64,000 bases of DNA from a virus (IMGVR_UViG_3300025030_000006), one strand, 5' to 3'. Positions 1-64,000 are shown, counted from the first letter of the stretch. Numbers and translations are program-made. The notes: generated by a model from the letters alone, not told the origin.

Positions 1-30
1 TTATGATTATAAAACTTGAAAGGAAATTTT

Positions 31-255
31 ATGGCTTGTAATATTTGTGGAAAAACAGGAACACATTTAGAAGATTTAAATAAAGAATACCAAACTGAAA
101 AAATAAAACAAATTTGCTCAAGTTGTACCGCCGATGTAAACAAACACCTTTGGGACATAAGAAGATTATCATCAAAAATGACTGAACATTGGCTTAAAAG
201 ATTTATGACCACCCTAAAAGAAAAGTTTACTGGAAAGGAAACAAGAAATGATTAG
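31..255 (+). CDS. hypothetical small protein, CxxC...CxxC zinc-ribbon-like
   Basis: Track ORF 16..255. ATG at 31 follows a GAAAGGAAA purine-rich RBS. Contains CNICG and CSSC pairs. Confidence 0.55.
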   Translation: MACNICGKTGTHLEDLNKEYQTEKIKQICSSCTADVNKHLWDIRRLSSKMTEHWLKRFMTTLKEKFTGKETRND

Positions 256-385
256 TGTCTATTGTTGTGAAGCAACAACCTGCAAATGGAATGAAAATAA
301 ACGATGTTGTCATTCTGCTGATGAAATTACCATAGATTCATTTGGTCATTGTGAAGAATATGAAATGAATTCAATGGAGAAATAA
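248..385 (+). CDS. small Cys-rich hypothetical protein (45 aa)
   Basis: Below the track cutoff; translated by eye (MISVYCCEATTCKW...). ATG overlaps the upstream gene's 3' end. TAAATG junction to the next ORF. Confidence 0.35.
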   Translation: MISVYCCEATTCKWNENKRCCHSADEITIDSFGHCEEYEMNSMEK

Positions 386-562
386 ATGGCTATTCGTGAA
401 TTTGAATGTCCTAAATGTGGTTTGGTTAAAGAATTATTGATTAATTCAAATCAAATTATTCCAAAAACAATTTTAAAAGGTTGTGATAATTGTCAGGAAG
501 ATTTAAATTATAAACTTAGTGTTCCCGGTTTTCACAGGAATAAAACCATTTATGGAGAATAA
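386..562 (+). CDS. small zinc-ribbon protein (FmdB-like CxxC...CxxC, 58 aa)
   Basis: Translated by eye: MAIREFECPKCG...GCDNCQ. Tight packing between neighbouring genes. Confidence 0.45.
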   Translation: MAIREFECPKCGLVKELLINSNQIIPKTILKGCDNCQEDLNYKLSVPGFHRNKTIYGE

Positions 563-567
563 ATAAA

Positions 568-894
568 ATGAACATTAATATTGGTGATAAATGTTTGATT
601 ACAACAGATAATTATTTTGTTGCTCCTGATGGAAAACAATATCGTTCCGTCTTTGGTACTGTTAAAGCTGTTCATGATGCCCAAACTGTTTTGGGAATTA
701 AGCCAAATGCAAAATCAACAAATTGGTATGTAGAAATTGGAAACATGATTCTTGCTGGCTGTCAAATTCATTATTTAGTTAAAACGGATAAAGTTTCTTA
801 TAATATGATTACTGATACCACTTGGGGGGGTGGTATTTATACCACTTTCACAAGAGAGACAGTAATTTACAATGCTGACGGAGAACAATTATGA
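568..894 (+). CDS. hypothetical protein
   Basis: Track ORF. GGAGAATAAATAAAATG RBS context. Confidence 0.6.
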   Translation: MNINIGDKCLITTDNYFVAPDGKQYRSVFGTVKAVHDAQTVLGIKPNAKSTNWYVEIGNMILAGCQIHYLVKTDKVSYNMITDTTWGGGIYTTFTRETVIYNADGEQL

Positions 895-1139
895 ATTGGG
901 AGCTAACATCAAAAAACAAGAGTGGGGAAATACAAGTTAATTTTTTCTGGGTATGTACTCTTATTGTTTTTATTGGTTTTCTTTTGGGCATTGGTTTTAC
1001 TGTAGCTTATTTTGTGATTCATTATATTCTTGGAAATGATGGTTTCTATATTTACTTTTTCTTTAAAAAATATTGGGTTGCTCTGTTTATTGGTTTTATT
1101 GTTTTTTGTGCTTATAAAATTAAAAAGGAGAATATTTAA
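891..1139 (+). CDS. small membrane protein
   Basis: Track ORF. ATGA start/stop overlap. Two long hydrophobic segments. Confidence 0.55.
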   Translation: MNWELTSKNKSGEIQVNFFWVCTLIVFIGFLLGIGFTVAYFVIHYILGNDGFYIYFFFKKYWVALFIGFIVFCAYKIKKENI

Positions 1140-1502
1140 ATGAGTATAGAATGTTATCATGGTCATTGTGAACACCATGACAAAGAGGAACCATATTGCA
1201 ACCTAGATGAATGTGTTAGTGGTAATGACACTATAAAAGAAAATAAAACCATTCCTTTGGATAAATTTGACAAATTAAAAAAATGTAAAAATTACAAAAT
1301 ATTTAATATAGGTAAATACCTATTTGCAATTGCATTTGCTTCAGAAAAAGGTGACAGAATTTGGGCTAAACAAAATGAAGAAGGAACAGAAAGAACAAAT
1401 TATTATTTATCAATAAGCAAAACTAAAATGATAAAAGTTAAAAGCACCACAACATTATATACCCTTATTTTTGGTCCATTTAATTTTACCATTGGAAAAT
1501 AA
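1140..1502 (+). CDS. hypothetical protein with Cys/His-rich N-terminus
   Basis: Track ORF. AAGGAGAATATTTAAATG RBS. Contains CYHGHCEHH...C..C. Confidence 0.55.
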   Translation: MSIECYHGHCEHHDKEEPYCNLDECVSGNDTIKENKTIPLDKFDKLKKCKNYKIFNIGKYLFAIAFASEKGDRIWAKQNEEGTERTNYYLSISKTKMIKVKSTTTLYTLIFGPFNFTIGK

Positions 1503-1515
1503 AGGAGAATGTTTA

Positions 1516-1686
1516 ATGTGGTATAATTTTAAATCATGGTTCAATAGTAATATTATGTTTTTTAGTTTTGGAAAATATTGGAAAGGCGTTTATATCCATT
1601 TTCTTCCTAAATATTGCTACAGATTTTTTTATACAAATTGTTTTAAGATTGATAAACATAAAAAACCAGGGGGGCACTTTAAATGA
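1516..1686 (+). CDS. hypothetical small protein
   Basis: Track ORF 1471..1686. Start moved to the ATG after the AAAGGAGA RBS. Confidence 0.4.
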   Translation: MWYNFKSWFNSNIMFFSFGKYWKGVYIHFLPKYCYRFFYTNCFKIDKHKKPGGHFK

Positions 1687-1946
1687 TAAAGCGTGGCAAC
1701 ATAAAATCGTGCAAGGTTTATATTAAAGAAAACGGCAAAATGGTCACAAAATATTCAGTACAAGTGAGACTTAGAAATAAACAAGATTGGATTCAGGCCA
1801 GAAAAGGGGAGGAACAACTTATCTTTATGACGCCTGAAGAAGCAAATAAAGTAGTTATTGATTATGTAGAAGAAATTAAAAAATCTATGAATGATAAAAT
1901 TAAAGAAGGAAAAGTAAAACTCAAAATGGAAAGGAAAATAAAATGA
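1683..1946 (+). CDS. hypothetical protein
   Basis: Track ORF. ATGA overlap with the upstream stop. Confidence 0.55.
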   Translation: MIKRGNIKSCKVYIKENGKMVTKYSVQVRLRNKQDWIQARKGEEQLIFMTPEEANKVVIDYVEEIKKSMNDKIKEGKVKLKMERKIK

Positions 1947-2197
1947 GTAAACGAGGAGAAAATTGGAAAAAGTTTTCTGATGAAGTTCTTCTTCATATTG
2001 AAAATTATACTGTTCCTCAATATGGAGATGAAGGAGAAGACCAAGTTTCTGAGTGGGAAATTAGTGATTTTCTAACCACTATTAAAAAGTACCTTGCACG
2101 TTATGGAAAAAATGTGCGTGAAGGGGAACAAAGAAGAGACTTTGTAAAAATTGCTCATTACGCTTCTATGGTTGCTGAAAAATATTCGGAGGAATAA
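1943..2197 (+). CDS. hypothetical protein
   Basis: Track ORF. ATGA overlap with the upstream stop. Confidence 0.55.
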   Translation: MSKRGENWKKFSDEVLLHIENYTVPQYGDEGEDQVSEWEISDFLTTIKKYLARYGKNVREGEQRRDFVKIAHYASMVAEKYSEE

Positions 2198-2198
2198 A

Positions 2199-2426
2199 AT
2201 GAGACAATGGTTTAATAATTATATTACTAAAATATATACGAGGTTTACCCTTTGGCTTATGAAAGGAACAAATGTAACAGTTTTATTTACAGAAGATAAA
2301 AGATATATTGTTTTGATGAATGAAGAAAAATATAAAGAATGGGAAGATTTTGAAAATAATTTCTTTGTTGTATATGAGAACGAACAACAATTAAAGATGG
2401 ATTTTCCAAATGCGGAAAAAATATAA
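2199..2426 (+). CDS. hypothetical protein
   Basis: Track ORF 2151..2426. Start moved to the ATG after the GGAGGAATAAA RBS. Confidence 0.5.
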   Translation: MRQWFNNYITKIYTRFTLWLMKGTNVTVLFTEDKRYIVLMNEEKYKEWEDFENNFFVVYENEQQLKMDFPNAEKI

Positions 2427-2538
2427 ATGCCCTTATTGTAAAAAGATTCTTGAAAGAGAATCAAAAAAACAATGGATAAAATCTTATTGCGTGCTAAAAG
2501 ATGGATATATCAGATTACAAATTATAAGAGAGGAATAA

Positions 2539-2985
2539 ATGAAATTATGGTTTTCTTCAACGAAGTACGGAATGACACTACCACAAAAACTTAAAGTACA
2601 AGAATTCTTGGTCAAAAATAAAGAAATTATAAAAACAATCAGGCATGAAGATTTCATTGGCGGTGAAGAAGAATTTCATAGAATGTGTTTAAATTTTGAT
2701 TTATTTAATAAAATAATTATTCATCCACCAAAAGATAGAACCAATAGGGCTTTATGCAAAGCATCGGTTATTCTTGACCCTATGATGGATTCCACCAGTA
2801 GAAGAAGTAATATGGCTATTAAATCTGATTTTCTTTTAGCCACACCTCACAGTTATTCAGAAAATATCAGGAAGGGTTGCTGGCAATCAATCAGAATAGC
2901 AAAGCAAAAAGAAATGGATTTATTAATTGTTTTTCCTGACGGGAGTCTTTGTAATGAGTATGAAATTAGCAGAAATAAAAATTGA
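2539..2985 (+). CDS. hypothetical protein, tentatively SLOG-fold (DprA/DUF2493-like)
   Basis: Track ORF; AGAGGAATAA RBS. The pattern GGEEEF..IIHPP...RSN..IKSDFLLA...G.W..I..A resembles SLOG/DprA-type Rossmann proteins. This is from memory only. Confidence 0.4.
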   Translation: MKLWFSSTKYGMTLPQKLKVQEFLVKNKEIIKTIRHEDFIGGEEEFHRMCLNFDLFNKIIIHPPKDRTNRALCKASVILDPMMDSTSRRSNMAIKSDFLLATPHSYSENIRKGCWQSIRIAKQKEMDLLIVFPDGSLCNEYEISRNKN

Positions 2986-3148
2986 TAAAGACAAAGCAGA
3001 AGACTATGTTTTTATCAGAGAACAATTAATACAAAACAATTTTAAATTAAATAAGGATTACCCACAATACATAATGCCTGTTTCTGAAACATCAATAATA
3101 AAATACGTGGAAAAAGATTTTATACTCTATGTTCAGGAGAAAACATAA
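2954..3148 (+). CDS. hypothetical small protein
   Basis: Track ORF 2927..3148, trimmed to its first ATG. Confidence 0.45.
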   Translation: MSMKLAEIKIDKDKAEDYVFIREQLIQNNFKLNKDYPQYIMPVSETSIIKYVEKDFILYVQEKT

Positions 3149-3149
3149 T

Positions 3150-3335
3150 ATGTATACAGGAGAGGATATTATAAATGGAATAAAACACATGCAAAATAAT
3201 GGAAAATATTATATAACAGCGGATGCAGAAGAATTTGCAAAAAGAGTGATTAATCATATAAATATGTATAGACATGATAAATACATTGAAGAAGTATTTG
3301 ATAAATCAAAACAAGATATGGAAGAAAAACTATAA
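3150..3335 (+). CDS. hypothetical small protein
   Basis: Track ORF 3129..3335. Start moved to the ATG after the CAGGAGAAAA RBS. Confidence 0.5.
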   Translation: MYTGEDIINGIKHMQNNGKYYITADAEEFAKRVINHINMYRHDKYIEEVFDKSKQDMEEKL

Positions 3336-3336
3336 A

Positions 3337-3373
3337 ATATAGCCCCTTTCCAAATCATAGGAAAGGGGCTATA
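3337..3373. terminator. bidirectional intrinsic-terminator-like hairpin between convergent blocks
   Basis: ATATAGCCCCTTTCC / GGAAAGGGGCTATAT perfect arms with an 8-nt loop. A/T runs on both sides. Lies between the + block and the - block. Confidence 0.7.
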
Positions 3374-3437
3374 TTTGTGTCTATAATCACTATAAAATAA
3401 TGAATATTCCAGTAAAACATACCAATAATTCTGAATA

Positions 3438-3572
3438 TTAGAACTTAAAAAGCGTATAATTTATTATAATTCCATCCTCTAATCTTTCATCAAAATCCCT
3501 TCTAGCACGTTCTTTTTCCAAAACACAACCATACAAAATAAAAGTCATAAGGAATAAAAGAATTAGTTTCAT
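3438..3572 (-). CDS. small lipoprotein (44 aa, lipobox L-Y-G-C), possibly o-spanin-like
   Basis: Translated by eye: MKLILLFLMTFILYGCVLEK... ATGA overlap with the upstream gene. Confidence 0.4.
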   Translation of the reverse strand: MKLILLFLMTFILYGCVLEKERARRDFDERLEDGIIINYTLFKF

Positions 3573-3847
3573 ACAATAACCCTTTCTTTATCATATTTCT
3601 CTACAATCCTGAATGGGGTATCAAAAGCCTTGTTTTCCTCTTCCATTGAATTGAAATAGTAATCATGAATAGCCAAGAGAGCAATCAAGGCAATACGGAT
3701 AATTTTAATAGTGCTGGTCACTTCTCCGGTATGGTAATTCAGATAGGCTTTCAAACCAAATATGCTTATTTTATGAGTAACCACAATAGCAGTCTTGGCT
3801 ACCTTTAAAACTTTCCTTTTAATTTCTTTTCTTCCTTGTTTATTCAT
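3569..3847 (-). CDS. membrane protein
   Basis: Track ORF. Hydrophobic segment IIRIALIALLAI. Confidence 0.5.
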   Translation of the reverse strand: MNKQGRKEIKRKVLKVAKTAIVVTHKISIFGLKAYLNYHTGEVTSTIKIIRIALIALLAIHDYYFNSMEEENKAFDTPFRIVEKYDKERVIV

Positions 3848-4520
3848 TATTTAATTCCTTTTCATCAATGTATGTTCTATCATCTTTTCTTATTTGCCAC
3901 CATGCAGCTGCACCATATTTTCTAAACCAGTCTCTTCCCTTTACCCAAAATTTACCTTTAGCAGAACAAACAACGTGGATAAACTCTTCTTGTGAAGCAC
4001 AAATGAAATTATTATTTTCATCATATTGGTTTACCCATACTTTTTTAATTCCATCCACGATAACAATATGGTCTGTTCCTTTAAACATAAGTTTCTCATC
4101 ATAAGGACCAGTACCACTCATTGATATACTTGTTAAAATAACCCAACCACTTCTCAATAAACCTTCTATTCTATCAGTATATTCCCTTGCAGGTTCAAAA
4201 TGATAAAAATTAGGATTGAATCTGCTTGTATAAAAATTAGGAAGAACACAATCAGTATAAATATCAACGGTTCTATCATTTTGGTGATTGCACAAAGCAT
4301 AAAAAGCAAAATGGTAAAAATCCCATGAATTACATAAATGTCCTTGCTTATCTTTAAATGCCTCAAAGACCTCATCAAAGGTTACTTTGTTTTCTGGAAA
4401 TAAATAATTGATTGCAGCAGTAGTGGCACAAGCAAAACAATCCCCACCGGGATTTTTCTTTGGGTAGGGTTGTAAATGTGGTTCAATGTTTAGACAGAAT
4501 TCCATTTTATTGTTCCTCAC
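3840..4520 (-). CDS. papain-like/C39-like cysteine peptidase-like protein (tentative)
   Basis: Track ORF. The N-terminal GGDCFACATTAAINY resembles a catalytic-Cys helix. Overlaps both flanking genes. Confidence 0.45.
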   Translation of the reverse strand: MRNNKMEFCLNIEPHLQPYPKKNPGGDCFACATTAAINYLFPENKVTFDEVFEAFKDKQGHLCNSWDFYHFAFYALCNHQNDRTVDIYTDCVLPNFYTSRFNPNFYHFEPAREYTDRIEGLLRSGWVILTSISMSGTGPYDEKLMFKGTDHIVIVDGIKKVWVNQYDENNNFICASQEEFIHVVCSAKGKFWVKGRDWFRKYGAAAWWQIRKDDRTYIDEKELNNE

Positions 4521-5097
4521 ATATTTGGTTTTTAGAAAAAATAGTTCTTACATAAGTATCTTCAAACCATTCACGTTCTTTTTTATCAAAACATAATCCC
4601 CATTTTTCTTTTATCATTATCCAAAGAATTCTGTATTCTACTCTATTAATCAATGGCATCCAATCAGACGGGTTTTTAGCTCCCTTTTCCCGATTACTCT
4701 TGGCTGTGACTGCAATTAAATGATTTGGGTCAGCAAGATAATTTGCATACTCAATACGTCTTTCCTGACTCCATTTATCAGCGCCAGAAATCCATGCTTC
4801 TTTTAAAGGAATAAAATGGTCTATATCCAATTCAGAAGGATTTGTAATAATACTTCCGGTATATCTGCAAATCCAGATTCCCCATTCTACTTTTCCATTT
4901 TTATCAAATCGAACAGGAATAATACTTTCCTCAATTAGAACTTCCTGCCTTGTGTCCCTCCCGTTGTTATCGGTGTCAATCCAGCCATTACCAAAATGCT
5001 TTTCCCTATTATATTTCTCCGCAAAACAAATTCCAAAACTTAATAAAGTAATAACTAAACAGGAAATTAATATTCTCATTATTCTTCTCCTTAACAA
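4507..5097 (-). CDS. secreted DUF1524/His-Me-finger type nuclease
   Basis: Track ORF. N-terminal signal-like segment ILISCLVITLLSFGICFA. DIDHFIPLKEAW...NHLIAVTAKSNREKGAKNPSDW matches my recollection of the DUF1524 (GmrSD C-terminal) motif. Confidence 0.7.
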   Translation of the reverse strand: MLRRRIMRILISCLVITLLSFGICFAEKYNREKHFGNGWIDTDNNGRDTRQEVLIEESIIPVRFDKNGKVEWGIWICRYTGSIITNPSELDIDHFIPLKEAWISGADKWSQERRIEYANYLADPNHLIAVTAKSNREKGAKNPSDWMPLINRVEYRILWIMIKEKWGLCFDKKEREWFEDTYVRTIFSKNQICEEQ

Positions 5098-5267
5098 TCC
5101 GTATTTTTCTCTTCCGGTAATTCATAATACATGGCAATCGAAGCACACTCTTCATCTGTATATTCTCCTTCCAAATCATCGGAGAAACAACATGGAATAA
5201 AAGGAGTTTGTAATTTAGGTTCCTGAAAAGGTTCAGAATACCAATAACGAGATTCACTAACACACAT
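5091..5267 (-). CDS. small highly acidic protein (58 aa), possible nuclease partner or inhibitor
   Basis: Translated by eye: MCVSESRYWYSEPFQEPKLQ...EEKNTDC. GGAG lies 9 nt upstream of the ATG. Overlaps the nuclease start codon. The track ORF 5009..5281 is in a different frame. Confidence 0.45.
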   Translation of the reverse strand: MCVSESRYWYSEPFQEPKLQTPFIPCCFSDDLEGEYTDEECASIAMYYELPEEKNTDC

Positions 5268-5290
5268 TTAATTTTCTCCAAAATAATAAA

Positions 5291-5575
5291 TCAATTATTT
5301 TCTGCATAAAAGTCATCCCATTTTTGTTTGTATTTTTGCCACGGACCCGTAGCACGTTCATTGTTTCAAGAACTGCAAGCAATTTGTAAATTCAAAAAAT
5401 GCCAGTTTCCCCCCAAGGATAATGGATGAAGATGTTCAATCGTTGCCAAATGAAAGGGTAATTTTTCTCGGCAATAGAAACATGGTGCTTTTTTTCTCGA
5501 ACCATATTTTTTAAAAAGTTTCTTTTTGATTTCCTTTTTCTGACTGCTATTTCTTGCACTGGAAAACTGACTCAT
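5291..5575 (-). CDS. HNH endonuclease with in-frame TGA (5366..5368) at the expected Cys of the C-x-x-C-N motif; either a pseudogene or a UGA-readthrough/selenocysteine candidate
   Basis: Track ORF 5366..5575 reads CFYC...TIEHLHPLSLGG...NLQIACSS*. The frame stays open for 24 more codons (NNERATGPWQKY...) to the stop at 5291..5293. Confidence 0.55.
5338..5353 (-). promoter_or_regulatory. SECIS-like hairpin GCUACG-GGUC-CGUGGC, +16..+31 from the U of UGA
   Basis: 6-bp stem with one G.U pair and a GGUC tetraloop at +22..+25. GC-rich in an AT-rich context. Confidence 0.4.
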
Positions 5576-5608
5576 AAGGATATGTCCTCCTTATAATAAA
5601 ATTAATTT

Positions 5609-5869
5609 CTAGATATAATGTTCTTCTTCGATTAATAATCCGTTTTCGTTAAAATAAAACCTTTCCATTTTATAATCAGGATTACAAGAACAGGACGGGC
5701 AGTTTTCAATTAACAAAGCAGCATCATCCGGGTCTATACCATAAATCCTTACCATATTACTTTTATGCACGTTGCATTTATTACAAAATAAATGTATCCG
5801 ACCTTCCTGTAATTCTTCAAATAATTCCATTCCCATTCTGAAACAACCATCCCATACAAAATCATTCAT
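5609..5869 (-). CDS. hypothetical Cys-rich protein
   Basis: Track ORF. Contains CNKCNV and CPSCSC pairs. AAGGAGGTAATCAAAAATG RBS. Confidence 0.55.
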   Translation of the reverse strand: MNDFVWDGCFRMGMELFEELQEGRIHLFCNKCNVHKSNMVRIYGIDPDDAALLIENCPSCSCNPDYKMERFYFNENGLLIEEEHYI

Positions 5870-6023
5870 TTTTGATTACCTCCTTTTCCTTACAATAATT
5901 ACAGATACCAGATTCAATCCCCATACAAATAAATAATTTATTACATTTTAAAATAACAGAACAATACATACATTTTATTTCCTTATCCATAACAATAAAC
6001 GAGTGATTGCATACTAAATTCAA
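5862..6023 (-). CDS. small Cys-rich protein (53 aa, TTG start)
   Basis: Translated by eye. AAAAGGAGG lies 8 nt upstream of a TTG start. Contains CMYC...CNYC. Overlaps the next start codon. Confidence 0.35.
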   Translation of the reverse strand: MNLVCNHSFIVMDKEIKCMYCSVILKCNKLFICMGIESGICNYCKEKEVIKNE

Positions 6024-6058
6024 TTAATCACCTCCTTTTATTAATTTTACTTTAATCC

Positions 6059-6087
6059 ATTATCTCTCTCTTTATTTTTCAGGTCAA
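6059..6087 (-). promoter_or_regulatory. sigma70-like promoter for the leftward operon
   Basis: On the minus strand: TTGACC, 17 nt, GATAAT. Lies about 35 nt upstream of the RBS of the 6023 gene. Confidence 0.45.
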
Positions 6088-6636
6088 ATATAAAATAATA
6101 TTTGAATTAAAATAATAACCAAATTTTTTATAAAATTTTAAATAGAGATTTATTTTTATAGAATATGGAAAACAAAAGAAAGTATATGACAAAAACCAGA
6201 AGACTACAGAGGATAGACTAGGGAAGGAATCTTTGATTATAAAAAATTTTGAATAAACTAAAAAATAAAAATACTAAAAAATCTACGGGCTGCCTATATC
6301 TATATAAACATACCTTGAATAAAGCAGTTTATTATTTTTATCAGAATTTTGTTACGCTACCTCTTAGCCTCGGGATTTTAAAAAATTCTATACGGTGGGA
6401 TTATTGGTATGAATTATTTATTTCATTTAATTCAATTGTTTTTGGCATGATATTTAATTCAATTAAATAATAATATCAGAAAATGAATTATATTCTATTT
6501 GTTCCAAATTTGCCCTACAATCCATTTAATGTTGAAACCATTATCAGGATATTAGTTTTTAGATAAGGAATGGCAGAGGACCGAATAGAGCCATTAAACC
6601 CTGAATCAATCCCCTGCCATTATCACCGATAAACAA

Positions 6637-6819
6637 TTAACCATTGATTACCTTTCCAAGCCATCCAAGGGAAAACACAGAGGGGAAGGATACAATACGT
6701 TTCCCTGTTACCTTACCGACAATGGATTGTTTATAATCATTCTGATTTAATCGGCTATTGATATTCCGTTTATCCTTTGCTTCTTTCCTCATATAGTTCT
6801 GACATCCTGTATTTTTCAT
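6637..6819 (-). CDS. hypothetical small protein
   Basis: Track ORF. AAAGAAAGGAGTTATTAGATATG RBS. Confidence 0.5.
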   Translation of the reverse strand: MKNTGCQNYMRKEAKDKRNINSRLNQNDYKQSIVGKVTGKRIVSFPSVFSLGWLGKVING

Positions 6820-6848
6820 ATCTAATAACTCCTTTCTTTATTGTTTGT

Positions 6849-7004
6849 TTAATGTTTTGTTCTGTCCAGCAACACAGGTTGCCAGTTAGATAAAAAGATA
6901 TGTAGTGCTAATGCCTCTTGCTCCTTTTCCTTTGCTGTCTCAATTTTCCATGTCCAGTAATCTCTTGAGCTGGTGAACGTTTTTCCATCGATAGTAACTG
7001 GCAT
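6849..7004 (-). CDS. hypothetical small protein (51 aa)
   Basis: Translated by eye: MPVTIDGKTFTSSRDYW... GAAAGGAGTTATTACCATG RBS. Confidence 0.4.
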   Translation of the reverse strand: MPVTIDGKTFTSSRDYWTWKIETAKEKEQEALALHIFLSNWQPVLLDRTKH

Positions 7005-7147
7005 GGTAATAACTCCTTTCTTTTATTATTTATTGGTCTAATTACCAATAAATTCATTTTTAAATACTTAAACATATTCTTTATACAGGGCTTCCAAATT
7101 TGCCTTGTATTAAACGATAAGCCTTAGACCTATGGTAAACCCTACCT

Positions 7148-7183
7148 TAGAATCCCTTTGTTTTAAATGGTAAAGGGATTCTA
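7148..7183. terminator. hairpin TAGAATCCCTTT / AAAGGGATTCTA (12 bp)
   Basis: Perfect 12-bp stem with a 12-nt loop, located just downstream of the minus-strand gene 7191..7337. Confidence 0.4.
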
Positions 7184-7190
7184 TAAACAT

Positions 7191-7337
7191 TTAATTGATG
7201 TTTATTTCGATTTTGGTCAACAGTAAATGGCGCATACCACGGATAAATCCACGGTATTTAAAATGACACAACCAATCCTGCAAGGTGTAATTATACAGAC
7301 CACACCCGCAAAGAAATTTTATTTTTATTTTTTTCAT
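7191..7337 (-). CDS. hypothetical small protein (48 aa)
   Basis: Translated by eye: MKKIKIKFLCGCGLYNY... GGAGTTTATTTATATG RBS. Confidence 0.35.
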   Translation of the reverse strand: MKKIKIKFLCGCGLYNYTLQDWLCHFKYRGFIRGMRHLLLTKIEININ

Positions 7338-7536
7338 ATAAATAAACTCCTTTTTGGTTATTGGTTTAAAACGAAAGAATAAAACCTATGCACAGAATAA
7401 ACAGGATGCACAGAAACAAAGAATAAAAGAATTGAATCATTTTATAAACTCCTTTTTCTTGAATTATTGAATTTAGTATAAAGAGAAAGTGTAAGGGGGA
7501 AGACAGTAAACAGTATCTTACATTATGTTTTATTTT

Positions 7537-7866
7537 TTAAACTCCTTTCCGTTGTTTGATTTTTTCTTTCATGATTTCCAATTTGCTTTTGGGTTTATCC
7601 CGTATCTCATCCTCTGGACTCAATTCTATAATATCTTCCATTTGTTTCTTTTCTTTTACAGGTTTAATAACCTGAATTCCCTCAATACAATATTCTTGTA
7701 TTTCATTGTGATTGATTAAACCTTTATCTGCCAATAACTGCAAAAGTCCAAAAAGCCTATATTCATTTTTTTCAAACCTATTCAATTCCTGTTTTGTTTC
7801 CGGTGTTAATTGTTTCTTTTCCTTTTGCTCCTGTAATTGTTTTCGTTTCAATTCAAGTTTGTTCAT
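7537..7866 (-). CDS. hypothetical coiled-coil-like protein
   Basis: Track ORF. Charged, heptad-like composition. Confidence 0.55.
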   Translation of the reverse strand: MNKLELKRKQLQEQKEKKQLTPETKQELNRFEKNEYRLFGLLQLLADKGLINHNEIQEYCIEGIQVIKPVKEKKQMEDIIELSPEDEIRDKPKSKLEIMKEKIKQRKGV

Positions 7867-7908
7867 TTTGTTATTTCTCCTTTCTGTGGTGTTGCGTTAA
7901 TGAATTTA

Positions 7909-7954
7909 ATAGAATCCCCTATCAGTCAATTAATAAATCAATAAGGGATTCTAT
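7909..7954. terminator. hairpin ATAGAATCCC / GGGATTCTAT (10 bp), same arm sequence as 7148..7183
   Basis: Intergenic, between minus-strand genes 7969..8937 and 7537..7866. Confidence 0.4.
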
Positions 7955-7968
7955 AAATCAATTAACGG

Positions 7969-8937
7969 TTAAAACTTTGCTTTGCAGAATTCAATAAATT
8001 CGGAATAAGCATTATCATCTACGTCCTCGTTTTCTTCAAGGATGATATCCAAAATTTCATTTTCCTCGGCATCACCGAAGCAATCATAACCATCAACCAT
8101 TTCCAAAATATCTTTAATCGTGCTTTTTTCAATTCCCAGATTTTTAGCAAAGGTTGAAACACTGAAAACAGGAGAATTCCCTTTTCCCTTTTCTCCCTTT
8201 GCCGTTTCTGTTTTCCCTTTGGTATCAATATAGGTTTGCCAAAGTGCAGAAACAAATTGCTTTTTGCTTTTTCTTGCACAGATAAACCCTTTACCATTAT
8301 CTTGATTTTTCTTTTCCACTGCTTTCAGTGTTGTTTCCATTGTTTCAATCGTGGAAAAATCACAGCCTTTAAAAGCAAGATTGAAATTTTCTTCGGTGAC
8401 ATTCCCGGAAAAATACTTTTGAAATTGTTTGAAAGCATTACCCGGAAGATTGTTATTTGTTGTTTCCTCTTCTTTCTTTTGTTCAGTAGGTTTTACTGAT
8501 TCAACCTGTTTTGTTTTCACGTTCAAATCAACAAGATTTTTCAAGAGAGTGATAATTTGATCGTTATTGTTATTGAACGTAATACTGTGCAGTTTTTCCA
8601 ATTTTGCGTTGTTTTCTGTCAATTGCGCCTCAATGACCATTAACCGGGAAATAATAGCATCAAGAGATTGTTTGACTTCCTTGACAGCTGCAAATCCTTC
8701 AAGAGATAATGCCGGTTTGGTTTGGATATTGATTGATTGTTTCTTTTCCTGTGCGAGTTTTTTAGCCGCTGCAAGTTTACTCATGGTTTTAAACTCCTCT
8801 GTTAATGGTTTAAAAACATCGAAAAAATGCGTTTTTCCATTGTGGCTGTAAAACTGTCTCACCTGATAATGGTTAACTCTCAATTCCCTTTCTAATTTCC
8901 CGTTTGTTTTAATGCTTTTTTCTAAAAGATAGTTCAT
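7969..8937 (-). CDS. hypothetical protein (322 aa)
   Basis: Track ORF. AAAGGAAAGGAGAATG RBS. No family recognised. Confidence 0.6.
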   Translation of the reverse strand: MNYLLEKSIKTNGKLERELRVNHYQVRQFYSHNGKTHFFDVFKPLTEEFKTMSKLAAAKKLAQEKKQSINIQTKPALSLEGFAAVKEVKQSLDAIISRLMVIEAQLTENNAKLEKLHSITFNNNNDQIITLLKNLVDLNVKTKQVESVKPTEQKKEEETTNNNLPGNAFKQFQKYFSGNVTEENFNLAFKGCDFSTIETMETTLKAVEKKNQDNGKGFICARKSKKQFVSALWQTYIDTKGKTETAKGEKGKGNSPVFSVSTFAKNLGIEKSTIKDILEMVDGYDCFGDAEENEILDIILEENEDVDDNAYSEFIEFCKAKF

Positions 8938-9131
8938 TCTCCTTTCCTTTTGTTAGCGGTTTAAGGCAATTGAATTGCTTTTGCAACCTGATTAAATACT
9001 GGGATGACATAGCAAAACATAATCAAAAGAAAAAAGCATAGGGGAAGAAGCATCAAAATTGCTTTCATGGTAAAAGCTCCTTTCAACTAATAGCAAAGTT
9101 AATTCCCTGCTATTTTTCAAGGGATAGAATG

Positions 9132-9163
9132 TTAGATGTTTATTCAATTAGATGTTTATTCAA
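9132..9163. repeat. perfect tandem duplication, 2 x 16 bp (TTAGATGTTTATTCAA)
   Basis: Read directly from the sequence. Confidence 0.75.
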
Positions 9164-9323
9164 TGATTTTTCCAGCTAAGGACCAAAAAAGCAATTTTTC
9201 CGCGTTTATTGCTGATTCTATATCGTTAAACCTTTCTTCAGTCCGTAATGTGCGTTCACCTTTTTTATTCAATTTGTAAATTGTTATCCAATTTCTTTCA
9301 TCTCTTATAATTTTGTATTTCAT
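9156..9323 (-). CDS. hypothetical small protein (55 aa)
   Basis: Translated by eye: MKYKIIRDERNWITIYKL... AAAGAAAGGATGAAACAAAATG RBS. Confidence 0.4.
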   Translation of the reverse strand: MKYKIIRDERNWITIYKLNKKGERTLRTEERFNDIESAINAEKLLFWSLAGKIIE

Positions 9324-9771
9324 TTTGTTTCATCCTTTCTTTTCTATCCCTTGAAAAATAACAGGCAAAAGATACCTGTTATTTAAATCGGTATTTTGGG
9401 GGATTGTTCCTAGTTGTTTCTAGGGCCACCGTTACCGTTATTCAGTTTTTAAAGAGCAAAAATGGTACGCCTAAATATATATCAAGAATTGCAAGGAATG
9501 CAATACCCAAAAACGCATTTTTTCATATTTTTTTTCCTTCCCCCTGTTTTCGTGGTTTTATCCTATTTTGTGTCCTATTTATTTTCCTGATACCTCTGCA
9601 CACCATTAAAAAATAAGTTTTTCTGTAGTTATCAGGATATACATTTTTTCGTTATGTTTTAAATAACCCTAATAGTCGAAATCATAACGTTATAAACTAT
9701 TAAATTCATTATGTTTTTTATTTTCTATTGGATAAATTAGCTTTTAATCGTGCCGGGAAAACCCAATGTTT

Positions 9772-9819
9772 TCAATAGTTTAAAACCTCTTGACACTACT
9801 TTATATTTTCTGTTAGTAT
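9772..9819 (+). promoter_or_regulatory. sigma70-like promoter with a conserved upstream block
   Basis: CAATAGTTTAAAACCTCTTGACA, 18 nt, TAGTAT. About 45 bp is homologous to 18342..18388. Confidence 0.5.
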
Positions 9820-9864
9820 TTTGAGGTGTTTTAAAAGCATAATTTTCAGAAAGGAGTGCAAAAA

Positions 9865-10068
9865 ATGCTATTAGATAGTTTATTGTTTATTTGTTTTCTG
9901 TTGTTCATTCTGATTCATTCAACGCACCTTGCCTTGTCTGGTTTTAAACCCGTTGACAGTTTGCCTTTATCCATTGGTTTAATTGAATTGATTATGTTTA
10001 ATTCAATTGTTTTCTGCTATCCATTTGCTTTCAACCAATCCAATTCATTCTTAGATTATTTTAATTAA
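9865..10068 (+). CDS. small hydrophobic protein
   Basis: Track ORF 9856..10068. ATG at 9865 lies 8 nt after GAAAGGAG. Downstream of the promoter at 9790. Confidence 0.35.
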   Translation: MLLDSLLFICFLLFILIHSTHLALSGFKPVDSLPLSIGLIELIMFNSIVFCYPFAFNQSNSFLDYFN

Positions 10069-10147
10069 TAAATTTTAATTAGAACTAATTTTCCCCTCTG
10101 CGCCGTAATTCCTGTATAGTCTATTCAATTAATTTTTATCTTATATA

Positions 10148-10276
10148 CATATATAATGTAACAAGGGCATCGAATCCATTTTTTCAATTTTGTTTTCACT
10201 TTTAAAATCAATTCTTTTTATTATTTCATATAATGTAACAAGGTCATCGAATCCAAAATTTTCATTTTATTTTCAG
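10148..10276. repeat. two imperfect ~50-bp direct repeats (10148..10199, 10227..10276)
   Basis: CATAT(AT)AATGTAACAAGG[G/T]CATCGAATCCA...TTTTCA.. occurs twice, immediately upstream of the promoter at 10294. Confidence 0.65.
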
Positions 10277-10293
10277 GTACTTACAAAAATTTC

Positions 10294-10323
10294 TTGACAG
10301 TATTCAAATTGATGATGTAGTTT
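10294..10323 (+). promoter_or_regulatory. sigma70-like promoter
   Basis: cTTGACA, 18 nt, TAGTTT. Precedes the long rightward gene array. Confidence 0.5.
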
Positions 10324-10389
10324 GGCGGAAAATTGGTTTCAATAGCTTCAATAGCAAGTAAACAATTAACATGTGAAAGGAGAAACAAA

Positions 10390-10704
10390 ATGACACGTAA
10401 AGAGTATATAGCTAATTCAAGCGAATTGCACAGACAATACAATGCACAGTTTGTTAATAACAGTATAAAGGTGGCTGTAAAGAATTATTTTGGAATTGAT
10501 GCACTATTGAATAGTAATGATAAACATTTAAATGACATTCCATTAGAACAATGGGATTCTGTCGGCACAAGGTTTAAAAGTCATTTGAATAAAGAAATGA
10601 AGAAACAAGGTGATTTTGTTAGTATGGCTGGAATTGTTTGCGTAATGAAAGAAGCCGCAAAACAATTGATTGAAGAAAATAGAAAGGGGATGCAAAATGA
10701 TTAA
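10390..10704 (+). CDS. hypothetical protein
   Basis: Track ORF 10333..10704. Start moved to the ATG after the GAAAGGAGAAACAAA RBS. Confidence 0.55.
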   Translation: MTRKEYIANSSELHRQYNAQFVNNSIKVAVKNYFGIDALLNSNDKHLNDIPLEQWDSVGTRFKSHLNKEMKKQGDFVSMAGIVCVMKEAAKQLIEENRKGMQND

Positions 10705-10858
10705 ACATAAAACAATTGGATTGACCAGACCATGCAATGCGCATGATTTGATTTTAACGTCAAATGGATTGCAGTGTGCTAATTGTTTGACAATGGATAA
10801 TAATAAGTATATTAAATATGATTTGAATAGAGAAAAAGATAATAGAAAGGAGAATTAA
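10697..10858 (+). CDS. small zinc-ribbon-like protein
   Basis: Track ORF 10670..10858, trimmed to the ATG at 10697. Contains C..H...C..C. Confidence 0.45.
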   Translation: MIKHKTIGLTRPCNAHDLILTSNGLQCANCLTMDNNKYIKYDLNREKDNRKEN

Positions 10859-11041
10859 ATGGAAAAGGTTATTCCATTTAAATCAAGAAAGGATATAGGG
10901 GAAAGTATAGCAAAGGATTATTTTGATGAAATGGATAAATGGTACAATTCCTTGATTGAATATCTTGGAAAGCTGGAACAAGAATTCTTTATTAGTGAAA
11001 GGCGAAGGGGATTTAAAGTATTTAAACAATTAACCAAATGA
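10859..11041 (+). CDS. hypothetical small protein
   Basis: Track ORF. AAAGGAGAATTAAATG RBS. Confidence 0.55.
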   Translation: MEKVIPFKSRKDIGESIAKDYFDEMDKWYNSLIEYLGKLEQEFFISERRRGFKVFKQLTK

Positions 11042-11051
11042 AAGGAGATTT
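11015..11051. repeat. left copy of a 37-bp perfect direct repeat bracketing the Cys-repeat gene
   Basis: AAAGTATTTAAACAATTAACCAAATGAAAGGAGATTT is identical to 11822..11858. Confidence 0.8.
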
Positions 11052-11055
11052 TAAA

Positions 11056-11832
11056 ATGAAAAAAGAAAATGGCTGGTATATCGACGATAATAATAATAAA
11101 TGGGATAGTAATTATTACACAAAGGAACTAGCAATTGAATTATCAAAAACTCTAATTGATTGCAGTGATTGCAGTGATTGCAGGTATTGCATTAATTGCA
11201 GGTATTGCATTAATTGCAGGTATTGCAGTGATTGTAGTGATTGCAGTAATTGCAGTGATTGTAGTGATTGTAGTGATTGCAGTGATTGCAGTAATTGCAG
11301 TAATTGCAGTGATTGTAGTGATTGCAGTGATTGCAGTAATTGCAGTAATTGCAGTAATTGCAGTAATTGCAGTGATTGTAGTGATTGCAGTGATTGCAGT
11401 AATTGCAGTAATTGCAGTGATTGTAGTGATTGCAGTGATTGTAGTGATTGCAGTAATTGCAGTAATTGCAGTAATTGCAGTAATTGCAGTAATTGCAGTA
11501 ATTGCAGTGATTGCAGTGATTGCAGTGATTGCAGTAATTGCAGTAATTGCAGTAATTGCAGTAATTGCAGTAATTGCAGTAATTGCAGTAATTGCAGTAA
11601 TTTTGAAAATAACCCTAATAGATATATTGGTAATAAAATTGGTAGCAGAAAAGCACAAACTACCACTTATTGGTTAAATGATAATATTCAAGTTGTTTGT
11701 GGTTGTTTTAAAGGAAATTTAATTGAATTTGAAAAAAGAGTAAATGAAGTATATAAGGGAAATGAACATCATAAAGAATATATGGGTTATATTTCAATTG
11801 TTAAGAAAATAATGGAGATGGAAAGTATTTAA
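11056..11832 (+). CDS. Cys-triplet repeat protein (49 consecutive C-x-x units: CSD/CSN/CRY/CIN) with unique N- and C-terminal domains
   Basis: Track ORF 11038..11832. ATG at 11056 follows the AAAGGAGA RBS. The repeat keeps three other overlapping frames open. Confidence 0.7.
   Translation: MKKENGWYIDDNNNKWDSNYYTKELAIELSKTLIDCSDCSDCRYCINCRYCINCRYCSDCSDCSNCSDCSDCSDCSDCSNCSNCSDCSDCSDCSNCSNCSNCSNCSDCSDCSDCSNCSNCSDCSDCSDCSDCSNCSNCSNCSNCSNCSNCSDCSDCSDCSNCSNCSNCSNCSNCSNCSNCSNFENNPNRYIGNKIGSRKAQTTTYWLNDNIQVVCGCFKGNLIEFEKRVNEVYKGNEHHKEYMGYISIVKKIMEMESI
11161..11601. repeat. 49 x 9-bp tandem repeat (TGCAGTGAT / TGCAGTAAT / TGTAGTGAT and variants)
   Basis: Counted directly: 441 nt = 49 units. Confidence 0.9.
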
Positions 11833-11858
11833 ACAATTAACCAAATGAAAGGAGATTT
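11822..11858. repeat. right copy of the 37-bp perfect direct repeat
   Basis: Identical to 11015..11051. Covers the 3' end of the repeat gene plus the RBS of the next gene. Confidence 0.8.
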
Positions 11859-11861
11859 AAA

Positions 11862-12350
11862 ATGATTGAATTGGAAAGAGCAAAACAATTGCAGCATGGG
11901 GAAATTATCCATTACTTTAATGGCAAATGTCAAAATTGGAGAGTATCGGGAAAAGTTAAATTGTGGAAAACAAGGCCGGACGAATTGAAAGTACCAATTA
12001 AATATGATTTGTATGGTAATTCCTATTTGACTGAAAAAGTATTGGATATAATACATTTGGCTAGTGAATGCCCATTATGTAAAGAGGGAAGATTGACTAT
12101 TGCAGAATGTATTGATTTGGCTATTAATAAAAGTGAATTGGCAAAGCATTATGGATTGAAGAATTTTGATAATGCAATTCCTGAAATGTTGTTTGCTGAA
12201 TTGATTAGGGGAACTGATTTGACTATTTATCATTTTGTTTATTCCTATGACAGATATAAATCATTTGGTGAATTGTTTCCATTGACTATTGAGGCGGAAA
12301 ACAGAATGAAAGAATTGGAGATAAATATTCCTGATATGCCTAACAAATGA
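11862..12350 (+). CDS. hypothetical protein
   Basis: Track ORF. AAAGGAGATTTAAAATG RBS. Confidence 0.6.
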   Translation: MIELERAKQLQHGEIIHYFNGKCQNWRVSGKVKLWKTRPDELKVPIKYDLYGNSYLTEKVLDIIHLASECPLCKEGRLTIAECIDLAINKSELAKHYGLKNFDNAIPEMLFAELIRGTDLTIYHFVYSYDRYKSFGELFPLTIEAENRMKELEINIPDMPNK

Positions 12351-12382
12351 ATTGAATCTATTTTAAAGAAAGGAGATTTAAA

Positions 12383-12751
12383 ATGAAAAGTTATCAAGAG
12401 GAAAACGTACATCTTAAAGGAATCCATTTGTTTTCTGATTTCTTATCCAATCCAATCCCATTTAAACAACCCAACTTGTATAAACCAATTCCATTCCAAT
12501 TGTCTCAAATAAGTTCTTACCTTCAAATTATGAATAGAAAATGTCAATATTCTTTTGAAGTATTTGAAGTAATGCCAACTGATAAATTGATTGATTTTGT
12601 AAAAGAAAATATGTTGGCAATTGATTATGATTCCATTTATTTTGAAATCATTTGTTATGAGAATAATACAGCCATGTTAATTGCAAAATACAATCAAATC
12701 ATAGGTAGCCGTTGGATTGCCATGATTGATATTAATTCAATTCCCAAATAA
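12383..12751 (+). CDS. hypothetical protein
   Basis: Track ORF. AAAGGAGATTTAAAATG RBS. Confidence 0.6.
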   Translation: MKSYQEENVHLKGIHLFSDFLSNPIPFKQPNLYKPIPFQLSQISSYLQIMNRKCQYSFEVFEVMPTDKLIDFVKENMLAIDYDSIYFEIICYENNTAMLIAKYNQIIGSRWIAMIDINSIPK

Positions 12752-12778
12752 CCAATAACAAATGAAGGGAGAATTAAA

Positions 12779-13645
12779 ATGAACAAACAAGTAAAGAAAT
12801 TGGCTAATGGGATTAAATACATTTCTTGTGATTATCTTTCCTTTGGGGATTATGACAATTCCTGTGCCATTGAAAGGGCGAATGTTAGATATTTAAAAAG
12901 TAAAGTTAGGAAATCCTCAATTGATTCCCATTCAATGAATGACTGGGAATATCTATCCAAGGAATATACAATTGAAAGGGGTCATATTTGGTCTCCAATT
13001 GAAACGAAAAAGAAAATGGTTGAGACATATGGTGGCTATGGTTCAATTCAATTGTGGATAAGGGAAGACGTTTGGAAAGAAATGGAATTGGCTTCATTGG
13101 ATAATTATCCTGCATTGGATGATGAATTGGTTTCTGAAATTGAAATGGAAATGGAAAATGAAGCATGGGAAAATGATGTTAAATCTGATCTGATTAAAAC
13201 ATTATCAGAGGAACATACAGAAGAGGAAATGGATAATCAGGAATGTAAATGTTTAAACTGCAATTGGGAAGGAAAAGTAAATGAATTGAAAGAAGATGGT
13301 ATTTATGGTTGCCCCAATTGCAATAATCATTATTCAATAAAATATTATGATATTGATAAACAAACATTGCAGGAATTTGCTGATGAATTGGATAATGAAA
13401 CCCTTTGGGAAATTTATCGTTATTGCTGCGATAAAACCAATACCTATGGGGAAGTTGAATCCGGTGGCAATTGGTTTATCCAAATTGATGATTTGAAAGA
13501 ATGCTTTGCTAATGTAATTGAAAAATACAGAAATGGAAATGAATTGTGTGATTGTCATGGTAATGGTAGATGGGATAATGAGTTTAAAACAATTGAATGC
13601 GCCTTGTGTCATAATACTGGATTTATTGTTAGCGTAACAGAATAA
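12779..13645 (+). CDS. hypothetical protein with zinc-ribbon and DnaJ-like CxxCxGxG motifs
   Basis: Track ORF. Contains CKCLNC..GCPNC and CDCHGNG...CALCHNTG. Confidence 0.6.
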   Translation: MNKQVKKLANGIKYISCDYLSFGDYDNSCAIERANVRYLKSKVRKSSIDSHSMNDWEYLSKEYTIERGHIWSPIETKKKMVETYGGYGSIQLWIREDVWKEMELASLDNYPALDDELVSEIEMEMENEAWENDVKSDLIKTLSEEHTEEEMDNQECKCLNCNWEGKVNELKEDGIYGCPNCNNHYSIKYYDIDKQTLQEFADELDNETLWEIYRYCCDKTNTYGEVESGGNWFIQIDDLKECFANVIEKYRNGNELCDCHGNGRWDNEFKTIECALCHNTGFIVSVTE

Positions 13646-13682
13646 TTGAATCAATAATTTAACAGATGAAAGGAGAATCAAA

Positions 13683-14147
13683 ATGTATAAACAGGAATTT
13701 AATAATTTAACCCTTTGTCAATTGACTTCTGAACAGAATAAACAAACCTGTGATTATTGGTTTATAGTTCAAAGTGATAGTATGGCTCATACAGCGTTTA
13801 GAACAAAGGATGAATTGAATAGATGGTTACTTGAACGGAATATTGAATTGACGCAAGAATTGGTAGAACATGGAAAGCATTCATTTCAGAAATTGAAAGG
13901 ACATTATTTTAGAACAAGTTACATGGATTATAATGTTTTTTATTCTTTGGATTATATTCAGAAAGCAAGAGTAATGGATAATGATAGATATACTCTTGCT
14001 TTAATAACAGAAGAAAATGGAATCAGAACAATTAATCATTTGAATTGTAATATGAAATTTAGAATTGAATATCATTACAGAACAGGTGAAATGGTATTGG
14101 CAAATAAAATGAAATCATATTCGGATTACACTTATCGTTATAATTAA
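13683..14147 (+). CDS. hypothetical protein
   Basis: Track ORF. AAAGGAGAATCAAAATG RBS. Confidence 0.6.
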   Translation: MYKQEFNNLTLCQLTSEQNKQTCDYWFIVQSDSMAHTAFRTKDELNRWLLERNIELTQELVEHGKHSFQKLKGHYFRTSYMDYNVFYSLDYIQKARVMDNDRYTLALITEENGIRTINHLNCNMKFRIEYHYRTGEMVLANKMKSYSDYTYRYN

Positions 14148-14173
14148 TTCAATAACAAGAAAGGAGATTTAAA

Positions 14174-14350
14174 ATGAGAGATGATTCTTGTAGGCGTCTT
14201 GAAAAAAATACTGTTAAATCAAGGACAAATAGAGCTGATTCAATTGATTTATATTGTGGTGAATGCTTAAAAGAATCTACTATAATTGCTAATATTTCTT
14301 TGTTGATTTATTGTCCCCATTGTGGAAATGGAATTATAATTGGCGCATAA
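14174..14350 (+). CDS. small zinc-ribbon protein (58 aa)
   Basis: Translated by eye: MRDDSCRR...YCGEC...YCPHCG. AAAGGAGATTTAAAATG RBS. Confidence 0.5.
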   Translation: MRDDSCRRLEKNTVKSRTNRADSIDLYCGECLKESTIIANISLLIYCPHCGNGIIIGA

Positions 14351-14368
14351 CAATAAAGGAGAATTAAA

Positions 14369-14554
14369 ATGTTTTACGTTTTTTTTGAAAGGGATAACGA
14401 TTCATTTATTGGTGACAGTAACAAGGAAAAGGAATCAGCTAAAATTCTAAGGGAATTGGCTGATAGGGTTGAAAAGGGGGATAAATCAGGTAAAATATTT
14501 GATTCAAATGGAAATTCAATTGGTATCTTTGGAATTAAAGGAAAGGAGAAATAA
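14369..14554 (+). CDS. hypothetical small protein
   Basis: Track ORF. AAAGGAGAATTAAAATG RBS. Confidence 0.55.
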   Translation: MFYVFFERDNDSFIGDSNKEKESAKILRELADRVEKGDKSGKIFDSNGNSIGIFGIKGKEK

Positions 14555-14714
14555 ACAATGATTTATAATCAGCAAGAAAAAGATATACTCCAAAAAATTT
14601 ATTGGAAAACACATATACACAATAAATAAACAAATGGTTGTGTTTGTTGGGGGTAGATTTTTATTTCACGAAACCTGCTCTAATATATTAAATAAAGGGA
14701 AGGAGAAATAAAAA

Positions 14715-14882
14715 ATGAATGAATTATTCTTGTTTCTTTCCGTACCTTACTTTTTTGTTTTTGGTTTGCTTTGGGAAAAGAAAACATTTGTGAATCTCTT
14801 TCTAAAAGTATTTCACTTGATTATGGCAATTTTTGGAATTATTCTTTTGTTATTGCATTTTGGTTTTGTTATTAAACAATAA
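14715..14882 (+). CDS. small membrane protein (55 aa)
   Basis: Translated by eye: MNELFLFLSVPYFFVFGLLW... GGAAGGAGAAATAAAAAATG RBS. Confidence 0.45.
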   Translation: MNELFLFLSVPYFFVFGLLWEKKTFVNLFLKVFHLIMAIFGIILLLLHFGFVIKQ

Positions 14883-14899
14883 AGAAAGGGGATTTAAAC

Positions 14900-15220
14900 A
14901 TGGTTTCTTTTAAATTCAAAACAAGATATGGATATACGTCTGTAATTGCTGAATTGATAGGTAAAAGAATCAGGTTTAAATTATCCCCATTGAAAGGTTT
15001 CAGACCGTTTCCAATTGAATGTTTTGCAGAATACAACCGTGAACTGCTTTATAAAAAGAAAATCGCTTCTGTCGTAATTGTGTGTGATTCCAATAAACTA
15101 TCCATGTTGGAAATAGTTCGATTAAAAGAAAAAGCCAAGGAATTGTTACCTGTTCCAATTCAGGCAATTGATTTAGTATTTGAAAGACTTGCAAAGGGAG
15201 ATTATTCTGTAGTACGCTAA
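14900..15220 (+). CDS. hypothetical protein
   Basis: Track ORF. AAAGGGGATTTAAACATG RBS. Confidence 0.55.
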   Translation: MVSFKFKTRYGYTSVIAELIGKRIRFKLSPLKGFRPFPIECFAEYNRELLYKKKIASVVIVCDSNKLSMLEIVRLKEKAKELLPVPIQAIDLVFERLAKGDYSVVR

Positions 15221-15265
15221 CAAGCAATTCAAATCCAAATTTTAACAATTGAAAGGAGAATTAAA

Positions 15266-15631
15266 ATGAAAATTGGAACTGATGGAAGCATTGTTGAATG
15301 TCGAAATGAAGGATACACAGTAATTGAATTTGCAAAAAACAAATTATTTAAAAATGGTATATTAGATAAAGATTTTCCTGTGCATGTTACAATCTCAAAT
15401 CCGTATAATTGGGAAAATGGAAAACCATTAATTGGATATAAAAAAGAAGATTTATATTTGTATGATACTTATTATTCTTTTAACGATGCTTTTGAAGTTT
15501 ATTGTACTTATAAAGACGCAATTGATTCTTTTGCTGATTTGAAAAACTGTCCAATTGAAATGGATAATCCTAGTGAATATGATTTGCTTCATTTAATTGA
15601 TGTTGTAAGTCATTATTGTGGTCTTGATTAA
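15266..15631 (+). CDS. hypothetical protein
   Basis: Track ORF. AAAGGAGAATTAAAATG RBS. Confidence 0.6.
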   Translation: MKIGTDGSIVECRNEGYTVIEFAKNKLFKNGILDKDFPVHVTISNPYNWENGKPLIGYKKEDLYLYDTYYSFNDAFEVYCTYKDAIDSFADLKNCPIEMDNPSEYDLLHLIDVVSHYCGLD

Positions 15632-15660
15632 ACAAATTAACAAATGAAAGGGGAATTAAA

Positions 15661-15888
15661 ATGAGAACGTTTATTGAAGAAGTAAAGGTTTATAAGTTTA
15701 ATGAGTTGAGTGATGAAGCAAAACAAAAGGCAATTGAAAATCTGCATGATTTAAATACAAGTTACGATTGGGATCAGTTTATTACTGATGATTTCAAAGA
15801 GAAAATGAATGCAATTGGATTTGTTGTAAGTAATACTTATTTTTCTGGTTTCTGGTCACAAGGGGATGGTGCCTGTTTTGAAGGATAA
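15661..15888 (+). CDS. hypothetical protein, N-terminal part (SGFWSQGDGACFEG motif); ends at a TAA in frame with the next ORF
   Basis: Track ORF. The stop at 15886..15888 is immediately followed by an in-frame ATG at 15889. Confidence 0.55.
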   Translation: MRTFIEEVKVYKFNELSDEAKQKAIENLHDLNTSYDWDQFITDDFKEKMNAIGFVVSNTYFSGFWSQGDGACFEG

Positions 15889-16233
15889 ATGGAAGATTTA
15901 GAATTTTTTATAAAAACACATAAAATGGGGAATAAATTCAGAAAGTTTTTGAATAATGCAGATGATTTGTCAATTACTACAAAACATAGGGGACATTATT
16001 ACCATGAAATGTGCATGGATATTTCGGTAATTGAATATCATTTGTCTGATTCAATTACTCAATCTGAATTTACTGAATTTGAAGAATGGATTACTGAAAC
16101 ATTGAGGGATTATGCAAAAGAATTGTATAGAGATTTGGAAAAGGAGTATGAGTATTTGTCAAGTGAAAAAGTAATCATTGAAACAATTGAGGCAAATGAA
16201 TATGAATTTACCGAAGATGGAAAATTGTATTAA
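15889..16233 (+). CDS. hypothetical acidic protein, apparent C-terminal continuation of 15661..15888
   Basis: Track ORF. Same frame as the upstream ORF. No separate RBS other than GAAGGA inside the upstream coding sequence. Confidence 0.5.
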   Translation: MEDLEFFIKTHKMGNKFRKFLNNADDLSITTKHRGHYYHEMCMDISVIEYHLSDSITQSEFTEFEEWITETLRDYAKELYRDLEKEYEYLSSEKVIIETIEANEYEFTEDGKLY

Positions 16234-16258
16234 TTTATAACAAGAAAGGAGAATTAAA

Positions 16259-16444
16259 ATGAAAGATAAATATTATGATTGGGTAAAGAGATTGGGACAA
16301 TATCATTTATCAATTGGTGGTCAATCAACAACTCTTTGTGGAATGCCAATGATGGGCAATAATTATGCTAAAGTAATTCCAAAGGATGAAAGAACTAAAT
16401 GTAACAAATGTTTTAATATAGCAGAAATTAGGTCATTAACTTAA
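16259..16444 (+). CDS. hypothetical small protein
   Basis: Track ORF. AAAGGAGAATTAAAATG RBS. Confidence 0.55.
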   Translation: MKDKYYDWVKRLGQYHLSIGGQSTTLCGMPMMGNNYAKVIPKDERTKCNKCFNIAEIRSLT

Positions 16445-16465
16445 TAAAGAAAGGAGAATTAAATA

Positions 16466-16648
16466 ATGGATAATGAAGAGTTTAATTTTATTGTAACAAC
16501 AATTGTCAAAGGTAAGAAACAAAACAGAATTGTGAAAGCAGAGAATTCATTATCTGCCAGATTTAAAGTTTATCATCAATTAATGGCAGCAGATAAGAAA
16601 GGCAATTTCACAATTATTGATGTTAAACAGAAAGGAGAAAAACAATGA
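16466..16648 (+). CDS. hypothetical small protein
   Basis: Track ORF. AAAGGAGAATTAAATAATG RBS. Confidence 0.55.
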   Translation: MDNEEFNFIVTTIVKGKKQNRIVKAENSLSARFKVYHQLMAADKKGNFTIIDVKQKGEKQ

Positions 16649-16833
16649 GAAAGGATTCAACAGAGAGACTAATTGATGCTAAAGGTATCCTTGACAATTT
16701 ACTTTTTACTAGAAGTCAAGAAATGTCTGCAATAATTAATCAAGAAATAAGTGTTGTAAGAAGTATTATTTTTAATGTTTTGGTAGCTGAAAACGTTTAT
16801 TGGTGGGAAGAACAGAAAGGAGAAAATAAATGA
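16645..16833 (+). CDS. hypothetical small protein
   Basis: Track ORF. ATGA overlap with the upstream stop. Confidence 0.5.
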   Translation: MRKDSTERLIDAKGILDNLLFTRSQEMSAIINQEISVVRSIIFNVLVAENVYWWEEQKGENK

Positions 16834-17021
16834 CTAAACTTAATCTTCATCATAAAGAAGTTAAAAAGGAAACAAATATAATGATGTTTCGTTGTCCTGA
16901 ATGTCACAAGGATTCTGAATTCAGTAAATGGATTAAATCAGTAAATCATGCAGAACATTCCATTTGTCCTAGTTGTAAAAAGGAAGTAAAAGATACTATG
17001 GTAAAACGAGTGAAATCATAA
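16830..17021 (+). CDS. small zinc-ribbon protein
   Basis: Track ORF. Contains CPECH...CPSCK. Confidence 0.55.
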   Translation: MTKLNLHHKEVKKETNIMMFRCPECHKDSEFSKWIKSVNHAEHSICPSCKKEVKDTMVKRVKS

Positions 17022-17064
17022 CAGATTAATTGAATCCATTTTTATAAAAGAAAGGATAAATCAA

Positions 17065-17254
17065 ATGGATAAAATAAGAATAAATGTAATAAGCAAATAT
17101 GGTAACATTGATGAAATTTTTGAATTCACACCAAAAAAAAACAAAAAGAAACATATTTACAGTTAATACACAAAAAATATTTATGGAAGCAATAAACCAT
17201 GCAAAAGATATAAAAGGCAAAATTGAGATTACTTTTGAGTCTATTCATTTTTAA
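17065..17254 (+). CDS. small gene in two frames joined at an A9 run (17133..17141); frameshift, slippage or homopolymer error
   Basis: AAAGAAAGGATAAATCAAATG RBS. Frame 1 reads MDKIRINVISKYGNIDEIFEFTPKK and stops at 17164..17166. The +1 frame continues ..TKRNIFTVNTQKIFMEAINHAKDIKGKIEITFESIHF*. Confidence 0.35.
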
Positions 17255-17275
17255 ATAAAAGAAAGGAGAAATAAA

Positions 17276-17470
17276 ATGAAAGAATTGCTGGTTATTAAAA
17301 AGGAAATTGAAAGAGTCATTGTAATTGGAGAGAATCACAATTTTGAAAAAGCCAAAAGGCAATATGAGAATCAGGGATACAGAATTATTAGAACGGGGGC
17401 TAGACCAATTACATTGAATCAATACAGTAAAGACGAATTCAAAATGATTGCTGAACGAACAATTGATTGA
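17276..17470 (+). CDS. hypothetical small protein
   Basis: Track ORF. AAAGGAGAAATAAAATG RBS. Confidence 0.55.
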   Translation: MKELLVIKKEIERVIVIGENHNFEKAKRQYENQGYRIIRTGARPITLNQYSKDEFKMIAERTID

Positions 17471-17482
17471 AGGGAAAATTAT

Positions 17483-17767
17483 ATGGATTATTTAAAAAAG
17501 AAAATACATTCTATTAACAGAATAATTGAACATTTAGGAAAGGAAATTAAAATCCAAATTGTGGTTACTTGTTCAATTGACAACATTGGAAGACGTTACG
17601 AATCCAAAGGAACATTTTTGGATAATAGAGCAACAAAACAAACAATCAAAAATGCTTTATGGGATGAAACAATTTATCTAATTCATTTTCTGGAAGCATT
17701 GGGTTTCCCTGAAAATTATGTAATTGAAAAAATGAATGAATTCATTGAAGAGGAAATAAACAAATGA
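17483..17767 (+). CDS. hypothetical protein
   Basis: Track ORF. Confidence 0.55.
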   Translation: MDYLKKKIHSINRIIEHLGKEIKIQIVVTCSIDNIGRRYESKGTFLDNRATKQTIKNALWDETIYLIHFLEALGFPENYVIEKMNEFIEEEINK

Positions 17768-17889
17768 AAAAAGAAATATCGACTGTAGGTTATTGCCCTT
17801 CATGTAGAAAGAAAGTTATGTTTATTAAAACAAAAGATAAGAATGAATATACTTGTGTAACTTGTAAACTTCCATTTTTTAAACAATAA
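17764..17889 (+). CDS. small zinc-ribbon protein (41 aa)
   Basis: Translated by eye: ..YCPSC...CVTC. ATGA overlap with the upstream stop. Confidence 0.4.
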   Translation: MKKEISTVGYCPSCRKKVMFIKTKDKNEYTCVTCKLPFFKQ

Positions 17890-17903
17890 TTGAAAGGAGA
17901 AGA

Positions 17904-18077
17904 ATGAAAAGAATAAATGATAATCAATTGAGAATGGTAAATGATTCTTGTCCATTTTGTTTTGCTGAAATGTATCCGTTACAATCACTTACTTTGGAAG
18001 TCATTTACCGTTGTGGTTCTTCGGGTAGCAGAATAACGGGTTTATATATTAAACAATGTGGAAAGGGGAATAAATAA
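17904..18077 (+). CDS. small zinc-ribbon protein (57 aa)
   Basis: Translated by eye: ..SCPFC...YRCGS. GAAAGGAGAAGAATG RBS. Confidence 0.45.
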   Translation: MKRINDNQLRMVNDSCPFCFAEMYPLQSLTLEVIYRCGSSGSRITGLYIKQCGKGNK

Positions 18078-18078
18078 A

Positions 18079-18279
18079 ATGAATGAACAACAAAAGAAAG
18101 ATGCAGAAGACACAATAAACTTATTGAAAGAAATGGATTATAATTTTATTAGACCAGCAGATTTGATTTTAAAAGAATTTGCTGATGTTTTGTTACTTCA
18201 AGAAGAGGAAATAAATAACTTGAAAACAAGATTGGATTTTGTAGAAAGAGTAAACAAAAGAAATTTGCCCATGAGATAA
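18079..18279 (+). CDS. hypothetical small protein
   Basis: Track ORF 18058..18279, trimmed to the ATG after the GGAAAGGGGAATAAATAAA RBS. Confidence 0.5.
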   Translation: MNEQQKKDAEDTINLLKEMDYNFIRPADLILKEFADVLLLQEEEINNLKTRLDFVERVNKRNLPMR

Positions 18280-18341
18280 TTACCAGATAAATACTTAAAT
18301 CAATTCTTTTATTTTCATGTATTTTAAAAACAGTAACAATT

Positions 18342-18388
18342 TCAACAGTTTAAAACCACTTGACAGAATTATATTTTTCCGATAGACT
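18342..18388 (+). promoter_or_regulatory. sigma70-like promoter, homologous to 9772..9819
   Basis: CAACAGTTTAAAACCACTTGACA, 17 nt, TAGACT. Confidence 0.5.
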
Positions 18389-18446
18389 TTTAACTTCCTA
18401 CAAGTCATTCGACTCCAAGTTTTCAAACTCAAAAGGAGAATTCAAA

Positions 18447-18719
18447 ATGATTGAAATCAAAGTTAATTATCCATCAAAGAAAGCTGAGAAAAATAATTAT
18501 CCTTATATTGGTGTAAAGGAGTTTATTTATGTTCTTTTTACAAAACCACGTGAGGGGTTTGTAATTGCCATTGATGAAGACTTTTGTGAAATTGATATGA
18601 GTATACCAGAGGATGATGAAAGTTATTCTGAAAGTTATTCAATTGGTGATTATAGAAAAACATGGTCAGAAAAATATTTTAAAAAAATTGAGGGTGAATT
18701 GATTTTGAAAAACAAATAA
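18447..18719 (+). CDS. hypothetical protein
   Basis: Track ORF 18360..18719, trimmed to the ATG after the AAAAGGAGAATTCAAA RBS. Confidence 0.55.
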   Translation: MIEIKVNYPSKKAEKNNYPYIGVKEFIYVLFTKPREGFVIAIDEDFCEIDMSIPEDDESYSESYSIGDYRKTWSEKYFKKIEGELILKNK

Positions 18720-18735
18720 AAGAAAGGAGAATTAA

Positions 18736-19149
18736 ATGGATGAAAAGAAAAAATTCAATCCCTATCCAGAAGGAATAATTCATCCCATTCCAAAAGAGCA
18801 ATATCCCAAACTCAATTCAGAACACAAACAAATGCTGGAATTATTTAATCGGAAAAAACAATTGGAAGAAGAACTCAAGGAAGTCAATGAATCAATTGAC
18901 AGAAAGGAGAAACTGATTTTAAAACAAATTGATTCAGGTAAAACATTTAATTGGTGTTGGAAATGGATTTTTACCAGAACTAATATTTCGTGGAAAGATG
19001 TTTGTATTAAGTTTATTGGTAAAAAGAAAGTAGAGGAAATATCCGCAAGAACGGAAGCAACCAAATATCCCCATGTTGGAATTGAGGGATTCCACCCTAG
19101 ACCATTTCAGAAACCAAGGCGTTTCAATCTTAGAAGACCAATTAAATGA
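18736..19149 (+). CDS. hypothetical protein with basic C-terminal tail (..KPRRFNLRRPIK)
   Basis: Track ORF. AAAGGAGAATTAAATG RBS. Confidence 0.6.
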   Translation: MDEKKKFNPYPEGIIHPIPKEQYPKLNSEHKQMLELFNRKKQLEEELKEVNESIDRKEKLILKQIDSGKTFNWCWKWIFTRTNISWKDVCIKFIGKKKVEEISARTEATKYPHVGIEGFHPRPFQKPRRFNLRRPIK

Positions 19150-19163
19150 AAGGGGAAAAGGAA

Positions 19164-19373
19164 ATGAGTAACCATAATAAAATTGATTTTAAAAATGCTT
19201 CCATAGAATTGCTTGATTCAGCTATAGTTGTGCTTGGTTTGGCTATTAAATGGTATGAAGCAGAAAATTTTGATAGGGAGGAACTTTGTGGTGGTGAACA
19301 ATGTGATACTTGCAATCTGGCAAAAGGGGTCAAAGAATTTTTGAACAAACAAAATAATGAAACCGAAAGTTAG
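19164..19373 (+). CDS. hypothetical small protein
   Basis: Track ORF 19146..19373, trimmed to the ATG after the AAAGGGGAAAAGGAA RBS. Confidence 0.5.
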   Translation: MSNHNKIDFKNASIELLDSAIVVLGLAIKWYEAENFDREELCGGEQCDTCNLAKGVKEFLNKQNNETES

Positions 19374-19374
19374 A

Positions 19375-19404
19375 TTGCCAATTTGGAAAGTATATTTGTA
19401 TAAT
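19375..19404 (+). promoter_or_regulatory. near-consensus sigma70-like promoter
   Basis: TTGCCA, 18 nt, TATAAT. Followed by an approximately 260-nt leader before the strong RBS at 19654. Confidence 0.5.
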
Positions 19405-19665
19405 CTGCTTTATCGTTTCAGACGATTTAAATGGATAAATACAGGTATGCTTGAATTCGGCATGACCAACAAGGAAAAAGGTTTATTGCATGGGATGTTG
19501 CACAAATATCTCAGAAAGGAGGTAATGCGACAAGTAAAAGCAGTTCAGTATTATGAATTGGTAAGTCTCGTGCTTGGTAGTAAAATTGCCATAGCTACCA
19601 AGGAAGAAATTCAATTGGCAAATAAACTATTCATCTCTTACAAAATCAACACAAAGGAGCTAATC

Positions 19666-20859
19666 ATGGAAATGAAACAATTGAAGAAATTCGCTGAAGA
19701 AGTTGGTCTTACTGCTAAAGCAATTAAAGGAATGGAAGAAGATGAATTGATTCTTGAAATTGTGAAGAATTTGGATGCTGATACCACTTATTCTGATGAT
19801 TTCATTGCTTGGTATGATGAATTGCCGGAAGAAATGTTTGATGAGGCTGACGCAATTGATGAAGAGAAACCCAAGGGCAAAGGCAAGAAGGAAAAAGAAG
19901 TAGAGAAGGAAGAGGAAGAAGAAAATGATTTCTCTGAATTGATTGGAGCAATTGAAGAATGTACGGAAATTGATGAATTGGTAGAGATTGCCCAAGATGA
20001 AGATTTTGAAGAAATTTTTGCTGAGGTGGATACTGATACCAAATTGGTTAAGAAACTGAAAAAAGCAATGCTTAAAGCAATTGAAGATTATGAACCTGAA
20101 GTGGAAGAAGAAAAACCTGAAGTAAAAGAAAAAGGCAAAAAGGAAGAACCCATTAAAGAAGAAAAGAAACGTGGCCGTCCTGCCAAAGAAAAAGAAGAAG
20201 TGGAAGAAGTTGAATTGGATGACGAAGCCAAGGAAGAATTGGTTACTGCAATCAATGAAGCTGATTCTACTGAAGACCTGAAAGAAGTAGCTGATTCGGT
20301 AAAAGAAGATTATCCCGAATTGTTTAAAGGTATTGCTTTCCGTTCTGGTCGGGGCAAATCCCCTTATCGTGAATTGGAAGAAGTTCAGGCAGAAATGCTT
20401 GAAAAATTGGGCGCTGAAGTAGAAGAAAAAGAAGAGGAAGAAGAAACTGAAACGGAATTGGAAATCACCGCTGAATCCGTAAATGATGCAGTTGAAGCAG
20501 ATGATAAGGAAACTCTGGTTGCAATGTGTGAGCAATTGGAAATTGAATTGAAACCTTTGATGAAAAGGTCTGCTAAGAAAATGGCTGAAAAGATTGTTGA
20601 AAAACTTCCCAAAGAAAAACCGGGGAAACGCGGATTGAAAGGGAAAGACAAAAAAGAAAAAGTAGAAGAGGTTGCAGAAGAAAAAGGAGAAAAACAATCT
20701 GTTTTCGCTTTGGTTGAACAAATGGTAAATGATGGTGCCAAAGAAAAAGATATCGTTGCAGCGTGTGAACCTATTCTCGCTGAAAGAGGAAAGAAAAAAC
20801 TCTTTGTAGCAAAGTTTGTTAAATCTTTGATTGCCATTGTTGAATCTCTTGAAGATTAG
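19666..20859 (+). CDS. highly acidic Glu/Lys-rich protein with an AT-hook-like KRGRPAK
   Basis: Track ORF 19357..20859. Best RBS (CAAAGGAG, 6 nt, ATG) is at 19666; an alternative in-frame ATG lies at 19525. Low-complexity EEK composition. Confidence 0.6.
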   Translation: MEMKQLKKFAEEVGLTAKAIKGMEEDELILEIVKNLDADTTYSDDFIAWYDELPEEMFDEADAIDEEKPKGKGKKEKEVEKEEEEENDFSELIGAIEECTEIDELVEIAQDEDFEEIFAEVDTDTKLVKKLKKAMLKAIEDYEPEVEEEKPEVKEKGKKEEPIKEEKKRGRPAKEKEEVEEVELDDEAKEELVTAINEADSTEDLKEVADSVKEDYPELFKGIAFRSGRGKSPYRELEEVQAEMLEKLGAEVEEKEEEEETETELEITAESVNDAVEADDKETLVAMCEQLEIELKPLMKRSAKKMAEKIVEKLPKEKPGKRGLKGKDKKEKVEEVAEEKGEKQSVFALVEQMVNDGAKEKDIVAACEPILAERGKKKLFVAKFVKSLIAIVESLED

Positions 20860-20868
20860 TTGGTTAAA

Positions 20869-20913
20869 GGGGGATTAGGTTATATAATTTTTGTCAATAT
20901 AACCTAATCCCCC
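20869..20913. terminator. 17-bp perfect hairpin (GGGGGATTAGGTTATAT / ATATAACCTAATCCCCC)
   Basis: Starts 10 nt after the stop of the acidic-protein gene. 11-nt loop. Confidence 0.6.
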
Positions 20914-20951
20914 ACATCTAAAATAAATAATAAATGAAAGGAGAAAACAAA

Positions 20952-21266
20952 ATGAAAAAGGTTATTGATGGTAAAGTTTATAATACTGAAACGGCAGAGG
21001 AAGTTCATAATTGGTCTAATCATTATTACAGAAATGATTTTGGTTACTGTGAAGAAACACTTTATAAAACAAAGAAAGGCAATTACTTTTTGTATGGTGA
21101 GGGTGGTGCAATGAGTAAATATTCAAGACCAGTAGGAAACAATGGTCAAACTGGTGGGGATGGAATTACTGTAATGACAAAATATGAGGCAGTTAAATGG
21201 TTGGAAAACCATGATGGGGATAATGTTTTAATTGGGTTGTTTTCAGAAGAAATAGAAGAAGCATAA
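20952..21266 (+). CDS. hypothetical protein
   Basis: Track ORF 20934..21266, trimmed to the ATG after the AAAGGAGAAAACAAA RBS. Confidence 0.55.
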   Translation: MKKVIDGKVYNTETAEEVHNWSNHYYRNDFGYCEETLYKTKKGNYFLYGEGGAMSKYSRPVGNNGQTGGDGITVMTKYEAVKWLENHDGDNVLIGLFSEEIEEA

Positions 21267-21279
21267 TTGATTTCTGAAT

Positions 21280-21361
21280 AAATGGGGTTGCCCTTCTTTT
21301 ATTGGTTAAAAGGATTCCTCCTTTTGAGTGGGTTAATGGACAATGAAAGGCAATCCCATTT
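21280..21361 (+). other. structured element upstream of the tRNA (13-bp closing stem plus an internal 7-bp hairpin)
   Basis: AAATGGGGTTGCC pairs with GGCAATCCCATTT (one G.U). Internal hairpin AAAAGGA-TTCC-TCCTTTT at 21308..21325. A T-rich run follows. Confidence 0.4.
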
Positions 21362-21374
21362 TTATTATTCTTGT

Positions 21375-21466
21375 GGGGTAGTGGCGAAGCTGGTTGAAAC
21401 GCAACGGTCTTAAAAACCGTTACTGATAAGTTCACACCGTCGGTTCGATTCCGACCTACCCCACCA
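21375..21466 (+). tRNA. tRNA-Leu(UAA): tRNA-Leu (anticodon UAA), class II with a long variable arm and encoded CCA
   Basis: Acceptor GGGGTAG/CTACCCC. Anticodon stem ACGGT/ACCGT with loop CTTAAAA. T-arm GTCGG-TTCGATT-CCGAC. ACCA at the 3' end. Confidence 0.85.
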
Positions 21467-21490
21467 ATTAAAAAGAAAGGAGAAAATAAA

Positions 21491-21667
21491 ATGGGTAAAA
21501 CTCTTTGTGCCTTTATTTTTGGATTGCTTTTTTCAAGTTCTTTTTGGGTTTTCTTTGTGTTTGGTGAAGGTAATTTGAAAAATGGCTTGGTATTTTTTCC
21601 AATTGCATCATCAGCTATTCTTACTATTGTAATAACAGTATTTATTTTAGACAATTGGAATAATTAA
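21491..21667 (+). CDS. small membrane protein (58 aa)
   Basis: Translated by eye: MGKTLCAFIFGLLFSSSFWVFFVF... AAAGGAGAAAATAAAATG RBS. Confidence 0.45.
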   Translation: MGKTLCAFIFGLLFSSSFWVFFVFGEGNLKNGLVFFPIASSAILTIVITVFILDNWNN

Positions 21668-21685
21668 AAAGAAAGGATAAAATGA

Positions 21686-21970
21686 ATGGAAAGAGAATCA
21701 ATTGGAAAAGGCTTTAGAGAAAAGAATAAAAGAATCCTATTGTATAAAAGTATAAACCCAGAAACAAATAAAAATGAATATTGTCTTGTAACAAAAGTTT
21801 TGAAGGAAAATAGAAAAATTGAAATACAGGAAATATTTCTAAAAGAAGAAACTATCTACAGATTTATTGATTTATTTATGGTGCTAAATGAAACAGCAAG
21901 AATGAATTGTTATTACGAAGATAATTTATTTAAGGCTGAATTGTATAAAAAGAAAGGAGAAAATAAATGA
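21686..21970 (+). CDS. hypothetical protein
   Basis: Track ORF. AAAGGATAAAATGAATG context. Confidence 0.55.
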   Translation: MERESIGKGFREKNKRILLYKSINPETNKNEYCLVTKVLKENRKIEIQEIFLKEETIYRFIDLFMVLNETARMNCYYEDNLFKAELYKKKGENK

Positions 21971-22140
21971 AATGGAAAGCATTAAATGAGTTAAAAGAAG
22001 TATTGCAAGAACATCTATCAATTGAGTTAAATACAAAAACATTTGCTATGAAAGTAATGGTTTTGAAATAAAAATTAAATTCGATGATGAAGTCATTTGT
22101 TCTGATTGGATTTATTTGTCACAATTAAAGGAATAAGATT

Positions 22141-23805
22141 ATGTCTTTCTATTTTGAATTTCCCTCCATAGAAAGAAAATCAAAAACTAATTTTGATTGC
22201 AACAAATGCACTTTAAAGAATAATAAAATTCAATCCCCAGAAATGCAAATGTATGTTGGAGAACAATACGAAGGATTAATTATTTTAGGAAACAAAGCAT
22301 CAAAACATGATGATGAAAAGGGATTTCCTTTTGCTGATTCCCGTTCAAAAATATTGAGAAGTACAGCCGCAAAATTCAGAATTAATTTATCAAAACAAGC
22401 CGCAATGCTTCATGCTGTTTCCTGCTATAACCCTACCAAAAAGAAAACTTCTGATACACATTTTAAATGCTGTCAAAGTATTTTAGATGCACGTCTTAAA
22501 GAATTACGTCCTAAATTGATTATCTGTTGTGGTGAATTGGCTTTTAAATATATTTTTGGGTTGAAAAACAAATATGCCATTTCAAAATTAAGAAACAGAA
22601 TCATTCCTAATTACCAATACAACTGTCTGGTTTTTCCTGTTTACGACCCTTATAATTATGAAATGTATAACACCAGAAAAGAAGAGGAAGAACTAAGTTA
22701 TTATTACGAACATGCTTATAAATGGGACTTACAAAGAATATTTGAATTATGGGATAAGAAATTTCATAAAAGAACGGAGGTCAACAAAGTTCTGAAAGAA
22801 AGAAAAATTCTTGAGAATATTGAAATAAAAGAAGTAACTGATTTCCATGAAGCCAAGGAATTATTCAGACTTTGGAATAAATCTAAAGCCATTTGCCTTG
22901 ACTATGAAACCACTAATTTGTTTCCTTATGATAATCATTTTGAAATTGTTTATGCTGCCTTTGGAAATAAAACAAATGCTTGGGTTTTCCATGAAGATTT
23001 TTGGAAAGATAATCCATTCGTAAAGATTTGGTTCAAACGTCAAATGCAAAGGATTCTGGTTAATCAGAAAGTATTGAAAGTAGTTCAGAACAGCAAGTTT
23101 GAAGATTTATGTTCTAGGTTTGTTTATGGAATAAAAGAAATAAAGAATTCATTTTGTACCATGCTGGCGCAACACGTAATTGATGAAAGAGAAGGATGTA
23201 CTTCATTGGATTTCCAGAATTTAATACGGTTTGGAATTCCTCCTTATAATGAAACCATAAAGAAATATTTGATAACGGATAAGAAAGCCAAGGAAATTGA
23301 ATCGGATGATTCAGAAGATGAGATGGAAGAAATCATTGAATTGGATGAAGCAAAAGCATATACGTTTCAGAAAGTAAATAAAATCAGAGAAGCACCAAAA
23401 CAAGATATGATTCAATACAACGGCCTTGACGTTATTACAGCATTTAATCAGTGGGTTTTATTTGAAAAAGATTTGTTGGATTCCTATCCTAAAGCCAGAG
23501 AGAATTACGAATTCTTGAATGAAGGTCATTGGTTGTTTGCCAGAATGAGTCAAAGAGGAGTTAATATTGGTGAACAGGAATTAAAAGATTTTGAATTGTT
23601 CTTGGAAAAAGAAATTGAAAGAATAGAAAAGAAAATAATGGAGATACCGGAAATTCAAGAATATAACAAGCATTTGGAATCAAAAAGTTCAAAGACAAAG
23701 AAGAAAAAGAATGATAAGCAATTGGAAGATTTATGTTTTTCTAAACCTAAAAAGATTCGGTTGATTAATAGAAAATTTGATTTTACGGAAGGAGAAGAGA
23801 AATGA
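22141..23805 (+). CDS. family A DNA polymerase, N-terminal fragment: UDG-family-4-like domain, 3'-5' exonuclease and start of the polymerase domain
   Basis: The first ~170 aa resemble a family-4 UDG fold (GNKASKHDDEKGFPFADSRSKIL; FPVYDPYNY). ExoI-like motif ICLDYETTNL. Ends ..KKIRLINRKFDFTEGEEK at a TGA. Confidence 0.75.
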   Translation: MSFYFEFPSIERKSKTNFDCNKCTLKNNKIQSPEMQMYVGEQYEGLIILGNKASKHDDEKGFPFADSRSKILRSTAAKFRINLSKQAAMLHAVSCYNPTKKKTSDTHFKCCQSILDARLKELRPKLIICCGELAFKYIFGLKNKYAISKLRNRIIPNYQYNCLVFPVYDPYNYEMYNTRKEEEELSYYYEHAYKWDLQRIFELWDKKFHKRTEVNKVLKERKILENIEIKEVTDFHEAKELFRLWNKSKAICLDYETTNLFPYDNHFEIVYAAFGNKTNAWVFHEDFWKDNPFVKIWFKRQMQRILVNQKVLKVVQNSKFEDLCSRFVYGIKEIKNSFCTMLAQHVIDEREGCTSLDFQNLIRFGIPPYNETIKKYLITDKKAKEIESDDSEDEMEEIIELDEAKAYTFQKVNKIREAPKQDMIQYNGLDVITAFNQWVLFEKDLLDSYPKARENYEFLNEGHWLFARMSQRGVNIGEQELKDFELFLEKEIERIEKKIMEIPEIQEYNKHLESKSSKTKKKKNDKQLEDLCFSKPKKIRLINRKFDFTEGEEK

Positions 23806-24053
23806 TATTAATTATGAATATATTGGTTATCGTTTTTACCATCTTTGTTTTTGGTTACTGTATTGGTTGGGTTTTTTGCAATAGAGAATGGCGTTGGTAT
23901 GCAAAATATAATGTACCTCACAGGCATAAAGGAAATTGGTATTTTGTAGAAAAGGAAAACAATGACAAAAAAGAAAGCACACCCTATAAAGAATTAAATG
24001 AAGCTCTTAATAGAATGGATGCAAAATTAAAGGAGAAGAGAAATGATAATTAG
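23802..24053 (+). CDS. small membrane protein, between the polymerase fragments
   Basis: Track ORF. ATGA overlap with the upstream stop. N-terminal hydrophobic helix. Confidence 0.5.
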   Translation: MILIMNILVIVFTIFVFGYCIGWVFCNREWRWYAKYNVPHRHKGNWYFVEKENNDKKESTPYKELNEALNRMDAKLKEKRNDN

Positions 24054-24276
24054 TAAAGATATTACTGAAAAAATTATTATTGGTGAAGGTTTTACAGATG
24101 AAGAATTAAATAAAGCAATAAATTTTTATTCTAATTTATGTGATTCTATTAAATGTCTTGGAATACGTTATGATTTGGTTTTTTGTGATTTATTTCACAC
24201 ACTGGATAATTTGCAATCAATTAGATATTTTAGGGAGAAAAGAAATGAACAAGAGCAAATATGTAAAAGGATATAA
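24043..24276 (+). CDS. hypothetical small protein, between the polymerase fragments
   Basis: Track ORF. AAAGGAGAAGAGAAATG RBS. Confidence 0.5.
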   Translation: MIISKDITEKIIIGEGFTDEELNKAINFYSNLCDSIKCLGIRYDLVFCDLFHTLDNLQSIRYFREKRNEQEQICKRI

Positions 24277-24619
24277 TGACAGATATACCCATTTGGGTTT
24301 GGCAAAAATTGAAGAATTATTGAAAAATCATAAAGTTCCAATTGATTTGAAAATTGAAGATGTTTATGCAAGAGCAGATGTAATGGTAAAAGAAATAAAT
24401 AAAAATCTCCCCAATAATACAAAACAATTTAAACGTGGTCAATTGTTAGAACATATTTCTTGGAATGAATATGGATTTTATAAATGGAATGCCTTGAAAG
24501 CATTGCTTATGAGTAGAGAGAAATTGAGGGAACAAAGAGAAAAAGAAAAGAATAAAAATTTTGCAAAGAATTATGGTAAACAGGTTAATAAAATTAGTGA
24601 AGCAATTCATGGAGTATAG
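24245..24619 (+). CDS. hypothetical protein, between the polymerase fragments
   Basis: Track ORF 24140..24619, trimmed to the ATG after the TAGGGAGAAAAGAA RBS. Confidence 0.5.
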   Translation: MNKSKYVKGYNDRYTHLGLAKIEELLKNHKVPIDLKIEDVYARADVMVKEINKNLPNNTKQFKRGQLLEHISWNEYGFYKWNALKALLMSREKLREQREKEKNKNFAKNYGKQVNKISEAIHGV

Positions 24620-24625
24620 AATAAA

Positions 24626-26038
24626 ATGGATATGTTATTCAATACCCAAAGTAATATGCAGCTTCAGGAGTTTTTATATGAATTCCTAGAATTGAAACCA
24701 CCAAGGGCAAAGAATGATAAAGGTAATTATTCGGTAGCAGAAGAAATATTAATTCATCATGCAGAGAAAGATGAAGTTGAATTCTGCAAATTACTGTTGA
24801 ATATACGTAAATTGAAAAAAGCAAGAAATACTTATGCAAGGGGATTTAGAAGATATAAGGATGAATTGGAAGGAATGATTCATCCTGATTTTTGGCTTAA
24901 CACAACAAAAACTTATCGGAGTTCTTCATCAAACCCAAATTTTCAGAATTTGCCAAAACACGGTGAAATTATTCCCGGTATTGAGTGGCAAACGATTCGT
25001 AAAATATTCACCAGAAAATTATTAATTGAAAAGATAAAAGCTGGAGAAATAGAATTTACAATTCAAAATGGATTCATTGGTGAAGTTGACTATGTTGGTG
25101 CTGAAGTTAAAGTTGCCGCCGCTGAAGCAGACGATGAACAATTGATTACTGATTTAAATAATGGATTCGACCAACACTCACATTGGGCTGGCGTTTTATT
25201 CGGAATCAATAAAGCAATTGAGGAAATAAAAAAGATACACACTGAAGAAAGATTCCTTGCAAAGAATAACTTTACCTTTGCCAATCTCTTTGGTGCTGGC
25301 AATACTTCAATTGCGGAGGAAATGCGTAAAAGTGAATTCTACGTTGAATTTGTAAGAAAAGCATTTGAAAAAGCAAGACAATCAAAGGGGTTTAAATCCT
25401 CATGGAATGATTTTTTTAAAGAGTATTCGGAACAACATATTCAGGAATGTCAAAATGTTTTTTATGACCGATATAAAGATGTAAAAGCATGGCAAGAATG
25501 GGTAGTAAAAAAATATTATGACGTTGGCTATGTAGAGAACAAATTTGGGTTTAGAAGAAGATACCCAATGAAGCGTAATGAAATAATTAATTTTCCAATA
25601 CAGTCAACAAGTTTTCATTTACTCCTTCATTCATTGATTGAAATTGAAAAGAAAATGGAACAATTGGATTTACAATCTAAATTGGTTGGTCAGATTCATG
25701 ACTCTGGATTTTTTAATATTGTGAGAAGAGAAGCAGAACAGGTTATGGATTTAATTGAATATGAAATGACTCACAAATCATTTGATTGGCTTAAAAAAAT
25801 TAACCTAGAAGCTGAATTCGAGTTGTCTGATGATAGCTGGTACAATTTGAAATTGGAAAATAAATGGTTTGAAGCAAAACATATTAAATCAGAAGAAGTA
25901 TTTAGAGAAAAATTCCTGCATGGATTTACAACTGATATAGGAATGGATGTTGATTTAATTGCAAAGATTCTGGCAGGGAAAAAGGACAAGGAAGGTAATC
26001 TGTATAAACTAGAAAATTGGTCTTTTTCCTATATTTGA
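24626..26038 (+). CDS. family A DNA polymerase, C-terminal fragment (thumb/palm/fingers)
   Basis: Contains FNTQSNMQLQEFL and SSSNPNFQNLP. Motif A VDYVGAEVKVAA, motif B RFLAKNNFTFANLFGAG, motif C QIHDS. Confidence 0.85.
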   Translation: MDMLFNTQSNMQLQEFLYEFLELKPPRAKNDKGNYSVAEEILIHHAEKDEVEFCKLLLNIRKLKKARNTYARGFRRYKDELEGMIHPDFWLNTTKTYRSSSSNPNFQNLPKHGEIIPGIEWQTIRKIFTRKLLIEKIKAGEIEFTIQNGFIGEVDYVGAEVKVAAAEADDEQLITDLNNGFDQHSHWAGVLFGINKAIEEIKKIHTEERFLAKNNFTFANLFGAGNTSIAEEMRKSEFYVEFVRKAFEKARQSKGFKSSWNDFFKEYSEQHIQECQNVFYDRYKDVKAWQEWVVKKYYDVGYVENKFGFRRRYPMKRNEIINFPIQSTSFHLLLHSLIEIEKKMEQLDLQSKLVGQIHDSGFFNIVRREAEQVMDLIEYEMTHKSFDWLKKINLEAEFELSDDSWYNLKLENKWFEAKHIKSEEVFREKFLHGFTTDIGMDVDLIAKILAGKKDKEGNLYKLENWSFSYI

Positions 26039-26051
26039 GAAAGGAATTAAT

Positions 26052-26363
26052 ATGTCTGAAATTTATAAGGGTGGAAAAAGAATTCTTATTGTGGACAAGA
26101 TTTCAAAAATGCCCACAGGTTTACTAAAATGTAAATCAACATCAGCAACGTTTGGAGAATTAAAATTTAAAATTGAGTTGTTGTCAGAAGCAATGGGGAA
26201 AGCACATAAAGAGGCTGAAGAAGCAGCCAAAAACTTTAATTTAGCAATTGCAGAATTAACAGCAAAAACACTTATTGAATTGCCAAAAATTAAAGAAACA
26301 AAAGAAAAACATTTTGAGAAATTCAATTACAAAATGAAACGTGGAAAAAGGAAATGGAGATAA
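26052..26363 (+). CDS. hypothetical protein
   Basis: Track ORF. Confidence 0.55.
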   Translation: MSEIYKGGKRILIVDKISKMPTGLLKCKSTSATFGELKFKIELLSEAMGKAHKEAEEAAKNFNLAIAELTAKTLIELPKIKETKEKHFEKFNYKMKRGKRKWR

Positions 26364-26364
26364 T

Positions 26365-26541
26365 ATGAAAAGAATTAAACTGAAGGAAAAAAATAAAACA
26401 TATTCAGAAGGGGTAAAATGTTTTGACAGATTTATAAAAATGAATAGGGTTCATATTGATAAAATGAAGGATGAAGGAAAAGAAATGTATCTGTTCCTTG
26501 CTGGCTATTATGCCAAATGTAAAAGGGATAAAGGGGAATAG
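26365..26541 (+). CDS. hypothetical small protein, paralog of 26545..26748
   Basis: Track ORF 26341..26541, trimmed to the ATG at 26365. Both copies start MKRIKLK and share ..F(M/Y)LF(L/M)(A/S)G(Y/F)YA.C. Confidence 0.5.
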   Translation: MKRIKLKEKNKTYSEGVKCFDRFIKMNRVHIDKMKDEGKEMYLFLAGYYAKCKRDKGE

Positions 26542-26544
26542 TAT

Positions 26545-26748
26545 ATGAAAAGAATTAAATTAAAAGGAACAACAAAAGATTTTCAAACAAATTTTGATGA
26601 TTATGCTGTTGGTAAAGGAAAATTTCAAATGTACATGAGATTAAATAAACAACATTTGGATAAGGCAACAGAAAATGAAAAAGAATTTATGTTGTTTATG
26701 TCAGGATTTTATGCTGCTTGTCAGTATAAACTATCAGGAAATAAATAA
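26545..26748 (+). CDS. hypothetical small protein, paralog of 26365..26541
   Basis: Track ORF. Confidence 0.5.
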   Translation: MKRIKLKGTTKDFQTNFDDYAVGKGKFQMYMRLNKQHLDKATENEKEFMLFMSGFYAACQYKLSGNK

Positions 26749-26759
26749 TTTTTTGGTAC

Positions 26760-26789
26760 TTGACAGATTAGTAATTCAAGATGTATATT
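26760..26789 (+). promoter_or_regulatory. sigma70-like promoter
   Basis: cTTGACA, 18 nt, TATATT. Intergenic. Confidence 0.5.
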
Positions 26790-26820
26790 TACCAAACATT
26801 TAACGGAAAGGAGAAAACAA

Positions 26821-27066
26821 ATGAAAAAAAGAGTTTATATTTATTCAGGTGAATATGAAAATTACTTGGAAGATGAACCTGATTATTTAACATCTGTTGT
26901 TGAAATCAATGAAGAACTTTATAAACGGATAAAGGATTATGAAAAGGAACATCAAGAAATACAAAAAATAATGGATAAACTTTATGATGATGGAAAAATA
27001 TTGGATTCACAAACAAAAGTTAAATTGGAAAAAATGAAAAGGAAGGAGAAAAAATATGAATCATAA
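26821..27066 (+). CDS. hypothetical protein
   Basis: Track ORF. AAAGGAGAAAACAAATG RBS. Confidence 0.55.
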   Translation: MKKRVYIYSGEYENYLEDEPDYLTSVVEINEELYKRIKDYEKEHQEIQKIMDKLYDDGKILDSQTKVKLEKMKRKEKKYES

Positions 27067-27373
27067 AACAAGGCATTTGATTTATGAATGTATTTCAGAT
27101 TATTTTCAAATACCAATTTCAACGGCAAGGCAACTTTGTTATATGACTATAGTTGGTGCTGATTTCAGTTTTAAAATGTCAGAAGAAATTGTATGGCATA
27201 ATATTTATCATTCCTTGAAAACAAATGATGAAAGATTTATCAAGGTATTGGAAAATGAAATGGAAGCAATAAATAAAGATGCAGAATTAAAAAGAAAATT
27301 GGATAAATTCATTTTGTATAATGGCATTGAATCAGGGGAATTGAAGAGTTTTAAATCTTATTTGAAAGGATGA
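27056..27373 (+). CDS. hypothetical protein
   Basis: Track ORF. GGAAGGAGAAAAAATATG RBS. Confidence 0.55.
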   Translation: MNHKTRHLIYECISDYFQIPISTARQLCYMTIVGADFSFKMSEEIVWHNIYHSLKTNDERFIKVLENEMEAINKDAELKRKLDKFILYNGIESGELKSFKSYLKG

Positions 27374-27552
27374 ATATGAAAAAAAATATTATAATAAAAA
27401 AAGTAAACAATAAAAGTGATGTTTGTTTACTTTGCAATAATGGAAATGAGGCAGAACAATTGTGGAGTATTAAATTAGGAAATAATATTCTAATTCTTTG
27501 TGGTTTTTGTTGTGGTAATCTAGGATATAAACTAATCCATGAAACTGACTAA
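27370..27552 (+). CDS. small Cys-rich protein
   Basis: Track ORF. Contains CLLC...CGFCCG. Confidence 0.5.
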   Translation: MNMKKNIIIKKVNNKSDVCLLCNNGNEAEQLWSIKLGNNILILCGFCCGNLGYKLIHETD

Positions 27553-27648
27553 AGAAAGGATGAATATGATTCTTTGTGTTTTGTTAATTTTGGAGGTAAT
27601 TTTTCTTTTGTGGATTGACACAACTAAATAAAGAAAGGAGAATAGAAA

Positions 27649-28602
27649 ATGCAAATTACAAACTATCTTAGGGCTGGTTATGCTTCTGTTTTTTGTGAGG
27701 CAATTGAAATTAAACGCTGTGTTAAATCCATTTCAGTTGATTTGCCATTTGAGAAATTGGAATGGGACTTTGTAACAGGATTGGAAGTTAATAAACAAAA
27801 GGAAGAAGCCAATCAAGTTGAAATTCTTAACAAGGCAACTGAATTACAACAAAAGGCAATCATTCTGGAAAACTTTGATTTGTTTCTGGAAAACCCCATT
27901 ATTATGCAAACATTCCTGAATAATTATGAAACATATAAATCCAATCAGGTTTGTTTGGTAATGGTAGGAAATTCCTCATCCAAGATTCCCGTTATTTTAA
28001 AAGAACTGATTCCTGTAATTGAGTTCAATCTTCCCAATAAAGAAGAAATCAGGAAGATTGCAGAAATTATTTCCACCACAGCGGAAGAAGATTTTAAACA
28101 ATCCAAAGATTATGATAAGAATAAAAAGGAATTCGATTTCCATGTATCTGAAGAATTGATTTCCGCTTGTCTAGGATTAAGTCATGAAGAGGTTGAAAGC
28201 ATTTTAGCCCTGTCGCTCATTGAACATAAAAAATTGGATACAAAAACAGTCTTAGAAAGAAAAAGGCAAGTAATAAGACAAACTGGATTTATGGATTTTA
28301 TAAACCCAGAACCAATAGAAAATTTAGGAGGGTTAGATAAATTAAAAGAGTATATTTTTAAAAGAAAAGAAGCGTTTATTGAGGGAAGTATAAAACCAAA
28401 AATAAAATCAATGGTGATGGCCGGTTTTCCCGGAACAGGTAAAACGATGGCCGCAAAGGCAATTATTTCTATTTTTGATTGGCCAGGAATAATTCTTGAC
28501 GTAGGTTCTTTAAAAGGTGGAATCGTTGGTGAAACAGAAAAAAATGTAAGACATGCCTGCAAAACAATTGACGCTTTTGGAAGATGTATTGTAATACTGG
28601 AT
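27649..28602 (+). CDS. AAA+ ATPase, exon 1 (N-domain, Walker A, Walker B through ..VILD)
   Basis: Walker A GFPGTGKT. The coding sense ends at ..CIVILD|. The track ORF runs 4 codons into the intron. Confidence 0.8.
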
Positions 28603-28837
28603 AAACAAATCTAATCTTGTTCAGTATAAATCCCCTTAATTGCTGGAAACCCCTTAGAGCCAATTGAACTACAACGTAGCTGGAAACGGCAAGCGTGAAT
28701 GTTTGAAAATCAATTGGATTGGGCAATCAGCAGCCAAGTGCCTTTAAAATGGTGAAGGTTCAGAGACTATCCCGTAAGGGAGTAGGATTCAAGTGAATCC
28801 GAAATGGGGGACAAATAACAAAAATTCCTTTATTTTC

Positions 28838-28866
28838 TTGACTTCATAAATTCTCTATCCTATATT
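28838..28866 (+). promoter_or_regulatory. sigma70-like promoter inside the intron, upstream of the HNH ORF
   Basis: cTTGACT, 17 nt, TATATT. Lies 47 nt upstream of the HNH ATG. Confidence 0.45.
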
Positions 28867-28912
28867 CTTAAAATAAGTTTTCAGCACAAAATAGGACAAG
28901 GGAGATTTTATT

Positions 28913-29500
28913 ATGTGGTCCAAGAAACGTGGTAGATGCAAAGGGTGCCGTTCTATTCGTTACCGTCATCAAGCAAAGGGATTATGCACAAAATGTTATT
29001 TAGAAAAATATCGTAATAACCCACAAAACAAAGAAAAAAGCAAGAAACACAAAAGTGAATGGCTTAAAAAACAACCAAAAGAATATGGCAAAATGCGTAG
29101 AGAACAACTACATTTTGGTGGTAAAAGAGAATTAGCTTTAGAAAGAGATAATTATACTTGTCAAAAATGTGGGGAAAAAGATATTCCTAAATTAACTGTG
29201 CATCATATTGATGGTAATGGTAGAAAGCATAAAACACCAAACAATAAACTTAGTAATTTGCAAACTTTATGCAGAACATGTCACATTAAAATCCACAAGT
29301 ATGATTTAGTAAAAGGAAGAAGAACAATAAAAAGTGGATTTTGGAGCAAACACCATGATTTATGCAAAGTTTGCGAAACAACCGAAAGAAAACATTATGC
29401 TTTGGGCCTTTGTGTCTTATGCTACAAAAGGGTAGTTAGAAAAGCCAAAAAGGAAGGCTTGTTATTTGAAGATATAGTCCGAACTTATGAGAAATCATAA
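28913..29500 (+). CDS. intron-encoded HNH homing-endonuclease-like protein
   Basis: Contains CQKCGEKDIPKLTVHHIDGNG...NLQTLCRTCHIKIH. AGGGAG RBS. The 3' end overlaps intron core element S. Confidence 0.8.
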   Translation: MWSKKRGRCKGCRSIRYRHQAKGLCTKCYLEKYRNNPQNKEKSKKHKSEWLKKQPKEYGKMRREQLHFGGKRELALERDNYTCQKCGEKDIPKLTVHHIDGNGRKHKTPNNKLSNLQTLCRTCHIKIHKYDLVKGRRTIKSGFWSKHHDLCKVCETTERKHYALGLCVLCYKRVVRKAKKEGLLFEDIVRTYEKS

Positions 29501-29537
29501 GAGGAATAATGGAAACGATTATTCCAAAACAAAAAAG

Positions 29538-30074
29538 GAGATTGAAAAAGCCTTTGCAGGTGCGTCCGGTCAAAATCTTGATTCTGGTGTAAGTCAAGGG
29601 ATGTTGGGTTATTTTTTAACATGGATGCAAGAGCGTAAATCAGAAGGAATTGTTATTGCTACTGCAAATGATTTATCAAAATTACCTCCAGAATTTCTTC
29701 GTGCTGGTAGGTGGGATTGTATTTGGTTCGTTGATACGCCAAATGAAAATGAAGTAAAAGTTATCATTGAAATTATGAATAGGCGGTATCATTCAAAACT
29801 TCCTACCGATTCCAATTTCTGTAAAGAATTGGCTGAACAACAATGGACTGGTGCTGAAATTGAACAATTGGCTAAAGATTCCCATTTCGATGATTTGGAT
29901 ACGGCAATGAATAATATTCCTTTGCTATCCAGTTTCAGAAAAGAAGAAATGGATGAAATCAGGAAGAAAGCTAAAATGTTTCGTGCTGCCAGTAGTAAAG
30001 GAGAACCAATCAGAAAGAAAATTCAATTGAAAACAAAACCTGTTGCTGCCGGTAGAAAACTGAATCTTCATTGA
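29538..30074 (+). CDS. AAA+ ATPase, exon 2 (Walker B Glu, sensor 1, Arg finger, lid)
   Basis: Contains EIEKAF, IVIATAN and RAGRWD (classical AAA pattern). In frame with exon 1 after intron removal. Confidence 0.8.
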   Translation, partial: EIEKAFAGASGQNLDSGVSQGMLGYFLTWMQERKSEGIVIATANDLSKLPPEFLRAGRWDCIWFVDTPNENEVKVIIEIMNRRYHSKLPTDSNFCKELAEQQWTGAEIEQLAKDSHFDDLDTAMNNIPLLSSFRKEEMDEIRKKAKMFRAASSKGEPIRKKIQLKTKPVAAGRKLNLH

Positions 30075-30085
30075 AAGGAGAAAAT

Positions 30086-30340
30086 ATGACAAGGGAAGAG
30101 ATTGAAAATACTGATTGGGCAAAGGAATTTAAAGCTGATTCTCCTATTAGTTATGAAAAAGGAATTAAATATGCTTTGCAGGAAAATTTAGAAGTTTTTC
30201 TTGCTTTTAATTGTGATGTTGGTTTTTGGCAATATTCCATTTGTGTTTCAGAATACCCTCTATTTTGGATGGATGCAAAAGAAACGAAGGAAGAAGCTAT
30301 CAAATTATGCAAAAAAATGGGTTGGAAAATTATTGAATAA
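30086..30340 (+). CDS. hypothetical protein
   Basis: Track ORF 30071..30340, trimmed to the ATG after the GAAAGGAGAAAAT RBS. Confidence 0.55.
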   Translation: MTREEIENTDWAKEFKADSPISYEKGIKYALQENLEVFLAFNCDVGFWQYSICVSEYPLFWMDAKETKEEAIKLCKKMGWKIIE

Positions 30341-30357
30341 AGGAAAGGAGAAAATAA

Positions 30358-30561
30358 ATGGAAACTTTAATTGATTGTGTGTTTCAGGAATGTCTTTTGA
30401 ATAATGAAGAAAAATGTACGGGAGAAGAACATAAAAGTATTCCCAATTCAATTTATTGTAAAAAATTTAAAGTACAAAGAATGAGTAAAATTGTTACCCA
30501 AGAAATTTTGAATGAAAGGCTACTGGTTAAAAACATCAGACAAGCATTAAAGGAGGTATAA
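30358..30561 (+). CDS. hypothetical small Cys-containing protein
   Basis: Track ORF. AAAGGAGAAAATAAATG RBS. Confidence 0.55.
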   Translation: METLIDCVFQECLLNNEEKCTGEEHKSIPNSIYCKKFKVQRMSKIVTQEILNERLLVKNIRQALKEV

Positions 30562-30563
30562 TT

Positions 30564-31001
30564 ATGAGTCACTTTAGCCGTATTGACCTAAAAATTACTG
30601 ATTTGAATTGTTTGAAAAAAGCAGTTAAGAGACTTGGTGGGGAATTCAGGGAAAATCAAACAAGTTATAAATGGTGGGGGAGATATATGGGTGATTCCCC
30701 ATTGCCTGAAGGATTGACTGTAAACGATTTGGGGAAATGTGACCATGCAATCTCATTTCCCGGCAAAGCACAATATGAGATTGGCGTTGTTAAATCAAAA
30801 ACAAAACCAAAAAATTATGAGTTGCTTTATGATTATTGGCAATCAGGTGGTTTGAATCAGGTTGTTGGTCAAAATGCCGGTTTGCTTAAACAGGCTTATG
30901 GAATTGAAGCAGCAAAAACGCAAGCACTGTTATCTGGATATACTACAACAGAGAGAAAAGAAAAAGATGGTTCTGTTAAATTGGTAATCAGTGTAAGTTG
31001 A
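30564..31001 (+). CDS. DUF1257 (Ycf35-like) family protein
   Basis: The N-terminus MSHFSRIDLKITDLNCLKKAVKRLG matches my recollection of the DUF1257 signature. Confidence 0.6.
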   Translation: MSHFSRIDLKITDLNCLKKAVKRLGGEFRENQTSYKWWGRYMGDSPLPEGLTVNDLGKCDHAISFPGKAQYEIGVVKSKTKPKNYELLYDYWQSGGLNQVVGQNAGLLKQAYGIEAAKTQALLSGYTTTERKEKDGSVKLVISVS

Positions 31002-31013
31002 AGGGAAAACAAT

Positions 31014-31265
31014 ATGGAACTTAATCTTAAAATAAATCCAGATGGTACAATTGAATCATTGTATAATGATTTCTTGTCTGACTTTGAAGGAAATAAAGAA
31101 ATCCAGAGAGCAAGCGAAGTGGAATTTTCTGATGATATGCAAAATTGGATTGTTACAATTCTAATTGGCAATTATAAAGGGTGCTGCTTGCCAAGATTGT
31201 TTAACAAGAGACAGGAAGCCATTAACGCAGAAATTGAATTCTTTAATCAGGAATTATTCAATTAA
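31014..31265 (+). CDS. hypothetical protein
   Basis: Track ORF. Confidence 0.55.
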   Translation: MELNLKINPDGTIESLYNDFLSDFEGNKEIQRASEVEFSDDMQNWIVTILIGNYKGCCLPRLFNKRQEAINAEIEFFNQELFN

Positions 31266-31283
31266 AAGAAAGGAGTAAATAAA

Positions 31284-31472
31284 ATGAAGGAAATTGTGGT
31301 AATAATTAAACCAGACGGCAGTTCAAGCGTAGAGGCTTTTGGATTCAAAGGAACAAGTTGTAAAGACGCAACAAAAGAAATTGAAAAGGCATTGGGTAAA
31401 GTTGCTTCTGATAAGTTGAAGCCTGAGTATTATGAAACAGAACGTGTAGGAACAACAATCAAGATTAAATAA
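31284..31472 (+). CDS. DUF2997 family small protein
   Basis: The pattern IKPDGSSSVEAFGFKGTSCKDATKEIEKALG matches my recollection of DUF2997. Confidence 0.55.
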   Translation: MKEIVVIIKPDGSSSVEAFGFKGTSCKDATKEIEKALGKVASDKLKPEYYETERVGTTIKIK

Positions 31473-31529
31473 AACAATTCGGGGAGTTGCCTCCCTGAAA
31501 ATAAATAAGTAAGGGAGGCTGATTTAATT

Positions 31530-32321
31530 ATGAGAAAAGATGGACTGACAACTTATGAAAGAGTTGAAATTGAAGAAAGAATTGATACTTGGTTTGAAGG
31601 AAAAAATGATAATCAAATTGATGGATATGATTTTGATGATATTGTAGAAGCAATTATTGGAATAGTTGAAAATACTATTACGGTTGATTTGGTAAATGTG
31701 AGAAAATTCACTGATGTAAATAAATTCATTGAAAATAAAGTACAAAATAAATTAAAAGAAATTGAAAGTAGAATAAGGGAAAAAGAAATAAAAAGTGTAA
31801 GGGGAAAATTTAAAAAGAAAGAAAAAGTAAGCCTTGGAATTGAAGTAACCAATGCCATATTTAAACAAAAGAGGATTGGGTATAATGACAGATATACACC
31901 AACAAAGGCACTAAGTAATGTAATATTTTCTTCTGTAGAAAAAAATTCTAGAGATGAAATAGTATTCTCCATATTTTGTAACAATAAAAATGAATTTAAA
32001 GATGTAAAATATGTAAAGGGAACATTTGCATTTAATGTGTTGGATGAAAATAAAAAAGAAGAAACACCAAATTATATAGAAAGAATGGTTTATAATTATA
32101 CAAACAATAATTACAATAGACAGTATAGTTATGAGGGGTTGCTAAAAGTATTATCTATTGATAATACTGAGGTTTTTATTGAATTTATTGGTAAAAGTTT
32201 AAATGGGGATTTTTTAAAATATATGGCTGATAGAAAAGAATTTATTTTAAAGAGATTGGAAGAAGAAAAGAAAAAGGAAATGCTGGCTAATAGAAAAATA
32301 AATAGGCGATTTCATTTTTAA
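31530..32321 (+). CDS. hypothetical protein ending in KINRRFHF
   Basis: Track ORF. GTAAGGGAGG RBS. Confidence 0.6.
   Translation: MRKDGLTTYERVEIEERIDTWFEGKNDNQIDGYDFDDIVEAIIGIVENTITVDLVNVRKFTDVNKFIENKVQNKLKEIESRIREKEIKSVRGKFKKKEKVSLGIEVTNAIFKQKRIGYNDRYTPTKALSNVIFSSVEKNSRDEIVFSIFCNNKNEFKDVKYVKGTFAFNVLDENKKEETPNYIERMVYNYTNNNYNRQYSYEGLLKVLSIDNTEVFIEFIGKSLNGDFLKYMADRKEFILKRLEEEKKKEMLANRKINRRFHF
32292..32318. repeat. 27-nt exact repeat at the gene 3' end (copy 1)
   Basis: AGAAAAATAAATAGGCGATTTCATTTT is identical to 32796..32822. Confidence 0.85.
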
Positions 32322-32336
32322 AGAAAGGAGGAAATA

Positions 32337-32828
32337 ATGAGTTTAAGTGATTCATTTGATATAAAAGAAAAATATGATGAATATAAAATAGAAGTAGACA
32401 TTGAAACAGCACAAAGGGAATTTTTACCTATAGATATTCAATTTAACACTGTAAAAACCAAATACAAAATATTTAGTATTGTAGAACCACTTAAATTCAA
32501 TGTGGTGACTAGAAAATTATTAGGCAATTCTGGAGAAATAATTGGACAATCACCAACAACAATTGAAATTGATATAGTTACAAGTGGAACATTCTTTGAT
32601 TCAAATGATATTAAAAATGAAGTTTGTTTAAGTTTTAAAAACAAACAATATGGTTTAATTTATGGATATATAAAGGATACAAAGATAAGTCAGAAAGTAG
32701 GTAGCAATTACGTTTGTCTTGAATTTAAATTTGTTGGTGTGCTTGGTACATATTTTATGGATACAAAGAACGAAGAAGAAATTAAGAAAACAATAAGAAA
32801 AATAAATAGGCGATTTCATTTTGATTGA
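32337..32828 (+). CDS. hypothetical protein ending in KINRRFHFD
   Basis: Track ORF. AAAGGAGGAAATAATG RBS. Confidence 0.6.
   Translation: MSLSDSFDIKEKYDEYKIEVDIETAQREFLPIDIQFNTVKTKYKIFSIVEPLKFNVVTRKLLGNSGEIIGQSPTTIEIDIVTSGTFFDSNDIKNEVCLSFKNKQYGLIYGYIKDTKISQKVGSNYVCLEFKFVGVLGTYFMDTKNEEEIKKTIRKINRRFHFD
32796..32822. repeat. 27-nt exact repeat at the gene 3' end (copy 2)
   Basis: Identical to 32292..32318. Confidence 0.85.
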
Positions 32829-32882
32829 CGAGAAAAAATCCATTGGCTACAATGGAACTTCTTGATTGAAAGGGCACAATTT

Positions 32883-33053
32883 ATGAAGAATAAAAAATTT
32901 ATAGCCCACGTTGAATTTGATTCTCTTGTGATCTATGTTTCTGCAAAAAACATGGCTGAAGCCAAGAAAAAGATTATTGGAAAGGTAAGTAAAAGAAGTA
33001 TTAAAAAACTTATAGATAAACACAATTTTTTCATTGATGAATGTTCATTTTAA
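32883..33053 (+). CDS. hypothetical small protein
   Basis: Track ORF 32862..33053, trimmed to its first ATG. Weak RBS. Confidence 0.4.
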   Translation: MKNKKFIAHVEFDSLVIYVSAKNMAEAKKKIIGKVSKRSIKKLIDKHNFFIDECSF

Positions 33054-33106
33054 AATTTTAGAACTATTAAAAACTACTAAACAACAAATAAAGAGAGGAG
33101 GAAGTA

Positions 33107-34054
33107 ATGAATGAGAAAACGGGTAAAATTAAAAGGCTAAAATTGAGAGGAAAAGAAAGACCAAAAATCGCAACGGGTAAATCGAATGAGATTAATATCT
33201 TTAACCTTGGAACCCTTCTTCAGTTTGAATCCCATTGTTGGCAAGCGGTAAAAAGAATTCCCAAAGATAAAGCTAAAAAATATGGTAAGGATTTTGAAAA
33301 GGGTTGGATGAAAGCCAATAAAAACCTGATTAATAGGAAAAAATTGGAAGACATTCAATCTTATATTTCTGAATCCAGAAAAATGATTAATTCCTATGCC
33401 CTTCCTTTTCCAATCAAAGGTATTTACTTTATTCCCAATAATGCTGTTGAAAAAATCAATAGTGGTCTGAGAACCATTGCTGATGAAATGGGAGTCAGAG
33501 TAGAAGAATTTTCCCAACAATACTCTGAATACATTTTGGAAGCTAAGGAAGAATTGGGGGAGGAATCTTTCAATGAAGCAGATTATCCAATTAATATTAA
33601 ATCTAGGTTTGGTATTTATTGGAGATTCTTTGAAATGACTGTTCCCTCTTCCATCACCAATGAAATCAAAGAAGAAGAAACAAAACGGTTTAATGATTTG
33701 ATGCAACAGGCTAAGACGGAAGCTGTTATTGCATTGCGGGAAGGGTTTGCAGAAATCGTAAATCATTTGACTGATACTCTTTCGGGAAAGATTGATGGAG
33801 AAGAAAGGAGAATTAGGGCAACATCCCTTGAAAAAGTATCTGAATTTTTCAATGAGTTCCAATCTAAAAACGTATTTAAAGATAGTGAATTAGAATTGTT
33901 GATTAAGAAAGCGAAAGAGGTAGTCAGGGGTGTTTCTCCCAAAGATTTGAGAGATGATAATTCTTTGGTTAAATTGATTCATAATCAATTGGGGGAAATC
34001 AAAGAACAGTTGGATAATTCCACGGAAACCATTCGTAGACGTTTCACTTTTTAA
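33107..34054 (+). CDS. DUF3150-like protein ending in IRRRFTF
   Basis: Track ORF. AGAGGAGGAAGTAATG RBS. Overall pattern (..YALPFPIKGIYFIP.., ..YPINIKSRF..) recalled as DUF3150-like. Confidence 0.5.
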   Translation: MNEKTGKIKRLKLRGKERPKIATGKSNEINIFNLGTLLQFESHCWQAVKRIPKDKAKKYGKDFEKGWMKANKNLINRKKLEDIQSYISESRKMINSYALPFPIKGIYFIPNNAVEKINSGLRTIADEMGVRVEEFSQQYSEYILEAKEELGEESFNEADYPINIKSRFGIYWRFFEMTVPSSITNEIKEEETKRFNDLMQQAKTEAVIALREGFAEIVNHLTDTLSGKIDGEERRIRATSLEKVSEFFNEFQSKNVFKDSELELLIKKAKEVVRGVSPKDLRDDNSLVKLIHNQLGEIKEQLDNSTETIRRRFTF

Positions 34055-34071
34055 ATGGGAGGATAAAGAAA

Positions 34072-34272
34072 ATGACAAAGAATCAAAAACATGCTTTGAA
34101 AATTGCCCTTGACTGTAACTTTGGTTTTAGTCAAGAGAGAACATTAAAACACTTTGATTCCTTTTGTTCTATAGCAGATGAAAGGGGAATTAACTTAGAA
34201 CATACTGATGATTGGGAAAATAATTGGATTGATTTTATGCTCGGTGCCTATTTTGAAGCCAAGGAAGGATAA
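34072..34272 (+). CDS. hypothetical small protein
   Basis: Track ORF. GGGAGGATAAAGAAAATG RBS. Confidence 0.55.
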   Translation: MTKNQKHALKIALDCNFGFSQERTLKHFDSFCSIADERGINLEHTDDWENNWIDFMLGAYFEAKEG

Positions 34273-34273
34273 T

Positions 34274-34504
34274 ATGGATTACATTGAAATATTTAAAAAC
34301 TATACTCTCTGTGTTTATTTGTTTTTTACAATTTGTTTTTGGGTATATCTTATTCATTTCTGTATTCAGAAATTTAAACAACAAAAACAAAGTATTTTTG
34401 TAACAATTGTTTTCTTTGTTTTGTCAGTTATTACAACTCCTTTCATTTGGCCTTATATTTCTGCTCGTTTCCTTATTAAGTACATGACAAAGGAAACAAA
34501 ATGA
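34274..34504 (+). CDS. small membrane protein
   Basis: Track ORF 34208..34504, trimmed to the ATG after the AAGGAAGGATAAT RBS. Two hydrophobic helices. Confidence 0.5.
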   Translation: MDYIEIFKNYTLCVYLFFTICFWVYLIHFCIQKFKQQKQSIFVTIVFFVLSVITTPFIWPYISARFLIKYMTKETK

Positions 34505-35016
34505 AAAAACTATCCTTGAAATCAAAAGAAAATTCAGAGGAAGAAAGGAGTAATAAATCAGAAAGTGATTTAGAATTCATTATTAATAATCTGCAAATAG
34601 ATAAATTCAAACTGGATGATGCTGCTGTTAAACAAATTGAATTATTTAACAAAATATCCAAAATTCTGCCAAAAGCAAGAGAGGCAGCATTAAGGGCAAA
34701 AAATAGGTTAGAAATCATTGAATCAGAATTATCAAAAGAAATGAGAAAAAATCCAAAATTGTACGGTTTGGATAAAACAAGTGATACCGTAATCACAAAG
34801 GAGGTAAAGAATCAAGATACATATAAACGGGCATTTTCAGCTTATTGTTTTGCAAAAGCAAAAGAAGATGAGTTTTCTATTACATTAAACAATATTCAAG
34901 AAAGGGGAAGAATGATAAAACTGCTTTATGATATGTGGGTTAATAGTTACTATGTTGATAATCACCAATTTGTAACAAAGAAAAAGCACCCATTAAAAAC
35001 AACAGAGGATTACTAA
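34501..35016 (+). CDS. possible UvsY-like recombination mediator
   Basis: Size, helical pattern and position next to the gp32-like and RecA-like genes. Only weak similarity to T4 UvsY as I recall it. Confidence 0.35.
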   Translation: MKKLSLKSKENSEEERSNKSESDLEFIINNLQIDKFKLDDAAVKQIELFNKISKILPKAREAALRAKNRLEIIESELSKEMRKNPKLYGLDKTSDTVITKEVKNQDTYKRAFSAYCFAKAKEDEFSITLNNIQERGRMIKLLYDMWVNSYYVDNHQFVTKKKHPLKTTEDY

Positions 35017-35032
35017 CAGGAGGAACAAACAA

Positions 35033-36169
35033 ATGGCTTTGAAAAAGAAATTGGGAAAAGGTAAATCGTCTGATTCTGATATCCGCGGAAAATTCAAAAA
35101 GAGGGATAAAACTATTCTTGAAAAAACGTACAATGAAAGGGAGGATAGAAGTAAAGCAGGTGGTGGTGGAAAATCTTATTTCAATCAGGAAAAATTGGAA
35201 GAATTCAATATCAAAGAATATCAACCTCACAAGGGGGATAATTACTTTGAAATTCTCCCGGTTTCTTATGAATCGGATATTCCCTATCATTTTGGTTGTT
35301 CCGTCCATTTTGGTACAGGCATTGCCAATGATATTTTTCTTTGTTTGCTTCGGTATAATGGAAAACCCTGCTATCGTTGTGAACAACAGCAATTGAAATA
35401 CAGGGAACACCCTAAAGGTGCTAAACCTACGGATGAAATCAAAAAACTTTATCCCACAGACAGGGAAATTTATCTGCTTTGGGATAGAACAGAAGAATTG
35501 GCAGAAAATAAAGACCCCGAATATCAATTGTATCTTTGGGGTGCTCCGAAAACAAAAGTACATGCTGAAATCCAGATTCTTGTCAGGGATAAGAAAAAGA
35601 AAACCACTCTTGATATTTCTGACGTTGATGAAGATGGAGAAGGCAGAACGGTTAATTTTGAAAAGATTCAGAAAAATAAAGATGATTTTCCCGAATATAA
35701 AGGATTTTCACTTTTGGGAAGGGATGAACCTATCCCTGATGAAGTTCTTTCCCAATTGAAAGAAATCATTGAAGCAGCAGAAGAATGCAATTATAAACAT
35801 CCTCTGGAAATGTTTTTGCATATTCCTGAATATAAAGAAGTCAAGGAATCCATGCTGACTGAAGGGGGTGGTGAAAGTGATGAAGAGGAAGAAGAAGACA
35901 AACCAAAGGATAAAAAGAAAAAGTTTGGAAAGGATAAAGATAAAAAGAAAGATGAAGAGGAAGAAATTGATGAGGATGCCCTTCTTGAAAAACTTGAGGG
36001 GCTTAAAGAAAAACTTGGGGATATGAATAGATTTAAGTTTAAAAAATGGTGCGAAGAAAATGATTATGAAGATGCGGCTGAAATGGATAAAGAAGAAGCC
36101 ATTGAAGCCATTGTTGATGACTTATACTCAAAAATGCTGGACAAAACAATTGGGGCAATTCCATTTTAG
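35033..36169 (+). CDS. gp32-like single-stranded DNA-binding protein
   Basis: Basic N-terminus. YFEILP resembles T4 gp32 VIRFLP. Zn-site-like H..C...CYRC. Long acidic C-terminal tail (DEEEEEDK...). Confidence 0.55.
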   Translation: MALKKKLGKGKSSDSDIRGKFKKRDKTILEKTYNEREDRSKAGGGGKSYFNQEKLEEFNIKEYQPHKGDNYFEILPVSYESDIPYHFGCSVHFGTGIANDIFLCLLRYNGKPCYRCEQQQLKYREHPKGAKPTDEIKKLYPTDREIYLLWDRTEELAENKDPEYQLYLWGAPKTKVHAEIQILVRDKKKKTTLDISDVDEDGEGRTVNFEKIQKNKDDFPEYKGFSLLGRDEPIPDEVLSQLKEIIEAAEECNYKHPLEMFLHIPEYKEVKESMLTEGGGESDEEEEEDKPKDKKKKFGKDKDKKKDEEEEIDEDALLEKLEGLKEKLGDMNRFKFKKWCEENDYEDAAEMDKEEAIEAIVDDLYSKMLDKTIGAIPF

Positions 36170-36180
36170 TATTTAAATGA

Positions 36181-36364
36181 ATTCATAGTGGGTAAGAAAA
36201 GTAAAACGGAGAATGGAAAAAGGTTTGTCAGTTGCCGTCATTGAGGGCTGAGAAATGAATATACCTTGGCTAGCCAGCAAAAGAGGACACTGTTTATTTC
36301 TTGGAGCGACCTGATTCGGTTTCGATGAAGCAAATCTTTAATACCTCACCGGCCCACTATGAAT
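36181..36364 (+). ncRNA. 184-nt rod-like structured element (candidate RNA) in the SSB 3' intergenic region
   Basis: Nested helices: 36181-92/36353-64 (12 bp perfect); 36219-27/36331-39 (9 bp); 36238-44/36322-28 (7 bp); 36248-61/36291-304 (14 bp, 4 G.U). Apical CUAG tetraloop hairpin. A T5 run follows. Confidence 0.5.
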
Positions 36365-36387
36365 TTTTAAAAAGAAAGGAATAAATA

Positions 36388-36906
36388 ATGAAAGAAACAA
36401 AAAATTTAGTAGCAATTGAATCATTATTAATGGGGTTATATTTACACATAGAAATTCTTATTCTAGGACATAAATTAAATAAAGATGCAAAACAATTACT
36501 TGATAATTTTTGTGATTCATTTAATAAAAATGAAGAAAATGGTTTGGGTGCTTTTTGGCATAGTCGAAACCAAATGTATAAACTGATTTATTTTGATTCC
36601 CCAAACTTAATAAAAGAAATAGAAAAAAATCCAACATTCTCTGCATCAGATTTGGATAAAGAATTAATAAATTTTATACAATCTTATAGGGAATTTAAAG
36701 AAACAGATGACTCCATTTTTGATGGTGATGTTAAAAATTATCCCCATGGTGTAATTGAACGTGAGATTAAAAAATTACTGCCAGATGCAGCAAATAAATT
36801 AAGAACAATTTTAAATGAAATAGAACACGCAAGGAAGAAATTAAGGGAAATTGAAGATGATATTTATTGGAAGAAAGTATCATTGGGTTTAATTGAAAAG
36901 GAGTAA
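36388..36906 (+). CDS. hypothetical protein
   Basis: Track ORF. AAAGGAATAAATAATG RBS. Confidence 0.6.
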   Translation: MKETKNLVAIESLLMGLYLHIEILILGHKLNKDAKQLLDNFCDSFNKNEENGLGAFWHSRNQMYKLIYFDSPNLIKEIEKNPTFSASDLDKELINFIQSYREFKETDDSIFDGDVKNYPHGVIEREIKKLLPDAANKLRTILNEIEHARKKLREIEDDIYWKKVSLGLIEKE

Positions 36907-36909
36907 ATA

Positions 36910-37413
36910 ATGAAATACCTTATTATATTTATTCTGTGCTTTTGTTTTATTCTTTATTGTGGACATAAAATTGCAGAGTATAAAGTAAATGAGGTAACAA
37001 AATTATTTGAAGAAAAAATCAATTATATAAAAGAACAAAAAGATAAAAAATCAGAATTGTTAAAAAAAGTATTTGGTGAAAGAATAGGAAATAAACCCAT
37101 ATTATCATTGCAGGTTACGGCAACAGGTTATACAGCAAGAAAGGAAGAATGTGATGATAACCCCGAAACAACAGCAAACGGCACTCCTTCAAGAGTAGGC
37201 GTAATTGCTATTTCAAGAGATTTGGAAAAGGAAATAGGTTTATCCCTTGGTCAATTTGTTTTAATTGAGGGATATGGATTATTTAAAATAGAAGATAGAA
37301 TGAATTCAAGATGGAAAAGACGAATTGATATATTACATGGAAATTTAAAAGCAGCACAATTATTTGGAACCAGAAAAGTTGAAATCATTTGGATAGGAAA
37401 AGGAGAAGCATAA
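36910..37413 (+). CDS. 3D-domain (MltA/YocH-like) cell-wall-active protein with an N-terminal anchor
   Basis: ATGYTARKEECDDNPETTANGT...VIAISRDL...IEDRMNSRW..RIDIL matches the 3D-domain pattern. Hydrophobic N-terminus. Confidence 0.65.
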   Translation: MKYLIIFILCFCFILYCGHKIAEYKVNEVTKLFEEKINYIKEQKDKKSELLKKVFGERIGNKPILSLQVTATGYTARKEECDDNPETTANGTPSRVGVIAISRDLEKEIGLSLGQFVLIEGYGLFKIEDRMNSRWKRRIDILHGNLKAAQLFGTRKVEIIWIGKGEA

Positions 37414-38547
37414 ATGAGCCGTCTTAAATTGAGTAATAAACATATTGAAGAAGAAAAACCAAAAAAGAAAATATCTCTGAAAAAAGCATTGACAGAAGAA
37501 CCAGAAGAAAAAAAGGAAAATGAAAGAATTGATTTTCTTAATACTGGTTCCATTGTTTTAAATCTTGCTGCTTCTCAAAAAGGAAGAAGGGGAGGATGGG
37601 CAAGGGGTAGGGTTATTAATATAGTCGGAAATGAGTCAAGTGGCAAGTCGCTTTGTAATTTAGAAATGTTAGCAAATGCTTTTCATACATTTAAAAAAGA
37701 AAATAACCTTCCTTCTTATGTTTTCCCAAAGGTTAAGAATCTGATTATGGTTTATAATAATGTAGAAGGGATTATGGATTTTCCCTTGGAGTCCCTTTAT
37801 GGTGAAGATTTTGTAAAAGCAATTGAATGGGTTTCTTCTAAAACCTGTGAAGAATTTGGTAGAGATGTTCAAAGAAGAGTTGATGCTTTAAAACAGGGTG
37901 ATTGTCTTTTATACGTTGTTGATTCTTTGGATGCAATGGTTTCTTCAGCACAAAAGGAAAGAACAGAAAAAGCATTGAAGACAGACAAGGATGAAGATGC
38001 CGCTTATGGTGCTGAAAAAGCCAAATATTTTTCTGGTGCATTTTTCAATAACCTTTGTGAAAAACAACAGGGGAAAGATGCTACCATTTTTATGATTTCT
38101 CAATTGAGAGAAAATATTGGTGGTGGAATGTTTGCAGAAAAATATAAAAGAACAGGTGGAAAAGCATTGGATTTTTATTCTCACCAAGTTTGTTGGTTGC
38201 GGGTAAAAGATAAATTGAAAAAAACATTTAGAGGGCATGATAAAATCTTTGGTGTTCGTGACCATGCACTTTTCAAAAAGAATAAATGTGCAAAACCCTT
38301 CAGGGAAGCAGAATTTACTATTCTATTTGATTACGGTTTGGATAATATCGGTTCCATGACAGATTATTTGTTTGGGCCACAAGTTAAAGTTATTGAATGG
38401 AATGATGAGAAGTATAAACGGGATGAATTTATTGATTTGATTGAAAACAATAAAAAAGAATATGAAAAATTGGTGGATAAGATAGAAAAAGATTGGGCTG
38501 AAATTGAGGACGCAATTAAACCAGATAGAAAAAACAGGTGGGAATAA
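37414..38547 (+). CDS. RecA/UvsX-family recombinase
   Basis: GGWARGRVINIVGNESSGKS resembles RecA [20 protein letters not shown]. Walker B-like LLYVVDSLDA. Confidence 0.75.
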   Translation: MSRLKLSNKHIEEEKPKKKISLKKALTEEPEEKKENERIDFLNTGSIVLNLAASQKGRRGGWARGRVINIVGNESSGKSLCNLEMLANAFHTFKKENNLPSYVFPKVKNLIMVYNNVEGIMDFPLESLYGEDFVKAIEWVSSKTCEEFGRDVQRRVDALKQGDCLLYVVDSLDAMVSSAQKERTEKALKTDKDEDAAYGAEKAKYFSGAFFNNLCEKQQGKDATIFMISQLRENIGGGMFAEKYKRTGGKALDFYSHQVCWLRVKDKLKKTFRGHDKIFGVRDHALFKKNKCAKPFREAEFTILFDYGLDNIGSMTDYLFGPQVKVIEWNDEKYKRDEFIDLIENNKKEYEKLVDKIEKDWAEIEDAIKPDRKNRWE

Positions 38548-38783
38548 TGTCTAAGAAAAATTATCTTTCCAAATCCCAAATTGCAATTATTGGCAAACTT
38601 AAAATGGGCTGGTATCTTCAATGTGATTTGGTTACTCTTATGTGGCAAATCAAGAATGAAGAATTAAGTGAAGCGGAAAGAATAAATAAAAATTCAATAA
38701 ATAAGTTGTTTCTGAATAATATGCTTAAAAAACTTCCTTCGGATGATAGAAGCCTATATAACCTTTATATTTTAAAAGAATGA
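38547..38783 (+). CDS. hypothetical small protein
   Basis: Track ORF 38538..38783, trimmed to the ATG in the TAATG overlap. Confidence 0.45.
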   Translation: MSKKNYLSKSQIAIIGKLKMGWYLQCDLVTLMWQIKNEELSEAERINKNSINKLFLNNMLKKLPSDDRSLYNLYILKE

Positions 38784-38796
38784 AAGAGGGGGTGAT

Positions 38797-39102
38797 ATGG
38801 AGACAATAAAACAAACAATCATAATCATTCTTATTTATGCCTTTTTTGCTTTTCTTCTAATTCACGTTCCTTCTTCTCATGCTAAGGATGCTGTGATTCA
38901 TACTTATGATGATTCTTATTTCTTTTTGGATTACAGTAAACAAGAAATTATTGTCTTACCTAATGATGAAATAATTAATACTGAAGACTTGGATAATTTA
39001 AAAGAAAATGATGAACCATTAAGAACAAACGAGGGAATTGAAATTTACAGAGGATATGATAATCAATATTTCATGGAAGAGGAAAACCATGATGAAGATT
39101 AA
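38797..39102 (+). CDS. secreted or membrane-anchored small protein
   Basis: Track ORF. N-terminal hydrophobic segment IIIILIYAFFAFLLIHV. Confidence 0.5.
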   Translation: METIKQTIIIILIYAFFAFLLIHVPSSHAKDAVIHTYDDSYFFLDYSKQEIIVLPNDEIINTEDLDNLKENDEPLRTNEGIEIYRGYDNQYFMEEENHDED

Positions 39103-39421
39103 ATTGAAGGAATCAAAATATGGAAATTATCAATTTTGTAAAAGAGATGATTTAATAAATTTATGGATTAACCAATATTATAAAGATAAAGTCGTAGTTG
39201 TTCTTTATGACTCTTACAAAGCATTTGAATCCATTCCTTTTCTGAATATTCTGAAAAGGGATAGGTTGCCTGTCTACCTTGAAGGTATCCAATCAGAGTA
39301 TACTTTTGTTGAATTTGAAACACCAGAAAAAGCCTGTGATTTTGTATTTGGATTTGAATATAAAACTGAATTAAAATGGGTTATTTATAATAATGGAAAA
39401 CTTCACATGAGGTCAAAATGA
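39089..39421 (+). CDS. hypothetical protein (starts MMKIKLKE)
   Basis: Track ORF 39038..39421, trimmed to the ATG after the GGAAGAGGAAAACC RBS. Confidence 0.5.
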   Translation: MMKIKLKESKYGNYQFCKRDDLINLWINQYYKDKVVVVLYDSYKAFESIPFLNILKRDRLPVYLEGIQSEYTFVEFETPEKACDFVFGFEYKTELKWVIYNNGKLHMRSK

Positions 39422-39957
39422 ATGTCCATACTTTGGTATCTCCACAAAATGTTTCTTTTCTTATTGAGCAAGCTAGAAAAACCCCTACAGGTATTTTTGT
39501 GGAGGTTGGGGTTTATAAGGGTGGCACAGCATATTACTTGAATCAATTGGCTAAAGAAAGAGGAAATGAATTATGGTTGTTTGATACATTTGAAGGAATG
39601 CCAGAAAGTACACCGGGAATTGATTCTCACTTGGTTGGTGATTTTGCTGATTGTTCTTATGAAGTGGTTAAAAAATTAATTCCTGAAGCAAGAATATTTG
39701 CGGGTGTATTCCCCAAAACATTCTTTGATTTCACTTTTAAATATGGAATGAATCCAATTGCCTTTGCACATATTGATTGTGACCAGTATGAAAGTATTAA
39801 GAATTGCATAAGATATCTTATACCATTTCTGGTTACTGATGGAATTATGTACTTTGATGATTATGGTTGTTTGGAAGGGACAACAAAAGCAATTGATAAA
39901 TTTTGTCCTGATAGAATCATATTGGAAAATGGAAAAGCCATGTATGTAAAAATTTAA
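39418..39957 (+). CDS. class I SAM-dependent methyltransferase, TylF/MycF-like
   Basis: Contains FVEVGVYKGGTAYYL, LFDTFEGMPE, HIDCDQYES and GIMYFDDY. Confidence 0.7.
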   Translation: MNVHTLVSPQNVSFLIEQARKTPTGIFVEVGVYKGGTAYYLNQLAKERGNELWLFDTFEGMPESTPGIDSHLVGDFADCSYEVVKKLIPEARIFAGVFPKTFFDFTFKYGMNPIAFAHIDCDQYESIKNCIRYLIPFLVTDGIMYFDDYGCLEGTTKAIDKFCPDRIILENGKAMYVKI

Positions 39958-39970
39958 TGGAGTAATTAAA

Positions 39971-40660
39971 ATGGCAAAAGGCGGTTTATTTGAAGGTGAA
40001 GTCAGTAAGAAATTATCATTGTGGTGGACGGAAGATAAAGAAGAATCTGTTTTTTGGCGTACATCTTCTTCAGGAGCAAGGGCAACATCAAGAAGGAAAA
40101 CAAATAAAGATGTTCAAAAGGATGATTTTGGAGATTTAAAAGCAGAAGCAGATATAGGAAAGCCATTTACCAATTTCTTTTCACTTGAATTAAAAACAGG
40201 TTATGCTAAAAAATCCAAATCAAAAGCAAAAAAGCATGAAGGAAAAGAAGTTTTAAAAATTGTCAATTGGGATATTCTTGACCTTATTGATTCTTCACAG
40301 AGTAAATGCCAATTTGCTTCCTTTTGGGAGCAAGCGGAAAAAGACTCTCAAGAAGCAAAAAAGGAACCATTACTTATTTTTAGAAGGAATAACAAGCAAT
40401 CAAGTATTGCAATGTATTCTGATATATTCAATGCCATTATTAGAAAATGTAATCATCCAGAATTTGAATATATTACAATAAATTTCTGTTCTGAACATTT
40501 GTGTTTTCCTCCAATTACTATTTGTAATCTTTACAAGTTCTTTGAGTGGACTAAAGGAAAAATAAAACCGTCATTAGGTGATGGTGGAAATTATAAATGC
40601 AACTTTATTGATTTTAATTTAAAACGGGTTTTATTTAACAGGAACAGAGGAAAGGAATAA
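39971..40660 (+). CDS. possible PD-(D/E)xK nuclease / resolvase-like protein
   Basis: Contains G.FE..V near the N-terminus and D...ELK (GDLKAE..SLELKTG). Tentative. Confidence 0.35.
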   Translation: MAKGGLFEGEVSKKLSLWWTEDKEESVFWRTSSSGARATSRRKTNKDVQKDDFGDLKAEADIGKPFTNFFSLELKTGYAKKSKSKAKKHEGKEVLKIVNWDILDLIDSSQSKCQFASFWEQAEKDSQEAKKEPLLIFRRNNKQSSIAMYSDIFNAIIRKCNHPEFEYITINFCSEHLCFPPITICNLYKFFEWTKGKIKPSLGDGGNYKCNFIDFNLKRVLFNRNRGKE

Positions 40661-40663
40661 AAT

Positions 40664-40858
40664 ATGGATAATGATAGAGAAGAAATAATTTTAATAAAAT
40701 CACCAACAGAACAAAGAATTTTTACAGTTTCTAAAAAATGTAACATTTTGATTCTTCCAACACCAGTATTAACAGAAGAAGACAGTTTTGGTTGTTTTGG
40801 TAGTATTCAATATACTAGAACCAATTTAAAGATTGATGGAAGAACAGTATTTAAATAA
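40664..40858 (+). CDS. hypothetical small protein
   Basis: Track ORF. Confidence 0.5.
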   Translation: MDNDREEIILIKSPTEQRIFTVSKKCNILILPTPVLTEEDSFGCFGSIQYTRTNLKIDGRTVFK

Positions 40859-40873
40859 TGAAAGGAGTGATAT

Positions 40874-41350
40874 ATGAGTCTATTTAAGAATCCACATGCT
40901 AATCAAAGATATTTTGAAAGAGTACATCCTGATACTGCATCCAAGAAAGATATTGTCAAAGCATTACAACATCCAAGTAATGTTGAATATATCAAAAGAC
41001 TGACCGAAGGGAGGTCAATGGTTTATATTCATCTGCCAAATGATAATATTGTAAAAGCTATCATAAATAAAAGGAAAAAAGAAATTGTAACAATTTTGCC
41101 GTGGAAAGATATTTATAAAATTGAAATTCCCATTCATAATTTAATAAATTATTATATTGTTGATTTTTACCCTGATTGTTTTTTAGAAACAAATAATCCA
41201 TCAACTTTGAACAAAATAAAAAAATATCAATATGCAAATTTCATGTACGAATATATTGAATACAACAATTCTGACTTTGAACCAATTATTTTAAAAGCAT
41301 GGGAAAAATATGAAAAAAATAATCCTGAAAAAGAAACCAAAGAAAGTTGA
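40874..41350 (+). CDS. hypothetical protein
   Basis: Track ORF. AAAGGAGTGATATATG RBS. Confidence 0.55.
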   Translation: MSLFKNPHANQRYFERVHPDTASKKDIVKALQHPSNVEYIKRLTEGRSMVYIHLPNDNIVKAIINKRKKEIVTILPWKDIYKIEIPIHNLINYYIVDFYPDCFLETNNPSTLNKIKKYQYANFMYEYIEYNNSDFEPIILKAWEKYEKNNPEKETKES

Positions 41351-41693
41351 ATTAAAGAAAAAAGAAAATAATAAAGACAGACAACCAAGTAATGACACAT
41401 ATCCAAGTAAAAAGGTTGAACAATTTCATAATACACTTGATAGAAATATAAAGTTATCAGAAGAAAGGAATAAAACTTTAGGAAAACCAGAAATTGGTAA
41501 ATGGTACAATTATAAAGAAAGATTTCCCCCTAATGACTTCAACCAATGGATTGCTGTTGAATCAGAACAAGAAAATATAGAAGCACATAAATCAGCGGTT
41601 ATGCTACAACATTATATTTCTGACGTTTTTTGTTGTGATAGAAAACCAAGATACCCAAAATGGACACTAATTCCAAAACAAAAGGAGAAATAA
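41310..41693 (+). CDS. hypothetical protein with basic N-terminus (MKKIILKKKPKKVELKKK)
   Basis: Track ORF. Overlaps the upstream gene by 41 nt. Confidence 0.5.
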   Translation: MKKIILKKKPKKVELKKKENNKDRQPSNDTYPSKKVEQFHNTLDRNIKLSEERNKTLGKPEIGKWYNYKERFPPNDFNQWIAVESEQENIEAHKSAVMLQHYISDVFCCDRKPRYPKWTLIPKQKEK

Positions 41694-41695
41694 AA

Positions 41696-41884
41696 ATGGA
41701 ATGGCCTGAAAGTTTTACTTTTGTTGGTTTATTTGCTTGCGTTGCTTTTGTAATTTTTTCCTTATCACAGTGTCAAATTAATGCAAACAATAAGGAAGCA
41801 GAAACAGTACAAAATTTTGTAAATGAGGGTTATATTCAAGAAACAGGAAGAGATGGTAAAATTTGGATTAAAAAGGAGAAATAA
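41696..41884 (+). CDS. small membrane protein
   Basis: Track ORF 41660..41884, trimmed to the ATG after the AAAAGGAGAAATAAAA RBS. Confidence 0.5.
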   Translation: MEWPESFTFVGLFACVAFVIFSLSQCQINANNKEAETVQNFVNEGYIQETGRDGKIWIKKEK

Positions 41885-41889
41885 ATAAA

Positions 41890-42129
41890 ATGGATATTAA
41901 AGATTTGAAAGACATTCCTTGCGGTAAATGTGGTTCTTTGTTTTTTACTCAAATCACCAGACTTAAATATGTATCTGCTTTACAGAATCCAGAAGGAAAA
42001 GAAAGTATTGCCAGAATGGTTGGTTTGGTTTGTACTGATTGTGGTTGTTCTGATTCAGAATCATTTAAAGTATTTGAAGAAAAGCAAAAGGAAGAATTTG
42101 AGAGTAATATTATTCCTATTAGGAGATAA
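41890..42129 (+). CDS. small zinc-ribbon protein
   Basis: Track ORF. Contains CGKCGS...CTDCGC. Confidence 0.55.
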   Translation: MDIKDLKDIPCGKCGSLFFTQITRLKYVSALQNPEGKESIARMVGLVCTDCGCSDSESFKVFEEKQKEEFESNIIPIRR

Positions 42130-42134
42130 ATAAA

Positions 42135-42266
42135 ATGACTACAAATCATTACATTGGTTTGATTATTGGTATTCCATCCATTATCTGGTTTGGTTTTTGT
42201 ACTAATGCAGAAACAACAGTGGCATTATTTCTCTGCCTTTTTGCAAATAATCTTTCCCAAAAATAA
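42135..42266 (+). CDS. small membrane protein (43 aa)
   Basis: Translated by eye. AGGAGATAAATAAAATG RBS. Confidence 0.4.
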   Translation: MTTNHYIGLIIGIPSIIWFGFCTNAETTVALFLCLFANNLSQK

Positions 42267-42281
42267 AAGGAGGTAAATAAC

Positions 42282-42431
42282 ATGGGTGGTCCATTTTGTT
42301 TGTGTACTGAATGCAAAGCAGAAAGAAATAAAAGATATGCAAAAGAGGAAAAAGAAAGAGAAAGAGTAGCACGAATGATATATGAAATAAAAAATCCACC
42401 TGAAGATTTTTTGGATGATATTTTGCCATGA
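42282..42431 (+). CDS. small protein (49 aa) with CLCTEC
   Basis: Translated by eye. AAGGAGGTAAATAACATG RBS. ATGA overlap into the next gene. Confidence 0.4.
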   Translation: MGGPFCLCTECKAERNKRYAKEEKERERVARMIYEIKNPPEDFLDDILP

Positions 42432-43465
42432 TTAAAAAATTATCAATAAAGGAATTTCTAATACACAAAAATAAAGAAATTGAGTTTACCAATGGAATTA
42501 ATGCTATCGTTGGAGAAACTGCCAAAGGTAAAACTGCTATTATCTATGCCTTAACCATGCTTCTTGAAAACCAACCAAGAAGTGCAGAAAAGATTTTCCA
42601 TAGGAAAGGAGCAAAAACACCAATAGAAATTGAATTAGAAGATAATAAAGGAAATATCATAAAAAGAACTAAAAAGAAATATTCTTTGAATGGTGTTGCT
42701 TTCAAAGCGTTCAATAAAGAAGTCCCACAACCAATTAGAGAATTATTTCCACTTAAATCCATTAACTGGCACAATCAATTTGACCCTCATTTTCTTATTA
42801 TGTCTACACCGGGAGCAGCAGCTAAGGTTCTCAGTGCTTCTACTGGATTGGAAGAACAGGAAGAAATTGTAAAAGAAATAAAAGATAGATTATCTGACTG
42901 TAAATCAGAAATAAAAAGACTACATGTTAATAACAATGAAGCTAAAGAAAGGATGAAAAAACTTAGACCTGTTGTTAAACACTTAATGCAAGCTAGGTCT
43001 ATTAAATCAAAACAAGGCGAATTAGATAAAATTCAAGTGGAAATGGAGGAAATAGAAACTTTAGTTGTTAAATCTAATGAAATTGAGAAAAAAATCAGAA
43101 AATACAATATAGAACAATATTTGTCAGATATAACCAAAACCATTGATTTACTGAAAGAACTTGAAAAAGTTGCAGAAGAACATGAACTTTTAGTTGACAT
43201 TTTGGGTCATCTGAAAGACACTGAAGCCGTTATTCCTGTTGAACGTATTTCTTATTTTATAGGAGAAATAAACAACATCAATAAACTACTCCCCGCCCTA
43301 TCAAACGATGAATCTTCCTATAATGCTATTCAGCAAATCCTAGATACACTCCAAAATTTTGATAATGATTTAAAAAATAATGAAAAAGAAATAAAGGAAA
43401 AAGAAAAAGAATTTAATAGTCTGGTGAAAGAATTAGGTGTTTGTGAAAATTGTCCATTATTCTAA
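42428..43465 (+). CDS. Rad50/SbcC-like ATPase, N-terminal half (Walker A head, ascending coiled coil, CxxC hook at the C-terminus)
   Basis: Walker A in INAIVGETAKGKTAII. Long heptad-rich region. Ends ..LGVCENCPLF. Confidence 0.7.
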   Translation: MIKKLSIKEFLIHKNKEIEFTNGINAIVGETAKGKTAIIYALTMLLENQPRSAEKIFHRKGAKTPIEIELEDNKGNIIKRTKKKYSLNGVAFKAFNKEVPQPIRELFPLKSINWHNQFDPHFLIMSTPGAAAKVLSASTGLEEQEEIVKEIKDRLSDCKSEIKRLHVNNNEAKERMKKLRPVVKHLMQARSIKSKQGELDKIQVEMEEIETLVVKSNEIEKKIRKYNIEQYLSDITKTIDLLKELEKVAEEHELLVDILGHLKDTEAVIPVERISYFIGEINNINKLLPALSNDESSYNAIQQILDTLQNFDNDLKNNEKEIKEKEKEFNSLVKELGVCENCPLF

Positions 43466-43481
43466 AAAGGAGATATTTTAA

Positions 43482-43625
43482 ATGGAGGATAGTACAATTG
43501 TAACCTATTATGTTTATTGTTATGACTGTGGTAAAACTTTTCCAGCAGAACAATTGGTTGAGGACAAATTAGGAAATACCAAATGTGCTCATTGCGGCAG
43601 TACAAAACATACAGAAAATGATTAA
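43482..43625 (+). CDS. small zinc-ribbon protein (47 aa)
   Basis: Translated by eye: ..YCYDCG...CAHCG. AAAAGGAGATATTTTAAATG RBS. Confidence 0.45.
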   Translation: MEDSTIVTYYVYCYDCGKTFPAEQLVEDKLGNTKCAHCGSTKHTEND

Positions 43626-43627
43626 TT

Positions 43628-44548
43628 ATGTTAATTCTTATTTGTGGTGACTTCCATATAACGGGTAAAAACCCAATAAGCCGATTGGATGATTTAACTG
43701 AGACACAATTTTTAAAATTAAATGAGATTAAAGATTTTGCAAATAAACATAATTGCCCCATTGTTTCTGTTGGTGATTTTTTTCACGTTCCTATAATTGC
43801 TAATAGTATTCTTAATAGAGTTGGAGAAATTTTAAATCAATTAGATAACCCTTGGTATACTTGTTGGGGCAATCATGACACACTTTATCATTCAGTTGAG
43901 TTAGCCAATCGTACAAGTCTTGGGGTATTATTGACAAATCATCCAAAGATAAAACATATAACAAAGTTTAAAAATGATTATGGCGTTTCCTTCGATTATA
44001 CCGATTGGGATACACCAACAAAGGAAAATAATTCAAAGTTTCTTTTATCTCATAAGGCTATAATTTCTGAAAAACAATCCAAGTCAAATTTCTGGATTGA
44101 GAAAGATGAAACCTTTGCAAAACAAGTTGGAAAATGGTCTGACAAATATAAAATAATTATATGTGGACATTGGCATATCTCATACCGTTTCAAACACAAT
44201 AAAACACTGATAATCAATAGTGGTCCAATTAATCGCTTGACCATAGAAGATAATCTGCAACCATCTGTTGTTTTACTTAATTTAGAAACAGGTATTTTTA
44301 AAAGACACTACTTAGAATCTGCAAAACCATTCGATGAAATCATCTCTGCCAAACATATTATCAGAAAGGAGAATAATTCAGAAAATATTAAAAAGTTTAT
44401 TTCCGCAATTAATAAAAAAAGAAGTAATTATGATTCAGCATTTATGGATTATTTAATGGAAATTGTTGATAACCATGAGTTAGATAAAGACATGGAGGAA
44501 TTATTGGTTAATATTCTAGCTAAAACAAAAGAAAGGAAAAACAAATGA
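43628..44548 (+). CDS. Mre11/SbcD-like metallophosphoesterase nuclease
   Basis: Contains ICGDFH, GDFFH, GNHD and GHWH motifs. Confidence 0.75.
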   Translation: MLILICGDFHITGKNPISRLDDLTETQFLKLNEIKDFANKHNCPIVSVGDFFHVPIIANSILNRVGEILNQLDNPWYTCWGNHDTLYHSVELANRTSLGVLLTNHPKIKHITKFKNDYGVSFDYTDWDTPTKENNSKFLLSHKAIISEKQSKSNFWIEKDETFAKQVGKWSDKYKIIICGHWHISYRFKHNKTLIINSGPINRLTIEDNLQPSVVLLNLETGIFKRHYLESAKPFDEIISAKHIIRKENNSENIKKFISAINKKRSNYDSAFMDYLMEIVDNHELDKDMEELLVNILAKTKERKNK

Positions 44549-44817
44549 ATGATGGAAACAACAGTAGAAGATTTAAAGTAATGACAATTTCAAACGAAAA
44601 CATGCTTAAACTTATGACAGGAGAAATACGAATTAAGAATATTCCAGAATATACAAAACTGCGTGAGGCTTTTCCTAGGGATTTTTCAAGGTGTTGGGGA
44701 ATAGTTATTGAACATCCTAGTTTTCCAGAAGTACCATTAGGAATGGAATGTGAAAGTTTTGTTCTTGAGATTGAAGAAACTGGAAAAAGAAATGGAAGAA
44801 AACTTTACTTTGACTAA
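44545..44817 (+). CDS. hypothetical protein (C-terminus ..NGRKLYFD)
   Basis: Track ORF. ATGA overlap with the upstream stop. Confidence 0.55.
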   Translation: MNDGNNSRRFKVMTISNENMLKLMTGEIRIKNIPEYTKLREAFPRDFSRCWGIVIEHPSFPEVPLGMECESFVLEIEETGKRNGRKLYFD

Positions 44818-44855
44818 TTGCTAAAATAAATAATTAAAAAGGAGAAATTGTTACA

Positions 44856-45578
44856 ATGAAAGTCATCGAACCATCTTTTGAAATTATTGAAGGATTATCC
44901 TATCAACAAATGCTTCAAATTGTTGAAGGTGCTTATCGTATCTGTTATGCTTCAGAACCTAAAGGAGATTCCGAAGAATTTATTCGTTCCAAAATGAAAT
45001 TGAAACATTATAGCCCATTGGAGCATTGCTCAATTACCGTTGATTTTTCTTTTGACCGAGGAATAAGCCACGAAGTAGTCAGACACCGCTTAGCAGCATT
45101 TTCACAATCAAGTACACGTTATTGCAATTTTTCCAAAGATAAATTTGGAAAAGAAATTACTGTAATAAATCCCTTCTTTTTTAATCCCTCTGATAAAACC
45201 AAAGATATAGCACTTCCATTTCCTGTATTTTATGAAGAAAACACTTCATGGAATTTAATTGATGATACTGGTTGTGATATTTGCACTCTGAATAAATTTG
45301 ATGTTTGGTATATTGCTTGTCTTTATTCTGAATGGGCATATTTGACCTTATTGGAAATGGGTGCTAACCCTCAAGAAGCACGTTCCGTATTACCTAATTC
45401 CCTTGCTACAAAAATAAGAGTTACTGCAAACATTCGTGAATGGATTCATATTCTTAATTTAAGAGCAATTGGGACTACAGGCAAACCACATCCACAGATG
45501 GTTGAAGTAATGGTGCCTCTACTTAATCAACTCAAAAAAGATTACCCTGTATTCTTTGAAGACTTAATTGTGAATTAA
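44856..45578 (+). CDS. thyX: FAD-dependent thymidylate synthase ThyX
   Basis: ThyX signature VVRHRLAAFSQSSTRY (RHR...S..S.RY). Length about 240 aa. Confidence 0.85.
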   Translation: MKVIEPSFEIIEGLSYQQMLQIVEGAYRICYASEPKGDSEEFIRSKMKLKHYSPLEHCSITVDFSFDRGISHEVVRHRLAAFSQSSTRYCNFSKDKFGKEITVINPFFFNPSDKTKDIALPFPVFYEENTSWNLIDDTGCDICTLNKFDVWYIACLYSEWAYLTLLEMGANPQEARSVLPNSLATKIRVTANIREWIHILNLRAIGTTGKPHPQMVEVMVPLLNQLKKDYPVFFEDLIVN

Positions 45579-45632
45579 TAATAAAATCATATTATTAATT
45601 CTTGTATTTCTTTGGATTATGGAGTACCATAT

Positions 45633-45896
45633 ATGGGAATAAATACTATTAAAGAGAGAAAAAGATTAGAAAATATCAAAGAACAATTAGAAAAATTGAA
45701 AGAAAAGCAAAGGGAAACAGAAGCAGAAAAGAAAATGCTAATGAAGAAGTTAAAAGATGATTATGGGTGTTCTAACATAAAAGAAGCTGAAACACTGTTG
45801 GAAGAACTGGAAGAAGAAAAGGAAGAAAAAGAAAAAGAAATAAATAAAAGAAATGAAAAACTGATTAGTGATATGAAAGCTGAAGGACTGATGTAA
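45633..45896 (+). CDS. coiled-coil protein, likely the descending coiled-coil segment of the split Rad50/SbcC
   Basis: Track ORF 45612..45896, trimmed to the ATG after GGAG. Heptad-rich. TAATG coupling to the next gene. Confidence 0.45.
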   Translation: MGINTIKERKRLENIKEQLEKLKEKQRETEAEKKMLMKKLKDDYGCSNIKEAETLLEELEEEKEEKEKEINKRNEKLISDMKAEGLM

Positions 45897-46468
45897 TGGA
45901 TATAAATAGAACTATTAAATTATTGGAGGCAAAAAATACTGAATTAAATATTGCCATAGATACCTATACAAAAACGAATGAACAGATAAGAAAGGAAAAA
46001 GATAATCTACTAAAACTTGATAAATTAAAAAACCTGATAATTGATGTTGGTCAAAAAAGTCAAAAAGATATTGTTGAATATATTACGTCAACTGTTGGTC
46101 TTGCCATTAAAGGAATATTTGGGGAGGAATATGATTTTAAAATTGAATTTGAAATAAAGCGGGACCAGACAGAATGTAAGTTCTTTGTTGAAAAGGATGG
46201 ATTGTTATTGGAGCCACGTTTAAATGTGCAGGGAGGAGGTATTGCCGATGTAGTAGCTTTTGCAATGCACATTCTGATTTTAACTTTGGAAAAAACACCA
46301 CCGATATTAATAATGGATGAGCCGCAATTTAAAAATGTTTCAAAAGAACATCTGGATAAAGTTGCAGAAATGGTAAAAAATTTAATTTCATCTATGAATA
46401 TACAATTAATTATGGTTACACATATTTCAGAAATGATAGATATAGCCGATAATATTATTGAGATTTAA
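45896..46468 (+). CDS. Rad50/SbcC-like ATPase, C-terminal half (signature-like motif, Walker B, H-loop)
   Basis: QGGGIADVV is signature-like. ILIMDEP is Walker B. MVTH is the H-loop. Confidence 0.65.
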   Translation: MDINRTIKLLEAKNTELNIAIDTYTKTNEQIRKEKDNLLKLDKLKNLIIDVGQKSQKDIVEYITSTVGLAIKGIFGEEYDFKIEFEIKRDQTECKFFVEKDGLLLEPRLNVQGGGIADVVAFAMHILILTLEKTPPILIMDEPQFKNVSKEHLDKVAEMVKNLISSMNIQLIMVTHISEMIDIADNIIEI

Positions 46469-46484
46469 AAAGGAGAATAGTACA

Positions 46485-46802
46485 ATGAAACCAATTGAAT
46501 TTCCTGAACAAACAGGTGTTTATGCCAAAGACCCTGAACAAACAGGTGTTTATGCCAAAGACCAACCCGAATATATTCCTCTACCAGTTTACAAAAATGA
46601 TGAGGGGCAACTGATTTCCTGTTGGCAATTAACTTGGAAAGAAAGATTTAAAATTCTATTCGTTGGTAAATTGTGGCTAAGTGTTTTGACATTTCATAAA
46701 CCTTTGCAACCTTTATTGCCTCAAGTGGAATATCCTTTTATTAAAACAAAAAGCATTACTAAATCTGTTATGTCTCTTTTTAAAAAGGAAGAAAACAAAT
46801 GA
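46485..46802 (+). CDS. hypothetical protein containing an exact 10-aa tandem duplication
   Basis: Track ORF 46458..46802, trimmed to the ATG after the AAAAGGAGAATAGTACA RBS. PEQTGVYAKD occurs twice. Confidence 0.55.
   Translation: MKPIEFPEQTGVYAKDPEQTGVYAKDQPEYIPLPVYKNDEGQLISCWQLTWKERFKILFVGKLWLSVLTFHKPLQPLLPQVEYPFIKTKSITKSVMSLFKKEENK
46503..46562. repeat. perfect 2 x 30-bp tandem duplication
   Basis: CCTGAACAAACAGGTGTTTATGCCAAAGAC occurs twice, in frame. Confidence 0.9.
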
Positions 46803-47548
46803 GAATTTATAAGGAGAAATACAAAAAGGAAATTTATTACAATGCAGTATTAACCCATGAATTATACGATAAGATTCAAGTTGCTGATATTTTTACTAGT
46901 GCTAATCCAATGACATTAAATTCTATTATTAATTTCTTTTCCAGTCTTAGAAGTTCTGACAAAGAATCGGAACATTCTCATTCAGGATTTTTCACTAATT
47001 TAAAAGGAATATCTTTTGAAATAGATTGGAAAGCAGGATGTTTTAATTTTGCAGAGAAATATGAGGGAAAGAAAGTTCTTATTGGTCGTTTCCTTGATAC
47101 CAATAATATTGAGTGCGAAAAGGCCAGTGAAAAAATAATTGAAAAATACAAAGGTCAAATTTATCCTGTTCATCGTCTTATTCTTCACGCTTTAAATGTG
47201 GCACATATTATTCACTGGCAATCGGTTGTTTGTAGTGAGGCAACAGCAGAATTACTTTTTAAATTGGGTGGCTGGTCATTTAAAACTCATGGTGTTAGTC
47301 CCGATAATATTGCTGATTCCATAAAAAGGGATTTAAGTAAAACCAGAAAAGGACCAAAGTTTGATATTATTTTTGAAGGTGTGATGCCAATAAATATTTT
47401 TAAACAGTGTGTTTGTTGTTCCATTAATTTTCTTGTACCCGTTGATTCTGTTGATTGTCCTCTTTGCAAAGAAAAACGTGCATTATCTCCTTATGCAATT
47501 TCAAAAAATATGATTGATTATAACAAAGCAAAGGGAGTAAACATTTAA
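46799..47548 (+). CDS. hypothetical protein (possible permuted papain-like fold; Cys-rich C-terminus)
   Basis: Track ORF. Contains SHSGFF and CSEATA motifs. CCS...CPLC at the C-terminus. Tentative. Confidence 0.5.
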   Translation: MRIYKEKYKKEIYYNAVLTHELYDKIQVADIFTSANPMTLNSIINFFSSLRSSDKESEHSHSGFFTNLKGISFEIDWKAGCFNFAEKYEGKKVLIGRFLDTNNIECEKASEKIIEKYKGQIYPVHRLILHALNVAHIIHWQSVVCSEATAELLFKLGGWSFKTHGVSPDNIADSIKRDLSKTRKGPKFDIIFEGVMPINIFKQCVCCSINFLVPVDSVDCPLCKEKRALSPYAISKNMIDYNKAKGVNI

Positions 47549-47616
47549 TTCAATTTATCTATAACCAATAGGAAGGAATCGTATTTTATTGACTCTTTTT
47601 GTGAAGGGATAAACAA

Positions 47617-47916
47617 ATGCTGTGTGAAAGGTATCATTGCCAGCTTTCAACAGAAATATGTTTAAAAAGGCAAGAAAAGGCTAAATCACAATCAGAATCA
47701 CTGTCCTTCTGTGAGTCATTAATTTTCTGCAATAAATGTGAACAAGGTTCTAAAATATCAATAAAGGAAAACAAAATATATGATTTAGATATTTTTAAAT
47801 TAAAGAAAAAAACCATTAAAGATTTAATTTGTAGAAAAGATTTTAGAATGTTCAAAATTAAACGGGTGGAATTGAAAAGGAAACCTAAACGAATTCAATT
47901 GAAAAGGAGAAGATGA
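47617..47916 (+). CDS. Cys-containing protein with a basic C-terminal tail (..KRVELKRKPKRIQLKRRR)
   Basis: Track ORF. Confidence 0.5.
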   Translation: MLCERYHCQLSTEICLKRQEKAKSQSESLSFCESLIFCNKCEQGSKISIKENKIYDLDIFKLKKKTIKDLICRKDFRMFKIKRVELKRKPKRIQLKRRR

Positions 47917-47917
47917 A

Positions 47918-48508
47918 ATGGCTTATCTGGAAAAAGAAAATTTAAGGAGTGTATTACAAGACAAAGGAATCCTTCAGGAAGCCAACAGAACCTTCTTTCA
48001 CCCTCTTGGATTGGCATTAACCATTATTTATTTTGAACAAACAGAAAGAACAGAGCTGAAATTGCAATATACAGAACACGAAGAGGGTTTTGTATTTGAT
48101 TCGTTGGATAAAATTAAAAGAGATATTTTCAGGGATTTTGCCAATGACAAGTATGAAAAACGGCAGGATTATTTGGGTTTCCTGATTCAAATTCAGGATA
48201 TGCTTGATAATGATATTAATGTAAAAAGAAAAACAAATATTAAAACAGACAGAATGGAAATCATTTTTAAATACTTGAAAGAATTTATTTTTTCCATGCA
48301 GTTTCGTTTTATGAAAGAGCACCAGAGTAAAGACTTTGATAATTCCTTTTTGTCAAAAGAAGATTTGATTACTAAACTTAATGTTAATATGATTCGTGAA
48401 GATTGGGCAAGCGTTGCGAATTATGCCATGATTATTAATTGTTATGACAAATTGGAAAAGGAAATATCAGAACTTGTTATGGAAGAAGAGGTAATTGAAA
48501 ATGATTAA
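47918..48508 (+). CDS. hypothetical protein
   Basis: Track ORF. AAAAGGAGAAGATGAAATG RBS. Confidence 0.6.
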   Translation: MAYLEKENLRSVLQDKGILQEANRTFFHPLGLALTIIYFEQTERTELKLQYTEHEEGFVFDSLDKIKRDIFRDFANDKYEKRQDYLGFLIQIQDMLDNDINVKRKTNIKTDRMEIIFKYLKEFIFSMQFRFMKEHQSKDFDNSFLSKEDLITKLNVNMIREDWASVANYAMIINCYDKLEKEISELVMEEEVIEND

Positions 48509-48998
48509 AATGAAATTAAAGAAAAAAAGTAATGGGCCAATATTATCAGACCAAGAACTATCAGAGTTAAAGCAACATGACGTTACTTATAATAGAGCAC
48601 TGATAAAAAACAATGTCTTACCTATTGGTCCTTTTACACGTTCTGATTTTCCTTTGTTAAAAGGAGAAAAGAAAAACAAAGAATTTTATATACGAATTGA
48701 CCTTTATACCATTGACCGTTATTTTATTGACTCTTTAACAAGAAAAAGAACCAAAGAGACTTTATTCTACCCCAACAGTACTTTTAGAAAAGAATATGAT
48801 GAAGTAAAGGGAAAAGGAAAAGATTGTGATGGTTATATTTTTAAATTATATGAAAAATTGAAAGTTGATGGTCTTGGAACTTTGACTTTGGGAATTAAAA
48901 GAATTTCAGTTCAAAAAATGCAATTGAAAAGAAAAGAAAAACCTAAAAAATTAGTATTGAAAAAGAAATCTAAAAAATTACTATTGAGGAAAAAATGA
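48501..48998 (+). CDS. hypothetical protein with basic N- and C-terminal tails
   Basis: Track ORF 48495..48998, trimmed to its first ATG. Starts MIKMKLKKK and ends ..KMQLKRKEKPKKLVLKKKSKKLLLRKK. Confidence 0.55.
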   Translation: MIKMKLKKKSNGPILSDQELSELKQHDVTYNRALIKNNVLPIGPFTRSDFPLLKGEKKNKEFYIRIDLYTIDRYFIDSLTRKRTKETLFYPNSTFRKEYDEVKGKGKDCDGYIFKLYEKLKVDGLGTLTLGIKRISVQKMQLKRKEKPKKLVLKKKSKKLLLRKK

Positions 48999-49903
48999 AA
49001 CGAATAATATTAAAAAGGAAGATACCTAAACGAGAAGAAAGAACGAGAACTCTAGTAGTGGACGGTAAATGGTTTGCATATAAAAGTCGATTTTCTCAGG
49101 GGCAATCTTTTTTAACTCATAATGATGTTAAAACGGGAGTCTACTATGGTTTCTTCAGTTCTATTCTTTCCCTTGCAAAAAAACTAAATACCAATAAAAC
49201 AATAATTTGTTGGGATATTGGTGATGAATCAAAAAGAAGAAATGTTTATCCTGATTATAAAAGAAAAAGAAACACAAAACCACTGACTCAATTTGAATTA
49301 GATTTAAATAAACAATTTAAAGAAGAATATTTAAATTTGGTTGAATACTGTAAAGAAATAGGTTTTGGTGGTAATTATATTTTGGGTTATGAAAGTGATG
49401 ATTTAATGGCAGCTTATTGTTTACAAAATCCAAACGAAGAAATATTTTTGGCAACAAAAGATGAGGATATGTATCAATGTTTAAATGACCATGTAACTAT
49501 TTACAATAATGACGATAAAATTAAAAAAACTGATAAATGGTTTCAAAAGGAATATGGAATTGACCCTTTGGATTGGAATATGGTGAAAGCAATAAGTGGT
49601 TGTTCAAGTGACAATGTAAAAGGAATAGAGGGCATTGGTGAAAAAACAGCATTAAAATATCTAAGAGAGGAATGTAGTGAAAAACAATTACAAAAAATAA
49701 AAGATAATTGGAAAACTGTAGAAGAATGTTTAGCCGTTGTAACTCTGCCTCATCCTGATTTGCAAAATGATTTTATATTTGGGTTTACTCAAAGTAATAT
49801 TGATGTGGATAAATTTATCAGTTGGTGTCAACGCTTTGGAATGAAAGATTTTTTAAATAATATTTCAGATTTTAAACTATATTTCACTAAAAATAAAATG
49901 TAA
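48995..49903 (+). CDS. 5'-3' exonuclease / flap endonuclease (T4 RNase H / FEN family)
   Basis: Contains VVDGKWFAYKSRF, GYESDDLMAAY, and the H3TH motif SSDNVKGIEGIGEKTALKYL. Confidence 0.8.
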   Translation: MKRIILKRKIPKREERTRTLVVDGKWFAYKSRFSQGQSFLTHNDVKTGVYYGFFSSILSLAKKLNTNKTIICWDIGDESKRRNVYPDYKRKRNTKPLTQFELDLNKQFKEEYLNLVEYCKEIGFGGNYILGYESDDLMAAYCLQNPNEEIFLATKDEDMYQCLNDHVTIYNNDDKIKKTDKWFQKEYGIDPLDWNMVKAISGCSSDNVKGIEGIGEKTALKYLREECSEKQLQKIKDNWKTVEECLAVVTLPHPDLQNDFIFGFTQSNIDVDKFISWCQRFGMKDFLNNISDFKLYFTKNKM

Positions 49904-49928
49904 TTAATTTATCTTGGAGGTAAGAAGA

Positions 49929-51356
49929 ATGTCCAAGAATGATAAAGCTGAATTTCTATCAGAAATGATTGGTACAAACCAGTTTTTAAATAACGTAATT
50001 TATTATTCCATCTTTGATACTAACTTCCTGAAAAAGATTCGTAGAATTTTCCCCCTTGAGGTTTTTCGTTCAAAAGAGCGTAAAATAATCATGAGAGAAA
50101 TTTTTCGATACTTCGATGATTATCAGCAAAGTCCAGAATCACATTTCTACGATATGTTCAAAGAGATGGAAAAGAATTTATCTGATTCAGATTATGACAA
50201 ATGTATGGGTTTGATTGGGATTCTAAAAGGTTTCAGCGGGAAAAACAGCCAGTATATTCTTGATAGAATACAAGAAAATTTAAAACACTATTACCTTGAA
50301 GAAGGCGCAGTAGAATTTGCATCATTAATAAAAAGAAGAAAATATGATGATGCAAAGGCAGTTATTTTAAAAGCAATGAAAAGAACAGAGGGGGAGGAGG
50401 AATCTGATTACTTTGATTATTTTACAGATAAAAGTTATATAGAAACAAGACTAAAGGAAAACAAACACAAAATGAAAACACTAATAAAAGGATTAGATAA
50501 CATTATTGGTGGATTCAACGCTCCTTGGCTTGTAACAATATTAGGAATTCCAAAAGGTGGAAAATCGTACATACTATTAGAATTGGCTGTTGCTGCTGTT
50601 TTTCAGGGTTTAAATGTTATTTTTGTTTCTCTTGAGATGGATAAAAATGTTATAGAAGGAAGACTTGACCAAATGATAGGTTTTATGTCTTCAAGGGAAA
50701 CAGATGAACCACAAGAGGTAATGAAATATAAAAGGGAACAATGGGTAAAAGATAAAGAAGTTATTCCATCTATATTTGATATTGGTGCTGTTGAAAAAAA
50801 TAGAAGTCGTTTTAAAAGAATTGGTGGTGGTGGTTTAAAAGTCATTGCACATCATCGTGGTAGAATGAATTATACTGATATTGAGAATGTTTTAAATGAA
50901 GCAGAAGAACGAGATGGGTTTATTGCTGATGTTTTGGTTGTTGATTATTTGGGAATTATGCGTGAAACAGCACCACAACAATCCAAAAAAGAAAGAATAA
51001 GTGAAAATTGTCTAGGCTTAAAAGAATTGTGTGGAAAAAGAAATCTGATTGGTTTAACCGCCATGCAAGGAAACAGAAAGGCAATGACAGCAAAGGTGTT
51101 TCATGCTCATTTCATTGCAGATGATATAGATTGTATTCACCATTCTGACATTGCAATAAGTATTTGCCAAACAAAAAGGGAAGAATCTGAAGGAAAGTGT
51201 AGGCTGTATGGTGCAATAAATAGGCATGGACCCCAAGGCTGGACAATTGGAACGATAAGGGATTTAACAATAGGTCAGCCTGTTTTAGGGGAGTACAATA
51301 TTGAAGAAGAAAAAGATTCTGGTGAAGAAGAAAAAGAAGCTGAAAATTATTATTAA
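49929..51356 (+). CDS. DnaB-like replicative helicase
   Basis: Walker A GIPKGGKSY. Walker B-like VLVVDYLGIM. RecA-fold C-terminal domain pattern. Start moved to the ATG after GGAGG. Confidence 0.7.
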   Translation: MSKNDKAEFLSEMIGTNQFLNNVIYYSIFDTNFLKKIRRIFPLEVFRSKERKIIMREIFRYFDDYQQSPESHFYDMFKEMEKNLSDSDYDKCMGLIGILKGFSGKNSQYILDRIQENLKHYYLEEGAVEFASLIKRRKYDDAKAVILKAMKRTEGEEESDYFDYFTDKSYIETRLKENKHKMKTLIKGLDNIIGGFNAPWLVTILGIPKGGKSYILLELAVAAVFQGLNVIFVSLEMDKNVIEGRLDQMIGFMSSRETDEPQEVMKYKREQWVKDKEVIPSIFDIGAVEKNRSRFKRIGGGGLKVIAHHRGRMNYTDIENVLNEAEERDGFIADVLVVDYLGIMRETAPQQSKKERISENCLGLKELCGKRNLIGLTAMQGNRKAMTAKVFHAHFIADDIDCIHHSDIAISICQTKREESEGKCRLYGAINRHGPQGWTIGTIRDLTIGQPVLGEYNIEEEKDSGEEEKEAENYY

Positions 51357-51367
51357 GGATAAATTAA

Positions 51368-51703
51368 ATGCCCCTGTTTACATGCTCTCAGTGTGAAAAC
51401 ATAGATAATACTGCCACAAGTGATTATTTTATTCAGGTATATGTTAAAAAACAAAAGCCACTGTGCTTTCGTTGTTTATATAATAAATGGCATAATCATT
51501 TTCAAGAAAGAAAGGTTACAACCGAAGAACTACTGAAAGGAAATATTATTTATTTTGAACATTCCAAACATGCAAAGGAAACTAAAAACAAAATGATTGA
51601 TTTTATTACCAATGATAATTCAAGTTGTATTCCTAGAGATAAATTTGAAAAAATGAATATCAATGAAATCTTGGTTATTTATCGTCAACTGAAAGGAAAA
51701 TAA
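51368..51703 (+). CDS. hypothetical Cys-containing protein
   Basis: Track ORF. Contains CSQC...CFRC. Confidence 0.55.
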   Translation: MPLFTCSQCENIDNTATSDYFIQVYVKKQKPLCFRCLYNKWHNHFQERKVTTEELLKGNIIYFEHSKHAKETKNKMIDFITNDNSSCIPRDKFEKMNINEILVIYRQLKGK

Positions 51704-51704
51704 A

Positions 51705-52280
51705 ATGTTTCCAGAAAAACAATGCACTTGTTTTGATGAGACCACAAGAGAATGTCCAACTCATAGAAACCAATTACATTCTTGTGAAGATTATTATGAT
51801 GAAAAAGGACCGACATGGTTTACTGATAACCTTATTCCAAATCTACAAATAGTAAAGTGTAAATGTGTCAAAACACCCGAAAGAGCATATAAATGGGATG
51901 CTGGTATTGATTTCTTTATACCTAATTTTGAGAAACCAATTGCTTTGTTCCCTCAACAAAGAAGAATGATTCCTTCAGGGATTCATGCAAAAATTCCTCA
52001 TGGTTATATGTTAAAAGCTGAAGATAAATCAGGAGTGGGAATTAAAAAAGGACTAAAATATATTGGTGGTGTTATTGATGAGGGTTATATGGGAGAAATA
52101 AATATCTGTTTATTTAATACTTCTGATGAAAAAGTAATGATTCATGCTGGTGAAAAAATTATTCAATTTATTCTTATTCCTGTACTTTATTCTAAAGTTG
52201 AATTAATTAATTCCTTGGAAGAACTTTATCCTGAAAAAACTGAACGGGGTAAAAATGGTTTTGGGAGTACAAACAATTGA
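51705..52280 (+). CDS. dut: dUTPase with a ~60-aa Cys-rich N-terminal extension
   Basis: Contains GGVIDEGYMGEI, GEKIIQFI, and the C-terminal RGKNGFGST. Confidence 0.8.
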   Translation: MFPEKQCTCFDETTRECPTHRNQLHSCEDYYDEKGPTWFTDNLIPNLQIVKCKCVKTPERAYKWDAGIDFFIPNFEKPIALFPQQRRMIPSGIHAKIPHGYMLKAEDKSGVGIKKGLKYIGGVIDEGYMGEINICLFNTSDEKVMIHAGEKIIQFILIPVLYSKVELINSLEELYPEKTERGKNGFGSTNN

Positions 52281-52573
52281 ATGATAATAAAGAAATTGTT
52301 TATAAACGCTTTTCAAAACAATGCACACAAGTTGTAAAAATAATGCTTTCAGCTAAAAATCCCAAAGTGCGTTGTTATGGTACACAACCAAGTAGACCAG
52401 ATGGAAAAGGACATAAAGGTTGTGGAAAATGGGTAAGAATAGATTTTGCCTACAAATGCCTTTATTGTGGTTTTTGGTTTTGTGCTGCATGCGCTGAAGT
52501 TCATTTTGGCAAAACAAGAGAAGAACACATAGAAGAGTTAAAAGCTAAAGGTGAATATCATGGTATGTTATAA
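52277..52573 (+). CDS. zinc-binding small protein
   Basis: Track ORF. Contains C..GC and CLYCGFWFCAAC. Confidence 0.55.
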   Translation: MNDNKEIVYKRFSKQCTQVVKIMLSAKNPKVRCYGTQPSRPDGKGHKGCGKWVRIDFAYKCLYCGFWFCAACAEVHFGKTREEHIEELKAKGEYHGML

Positions 52574-52604
52574 GAGATATGATTAAAGGAAGTGGAGATA
52601 ACCG

Positions 52605-52835
52605 ATGACAAATAATAATTTTAACAACCAATATATGCAAAAGCCATTTGTTGATGTAAATTTTCAAAGGACAAAGATGATGCTGGATAAACTGATTGAA
52701 CAAGATAAAAGAGGATATATAAATAATGAATGGGCTTCCAATTTTATTTGGGATATGAAAAAGAAAACAAATAATGGTCAAGAATTGACGGCAAAACAAT
52801 TGGAGAAATTAGAAGAAATCTTTGAACAATATTAA
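52605..52835 (+). CDS. hypothetical small protein
   Basis: Track ORF. GGAAGTGGAGATAACCGATG RBS. Confidence 0.55.
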   Translation: MTNNNFNNQYMQKPFVDVNFQRTKMMLDKLIEQDKRGYINNEWASNFIWDMKKKTNNGQELTAKQLEKLEEIFEQY

Positions 52836-52850
52836 CAATTGGAATTATTC

Positions 52851-54251
52851 ATGAAGAATAAAACAATAACAATTCAGCAAATAAACGCACATTGGGCCAA
52901 GGTTATTGGTTCGGAAGAACAGATATTGGCTGTATGGGAAATATTATCTTATGAAAAAATGGTTCGTCTAAAATGGAAATCCCACCCTGAAAAAATGACT
53001 TTTTCTTTTTTAAATCGTAAAGGGAATAAGTTCCCTTATGGTTTGGTTTCCTATGTAACAGATAAATTAAATGAAAAAGGATATGAAGTAGAAATTCAGG
53101 AAATAGATTTCAAATTAAAGACCAATTTATTTCCAAAAGTTAATGACATAAAATGGGAAGATTATCAAAGAAAAGTGCTTAAAAAAATAGGCAATAAAAA
53201 TAAAAGAGGAATTATTGTCGCACCAACAGCCGCAGGAAAAACGGTTATTTCTGCTGGTATTATTTCACGATTGAATATACCTATAACTTTGTTTGTAACT
53301 ATAAATAAAACCATATTTCATCAAACGGTTAAAGACTTTGAAAAATGGTTTCCAGATATTGAAATAGGAAGAATAGGAGATGGAATTTGTGATGTTTCTC
53401 ATATAACCGTGGCTTTATATCAATCCCTCTCAAGATTTGATTTGAAGAAATACTCACAAATTCTTGAATTATTAATTTCAGATGAAGTACATTCAGCAGG
53501 AAAATCAATTGGCAAGATTTTGGGACAACTAAATAAAACATATTATCGTTACGGTTTGTCAGCAACTCCGCATAAAATAAAAAATGATAAGCAAAAATAT
53601 TTTGAGATGGTTGGAAATATCGGACCCATTATCGAAGAACTTGAAGACGATGTTGTTAAATCAAGAGTTGTTGATTGTGATGCTTATATGATTACTTATG
53701 TCTGTGATAAACCAGAAGGACACAATTATCATTCGGTATTTCGGCAAGATATTTGTTGTTCAGAAAAAAGAAACAACAAGTTACTAAAAGCAGCAAAAAT
53801 GTTGGCATTGGATAAAGGCAAATCTGTTTTATTTCTTGTTGATGAAATCAGCCAAGCAGAACTTGTAAAACATTTGGCTGAAGTAATGGGAATAAAATGT
53901 AGGGTTGCTCATGGTAAAAATAAAACTGGATTAAATGAAAAAATAAAAAGTGCTCTGAATGATAAGAAAATAAAGTTGGTTGTGGCAACAGCCGTATTTA
54001 AGACTGGTATGAATTTACCTTCCTTGGATTGTTTGGTTTTGGGTTCTGCTAGGAAGTCTGAAATATCCTATATGCAAGCCATAGGAAGGGCAAGACGTTC
54101 ATTTGAAGGAAAGGATAAGGCTATTATCATTGATTCTTTTGACATAATAAAAGGAAATAAAAAATTTCACAATTATTTTTCTGAGTACAGTGAAGGTAGA
54201 TTGGAATTGTATAAATCGAAAGGCTGGTTTAAGAAAAAATTACTTATTTGA
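52851..54251 (+). CDS. superfamily 2 DEAD/DEAH-type helicase (UvsW/RecG-like role possible)
   Basis: Motif I APTAAGKT, motif II SDEVH, motif III SAT, motif VI QAIGRARR. Confidence 0.75.
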   Translation: MKNKTITIQQINAHWAKVIGSEEQILAVWEILSYEKMVRLKWKSHPEKMTFSFLNRKGNKFPYGLVSYVTDKLNEKGYEVEIQEIDFKLKTNLFPKVNDIKWEDYQRKVLKKIGNKNKRGIIVAPTAAGKTVISAGIISRLNIPITLFVTINKTIFHQTVKDFEKWFPDIEIGRIGDGICDVSHITVALYQSLSRFDLKKYSQILELLISDEVHSAGKSIGKILGQLNKTYYRYGLSATPHKIKNDKQKYFEMVGNIGPIIEELEDDVVKSRVVDCDAYMITYVCDKPEGHNYHSVFRQDICCSEKRNNKLLKAAKMLALDKGKSVLFLVDEISQAELVKHLAEVMGIKCRVAHGKNKTGLNEKIKSALNDKKIKLVVATAVFKTGMNLPSLDCLVLGSARKSEISYMQAIGRARRSFEGKDKAIIIDSFDIIKGNKKFHNYFSEYSEGRLELYKSKGWFKKKLLI

Positions 54252-54263
54252 TAAGGAATAATA

Positions 54264-54551
54264 ATGCCAAATTATCATCATATCCCGCCTGATTTACAAG
54301 CCGCAATTTTCATATCATCGAATATAGGGGGTCTTCTGCAATTAAAATATGGTGAAAAGGATATAAGGAAACTGAGGAAAATAGAAGAATTAATAAAAAG
54401 ACACCAAGAATTGCTGATGCTTTATCCTAGTTGGAAATCGTATGATTATGTTGCTATTGGCACAGCAATACATTTAAAAATAGAAGATGAGTTACAAAAA
54501 TTGATAAACCAACAATTGGAAAAACAAAATGAAGAAAAAGTATCAGAATGA
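54264..54551 (+). CDS. hypothetical protein
   Basis: Track ORF. Confidence 0.55.
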   Translation: MPNYHHIPPDLQAAIFISSNIGGLLQLKYGEKDIRKLRKIEELIKRHQELLMLYPSWKSYDYVAIGTAIHLKIEDELQKLINQQLEKQNEEKVSE

Positions 54552-55536
54552 TATGGATTTCCAAGATATTAGAATACAAAATGGATTAGAACAACTAGAT
54601 ATTTATGAATTACTAGATGAAGGTGGTTTTGAGTATTCAGATGAGGGTAGAAACATTTCTTCCGGTTTTATTGGTATTTCCCCTTGCCCTGAGTGTGGTG
54701 ATACTCGATTCCATGCAGCACTAAAAAAAGATGAATTTTTCATTACGTGTTTTATTTGTAAATGTCATTTATCCCCAATCAAAACGGTAGCATATTTAAA
54801 ACACACAAATGTTTATAATGCTGCAAAGTATCTAATTGAATTGGGGGAAGGTGATGAAGAAGACATAGAACAAAGAGTAAGAAATGTTTTAAAAACAAAT
54901 CACAGAGAAAAAGATTACTCCTATCGTGGCACTGACCCTCTCCCCGAAAATAAAATTATTACAAAGGCAATTATTAAGCGAGACAAACAACTTTCACTCT
55001 TTTTAAAAGAAAGGAGAATTAAATCTTGGGAAATAAATAAATATGATTTGAGAATAGGAATAAACAAAAACAAATTAATTTTTCCAATATACGTTGACAA
55101 TAAATTGGTCAGTTATCAATCAAGACGAATTGACAGAAAGCAATATCACGTGCCTCAATTTCTCAGTCATTATTTGCTATGGGAAGATGAAATTTCCAAT
55201 AAGAAACCACTGATAATAGTAGAAGGTTATTTAGATGCAATAAGAATAAAAACATTTGTTGATTTGTTTTATAAAAATCAATTTTGTATAACTACTGGAT
55301 TTGTTAAATCAATATCAGCGGAACAAATAAAAATATTAATTGAAAAAAACCCAAAATATCTTATTACAGTTTTTGATTCAAAAGCATGGTGGGATTATAA
55401 AAGACTAAAAGATAATTTGCCATTTGATGTTACCTTTGTTACTATACCAGATAATGGTTGTAAAGAAAAAGACCCATCATCACTTTCTTATAGGGAATTA
55501 AAATTACTATTTCAGGAGCAGATTTGTTATGAATAA
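54529..55536 (+). CDS. DnaG-like primase (zinc finger plus Toprim)
   Basis: Zinc finger CPECGDTRFH...CFICKCH. Toprim motifs IIVEGYLDAIR and VFDSKAWWD. Confidence 0.7.
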   Translation: MKKKYQNDMDFQDIRIQNGLEQLDIYELLDEGGFEYSDEGRNISSGFIGISPCPECGDTRFHAALKKDEFFITCFICKCHLSPIKTVAYLKHTNVYNAAKYLIELGEGDEEDIEQRVRNVLKTNHREKDYSYRGTDPLPENKIITKAIIKRDKQLSLFLKERRIKSWEINKYDLRIGINKNKLIFPIYVDNKLVSYQSRRIDRKQYHVPQFLSHYLLWEDEISNKKPLIIVEGYLDAIRIKTFVDLFYKNQFCITTGFVKSISAEQIKILIEKNPKYLITVFDSKAWWDYKRLKDNLPFDVTFVTIPDNGCKEKDPSSLSYRELKLLFQEQICYE

Positions 55537-55714
55537 ATTAAATTTAAGTGTAATGGATAAATTTCTATTAAAAACATTCTGCAAAGAAACACATGATGTT
55601 TACTACTGCCCAAAGCATTTAACACTGTTTACCATTAAAAAATCAGACGTAAGAAAGCACCGTTGTGACGAAGATTATTGTAGACATGCACCAACCCTTT
55701 ATCAGGAGGATTAA
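55529..55714 (+). CDS. hypothetical small protein
   Basis: Track ORF. Confidence 0.5.
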   Translation: MNKLNLSVMDKFLLKTFCKETHDVYYCPKHLTLFTIKKSDVRKHRCDEDYCRHAPTLYQED

Positions 55715-56164
55715 ATGGGAATCACAAATAAACCAAGTTGGTTGGTTATTGCTGAAGGAGAAATTGGAGTAAAAGAAATTGATGGTTCTGGAAATAATCC
55801 AAGGGTAATTGAATACCATAGTGTTACCTCTTTAAAAGCAACAGACGATGAAACCGCTTGGTGTGCTAGTTTTGTTAGTTGGTGTTTGGAACAGGCTGGA
55901 ATTAAAAGTACAAGGTCAGCAGCAGCAAGGTCTTATTTAAATTGGAGAATAAAACTGGATAAACCTATAATTGGTTGTATTGTGGTATTTAAAAGGGGAA
56001 CAAGCAAAACATCTGGTCATGTTGCTTTTTATATGGGTGAAACAGAACATAGTATTTTAGTTTTGGGGGGAAATCAGGGGAACAAGGTAGGAATTGCAAA
56101 ATACTCTAAAGTGGATTTACTTGATTATCGTTGGCCTGATAATGAGCCTCTTTGTTATTCATAA
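55715..56164 (+). CDS. CHAP/NlpC-P60-like peptidoglycan hydrolase (TIGR02594-like), candidate endolysin
   Basis: Contains GVKEIDGSGNNPRVIEY, AWCASFVSWCL and SGHVAFY. Confidence 0.7.
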   Translation: MGITNKPSWLVIAEGEIGVKEIDGSGNNPRVIEYHSVTSLKATDDETAWCASFVSWCLEQAGIKSTRSAAARSYLNWRIKLDKPIIGCIVVFKRGTSKTSGHVAFYMGETEHSILVLGGNQGNKVGIAKYSKVDLLDYRWPDNEPLCYS

Positions 56165-56166
56165 TT

Positions 56167-56325
56167 ATGAATAATGTTATTTGTACTTCCAGAACAAAAG
56201 AATGTACCGATGAATATAATACTTTTAAATGTCCTCATTCTTATCACCATAATCTTGAATCATGTGGAAAAGTTATATGTAGAAAATTAAACAAATATAC
56301 AGAATGTAAATGTGAAAAAGAATAA
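56167..56325 (+). CDS. small Cys-rich protein (52 aa)
   Basis: Translated by eye. Last gene before the terminator. Confidence 0.4.
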   Translation: MNNVICTSRTKECTDEYNTFKCPHSYHHNLESCGKVICRKLNKYTECKCEKE

Positions 56326-56327
56326 AG

Positions 56328-56361
56328 AAAAGCCTTTGGGAAATTAATCTCAAAGGCTTTT
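56328..56361. terminator. bidirectional intrinsic-terminator-like hairpin
   Basis: AAAAGCCTTTG / CAAAGGCTTTT (11 bp) with a 12-nt loop. Lies between convergent blocks. Confidence 0.7.
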
Positions 56362-56390
56362 CTATGTTTATCCGTGTTTATCCTGCTTTA

Positions 56391-56687
56391 TCACCGAAGT
56401 CGCCAAATACAGCCTATTTCCTCTAAAATGTTTTCCTCAAACATTCTATCAAAAACTTCTGTATAACTAAATTTTGCTTCGTTTCCATCATGTTTCTCAT
56501 ATCCAATATAGTAATCAAAGTAGAAATTACAAAACCGCATTCCTTTTTCATCTTTGCTTTTCATCAAAGCCAATGATTTCTTAATCCTCTCTTCCAATAC
56601 ACTTTCAGACATATCAGTTTTCCTTTTTATTTTCTTCCACGTTGGTTTGTTTCTTTCCAAAAAGACCATACAATTTTCCAAGTACAT
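56391..56687 (-). CDS. hypothetical protein
   Basis: Track ORF. Confidence 0.55.
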   Translation of the reverse strand: MYLENCMVFLERNKPTWKKIKRKTDMSESVLEERIKKSLALMKSKDEKGMRFCNFYFDYYIGYEKHDGNEAKFSYTEVFDRMFEENILEEIGCIWRLR

Positions 56688-56802
56688 TATGAATCACTTG
56701 AAAAACACTATTAGCTTTAATTGCTGGAATTTGCGCTAGGGTTTCAGAAGCCAGAAAAAGAGCAGTTACAATTACAACAGAATAAGTTACAAAATCATCC
56801 AT
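56614..56802 (-). CDS. small single-TM protein, holin-like candidate
   Basis: Track ORF. TM segment YSVVIVTALFLA followed by a charged C-terminus. AAAGGAGGAAATGAAATG RBS. Confidence 0.4.
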   Translation of the reverse strand: MDDFVTYSVVIVTALFLASETLAQIPAIKANSVFQVIHNVLGKLYGLFGKKQTNVEENKKEN

Positions 56803-56815
56803 TTCATTTCCTCCT

Positions 56816-56995
56816 TTACTTTTTGATTATTTTACTTTCAAAGGGTCTATCTACTGTAGTGCATTCAGGCTTTACACACCGTTTTTCTTTAACACATTTG
56901 TCTAAATTTCCTTTATTTGAACAAAGGCCTGAAGGGGAATTAATACATTTTGACGTTGTATCTTTAAAACAATCTTTATCACACATAATCAGCAT
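56816..56995 (-). CDS. small Cys-rich protein (59 aa)
   Basis: Translated by eye: MLIMCDKDCFKD...CVKPEC. The + strand track ORF 56721..57077 is judged spurious. Confidence 0.4.
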   Translation of the reverse strand: MLIMCDKDCFKDTTSKCINSPSGLCSNKGNLDKCVKEKRCVKPECTTVDRPFESKIIKK

Positions 56996-57001
56996 CCTTA
57001 T

Positions 57002-57376
57002 CTATTCTGACATGTCACCGTTGATAAGAGAGGCAAGGATTGTTTCATCTAATCCCTGTTTGGTTCCAATTAAATGAAGTATTTTTTTTATTTCCACATT
57101 TTGTTTTATAATCTTTTTTGTAAATGGCTCCAACCAAGAAAGTGACTCGTGTCTATGAGCGCCACAAGCATCCATTTTGGCTTTACAAAGGGTTTCCCTT
57201 TCTAATTTGTTTTCTTTTATATATTCATCGAATTCTTGTTTAGAAATATATTCCGTTTTTGTTTTTTTAATAAGAAAATCAAACAATGAATCAAAGAGTT
57301 TTTTTCCAGCATAAAGAACAAGTAGTGCCAAGGCAAACAAAATAGGATTAGATACCCACTCTTTGATTACTTCCAT
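57002..57376 (-). CDS. membrane-anchored protein
   Basis: Track ORF. N-terminal TM segment PILFALALLVLYA. Confidence 0.55.
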   Translation of the reverse strand: MEVIKEWVSNPILFALALLVLYAGKKLFDSLFDFLIKKTKTEYISKQEFDEYIKENKLERETLCKAKMDACGAHRHESLSWLEPFTKKIIKQNVEIKKILHLIGTKQGLDETILASLINGDMSE

Positions 57377-57388
57377 TGTAGTATCCCC

Positions 57389-57847
57389 CTATTTAATCAA
57401 TTTAAGCATTTGACGCTGTTTATTCAAATGCAATAGAATAAGTGCTTTATCACATGGAGAAACAATTTCAGGGGTATCAAGAACGGTTACATATTGAGAA
57501 ATCAAGAATAACTCCAGACCATAAGAATTATTTACAATCCCTGCTTGTTTTGTTGCTTCATCAATTAAACCATTAAATGTAATATCTTTACTAAGAATTG
57601 ATTCAATGATATCAAGAGAAATTAGTGCTTCATCTACGGTATAACCAGCAATGTTTTTTACTGCTTCCAAATTAGCAAGCTGAAGAAGTAATGAGGCACT
57701 AGCAGGGTCAGGAATCCTTTGAAGAATAATTGAATCATAATTACCACTGGCATCTTTCACACAAACATCAGGAGGAACATATAAATTATTTTTAGCACAA
57801 CCAAAAACAAACAACAACAAAATGGTTAAAACAATTAGCCTTTTCAA
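57389..57847 (-). CDS. lipoprotein (lipobox VFGC)
   Basis: Track ORF. Starts MKRLIVLTILLLFVFGCAKN. Confidence 0.6.
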   Translation of the reverse strand: MKRLIVLTILLLFVFGCAKNNLYVPPDVCVKDASGNYDSIILQRIPDPASASLLLQLANLEAVKNIAGYTVDEALISLDIIESILSKDITFNGLIDEATKQAGIVNNSYGLELFLISQYVTVLDTPEIVSPCDKALILLHLNKQRQMLKLIK

Positions 57848-58665
57848 TTTAACCTCCTTTGATTTGTTGTTAATAAATTATAAATTGAACCTTCCCTATA
57901 ATTTTTTACATTCACAATGTTTATACTTCTTGGTAAATAATTCTGAATCTGTTTTTGATTCTCCAACCCAATAATACCCCTTTCTCCCAATAAAGATAAA
58001 CTTAAATATAAAACACCATTATCCACACATATTACTTTTTTACATTTCTTTATTTCATTAAATAACAAAAGTAAATTTGGCTCTTGAAACCTTAACGAGT
58101 TACTTTCATTTGTTAAATTAAAAGCATCCGGTACTTTTCCATCAATATAATAATCTTTTATAAAATTCACCCCCTGATACAATTCAAATGGTTCATATCC
58201 TGCTGATTGAATTTCCCCCCAAATCCTTTCTGCTGTTTTTGTTGGACAAAATTTGCTTTCTTTGTTGCTTCCAGTTATACCAAAAAAACAAACACCAATT
58301 CTTTTACTATTTGAATTATCATAATCATTTTTAAATCTATATGGTTCCCAAATGAAATCATCTAATCCAAATTCATTCTTAGCACATAAATAAGGCTTAG
58401 ATAATATTCCATTTGGTTCTCCATACCTCACACTATAAAAAAATGAATATTTTGATTTTATATCGCTTCCTATTTTATCAACCAAAACAACATCAGGATA
58501 AATCAAATGAAACTGTCTTTTACTGTGTACCCCTAATTCAATTCTTTTATTTGTTTGTTTTTGTATTTCATGATAGATAGGAAGAAATAAAATTGTGTCC
58601 CCAAGTCCATGACAAAATGAGAGTAATGTCCTTTGTTCATATTTAATTCTGTCAATTAAACTCAT
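57844..58665 (-). CDS. GT9-like (heptosyltransferase-family) glycosyltransferase
   Basis: N-terminal GLGDTILFLP. C-terminal ..KKCKKVICVDNGVLYLS.. pattern typical of the GT9 fold. From memory. Confidence 0.5.
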   Translation of the reverse strand: MSLIDRIKYEQRTLLSFCHGLGDTILFLPIYHEIQKQTNKRIELGVHSKRQFHLIYPDVVLVDKIGSDIKSKYSFFYSVRYGEPNGILSKPYLCAKNEFGLDDFIWEPYRFKNDYDNSNSKRIGVCFFGITGSNKESKFCPTKTAERIWGEIQSAGYEPFELYQGVNFIKDYYIDGKVPDAFNLTNESNSLRFQEPNLLLLFNEIKKCKKVICVDNGVLYLSLSLLGERGIIGLENQKQIQNYLPRSINIVNVKNYREGSIYNLLTTNQRRLN

Positions 58666-58728
58666 GGTGTTTGTTCCTATAAAATAATAACATGATTGAC
58701 TTTATAGTTCCACAAAAAATAAATTGAT

Positions 58729-59607
58729 TTAATATTTCAAAACACAATTAATGATTTCATCGACGCTAATCAATTCCATACAATGTGCTATTCCATTATT
58801 ATAATTTTCACAATCCTGAATTGTTGCTTTCCAACATGCAGTTTCTTTGCAGCAGTTCAAATAACCAACAGAATGTAAATATTGTTGATTTTGGTAACAG
58901 TTCCAATTAATTCCCTCTCTACCACCTGCAACAACGATGGAGGGTTTATTTAAAGCCGCTGCCAAATGCATTTGCAAAGAAGGATATCCTATTAACCCCT
59001 TACTTAAAGATGCTATTGCAAAATATTTTCTTAAATTCTTTGTTTTTCCAACCAATGATTTAATATTTTTGAATCGTGGATTAATGGCGTGATTATCTCC
59101 GGTTTGAATAATTTCAATTCCATATTCATACATCACATTAATAAATTCCTGCCATTTTGCAGCAGAATAATTCTTTAAGACAATATCTTGTTTGTAACCG
59201 GGAGAAAGTAACCAAAAGCCATTTTTAATTTTGTTTTCTTCTAAAGTATCTAAAGCATTTTCTATTTCTTCAGAAGATAAAAATATTTCTGGTTTGCAAT
59301 CCGTTAATTGAATATTTAAATTTAAAGTATCATTTAGAAAAGTAATATATCCCTGTGCAAAAGGTTTTCCCGATGATTTTTTATATTGAAATTCTTTGGC
59401 ATAATTTACGTTTATAATCAAAATATTCTTTGCTTCTTCCTTATCAAATTTTGCAATGTAGGGATTATTTTCATAAACTTCTGGATAATAAGAAAATATA
59501 CCAGTCTGATACTTTTCGGGATATTGTTTATGTAATTCCCTTAATGCTACTGTGAAAACCAGATTATCACCAATCGCTAAAGCATTTGAAAATATAATTT
59601 TTTCCAT
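58729..59607 (-). CDS. GT9-like (heptosyltransferase-family) glycosyltransferase
   Basis: Contains ALAIGDNLVFTVALRELHKQYP, LVGKTKNLRKYFAIASLSKGLIGYPSLQMHLAAALNKPSIVV. Confidence 0.6.
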   Translation of the reverse strand: MEKIIFSNALAIGDNLVFTVALRELHKQYPEKYQTGIFSYYPEVYENNPYIAKFDKEEAKNILIINVNYAKEFQYKKSSGKPFAQGYITFLNDTLNLNIQLTDCKPEIFLSSEEIENALDTLEENKIKNGFWLLSPGYKQDIVLKNYSAAKWQEFINVMYEYGIEIIQTGDNHAINPRFKNIKSLVGKTKNLRKYFAIASLSKGLIGYPSLQMHLAAALNKPSIVVAGGREGINWNCYQNQQYLHSVGYLNCCKETACWKATIQDCENYNNGIAHCMELISVDEIINCVLKY

Positions 59608-59690
59608 TTAGTCCTCTCCCTAAATAAAAATAAAAGGCAATACCTTTAGAAGCATATTACCTTTTATCATTTAAATTTTCAATTTAAAAC

Positions 59691-60374
59691 TTATGATTCC
59701 ATAAATAAACTATTTACTTCCTCTAAAGTCACAACACGATTATATACACGTACATGGTCAATAAGTCCATCCCAACTGCCATAAGCAGTATGTCCTTTGC
59801 CTATTTGGAACTGAACATACGCAGATGGAGCAGACAGTGTCCCAGTTACCTCGTTAGTATTGTCTAACCAAATAACAACTGAGCCATCGTTAGCCCGAGT
59901 AAATACGACATGGTGCCAATTAGTATTAGTTATTTGTGTTGTACCATTAATCACAGCACCCGCATGAAGTAGACATTGCAAAGCATTAGATGAATCATCT
60001 ACCTGCAAAGATAATGTACCATTCACATTTGTGGCATTTGTAGTAGAAAACAAACATCTTTCATTTGTATAAGCAGTATCATCAGACTTAATCCACATAG
60101 AGATTGAAAAAACAGATAAATTTAATCCGGCATTATTAACATAAAAATAATCATCTGTTCCATCAAAGTTCAGTGCTTCGCCAATATGCCCCAGGCTCCC
60201 AGTAGTCTGAATAGCCCCCACAATAGTAGCATCGTAGGTATTTAATTCATCTTCAAGTGTAGCCCCGTTAATATTATCCATTGTCCAATAAGCAATTAAT
60301 CCATCGGTAGGCGGGGGAGAAATTCCACTACCACCACTAACACCTATTCTTCTCCCACGCATACTAAGAGGCAT
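59691..60374 (-). CDS. LamG/concanavalin-A-like lectin domain protein (tail-fibre-associated)
   Basis: Contains LNFDGTDDYFYV, FSISMWIK, WHHVVFTR and IDHVRVYNRVVTLEE. Confidence 0.7.
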   Translation of the reverse strand: MPLSMRGRRIGVSGGSGISPPPTDGLIAYWTMDNINGATLEDELNTYDATIVGAIQTTGSLGHIGEALNFDGTDDYFYVNNAGLNLSVFSISMWIKSDDTAYTNERCLFSTTNATNVNGTLSLQVDDSSNALQCLLHAGAVINGTTQITNTNWHHVVFTRANDGSVVIWLDNTNEVTGTLSAPSAYVQFQIGKGHTAYGSWDGLIDHVRVYNRVVTLEEVNSLFMES

Positions 60375-61134
60375 GATGGACTCCTGTATACCAAGTTGTG
60401 TCTATTCTAATTGCTTCTACTAATAATTCGCCAGAAGAAGTAACACCAGTTGTATCAATTGTTATTCCTTGTAATGTAATAGAAGAAGGAACAGCCCCGG
60501 CTAATTCCAATCTTAAAGTAGCAGAACAACTTTTACCTATAGGAAGATTGGTAAAAGTAAGTGCTGCATCAACACCAGCACCTATTGTTACTCTTTGTAT
60601 ATTTCCAGCAGCGTAATCAATGTTTGCTGTTCCACTAGAAGCATCTACAGGCCCAACTTCAGTCTCGGAATACCCTCTGAGTTCAATTCCAGTACCAGTC
60701 ACAGGAGTGAACCAATTAGACCGAATAGCAGCAGGATAAAAATTATCGCTTGCTGTGTTTCTATAACCCAAAACAACCCTACCAACACCAACATATCCAG
60801 CAGCAGAACCAGTTGTAATGGTAGTTTTAGAAACAGTTAAAACAGAATTATTTGTTTCATTTAAATCAATATAGGCATATTCATTATCTGATAGTGCAAT
60901 ATTTCCAGCAGCGATCTCATTTGCAATAGCAAGGCCAGCAGCAGATATAAAAATAATCCTCATTTTATCTGACCAAGTAAGGGTGCCGCCTGACCAAGTA
61001 ATATTCCCATCACAATGAAAAAGAAAATTATGCTTATAAGTAATTGCCTTATCTAAACTAGCTAATGCAGGATTTAGTGCATCAGCATCAAATGGTGTTG
61101 TACCATTAATCCATGCAGTATGAAAATTAGGCAT
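60364..61134 (-). CDS. tail-fibre-like structural protein
   Basis: Track ORF. Gly/Thr/Ala-rich beta-type composition. Overlaps flanking genes. Confidence 0.5.
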   Translation of the reverse strand: MPNFHTAWINGTTPFDADALNPALASLDKAITYKHNFLFHCDGNITWSGGTLTWSDKMRIIFISAAGLAIANEIAAGNIALSDNEYAYIDLNETNNSVLTVSKTTITTGSAAGYVGVGRVVLGYRNTASDNFYPAAIRSNWFTPVTGTGIELRGYSETEVGPVDASSGTANIDYAAGNIQRVTIGAGVDAALTFTNLPIGKSCSATLRLELAGAVPSSITLQGITIDTTGVTSSGELLVEAIRIDTTWYTGVHHAS

Positions 61135-61302
61135 TTAAGACTCCTTCGGCGTTAGATATTTACTGATACTTTCTGGAAGCATAGACATAACTTCTTTCAT
61201 TACTTCCTTTGGGTCACGTTGGGTTACTTGAATATTTTGTTGCCTTTCAAGCAATGACCTAATCATTTTTAACTCATTTAAAATTTGTTCTTGCATATTC
61301 AT
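61135..61302 (-). CDS. hypothetical small protein (55 aa)
   Basis: Translated by eye: MNMQEQILNELKMIRSLLERQ... Abuts the next gene. Confidence 0.4.
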   Translation of the reverse strand: MNMQEQILNELKMIRSLLERQQNIQVTQRDPKEVMKEVMSMLPESISKYLTPKES

Positions 61303-61325
61303 TTAACAATCCTTTCGCATTAAGG

Positions 61326-62684
61326 TTATTCTGTAGGCAGGGGCTCACCGATAGGTGCCAAAGCACAATTACTGCCAGTAACAACACCACCTGAAGGACT
61401 TAATCCAACCAAGGATGTAAAACTAAACAGTGGTAAATTTATTCCTAATGATTTCAAATAGCAATATGTAACTGGATGATTTATCACATTTCCAGCTTCA
61501 TCAAGCTGTATAGTTAATGCCACCATGTTCTCAGAGAGAACCGGCGAATGCCATTTAGAGATTTGAACATAATAACCAGGAACACCACCGCTGCTAGAAT
61601 GATAACCTATTGCATCATTACCAACTCTACCATCATTACTGAGATAAAAATCCCCACCAGCATTATTAATTTCAAAAATAACCTCATCTGTCTCATTACT
61701 TACTGGTATATATTGCCTACTGTATTGATCTAATAATTTCCACCTAATTCTTTGAAATCCCGGGAAATCAGCATAAACTATTGGTGAATACAGATAGGGA
61801 TAATTATTGTATTGCCCCATACAAGCAGAACCACCATTTTCAAGTTTATACAAGAAAATCTGTGCAGGAATCGCTTGTGCCCATTCTTTATTTATTTGAT
61901 TCATTTCTATAGTAGATACATAAGTAGAGCCTTTTAGGTTTAACAAAAAGTAAGTTTCATAAACAACCCATTCATCATTAGTCTGGATTTTACCACCAAA
62001 TACAAAAACATGAGCAACCTTAACATGTCCTGAAGGCACAACAGGGTAATTAGCATCAACAGCAGTATTCAAGAAATTAGAACCTTTAACAACGTCCAAA
62101 ACACCATCAGCGCCAACCACAATCAAATCAACTCTGGTATACCCAGCAGCAGGAGGCGCATCAAAAGTAATAGTATGTAATAAACCAACTCCCATATACA
62201 TATTACTGCCTGCTTCCATTGTATAATTATCACCCATTATGGGCAATATATCATCCATCTCATACTCAACACCATTAAGCCTAAAAGTGCCAGAAGCAAC
62301 ACTTACCGACATACTAGCCGGAACCGTTGGCAACACACTAAACCCAGTTAATACCTTATTAGGTGAACCTTCAACAACAGGTGAGGTTGTGCCTGTAGGA
62401 AATGTAGGTACATTCATTCCATGCCCAACTATTTCAAGTATATTCCTATTACCCCCTCTATGAGCCACCCTTACCGCATTGCCACTTTTTAAATACGCTG
62501 GTGTTGATTCCCAATTCTGAGGATATCTAGCGTATAAAAAATTATTAGACCCTTGAATTTTTATTTTACAAATTCGTTGGTCTGGTAATACTTCCCAAAC
62601 AATGGCATCCCTTGTTTCCTGCCTTGATTTGGATATTTCAAAAGCACTTTTTCTTATAAGTTTTCTGTTATTAAATAATCCCAT
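61326..62684 (-). CDS. tail fibre / receptor-binding-like structural protein
   Basis: Track ORF. Position and composition only; no family recognised. Confidence 0.5.
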   Translation of the reverse strand: MGLFNNRKLIRKSAFEISKSRQETRDAIVWEVLPDQRICKIKIQGSNNFLYARYPQNWESTPAYLKSGNAVRVAHRGGNRNILEIVGHGMNVPTFPTGTTSPVVEGSPNKVLTGFSVLPTVPASMSVSVASGTFRLNGVEYEMDDILPIMGDNYTMEAGSNMYMGVGLLHTITFDAPPAAGYTRVDLIVVGADGVLDVVKGSNFLNTAVDANYPVVPSGHVKVAHVFVFGGKIQTNDEWVVYETYFLLNLKGSTYVSTIEMNQINKEWAQAIPAQIFLYKLENGGSACMGQYNNYPYLYSPIVYADFPGFQRIRWKLLDQYSRQYIPVSNETDEVIFEINNAGGDFYLSNDGRVGNDAIGYHSSSGGVPGYYVQISKWHSPVLSENMVALTIQLDEAGNVINHPVTYCYLKSLGINLPLFSFTSLVGLSPSGGVVTGSNCALAPIGEPLPTE

Positions 62685-62685
62685 A

Positions 62686-64000
62686 TTAAACTCTCCAACC
62701 CTCTATTTCATCAATACAATAACCGTTTTCTCCTAACTTCCATTTTCTTTTTAAATCACTGATAAACAATTTTACAGGAAAACCAGTATAAAGATGAGGA
62801 ATCTGAATTGTGTCTCCTTCTTCATCCTGTAAATGGGATATTTTATTAAAAGAAACCCTTCTTCTTTGCATTTTTAAAATCATCATTTCAAATTCAGCAA
62901 CAAAACGACAATCACCAACAGTGTAACACGCAAAGCCTTCCATTAAATTAGAAATAATTTTTCCCATTTCTACTTGGAATTCTGTATCATTTTCAGTATA
63001 TTCCACACTTCGGCGGACATACCCAAGTGGTCTGCCGTGAATTTCATACTGAAAATTAACCACAGAACCCAAAACATTTAATGCTGTCATTATTGCCACG
63101 TTACAAATATAAGAACCAACCGGTTGTGTTTTTCCTCCAATAACAACATCTCCAATAAGCATCCCAGCAACCAATGTAGCAATCGCCCCAGCAAGCACAG
63201 GAGTCAAATCAGGTACATCAACCTCAACAACACAGTATTGTTCATTAATATCAATTTCAGAAATTTCCTCATGCACTTTGCCAACCAAAGTAAAAGCGAT
63301 ACTTCTAGTTGATGATATAACTTCCAAACGAGGATACCTGACTCTTCTACTTTGATCTTCTGAGTAATAAACAGTATAATGTTTTATTCCTCCCCACCAA
63401 CCAATAGTTCCTGACAAACTTTCAACCCGTTCTTCAGCAAATAAAACTTCAATTTCATCCCTTTCTTCTCCTGTAACAATGATTCTATTTACAAAGGAAG
63501 AATATTTATCATCAGGTGTATATTCCAAAATTTTACTTTTATCAGAATAAACATGAGCAACAGAATTGGAATCAGAAATCAGTTCTAAAGTAAAAACATC
63601 ATCAACTGCTATTTTTGGGAAATAACCAAACCGTTTGCAAATAGTATTCACAATTTCAGCAACATTACCCTCAGCCCATTGTGCATCTATTCTTGTACTT
63701 CCCTGCATTGTTGTAGGAATACTAATTTCTTCAGAAGAAAGACCAACATAGTTTGTTAAAAAATCATCCAAAATATTTTCAGGATATTCATTTACATACC
63801 CAACAGAAATTTGATTATCTTCTTCCCATAAAGTTCTTTTATCTTCTGCTTTAACTCTTATTTCAGGATATTCATTTGGGGAATATTTAATTGAATTTTC
63901 AGTTACCGTAAATGTCCCTTGATTATGAAAATATTCAACATCAGATACTTTTTCCCCTGCTTCAAGGGTTATTTTTCTTCCTTTTTTAACATAAGGGGAA
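62686..64000 (-). CDS. baseplate/tail structural protein, 5'-partial (continues beyond the window)
   Basis: Track ORF 62686..63771 begins at an internal TTG. The same frame stays open to position 63999 (..SPYVKKGRKITLEAGEKVSDVEYFHNQG..). Confidence 0.55.
   Translation of the reverse strand, partial: SPYVKKGRKITLEAGEKVSDVEYFHNQGTFTVTENSIKYSPNEYPEIRVKAEDKRTLWEEDNQISVGYVNEYPENILDDFLTNYVGLSSEEISIPTTMQGSTRIDAQWAEGNVAEIVNTICKRFGYFPKIAVDDVFTLELISDSNSVAHVYSDKSKILEYTPDDKYSSFVNRIIVTGEERDEIEVLFAEERVESLSGTIGWWGGIKHYTVYYSEDQSRRVRYPRLEVISSTRSIAFTLVGKVHEEISEIDINEQYCVVEVDVPDLTPVLAGAIATLVAGMLIGDVVIGGKTQPVGSYICNVAIMTALNVLGSVVNFQYEIHGRPLGYVRRSVEYTENDTEFQVEMGKIISNLMEGFACYTVGDCRFVAEFEMMILKMQRRRVSFNKISHLQDEEGDTIQIPHLYTGFPVKLFISDLKRKWKLGENGYCIDEIEGWRV

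What the first reader, a model, noticed from the sequence alone, without database searches (positions are those of the whole stretch)
31530..34054. Shared C-terminal tail INR[RK]F[HD]F / IRRRFTF on three consecutive unrelated proteins and on the N-terminal DNA polymerase fragment
Gene 31530..32321 ends ..ANRKINRRFHF*. Gene 32337..32828 ends ..IRKINRRFHFD*. The DUF3150-like gene 33107..34054 ends ..ETIRRRFTF*.

The bodies of the first two proteins show no obvious similarity to each other. Even so, their last 27 nt are identical at the DNA level (32292..32318 equals 32796..32822).

The PolA N-terminal fragment (22141..23805) carries the same peptide near its C-terminus (..KPKKIRLINRKFDFTEGEEK*).

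Weaker versions of the tail appear on other proteins:
- ..NGRKLYFD* on gene 44545..44817.
- ..AGRKLNLH* on AAA+ ATPase exon 2.
- ..KPRRFNLRRPIK* on gene 18736..19149.

A basic stretch followed by an F-x-F carboxy terminus recalls the clamp-docking tails of T4/RB69 replication proteins; I recall the RB69 polymerase ending ..LFDMFDF. I therefore infer a common docking peptide for an unidentified hub, such as a processivity factor, the polymerase C-terminal fragment, the AAA+ ATPase or the SSB.

Alternatively, the 27-nt identity could reflect an RNA- or DNA-level element at gene 3' ends, or recent gene conversion.
Basis: partly seen in the sequence, partly recalled or inferred. Interest (0 to 1): 0.75.

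Follow-up and report, generated by a model that had tools for sequence, protein, structure and literature searches.

The report
Shared docking tail on phage proteins
Many unrelated replication proteins of this uncultured phage end (or begin) with the same short basic-hydrophobic peptide, which looks like a common address tag; it comes from a five-gene ATPase module of unknown function also found on plasmids, and what it binds is not known.

Summary
Genes 31530-32321, 32337-32828, 33107-34054 (DUF3150) and the PolA N-fragment end in I-[NR]-R-[RK]-F-x-F: 4 observed, 0 in 300 shuffles.

- **Selection is on the peptide.** The invariant Arg uses four codons and Leu five. The 27-nt identity is local gene conversion, without RNA structure.
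- **The tails are flexible.** AlphaFold2 gives pLDDT below 50 for both DUF3150 ends.
- **The tails are conserved.** They persist in 45 homologues. P-x-R-[RK]-φ-x-φ holds one of only three invariant columns in 60 diverse DUF3150 representatives.
- **The motif is portable.** At least 8 unrelated small proteins in the slot before DUF3150 carry it. A looser [RK][RK]φxφ form marks a terminus of 25 of 70 replication-module genes against 2 of 61 others.
- **It tracks a cassette.** AAA ATPase–DUF1257–DUF2997–84-aa protein–DUF3150 also occurs in a cultured Acidobacteria phage and a Nitrospirota plasmid. One relative lacks the cassette and also lacks the tails.

Best reading: a docking peptide whose receptor lies in this cassette, probably the Cdc48/PAN-like ATPase. 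The receptor is inferred, not shown. No clamp gene was found, and the motif lacks the Gln that defines bacterial clamp-binding motifs.

The parts
32298..32318 (+). Tail INRRFHF at the C-terminus of the 263-aa protein 31530-32321
   Evidence: Translation. The homologue in L001 (29% identity) ends ..TRRIHFD*.
32802..32822 (+). Tail INRRFHF (+D) at the C-terminus of the 163-aa protein 32337-32828
   Evidence: Translation. The body is unrelated to 31530. The 27 nt 32796-32822 are identical to 32292-32318.
34031..34051 (+). Tail IRRRFTF at the C-terminus of the DUF3150 protein 33107-34054
   Evidence: Pfam DUF3150. The tail is kept in 45 homologues. The Arg is invariant and the Pro at -2 is at least 90% conserved in 60 diverse representatives. 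Residues 309-315 have pLDDT below 50.
33125..33154 (+). N-terminal copy KIKRLKLRGK on the DUF3150 protein
   Evidence: Conserved as K[RK]φKLK in many homologues. Residues 1-27 have pLDDT below 50.
23743..23802 (+). C-terminal extension KPKKIRLINRKFDFTEGEEK of the PolA N-fragment (22141-23805), holding two motif copies
   Evidence: It lies beyond the polymerase homology, which ends near residue 517. A motif is present in 10 of 10 family members, plus L041, L042, L048 and L049.
27649..30074 (+). Classical AAA ATPase (Cdc48/PAN/FtsH-like), interrupted at 28594-29534 by an insert with an HNH ORF. It ends ..RKKIQLKTKPVAAGRKLNLH* (tail 30051-30071).
   Evidence: Pfam AAA, and NCBIfam CDC48/PAN as best named matches. 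Junction mapped against the intact L034 homologue. C-terminal motif in 18 of 21 members.
30564..31001 (+). DUF1257 protein, cassette member
   Evidence: Pfam DUF1257, E 1.4e-5. Same gene order in 20 or more loci and in plasmid CP114559.
31014..31265 (+). 83-aa protein, fifth cassette member
   Evidence: A profile of 4 homologues hits Tunturi_3 gp99 (E 1.8e-5) and the Manganitrophus 84-aa protein (E 8e-4), at Z=1000.
31284..31472 (+). DUF2997 protein, cassette member
   Evidence: Pfam DUF2997, E 3e-17.
19111..19146 (+). C-terminal KPRRFNLRRPIK of protein 18736-19149
   Evidence: Translation. 8 of 8 family members carry KPKRFKL / KRLDL / KRLTL.
34501..34527 (+). N-terminal MKKLSLKSK of protein 34501-35016
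   Evidence: In other clades the same family carries KPKRIxLKED at the C-terminus instead, 22 of 26.
37414..37485 (+). N-terminal extension of the RecA-like protein, with MSRLKLSNK and KPKKKISLKK
   Evidence: Pfam RecA. N-terminal motif in 11 of 22 relatives by regex, and M.R[VLI]KLK is visible in most. Absent in the cassette-less L051.
41310..41363 (+). N-terminal MKKIILKKKPKKVELKKK of protein 41310-41693
   Evidence: The counterpart in L032 starts MKKLILKKKPKRIKLFKK and ends ..KIKLRRK*.
44791..44814 (+). C-terminal NGRKLYFD of protein 44545-44817
   Evidence: Family members in another clade end ..KRKLTFK*. The L032 counterpart lacks it.
47860..47913 (+). C-terminal KRVELKRKPKRIQLKRRR of protein 47617-47916
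   Evidence: Translation. The L032 counterpart ends ..KIKRKKLKRSS...
48939..48995 (+). C-terminal KPKKLVLKKKSKKLLLRKK of protein 48501-48998
   Evidence: The L032 counterpart ends ..KRLTLKSKGKNVKRIKLRKKT*.
48995..49033 (+). N-terminal extension MKRIILKRKIPKR on the 5'-3' exonuclease (FEN)
   Evidence: Pfam 5_3_exonuc_N starts at residue 19. L032 has MKKLNLKKIPKRKEK before TLLVDG. The distant FEN in L033 starts directly at MKNRTLLVDG.
54231..54248 (+). C-terminal KKKLLI of the SF2 helicase 52851-54251
   Evidence: Pfam ResIII/Helicase_C. The L032 counterpart ends ..KKRLLL*.
35033..36169 (+). gp32-type SSB, a rival receptor candidate, with a disordered basic N-terminus MALKKKLGK and the tip ..GAIPF*
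   Evidence: AF2 pLDDT 81. Foldseek: RB69 gp32 2a1k E 6e-6, T4 1gpc E 8e-5.

Best explanation
The tails are copies of one short linear docking motif: R-[RK]-φ-x-φ, often preceded by Pro or Ile. In this clade it reads I-x-R-[RK]-F-x-F-COOH. It sits on flexible protein ends.

The motif is ancestral to DUF3150 proteins. These belong to a mobile five-gene cassette: classical AAA ATPase, DUF1257, an ~84-aa protein, DUF2997 and DUF3150. The cassette is found in phages and plasmids.

In this phage lineage the motif has been copied onto other proteins:
- a changing set of unrelated small proteins encoded in the slot just before DUF3150;
- the N-terminal fragment of the split family-A polymerase;
- in a looser KP[KR][KR]φxL form, one end of about a third of the replication and recombination proteins.

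I propose that the motif binds, in extended conformation, to one receptor encoded by the cassette. The most likely receptor is the N-terminal domain of the Cdc48/PAN-like AAA ATPase hexamer. DUF1257, DUF2997 or the DUF3150 body are alternatives. Clients would then be tethered to the ATPase for recruitment or remodelling.

**Shown:** the motif is selected at the peptide level, is disordered in the DUF3150 model, is portable, and co-occurs with the cassette.
**Inferred:** that it is a binding motif at all, the identity of the receptor, and what happens to the clients.
For: **1. Selection is on the peptide.** At the invariant Arg the codons are AGA, CGT, CGC and AGG. Leu uses 5 codons and Ser uses both codon families.

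**2. The tails are flexible.** DUF3150 residues 1-27 and 309-315 have pLDDT below 50 in a model with mean pLDDT 81.

**3. Conservation is deep.**
- All 45 homologues at 33-100% identity keep the C-terminal motif.
- The DUF3150 profile finds 8317 cluster representatives.
- In 60 diverse representatives (mean identity 33%) only 3 columns are invariant. One is the tail Arg, and the Pro at -2 is at least 90% conserved.
- Consensus: V-[DE]-x-P-x-R-[KR]-[IL]-x-[LF].

**4. The motif is portable.**
- After masking the tails, 11 unrelated clusters end in the strict tail.
- At least 8 unrelated bodies occupy the slot between DUF2997 and DUF3150.

**5. The tails change in parallel.** In the window clade DUF3150, the slot proteins and PolA-N all have F-x-F. 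In other clades all have L-[ST]-F.

**6. The motif tracks the cassette.**
- The same AAA–DUF1257–DUF2997–DUF3150 order occurs in about 20 IMG/VR loci.
- Phage Tunturi_3 has AAA, DUF2997 and DUF3150 by profile search. Its DUF3150 ends ..DRKFHLEGEEF*.
- L028, a 60% GC contig, has AAA ending ..SKRKLVV*.
- On the Ca. Manganitrophus plasmid, DUF3150 ends ..RPKRKIRILPEAQEAVA*. A neighbouring 847-aa protein ends ..AAKRKIRLSPGS*.
- L051 has SSB, RecA, family-1 and PolA homologues in the same order. It lacks the cassette, its PolA is unsplit, and it has no tails.
- L027, and plasmid pBVIE02 where the neighbouring ATPase is not of this type, lack both the classical AAA gene and the motif.

**7. The ATPase clade fits.** It belongs to the classical AAA clade, with CDC48, PAN and FtsH as best named matches. 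From my own knowledge, members of this clade read short terminal peptides of clients or adaptors.
Against: - No binding was tested, and no multimer model could be run.
- The receptor assignment rests on gene neighbourhood and on a single cassette-less comparator (L051).
- The ATPase itself carries the looser motif at its own C-terminus. That fits 'ATPase is also a client' as well as 'ATPase is the receptor'.
- The ATPase N-domain matches no known peptide-binding domain.
- The strict tail and the loose KPKRφxL form may be two motifs with two receptors. The AAA tail does not follow the F/L switch between clades.
- The parallel change of tails could come from gene conversion among tails rather than co-evolution with a receptor.
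- The hosts of cassette carriers all share universal hubs (clamp, ClpX, DnaK), which are not excluded.
- The loose motif is common by chance in a Lys-rich proteome: 54 observed against 41 expected overall. Only its position at termini is significant.
Confidence: 0.45

Rival explanations
1. The receptor is the phage's gp32-type SSB. The tails would mimic the SSB's own basic N-terminal cooperativity peptide, as the T4 gp32 LAST motif KRKST binds the core of the neighbouring gp32. Tailed proteins would then dock on SSB-coated single-stranded DNA. The SSB's extra C-terminal helical domain is another possible site.
For: - Protein 35033-36169 has the gp32 fold: RB69 2a1k E 6e-6, T4 1gpc E 8e-5.
- Its N-terminus is disordered and reads MALKKKLGK, or DRLKNRKKLT in relatives.
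- The tails (K/R)2-3-φ-(S/T)-φ resemble (K/R)3(S/T)2.
- The role of the LAST motif in gp32-gp32 contact is documented (PMC12893549).
- The clients are the kind of proteins that work on SSB-coated DNA.
Against: - The motif is the most conserved part of DUF3150 in a Nitrospirota plasmid, an Acidobacteria phage and a 60% GC contig. No homologue of this SSB family lies within about 10 kb in any of them.
- L051 keeps the SSB, RecA, family-1 and PolA homologues but has no tails on them.
- The AF2 model does not dock the SSB's own N-terminus anywhere; pLDDT is below 50.
Confidence: 0.15
2. The tails are recognition or degradation tags read by a universal host AAA+ machine such as ClpXP. They would be comparable to the basic-hydrophobic C-terminus of MuA (RRKKAI) or the SspB tail (LRVVK), and would time the removal or remodelling of phage proteins.
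For: - The motif sits at the extreme N- or C-terminus.
- It consists of a basic cluster followed by hydrophobic residues.
- 33 of 149 diverse DUF3150 representatives end in Ala-Ala-COOH against 0.9 expected. This lies downstream of the motif and an acidic spacer. The layout recalls the two-part ssrA tag (the comparison is from my own knowledge).
- ClpX is present in all the diverse hosts.
Against: - There is no clear reason for a phage to tag about 25 of its own replication proteins for a host protease.
- The Ala-Ala ending is absent in this AT-rich clade.
- The motif co-occurs with a cassette that brings its own AAA ATPase.
- An invariant Pro and Arg is more specific than the known ClpX classes.
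Confidence: 0.1
3. The tails are clamp-binding peptides that recruit the host β sliding clamp, or an unrecognised phage clamp.
For: - The client list (polymerase, FEN, helicases, RecA-like, nuclease partners) resembles a clamp 'tool-belt'.
- The motifs are terminal, like those of Pol II, Pol IV and Hda.
- APIM-type [KR]-φ-φ-φ-[KR] peptides are reported to bind the β clamp weakly (PMC11139829). KRIILKR, KKLVLKK and KKLLLRK have that shape.
Against: - The clamp-binding motif is defined as Qφx[LM][FL] or Qφx[LM]x[FL], and Gln is the residue least tolerant of mutation (PMC11139829). Here that position is always Arg or Lys, and the adjacent hydrophobic pair is missing.
- No clamp or clamp-loader family was found among the ORFs of 160 aa or more.
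- DUF3150, DUF-only small proteins and a plasmid methyltransferase-like protein are not expected clamp clients.
- L051 has the same replication genes but no tails.
Confidence: 0.07
4. The tails are non-specific basic anchors to DNA or to the acidic membrane, not ligands of a protein receptor.
For: - Runs such as KPKKLVLKKKSKKLLLRKK and KRVELKRKPKRIQLKRRR are strongly polycationic.
- The clients act on DNA.
Against: - A non-specific anchor would not need an invariant Arg, a conserved Pro at -2 and a fixed φ-x-φ spacing over thousands of clusters.
- In GC-rich homologues the motif is followed by an acidic stretch.
- The φ-x-φ spacing suits an extended strand rather than an amphipathic helix.
Confidence: 0.06
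5. The shared tail is a DNA- or RNA-level signal at gene 3' ends, or merely a product of chance or recent duplication, with no role as a peptide.
For: - There is an exact 27-nt identity between two tails in the window.
- A separate 21-nt identity links two tails in L034.
Against: - Other tail copies encode the same peptide with different codons.
- The 27-mer occurs only twice in the window.
- Folding z-scores are 0.22, -1.64 and 0.98.
- Promoter-like sites are fewer than in shuffles, and terminator-like sites are within the range of shuffles.
- Rfam finds nothing there.
- The strict motif occurs 4 times against 0 in shuffles.
Confidence: 0.02

Closest known systems
Adaptor and client tails read by AAA+ N-domains (SspB LRVVK tail and ClpX; MuA RRKKAI C-terminus and ClpX; VBM, SHP or MIM motifs and Cdc48/p97 or Vps4). 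From my own knowledge.
   Same: - A short terminal peptide on a flexible end.
- A basic cluster followed by hydrophobic residues.
- Many unrelated clients share one tag.
- A classical AAA ATPase is encoded next to the clients.
   Different: - The motif sequence (P-x-R-[RK]-φ-x-φ) matches none of these.
- The ATPase N-domain has no detectable similarity to known N-domains.
- No binding has been shown.
- The ATPase carries a related tag itself.
T4 gp32 LAST motif (Lys-Arg-Lys-Ser-Thr, N-terminal domain)
   Same: - Three basic residues with Ser or Thr, on a disordered end, binding a neighbouring protein in the replication complex (PMC12893549).
- The phage has a gp32-type SSB with a basic N-terminus.
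   Different: - LAST has no obligatory hydrophobic φ-x-φ.
- LAST is found on the SSB itself, not on its partners.
- The motif here exists where no SSB of this family lies nearby.
- The motif is missing from L051, which has the SSB.
Bacterial β-clamp-binding motif (Qφx[LM][FL]) and the APIM motif
   Same: - Terminal or loop peptides shared by polymerases, nucleases and repair proteins.
- Bound in extended form in a hydrophobic cleft (PMC11139829).
   Different: - The defining Gln is replaced by Arg or Lys.
- There is no adjacent hydrophobic pair.
- No clamp gene was found.
- APIM needs an aromatic residue at position 2, which most copies lack.
T4/RB69 gp45-binding C-termini of gp43, gp33 and gp55
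   Same: A C-terminal peptide shared by several phage proteins as a handle for one ring-shaped hub (PMC2988020, PMC7892883).
   Different: - Those peptides are acidic or hydrophobic, whereas this one is basic.
- The polymerase here is family A and split.
- No gp45 or gp44/62 homologue was detected.
Acidic C-terminal tails of E. coli SSB (DDDIPF) and of T7 gp2.5 and gp4
   Same: - A network of terminal tails organises the replisome.
- This phage's SSB (..GAIPF*) and DnaB-like helicase (..EAENYY*) have such acidic tails as well.
   Different: - The polarity is reversed. There the hub carries the tail and each partner has a pocket. Here many partners carry the tail.
- The charge is opposite.

Membership tests
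Bacterial β-clamp-binding motif (CBM) | Gln at position 1 (Qφx[LM][FL] or Qφx[LM]x[FL]) | tested here: not met
   The position before the first hydrophobic residue is R or K in all tails. Definition taken from PMC11139829.
Bacterial β-clamp-binding motif (CBM) | Hydrophobic residues at positions 2 and 4 plus 5 (or 6) | tested here: inconclusive
   φ-x-φ is present. The adjacent pair (positions 4-5) or a third φ at position 6 is usually absent. Some N-terminal copies (RLKLKV) fit the φxφxφ pattern.
Bacterial β-clamp-binding motif (CBM) | Binding to the hydrophobic cleft of DnaN | not testable with these tools
   The host is unknown, and no multimer modelling was available.
T4/RB69-type clamp-interaction tail | A gp45-like clamp and gp44/62-like loader encoded by the phage | tested here: not met
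   Pfam and PHROGs searches of the ORFs of 160 aa or more in the 64-kb window found none. About 34 kb of the genome lies outside the window and was not seen.
T4/RB69-type clamp-interaction tail | Acidic/hydrophobic C-terminal peptide on a family-B polymerase | tested here: not met
   The polymerase is family A (Pfam DNA_pol_A). The tail is basic.
gp32 LAST motif | (Lys/Arg)3(Ser/Thr)2 on the N-terminal domain of a gp32-type SSB | tested here: inconclusive
   The SSB has the gp32 fold and a basic N-terminus, KKKL / NRKKLT. The tails of interest are on other proteins and have φ-(S/T)-φ rather than (S/T)2.
ClpX recognition signals (C-motif 2 / ssrA-like) | A basic cluster followed by small hydrophobic C-terminal residues, or an ..LAA-COOH ending | tested here: inconclusive
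   The sequence resemblance exists. 33 of 149 DUF3150 representatives end in AA-COOH, but none in this clade does. Recognition by ClpX is not testable here.
DUF3150 (PF11348) | Match to the Pfam model above its gathering score | tested here: met
   E 2.2e-7, 30.9 bits against a cut-off of 24.9. The precomputed annotation gives PF11348 for most homologues.
AAA–DUF1257–DUF2997–DUF3150 cassette | The four families adjacent and in the same order | tested here: met
   Window 27649-34054. Same order in about 20 IMG/VR loci and in plasmid CP114559.

The most novel reading that the evidence does not exclude
R-[RK]-φ-x-φ is the address signal of a so far undescribed client-delivery system of mobile elements. 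A Cdc48/PAN-like AAA ATPase, with DUF1257, DUF2997 and DUF3150, would capture any protein carrying the tag and translocate, unfold or concentrate it. This could serve to assemble or recycle a replication factory. On plasmids, where the cassette lies beside ubiquitin-like (PRTRC ThiF/JAB) genes, it could serve a proteasome-like pathway. The variable small proteins in the slot before DUF3150 would be exchangeable adaptors or effectors.
Probability: 0.25. Interest if true: 0.85.

Novelty: new variant of a known kind. Interest (0 to 1): 0.72.

Why it matters
Shared docking peptides are how clamps, SSBs and AAA+ machines organise DNA replication. Very few such motifs are known in phages outside T4 and T7.

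- **A new motif.** It is sharply defined and conserved across thousands of protein clusters.
- **A first handle on orphan families.** It gives a testable entry point to DUF3150, DUF1257, DUF2997 and their AAA ATPase. These are widespread in phages and plasmids, and none of the library papers that mention these DUF families addresses their function.
- **Testable material.** The motif supplies a peptide bait, a list of about 25 predicted clients and natural controls. There is also a cultured carrier, Tunturiibacter phage Tunturi_3.
- **Practical use.** If a receptor is found, the tag could be used to predict clients in metagenomic phages.

Tried and rejected
- **Cultured relatives.** tblastn against 50,697 phage records found only distant hits: Tunturi_3, three cyanophages, and SPO1-like polymerases.
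- **Fold of DUF3150.** The model is good, but no PDB match has E below 0.4. It is a helical bundle and uninformative.
- **SSB by sequence.** Single-sequence and profile searches against PDB found nothing. Only the structure comparison identified gp32.
- **Genome collection.** The scan with the DUF3150 alignment found no confirmed relative. The broader alignment had no stretch conserved enough to scan with.
- No peptide-receptor co-folding was possible with the tools.
- **Defence-system library.** Only generic AAA similarity to IetA; nothing for DUF1257, DUF2997 or DUF3150.
- **Literature.** One incidental mention of DUF3150. Nothing on the function of these DUF families in the DUF1257/DUF2997/Ycf46 searches.
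- **RNA or DNA element.** Rejected.
- **Lys-rich N-terminus bias as the cause.** Rejected by local shuffles and by the within-genome control.
- **False positives set aside.** The SbcC N-terminus (MIKKLSIKEF) is probably a structural strand (from my own knowledge of SbcC/Rad50 N-termini). The DUF1257 C-terminus (..KRRLVINV) may also belong to the fold (inference).
- **FEN relatives.** That search gave only two loci. The SSB-alignment scan returned only the same clade.
- **Third whole-database protein search.** Not used, because the loci already answered the conservation question.

Full report

Yes. The four endings are exactly as described:
- gene 31530-32321 ends ..KINRRFHF*;
- gene 32337-32828 ends ..KINRRFHFD*;
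- the DUF3150 gene 33107-34054 ends ..TIRRRFTF*;
- the PolA N-fragment 22141-23805 ends ..KPKKIRLINRKFDFTEGEEK*.

Gene 33107-34054 matches Pfam DUF3150 above the curated cut-off. The polymerase fragment carries UDG-like and 3'-5' exonuclease domains, and the polymerase domain is in a separate gene, 24626-26038.

The 27-nt identity 32292-32318 = 32796-32822 is exact and occurs only at those two places. The bodies of 31530 and 32337 share nothing beyond the tail.

The pattern I[NR]R[RK]F.F occurs 4 times. It occurred 0 times in 300 shuffled proteomes.

**2. The motif reaches further than the finding says.**

A looser form, [RK][RK]φxφ, is only mildly enriched overall: 54 observed against 41 expected. 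Its position, however, is far from random.
- 15 hits lie within 20 residues of an N-terminus and 19 within 20 residues of a C-terminus. The expectations are 5.8 and 6.3, and none of 500 shuffles reached either value.
- Interior hits are depleted.
- The excess survives shuffling restricted to the terminal 25 residues: 2 of 500 and 1 of 500 shuffles reach the observed values.
- 25 of the 70 plus-strand genes between 18 and 56 kb have a terminal copy, against 2 of 61 other genes (Fisher p = 2e-6). N-terminal Lys/Arg content is similar in the two sets.

That block is the replication and recombination module. It holds the following:
- split PolA;
- an AAA ATPase;
- DUF1257, DUF2997 and DUF3150;
- a gp32-type SSB;
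- a RecA-like protein;
- a PDDEXK nuclease;
- SbcC-like and Mre11-like proteins;
- ThyX;
- FEN;
- a DnaB-like helicase;
- dUTPase;
- an SF2 helicase;
- a primase.

Examples of terminal copies:
- FEN starts MKRIILKRKIPKR, before the conserved exonuclease domain begins.
- The SF2 helicase ends ..KKKLLI*.
- Protein 47617 ends ..KRVELKRKPKRIQLKRRR*.
- Protein 48501 ends ..KPKKLVLKKKSKKLLLRKK*.
- The AAA ATPase ends ..GRKLNLH*.

**3. The selected element is a peptide, not DNA or RNA.**

- Across DUF3150, the ~165-aa slot family ('fam8') and PolA-N in many loci, the invariant Arg is encoded by AGA, CGT, CGC or AGG. Leu uses five codons and Ser uses both codon families.
- The three tail regions do not fold better than shuffles; z-scores are 0.22, -1.64 and 0.98.
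- Promoter-like sites are fewer than in shuffles, and terminator-like sites are within the range of shuffles.
- Rfam finds only a tRNA-Leu elsewhere in the window.
- Relative L034 has its own 21-nt identity between two of its tails, while a third tail there uses other codons.

The exact identities are therefore best read as recurrent local gene conversion or duplication between tail-coding segments. This sits on top of selection for the peptide.

**4. Conservation.**

- All 45 homologues of the DUF3150 protein (33-100% identity) keep [KR]R[KR]φ[ST][FLVW] at or within three residues of the C-terminus. Many also keep K[RK]φKLK at the N-terminus.
- In 28 related loci the C-terminal motif is present as follows:
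  - DUF3150: 26 of 29;
  - the AAA ATPase: 18 of 21;
  - the family of 34501: 22 of 26;
  - the ~165-aa slot family: 18 of 18;
  - PolA-N: 10 of 10;
  - the family of 18736: 8 of 8;
  - a 57-aa family: 7 of 7.
- The RecA-like protein carries the motif at its N-terminus.
- In the 76%-identical genome the tags on FEN, the SF2 helicase and the counterparts of 41310, 47617 and 48501 are retained with substitutions that keep the pattern.
- A profile search of 1.84 billion cluster representatives finds 8317 DUF3150-like clusters.
- Among 149 diverse representatives the C-terminal consensus is V-[DE]-x-P-x-R-[KR]-[IL]-x-[LF].
- In an alignment of 60 of them (mean identity 33%) only three columns are invariant. 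One is the tail Arg, and the Pro two residues upstream is at least 90% conserved.

The tail is therefore among the most conserved features of the whole family.

**5. Structure.**

The AlphaFold2 model of the DUF3150 protein (mean pLDDT 81) is a helical bundle with a small sheet. No PDB match is significant. Residues 1-27 and 309-315, which are the two motif-bearing ends, have pLDDT below 50. They behave as flexible tails outside the fold.

**6. Portability.**

- The genes between DUF2997 and DUF3150 differ from genome to genome, in number (one to three) and in kind. All end in the tail.
- With tails masked, they fall into at least eight unrelated groups.
- Over all loci, 11 tail-masked clusters carry the strict tail and 27 carry the loose form at the C-terminus.
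- The tails change together. In the window clade DUF3150, the slot proteins and PolA-N all have F-x-F. In the other clades all have L-[ST]-F.
- The AAA tail (RKLxL) does not follow this switch. The strict and loose forms may therefore be two classes.

**7. What the motif travels with.**

The order AAA ATPase–DUF1257–DUF2997–(slot)–DUF3150 is constant in about 20 viral contigs. An ~84-aa protein (31014-31265) is a fifth member.

The same cassette occurs in very different replicons:
- **Tunturiibacter phage Tunturi_3** (51% GC). AAA, DUF2997 and DUF3150 are detected by profile search. Its DUF3150 ends ..DRKFHLEGEEF*.
- **A 60% GC viral contig, L028.** Its AAA ends ..SKRKLVV*.
- **A Ca. Manganitrophus plasmid**, next to PRTRC/ThiF, JAB and ParB genes. 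There DUF3150 ends ..RPKRKIRILPEAQEAVA*. A neighbouring 847-aa protein ends ..AAKRKIRLSPGS*.

Natural controls point the same way:
- **L051.** The gene order runs PolA, a 130-aa ORF, the family of 34501, SSB, RecA, with no cassette in the syntenic slot. PolA is a single 876-aa chain without a tail. The RecA-like and 34501-like proteins lack the motif.
- **L027**, and **plasmid pBVIE02** where the neighbouring ATPase is not of this type, lack both the classical AAA gene and the motif.

The ATPase belongs to the classical AAA clade. CDC48, PAN and FtsH are the best named matches. Its ~230-residue N-domain matches nothing known.

**8. Interpretation.**

The evidence shows a selected, flexible and portable peptide. 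It is ancestral to DUF3150 and linked to the cassette. I infer that it is a docking motif for one receptor encoded by the cassette.

I favour the N-domain of the AAA ATPase. From my own knowledge, classical AAA and AAA+ machines commonly read short terminal peptides of adaptors and clients. Examples are SspB and ClpX, MuA and ClpX, and p97 or Vps4 cofactor motifs. DUF1257, DUF2997 or the DUF3150 body remain possible receptors. What happens to the clients (recruitment, remodelling, turnover) is open.

**9. Rivals.**

- **SSB as receptor.** The SSB is a gp32-type protein with a basic disordered N-terminus. T4 gp32 uses its N-terminal KRKST motif to bind its neighbour (PMC12893549), so SSB mimicry is attractive. 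The cassette-bearing replicons without this SSB nearby, and the cassette-less L051, argue against it.
- **Host ClpXP tag.** This is suggested by the terminal position and by an unexpected Ala-Ala-COOH ending in 33 of 149 DUF3150 representatives against 0.9 expected. It does not explain why so many of the phage's own replication proteins would be tagged.
- **Clamp reading.** It fails the defining Gln test (PMC11139829), and no clamp gene was found. About 34 kb of the genome was not seen.
- **Non-specific DNA or membrane anchoring.** This does not fit an invariant Pro/Arg and fixed spacing.

**10. Novelty.**

None of the library papers that mention DUF3150, DUF1257/DUF2997 or Ycf46 addresses their function or this cassette. 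No defence-system model matches beyond the generic AAA domain. The principle of a shared docking peptide is known. The motif, its client set and its association with this cassette appear to be new.

Noticed in passing
window 27649-30074: The AAA ATPase gene is interrupted between residues 313 and 316 of the intact homologue. The insert is about 940 nt (28594-29534) and carries an HNH endonuclease ORF (28913-29500). The gene is intact in L034 and L035 and also interrupted in L001. Rfam detects no group I intron at gathering score.
   Followed up: partly
window 22141-26038: The family-A polymerase is split into an N gene (UDG-like plus exonuclease) and a C gene (polymerase), with 1-3 small ORFs between them. 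The split is present in all 14 relatives that have the cassette. PolA is a single 876-aa chain in L051, which lacks the cassette.
   Followed up: partly
P0094-P0242 (DUF3150 representatives): 33 of 149 diverse DUF3150 proteins end in Ala-Ala-COOH, against 0.9 expected. The ending lies downstream of the motif and an acidic spacer. The layout recalls a two-part ssrA-like tag.
   Followed up: partly
L039 (plasmid CP114559.1, 100001-150000): On a Ca. Manganitrophus plasmid the cassette lies beside a PRTRC system (ThiF-family, proteins A, B, C), a JAB-domain protein, ParB, toprim and helicase genes. This places a Cdc48/PAN-like ATPase next to ubiquitin-like conjugation genes.
   Followed up: no
window 35033-36169: The gp32-type SSB has an extra, confidently modelled helical domain (residues 314-369) after a disordered acidic linker. 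It ends ..GAIPF*, like the E. coli SSB tip; relatives end ..DDLPF*..ADINI*.
   Followed up: partly
window 49929-51356: The DnaB-like helicase ends in an acidic tail with terminal aromatic residues (..EEEKEAENYY*). This is reminiscent of the T7 gp4 tail.
   Followed up: no
window 11038-11832: A 264-aa protein whose middle consists of about 40 tandem Cys-Ser-Asp/Asn tripeptides (CSDCSNCSN...). It matches PHROG families of unknown function.
   Followed up: no
window 19357-20859: A 500-aa, very acidic protein with repeated short helical modules. It is conserved immediately upstream of PolA in 10 loci and has no family match.
   Followed up: no
window 42428-46468: The SbcC/Rad50-like ATPase is encoded in two separate genes: N-terminal part 42428-43465 and C-terminal part 45896-46468. 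The Mre11-like nuclease, a small tailed protein, ThyX and an 87-aa ORF lie between them. The same layout occurs in L029.
   Followed up: no
window 26365-26748: Two adjacent paralogous small genes (58 and 67 aa) both start MKRIKLK and share a ..F[LM][AS]G[YF]YA.. motif. A relative in L035 starts MTLKKYKLKRK.
   Followed up: no
window 21375-21466: A tRNA-Leu (anticodon TAA) lies between early genes and the polymerase region.
   Followed up: no
window 58729-59607 (-) and 4507-5079 (-): A family-9 glycosyltransferase (heptosyltransferase-like) hints at a Gram-negative host. There is also a GmrSD_C-like nuclease domain protein.
   Followed up: no
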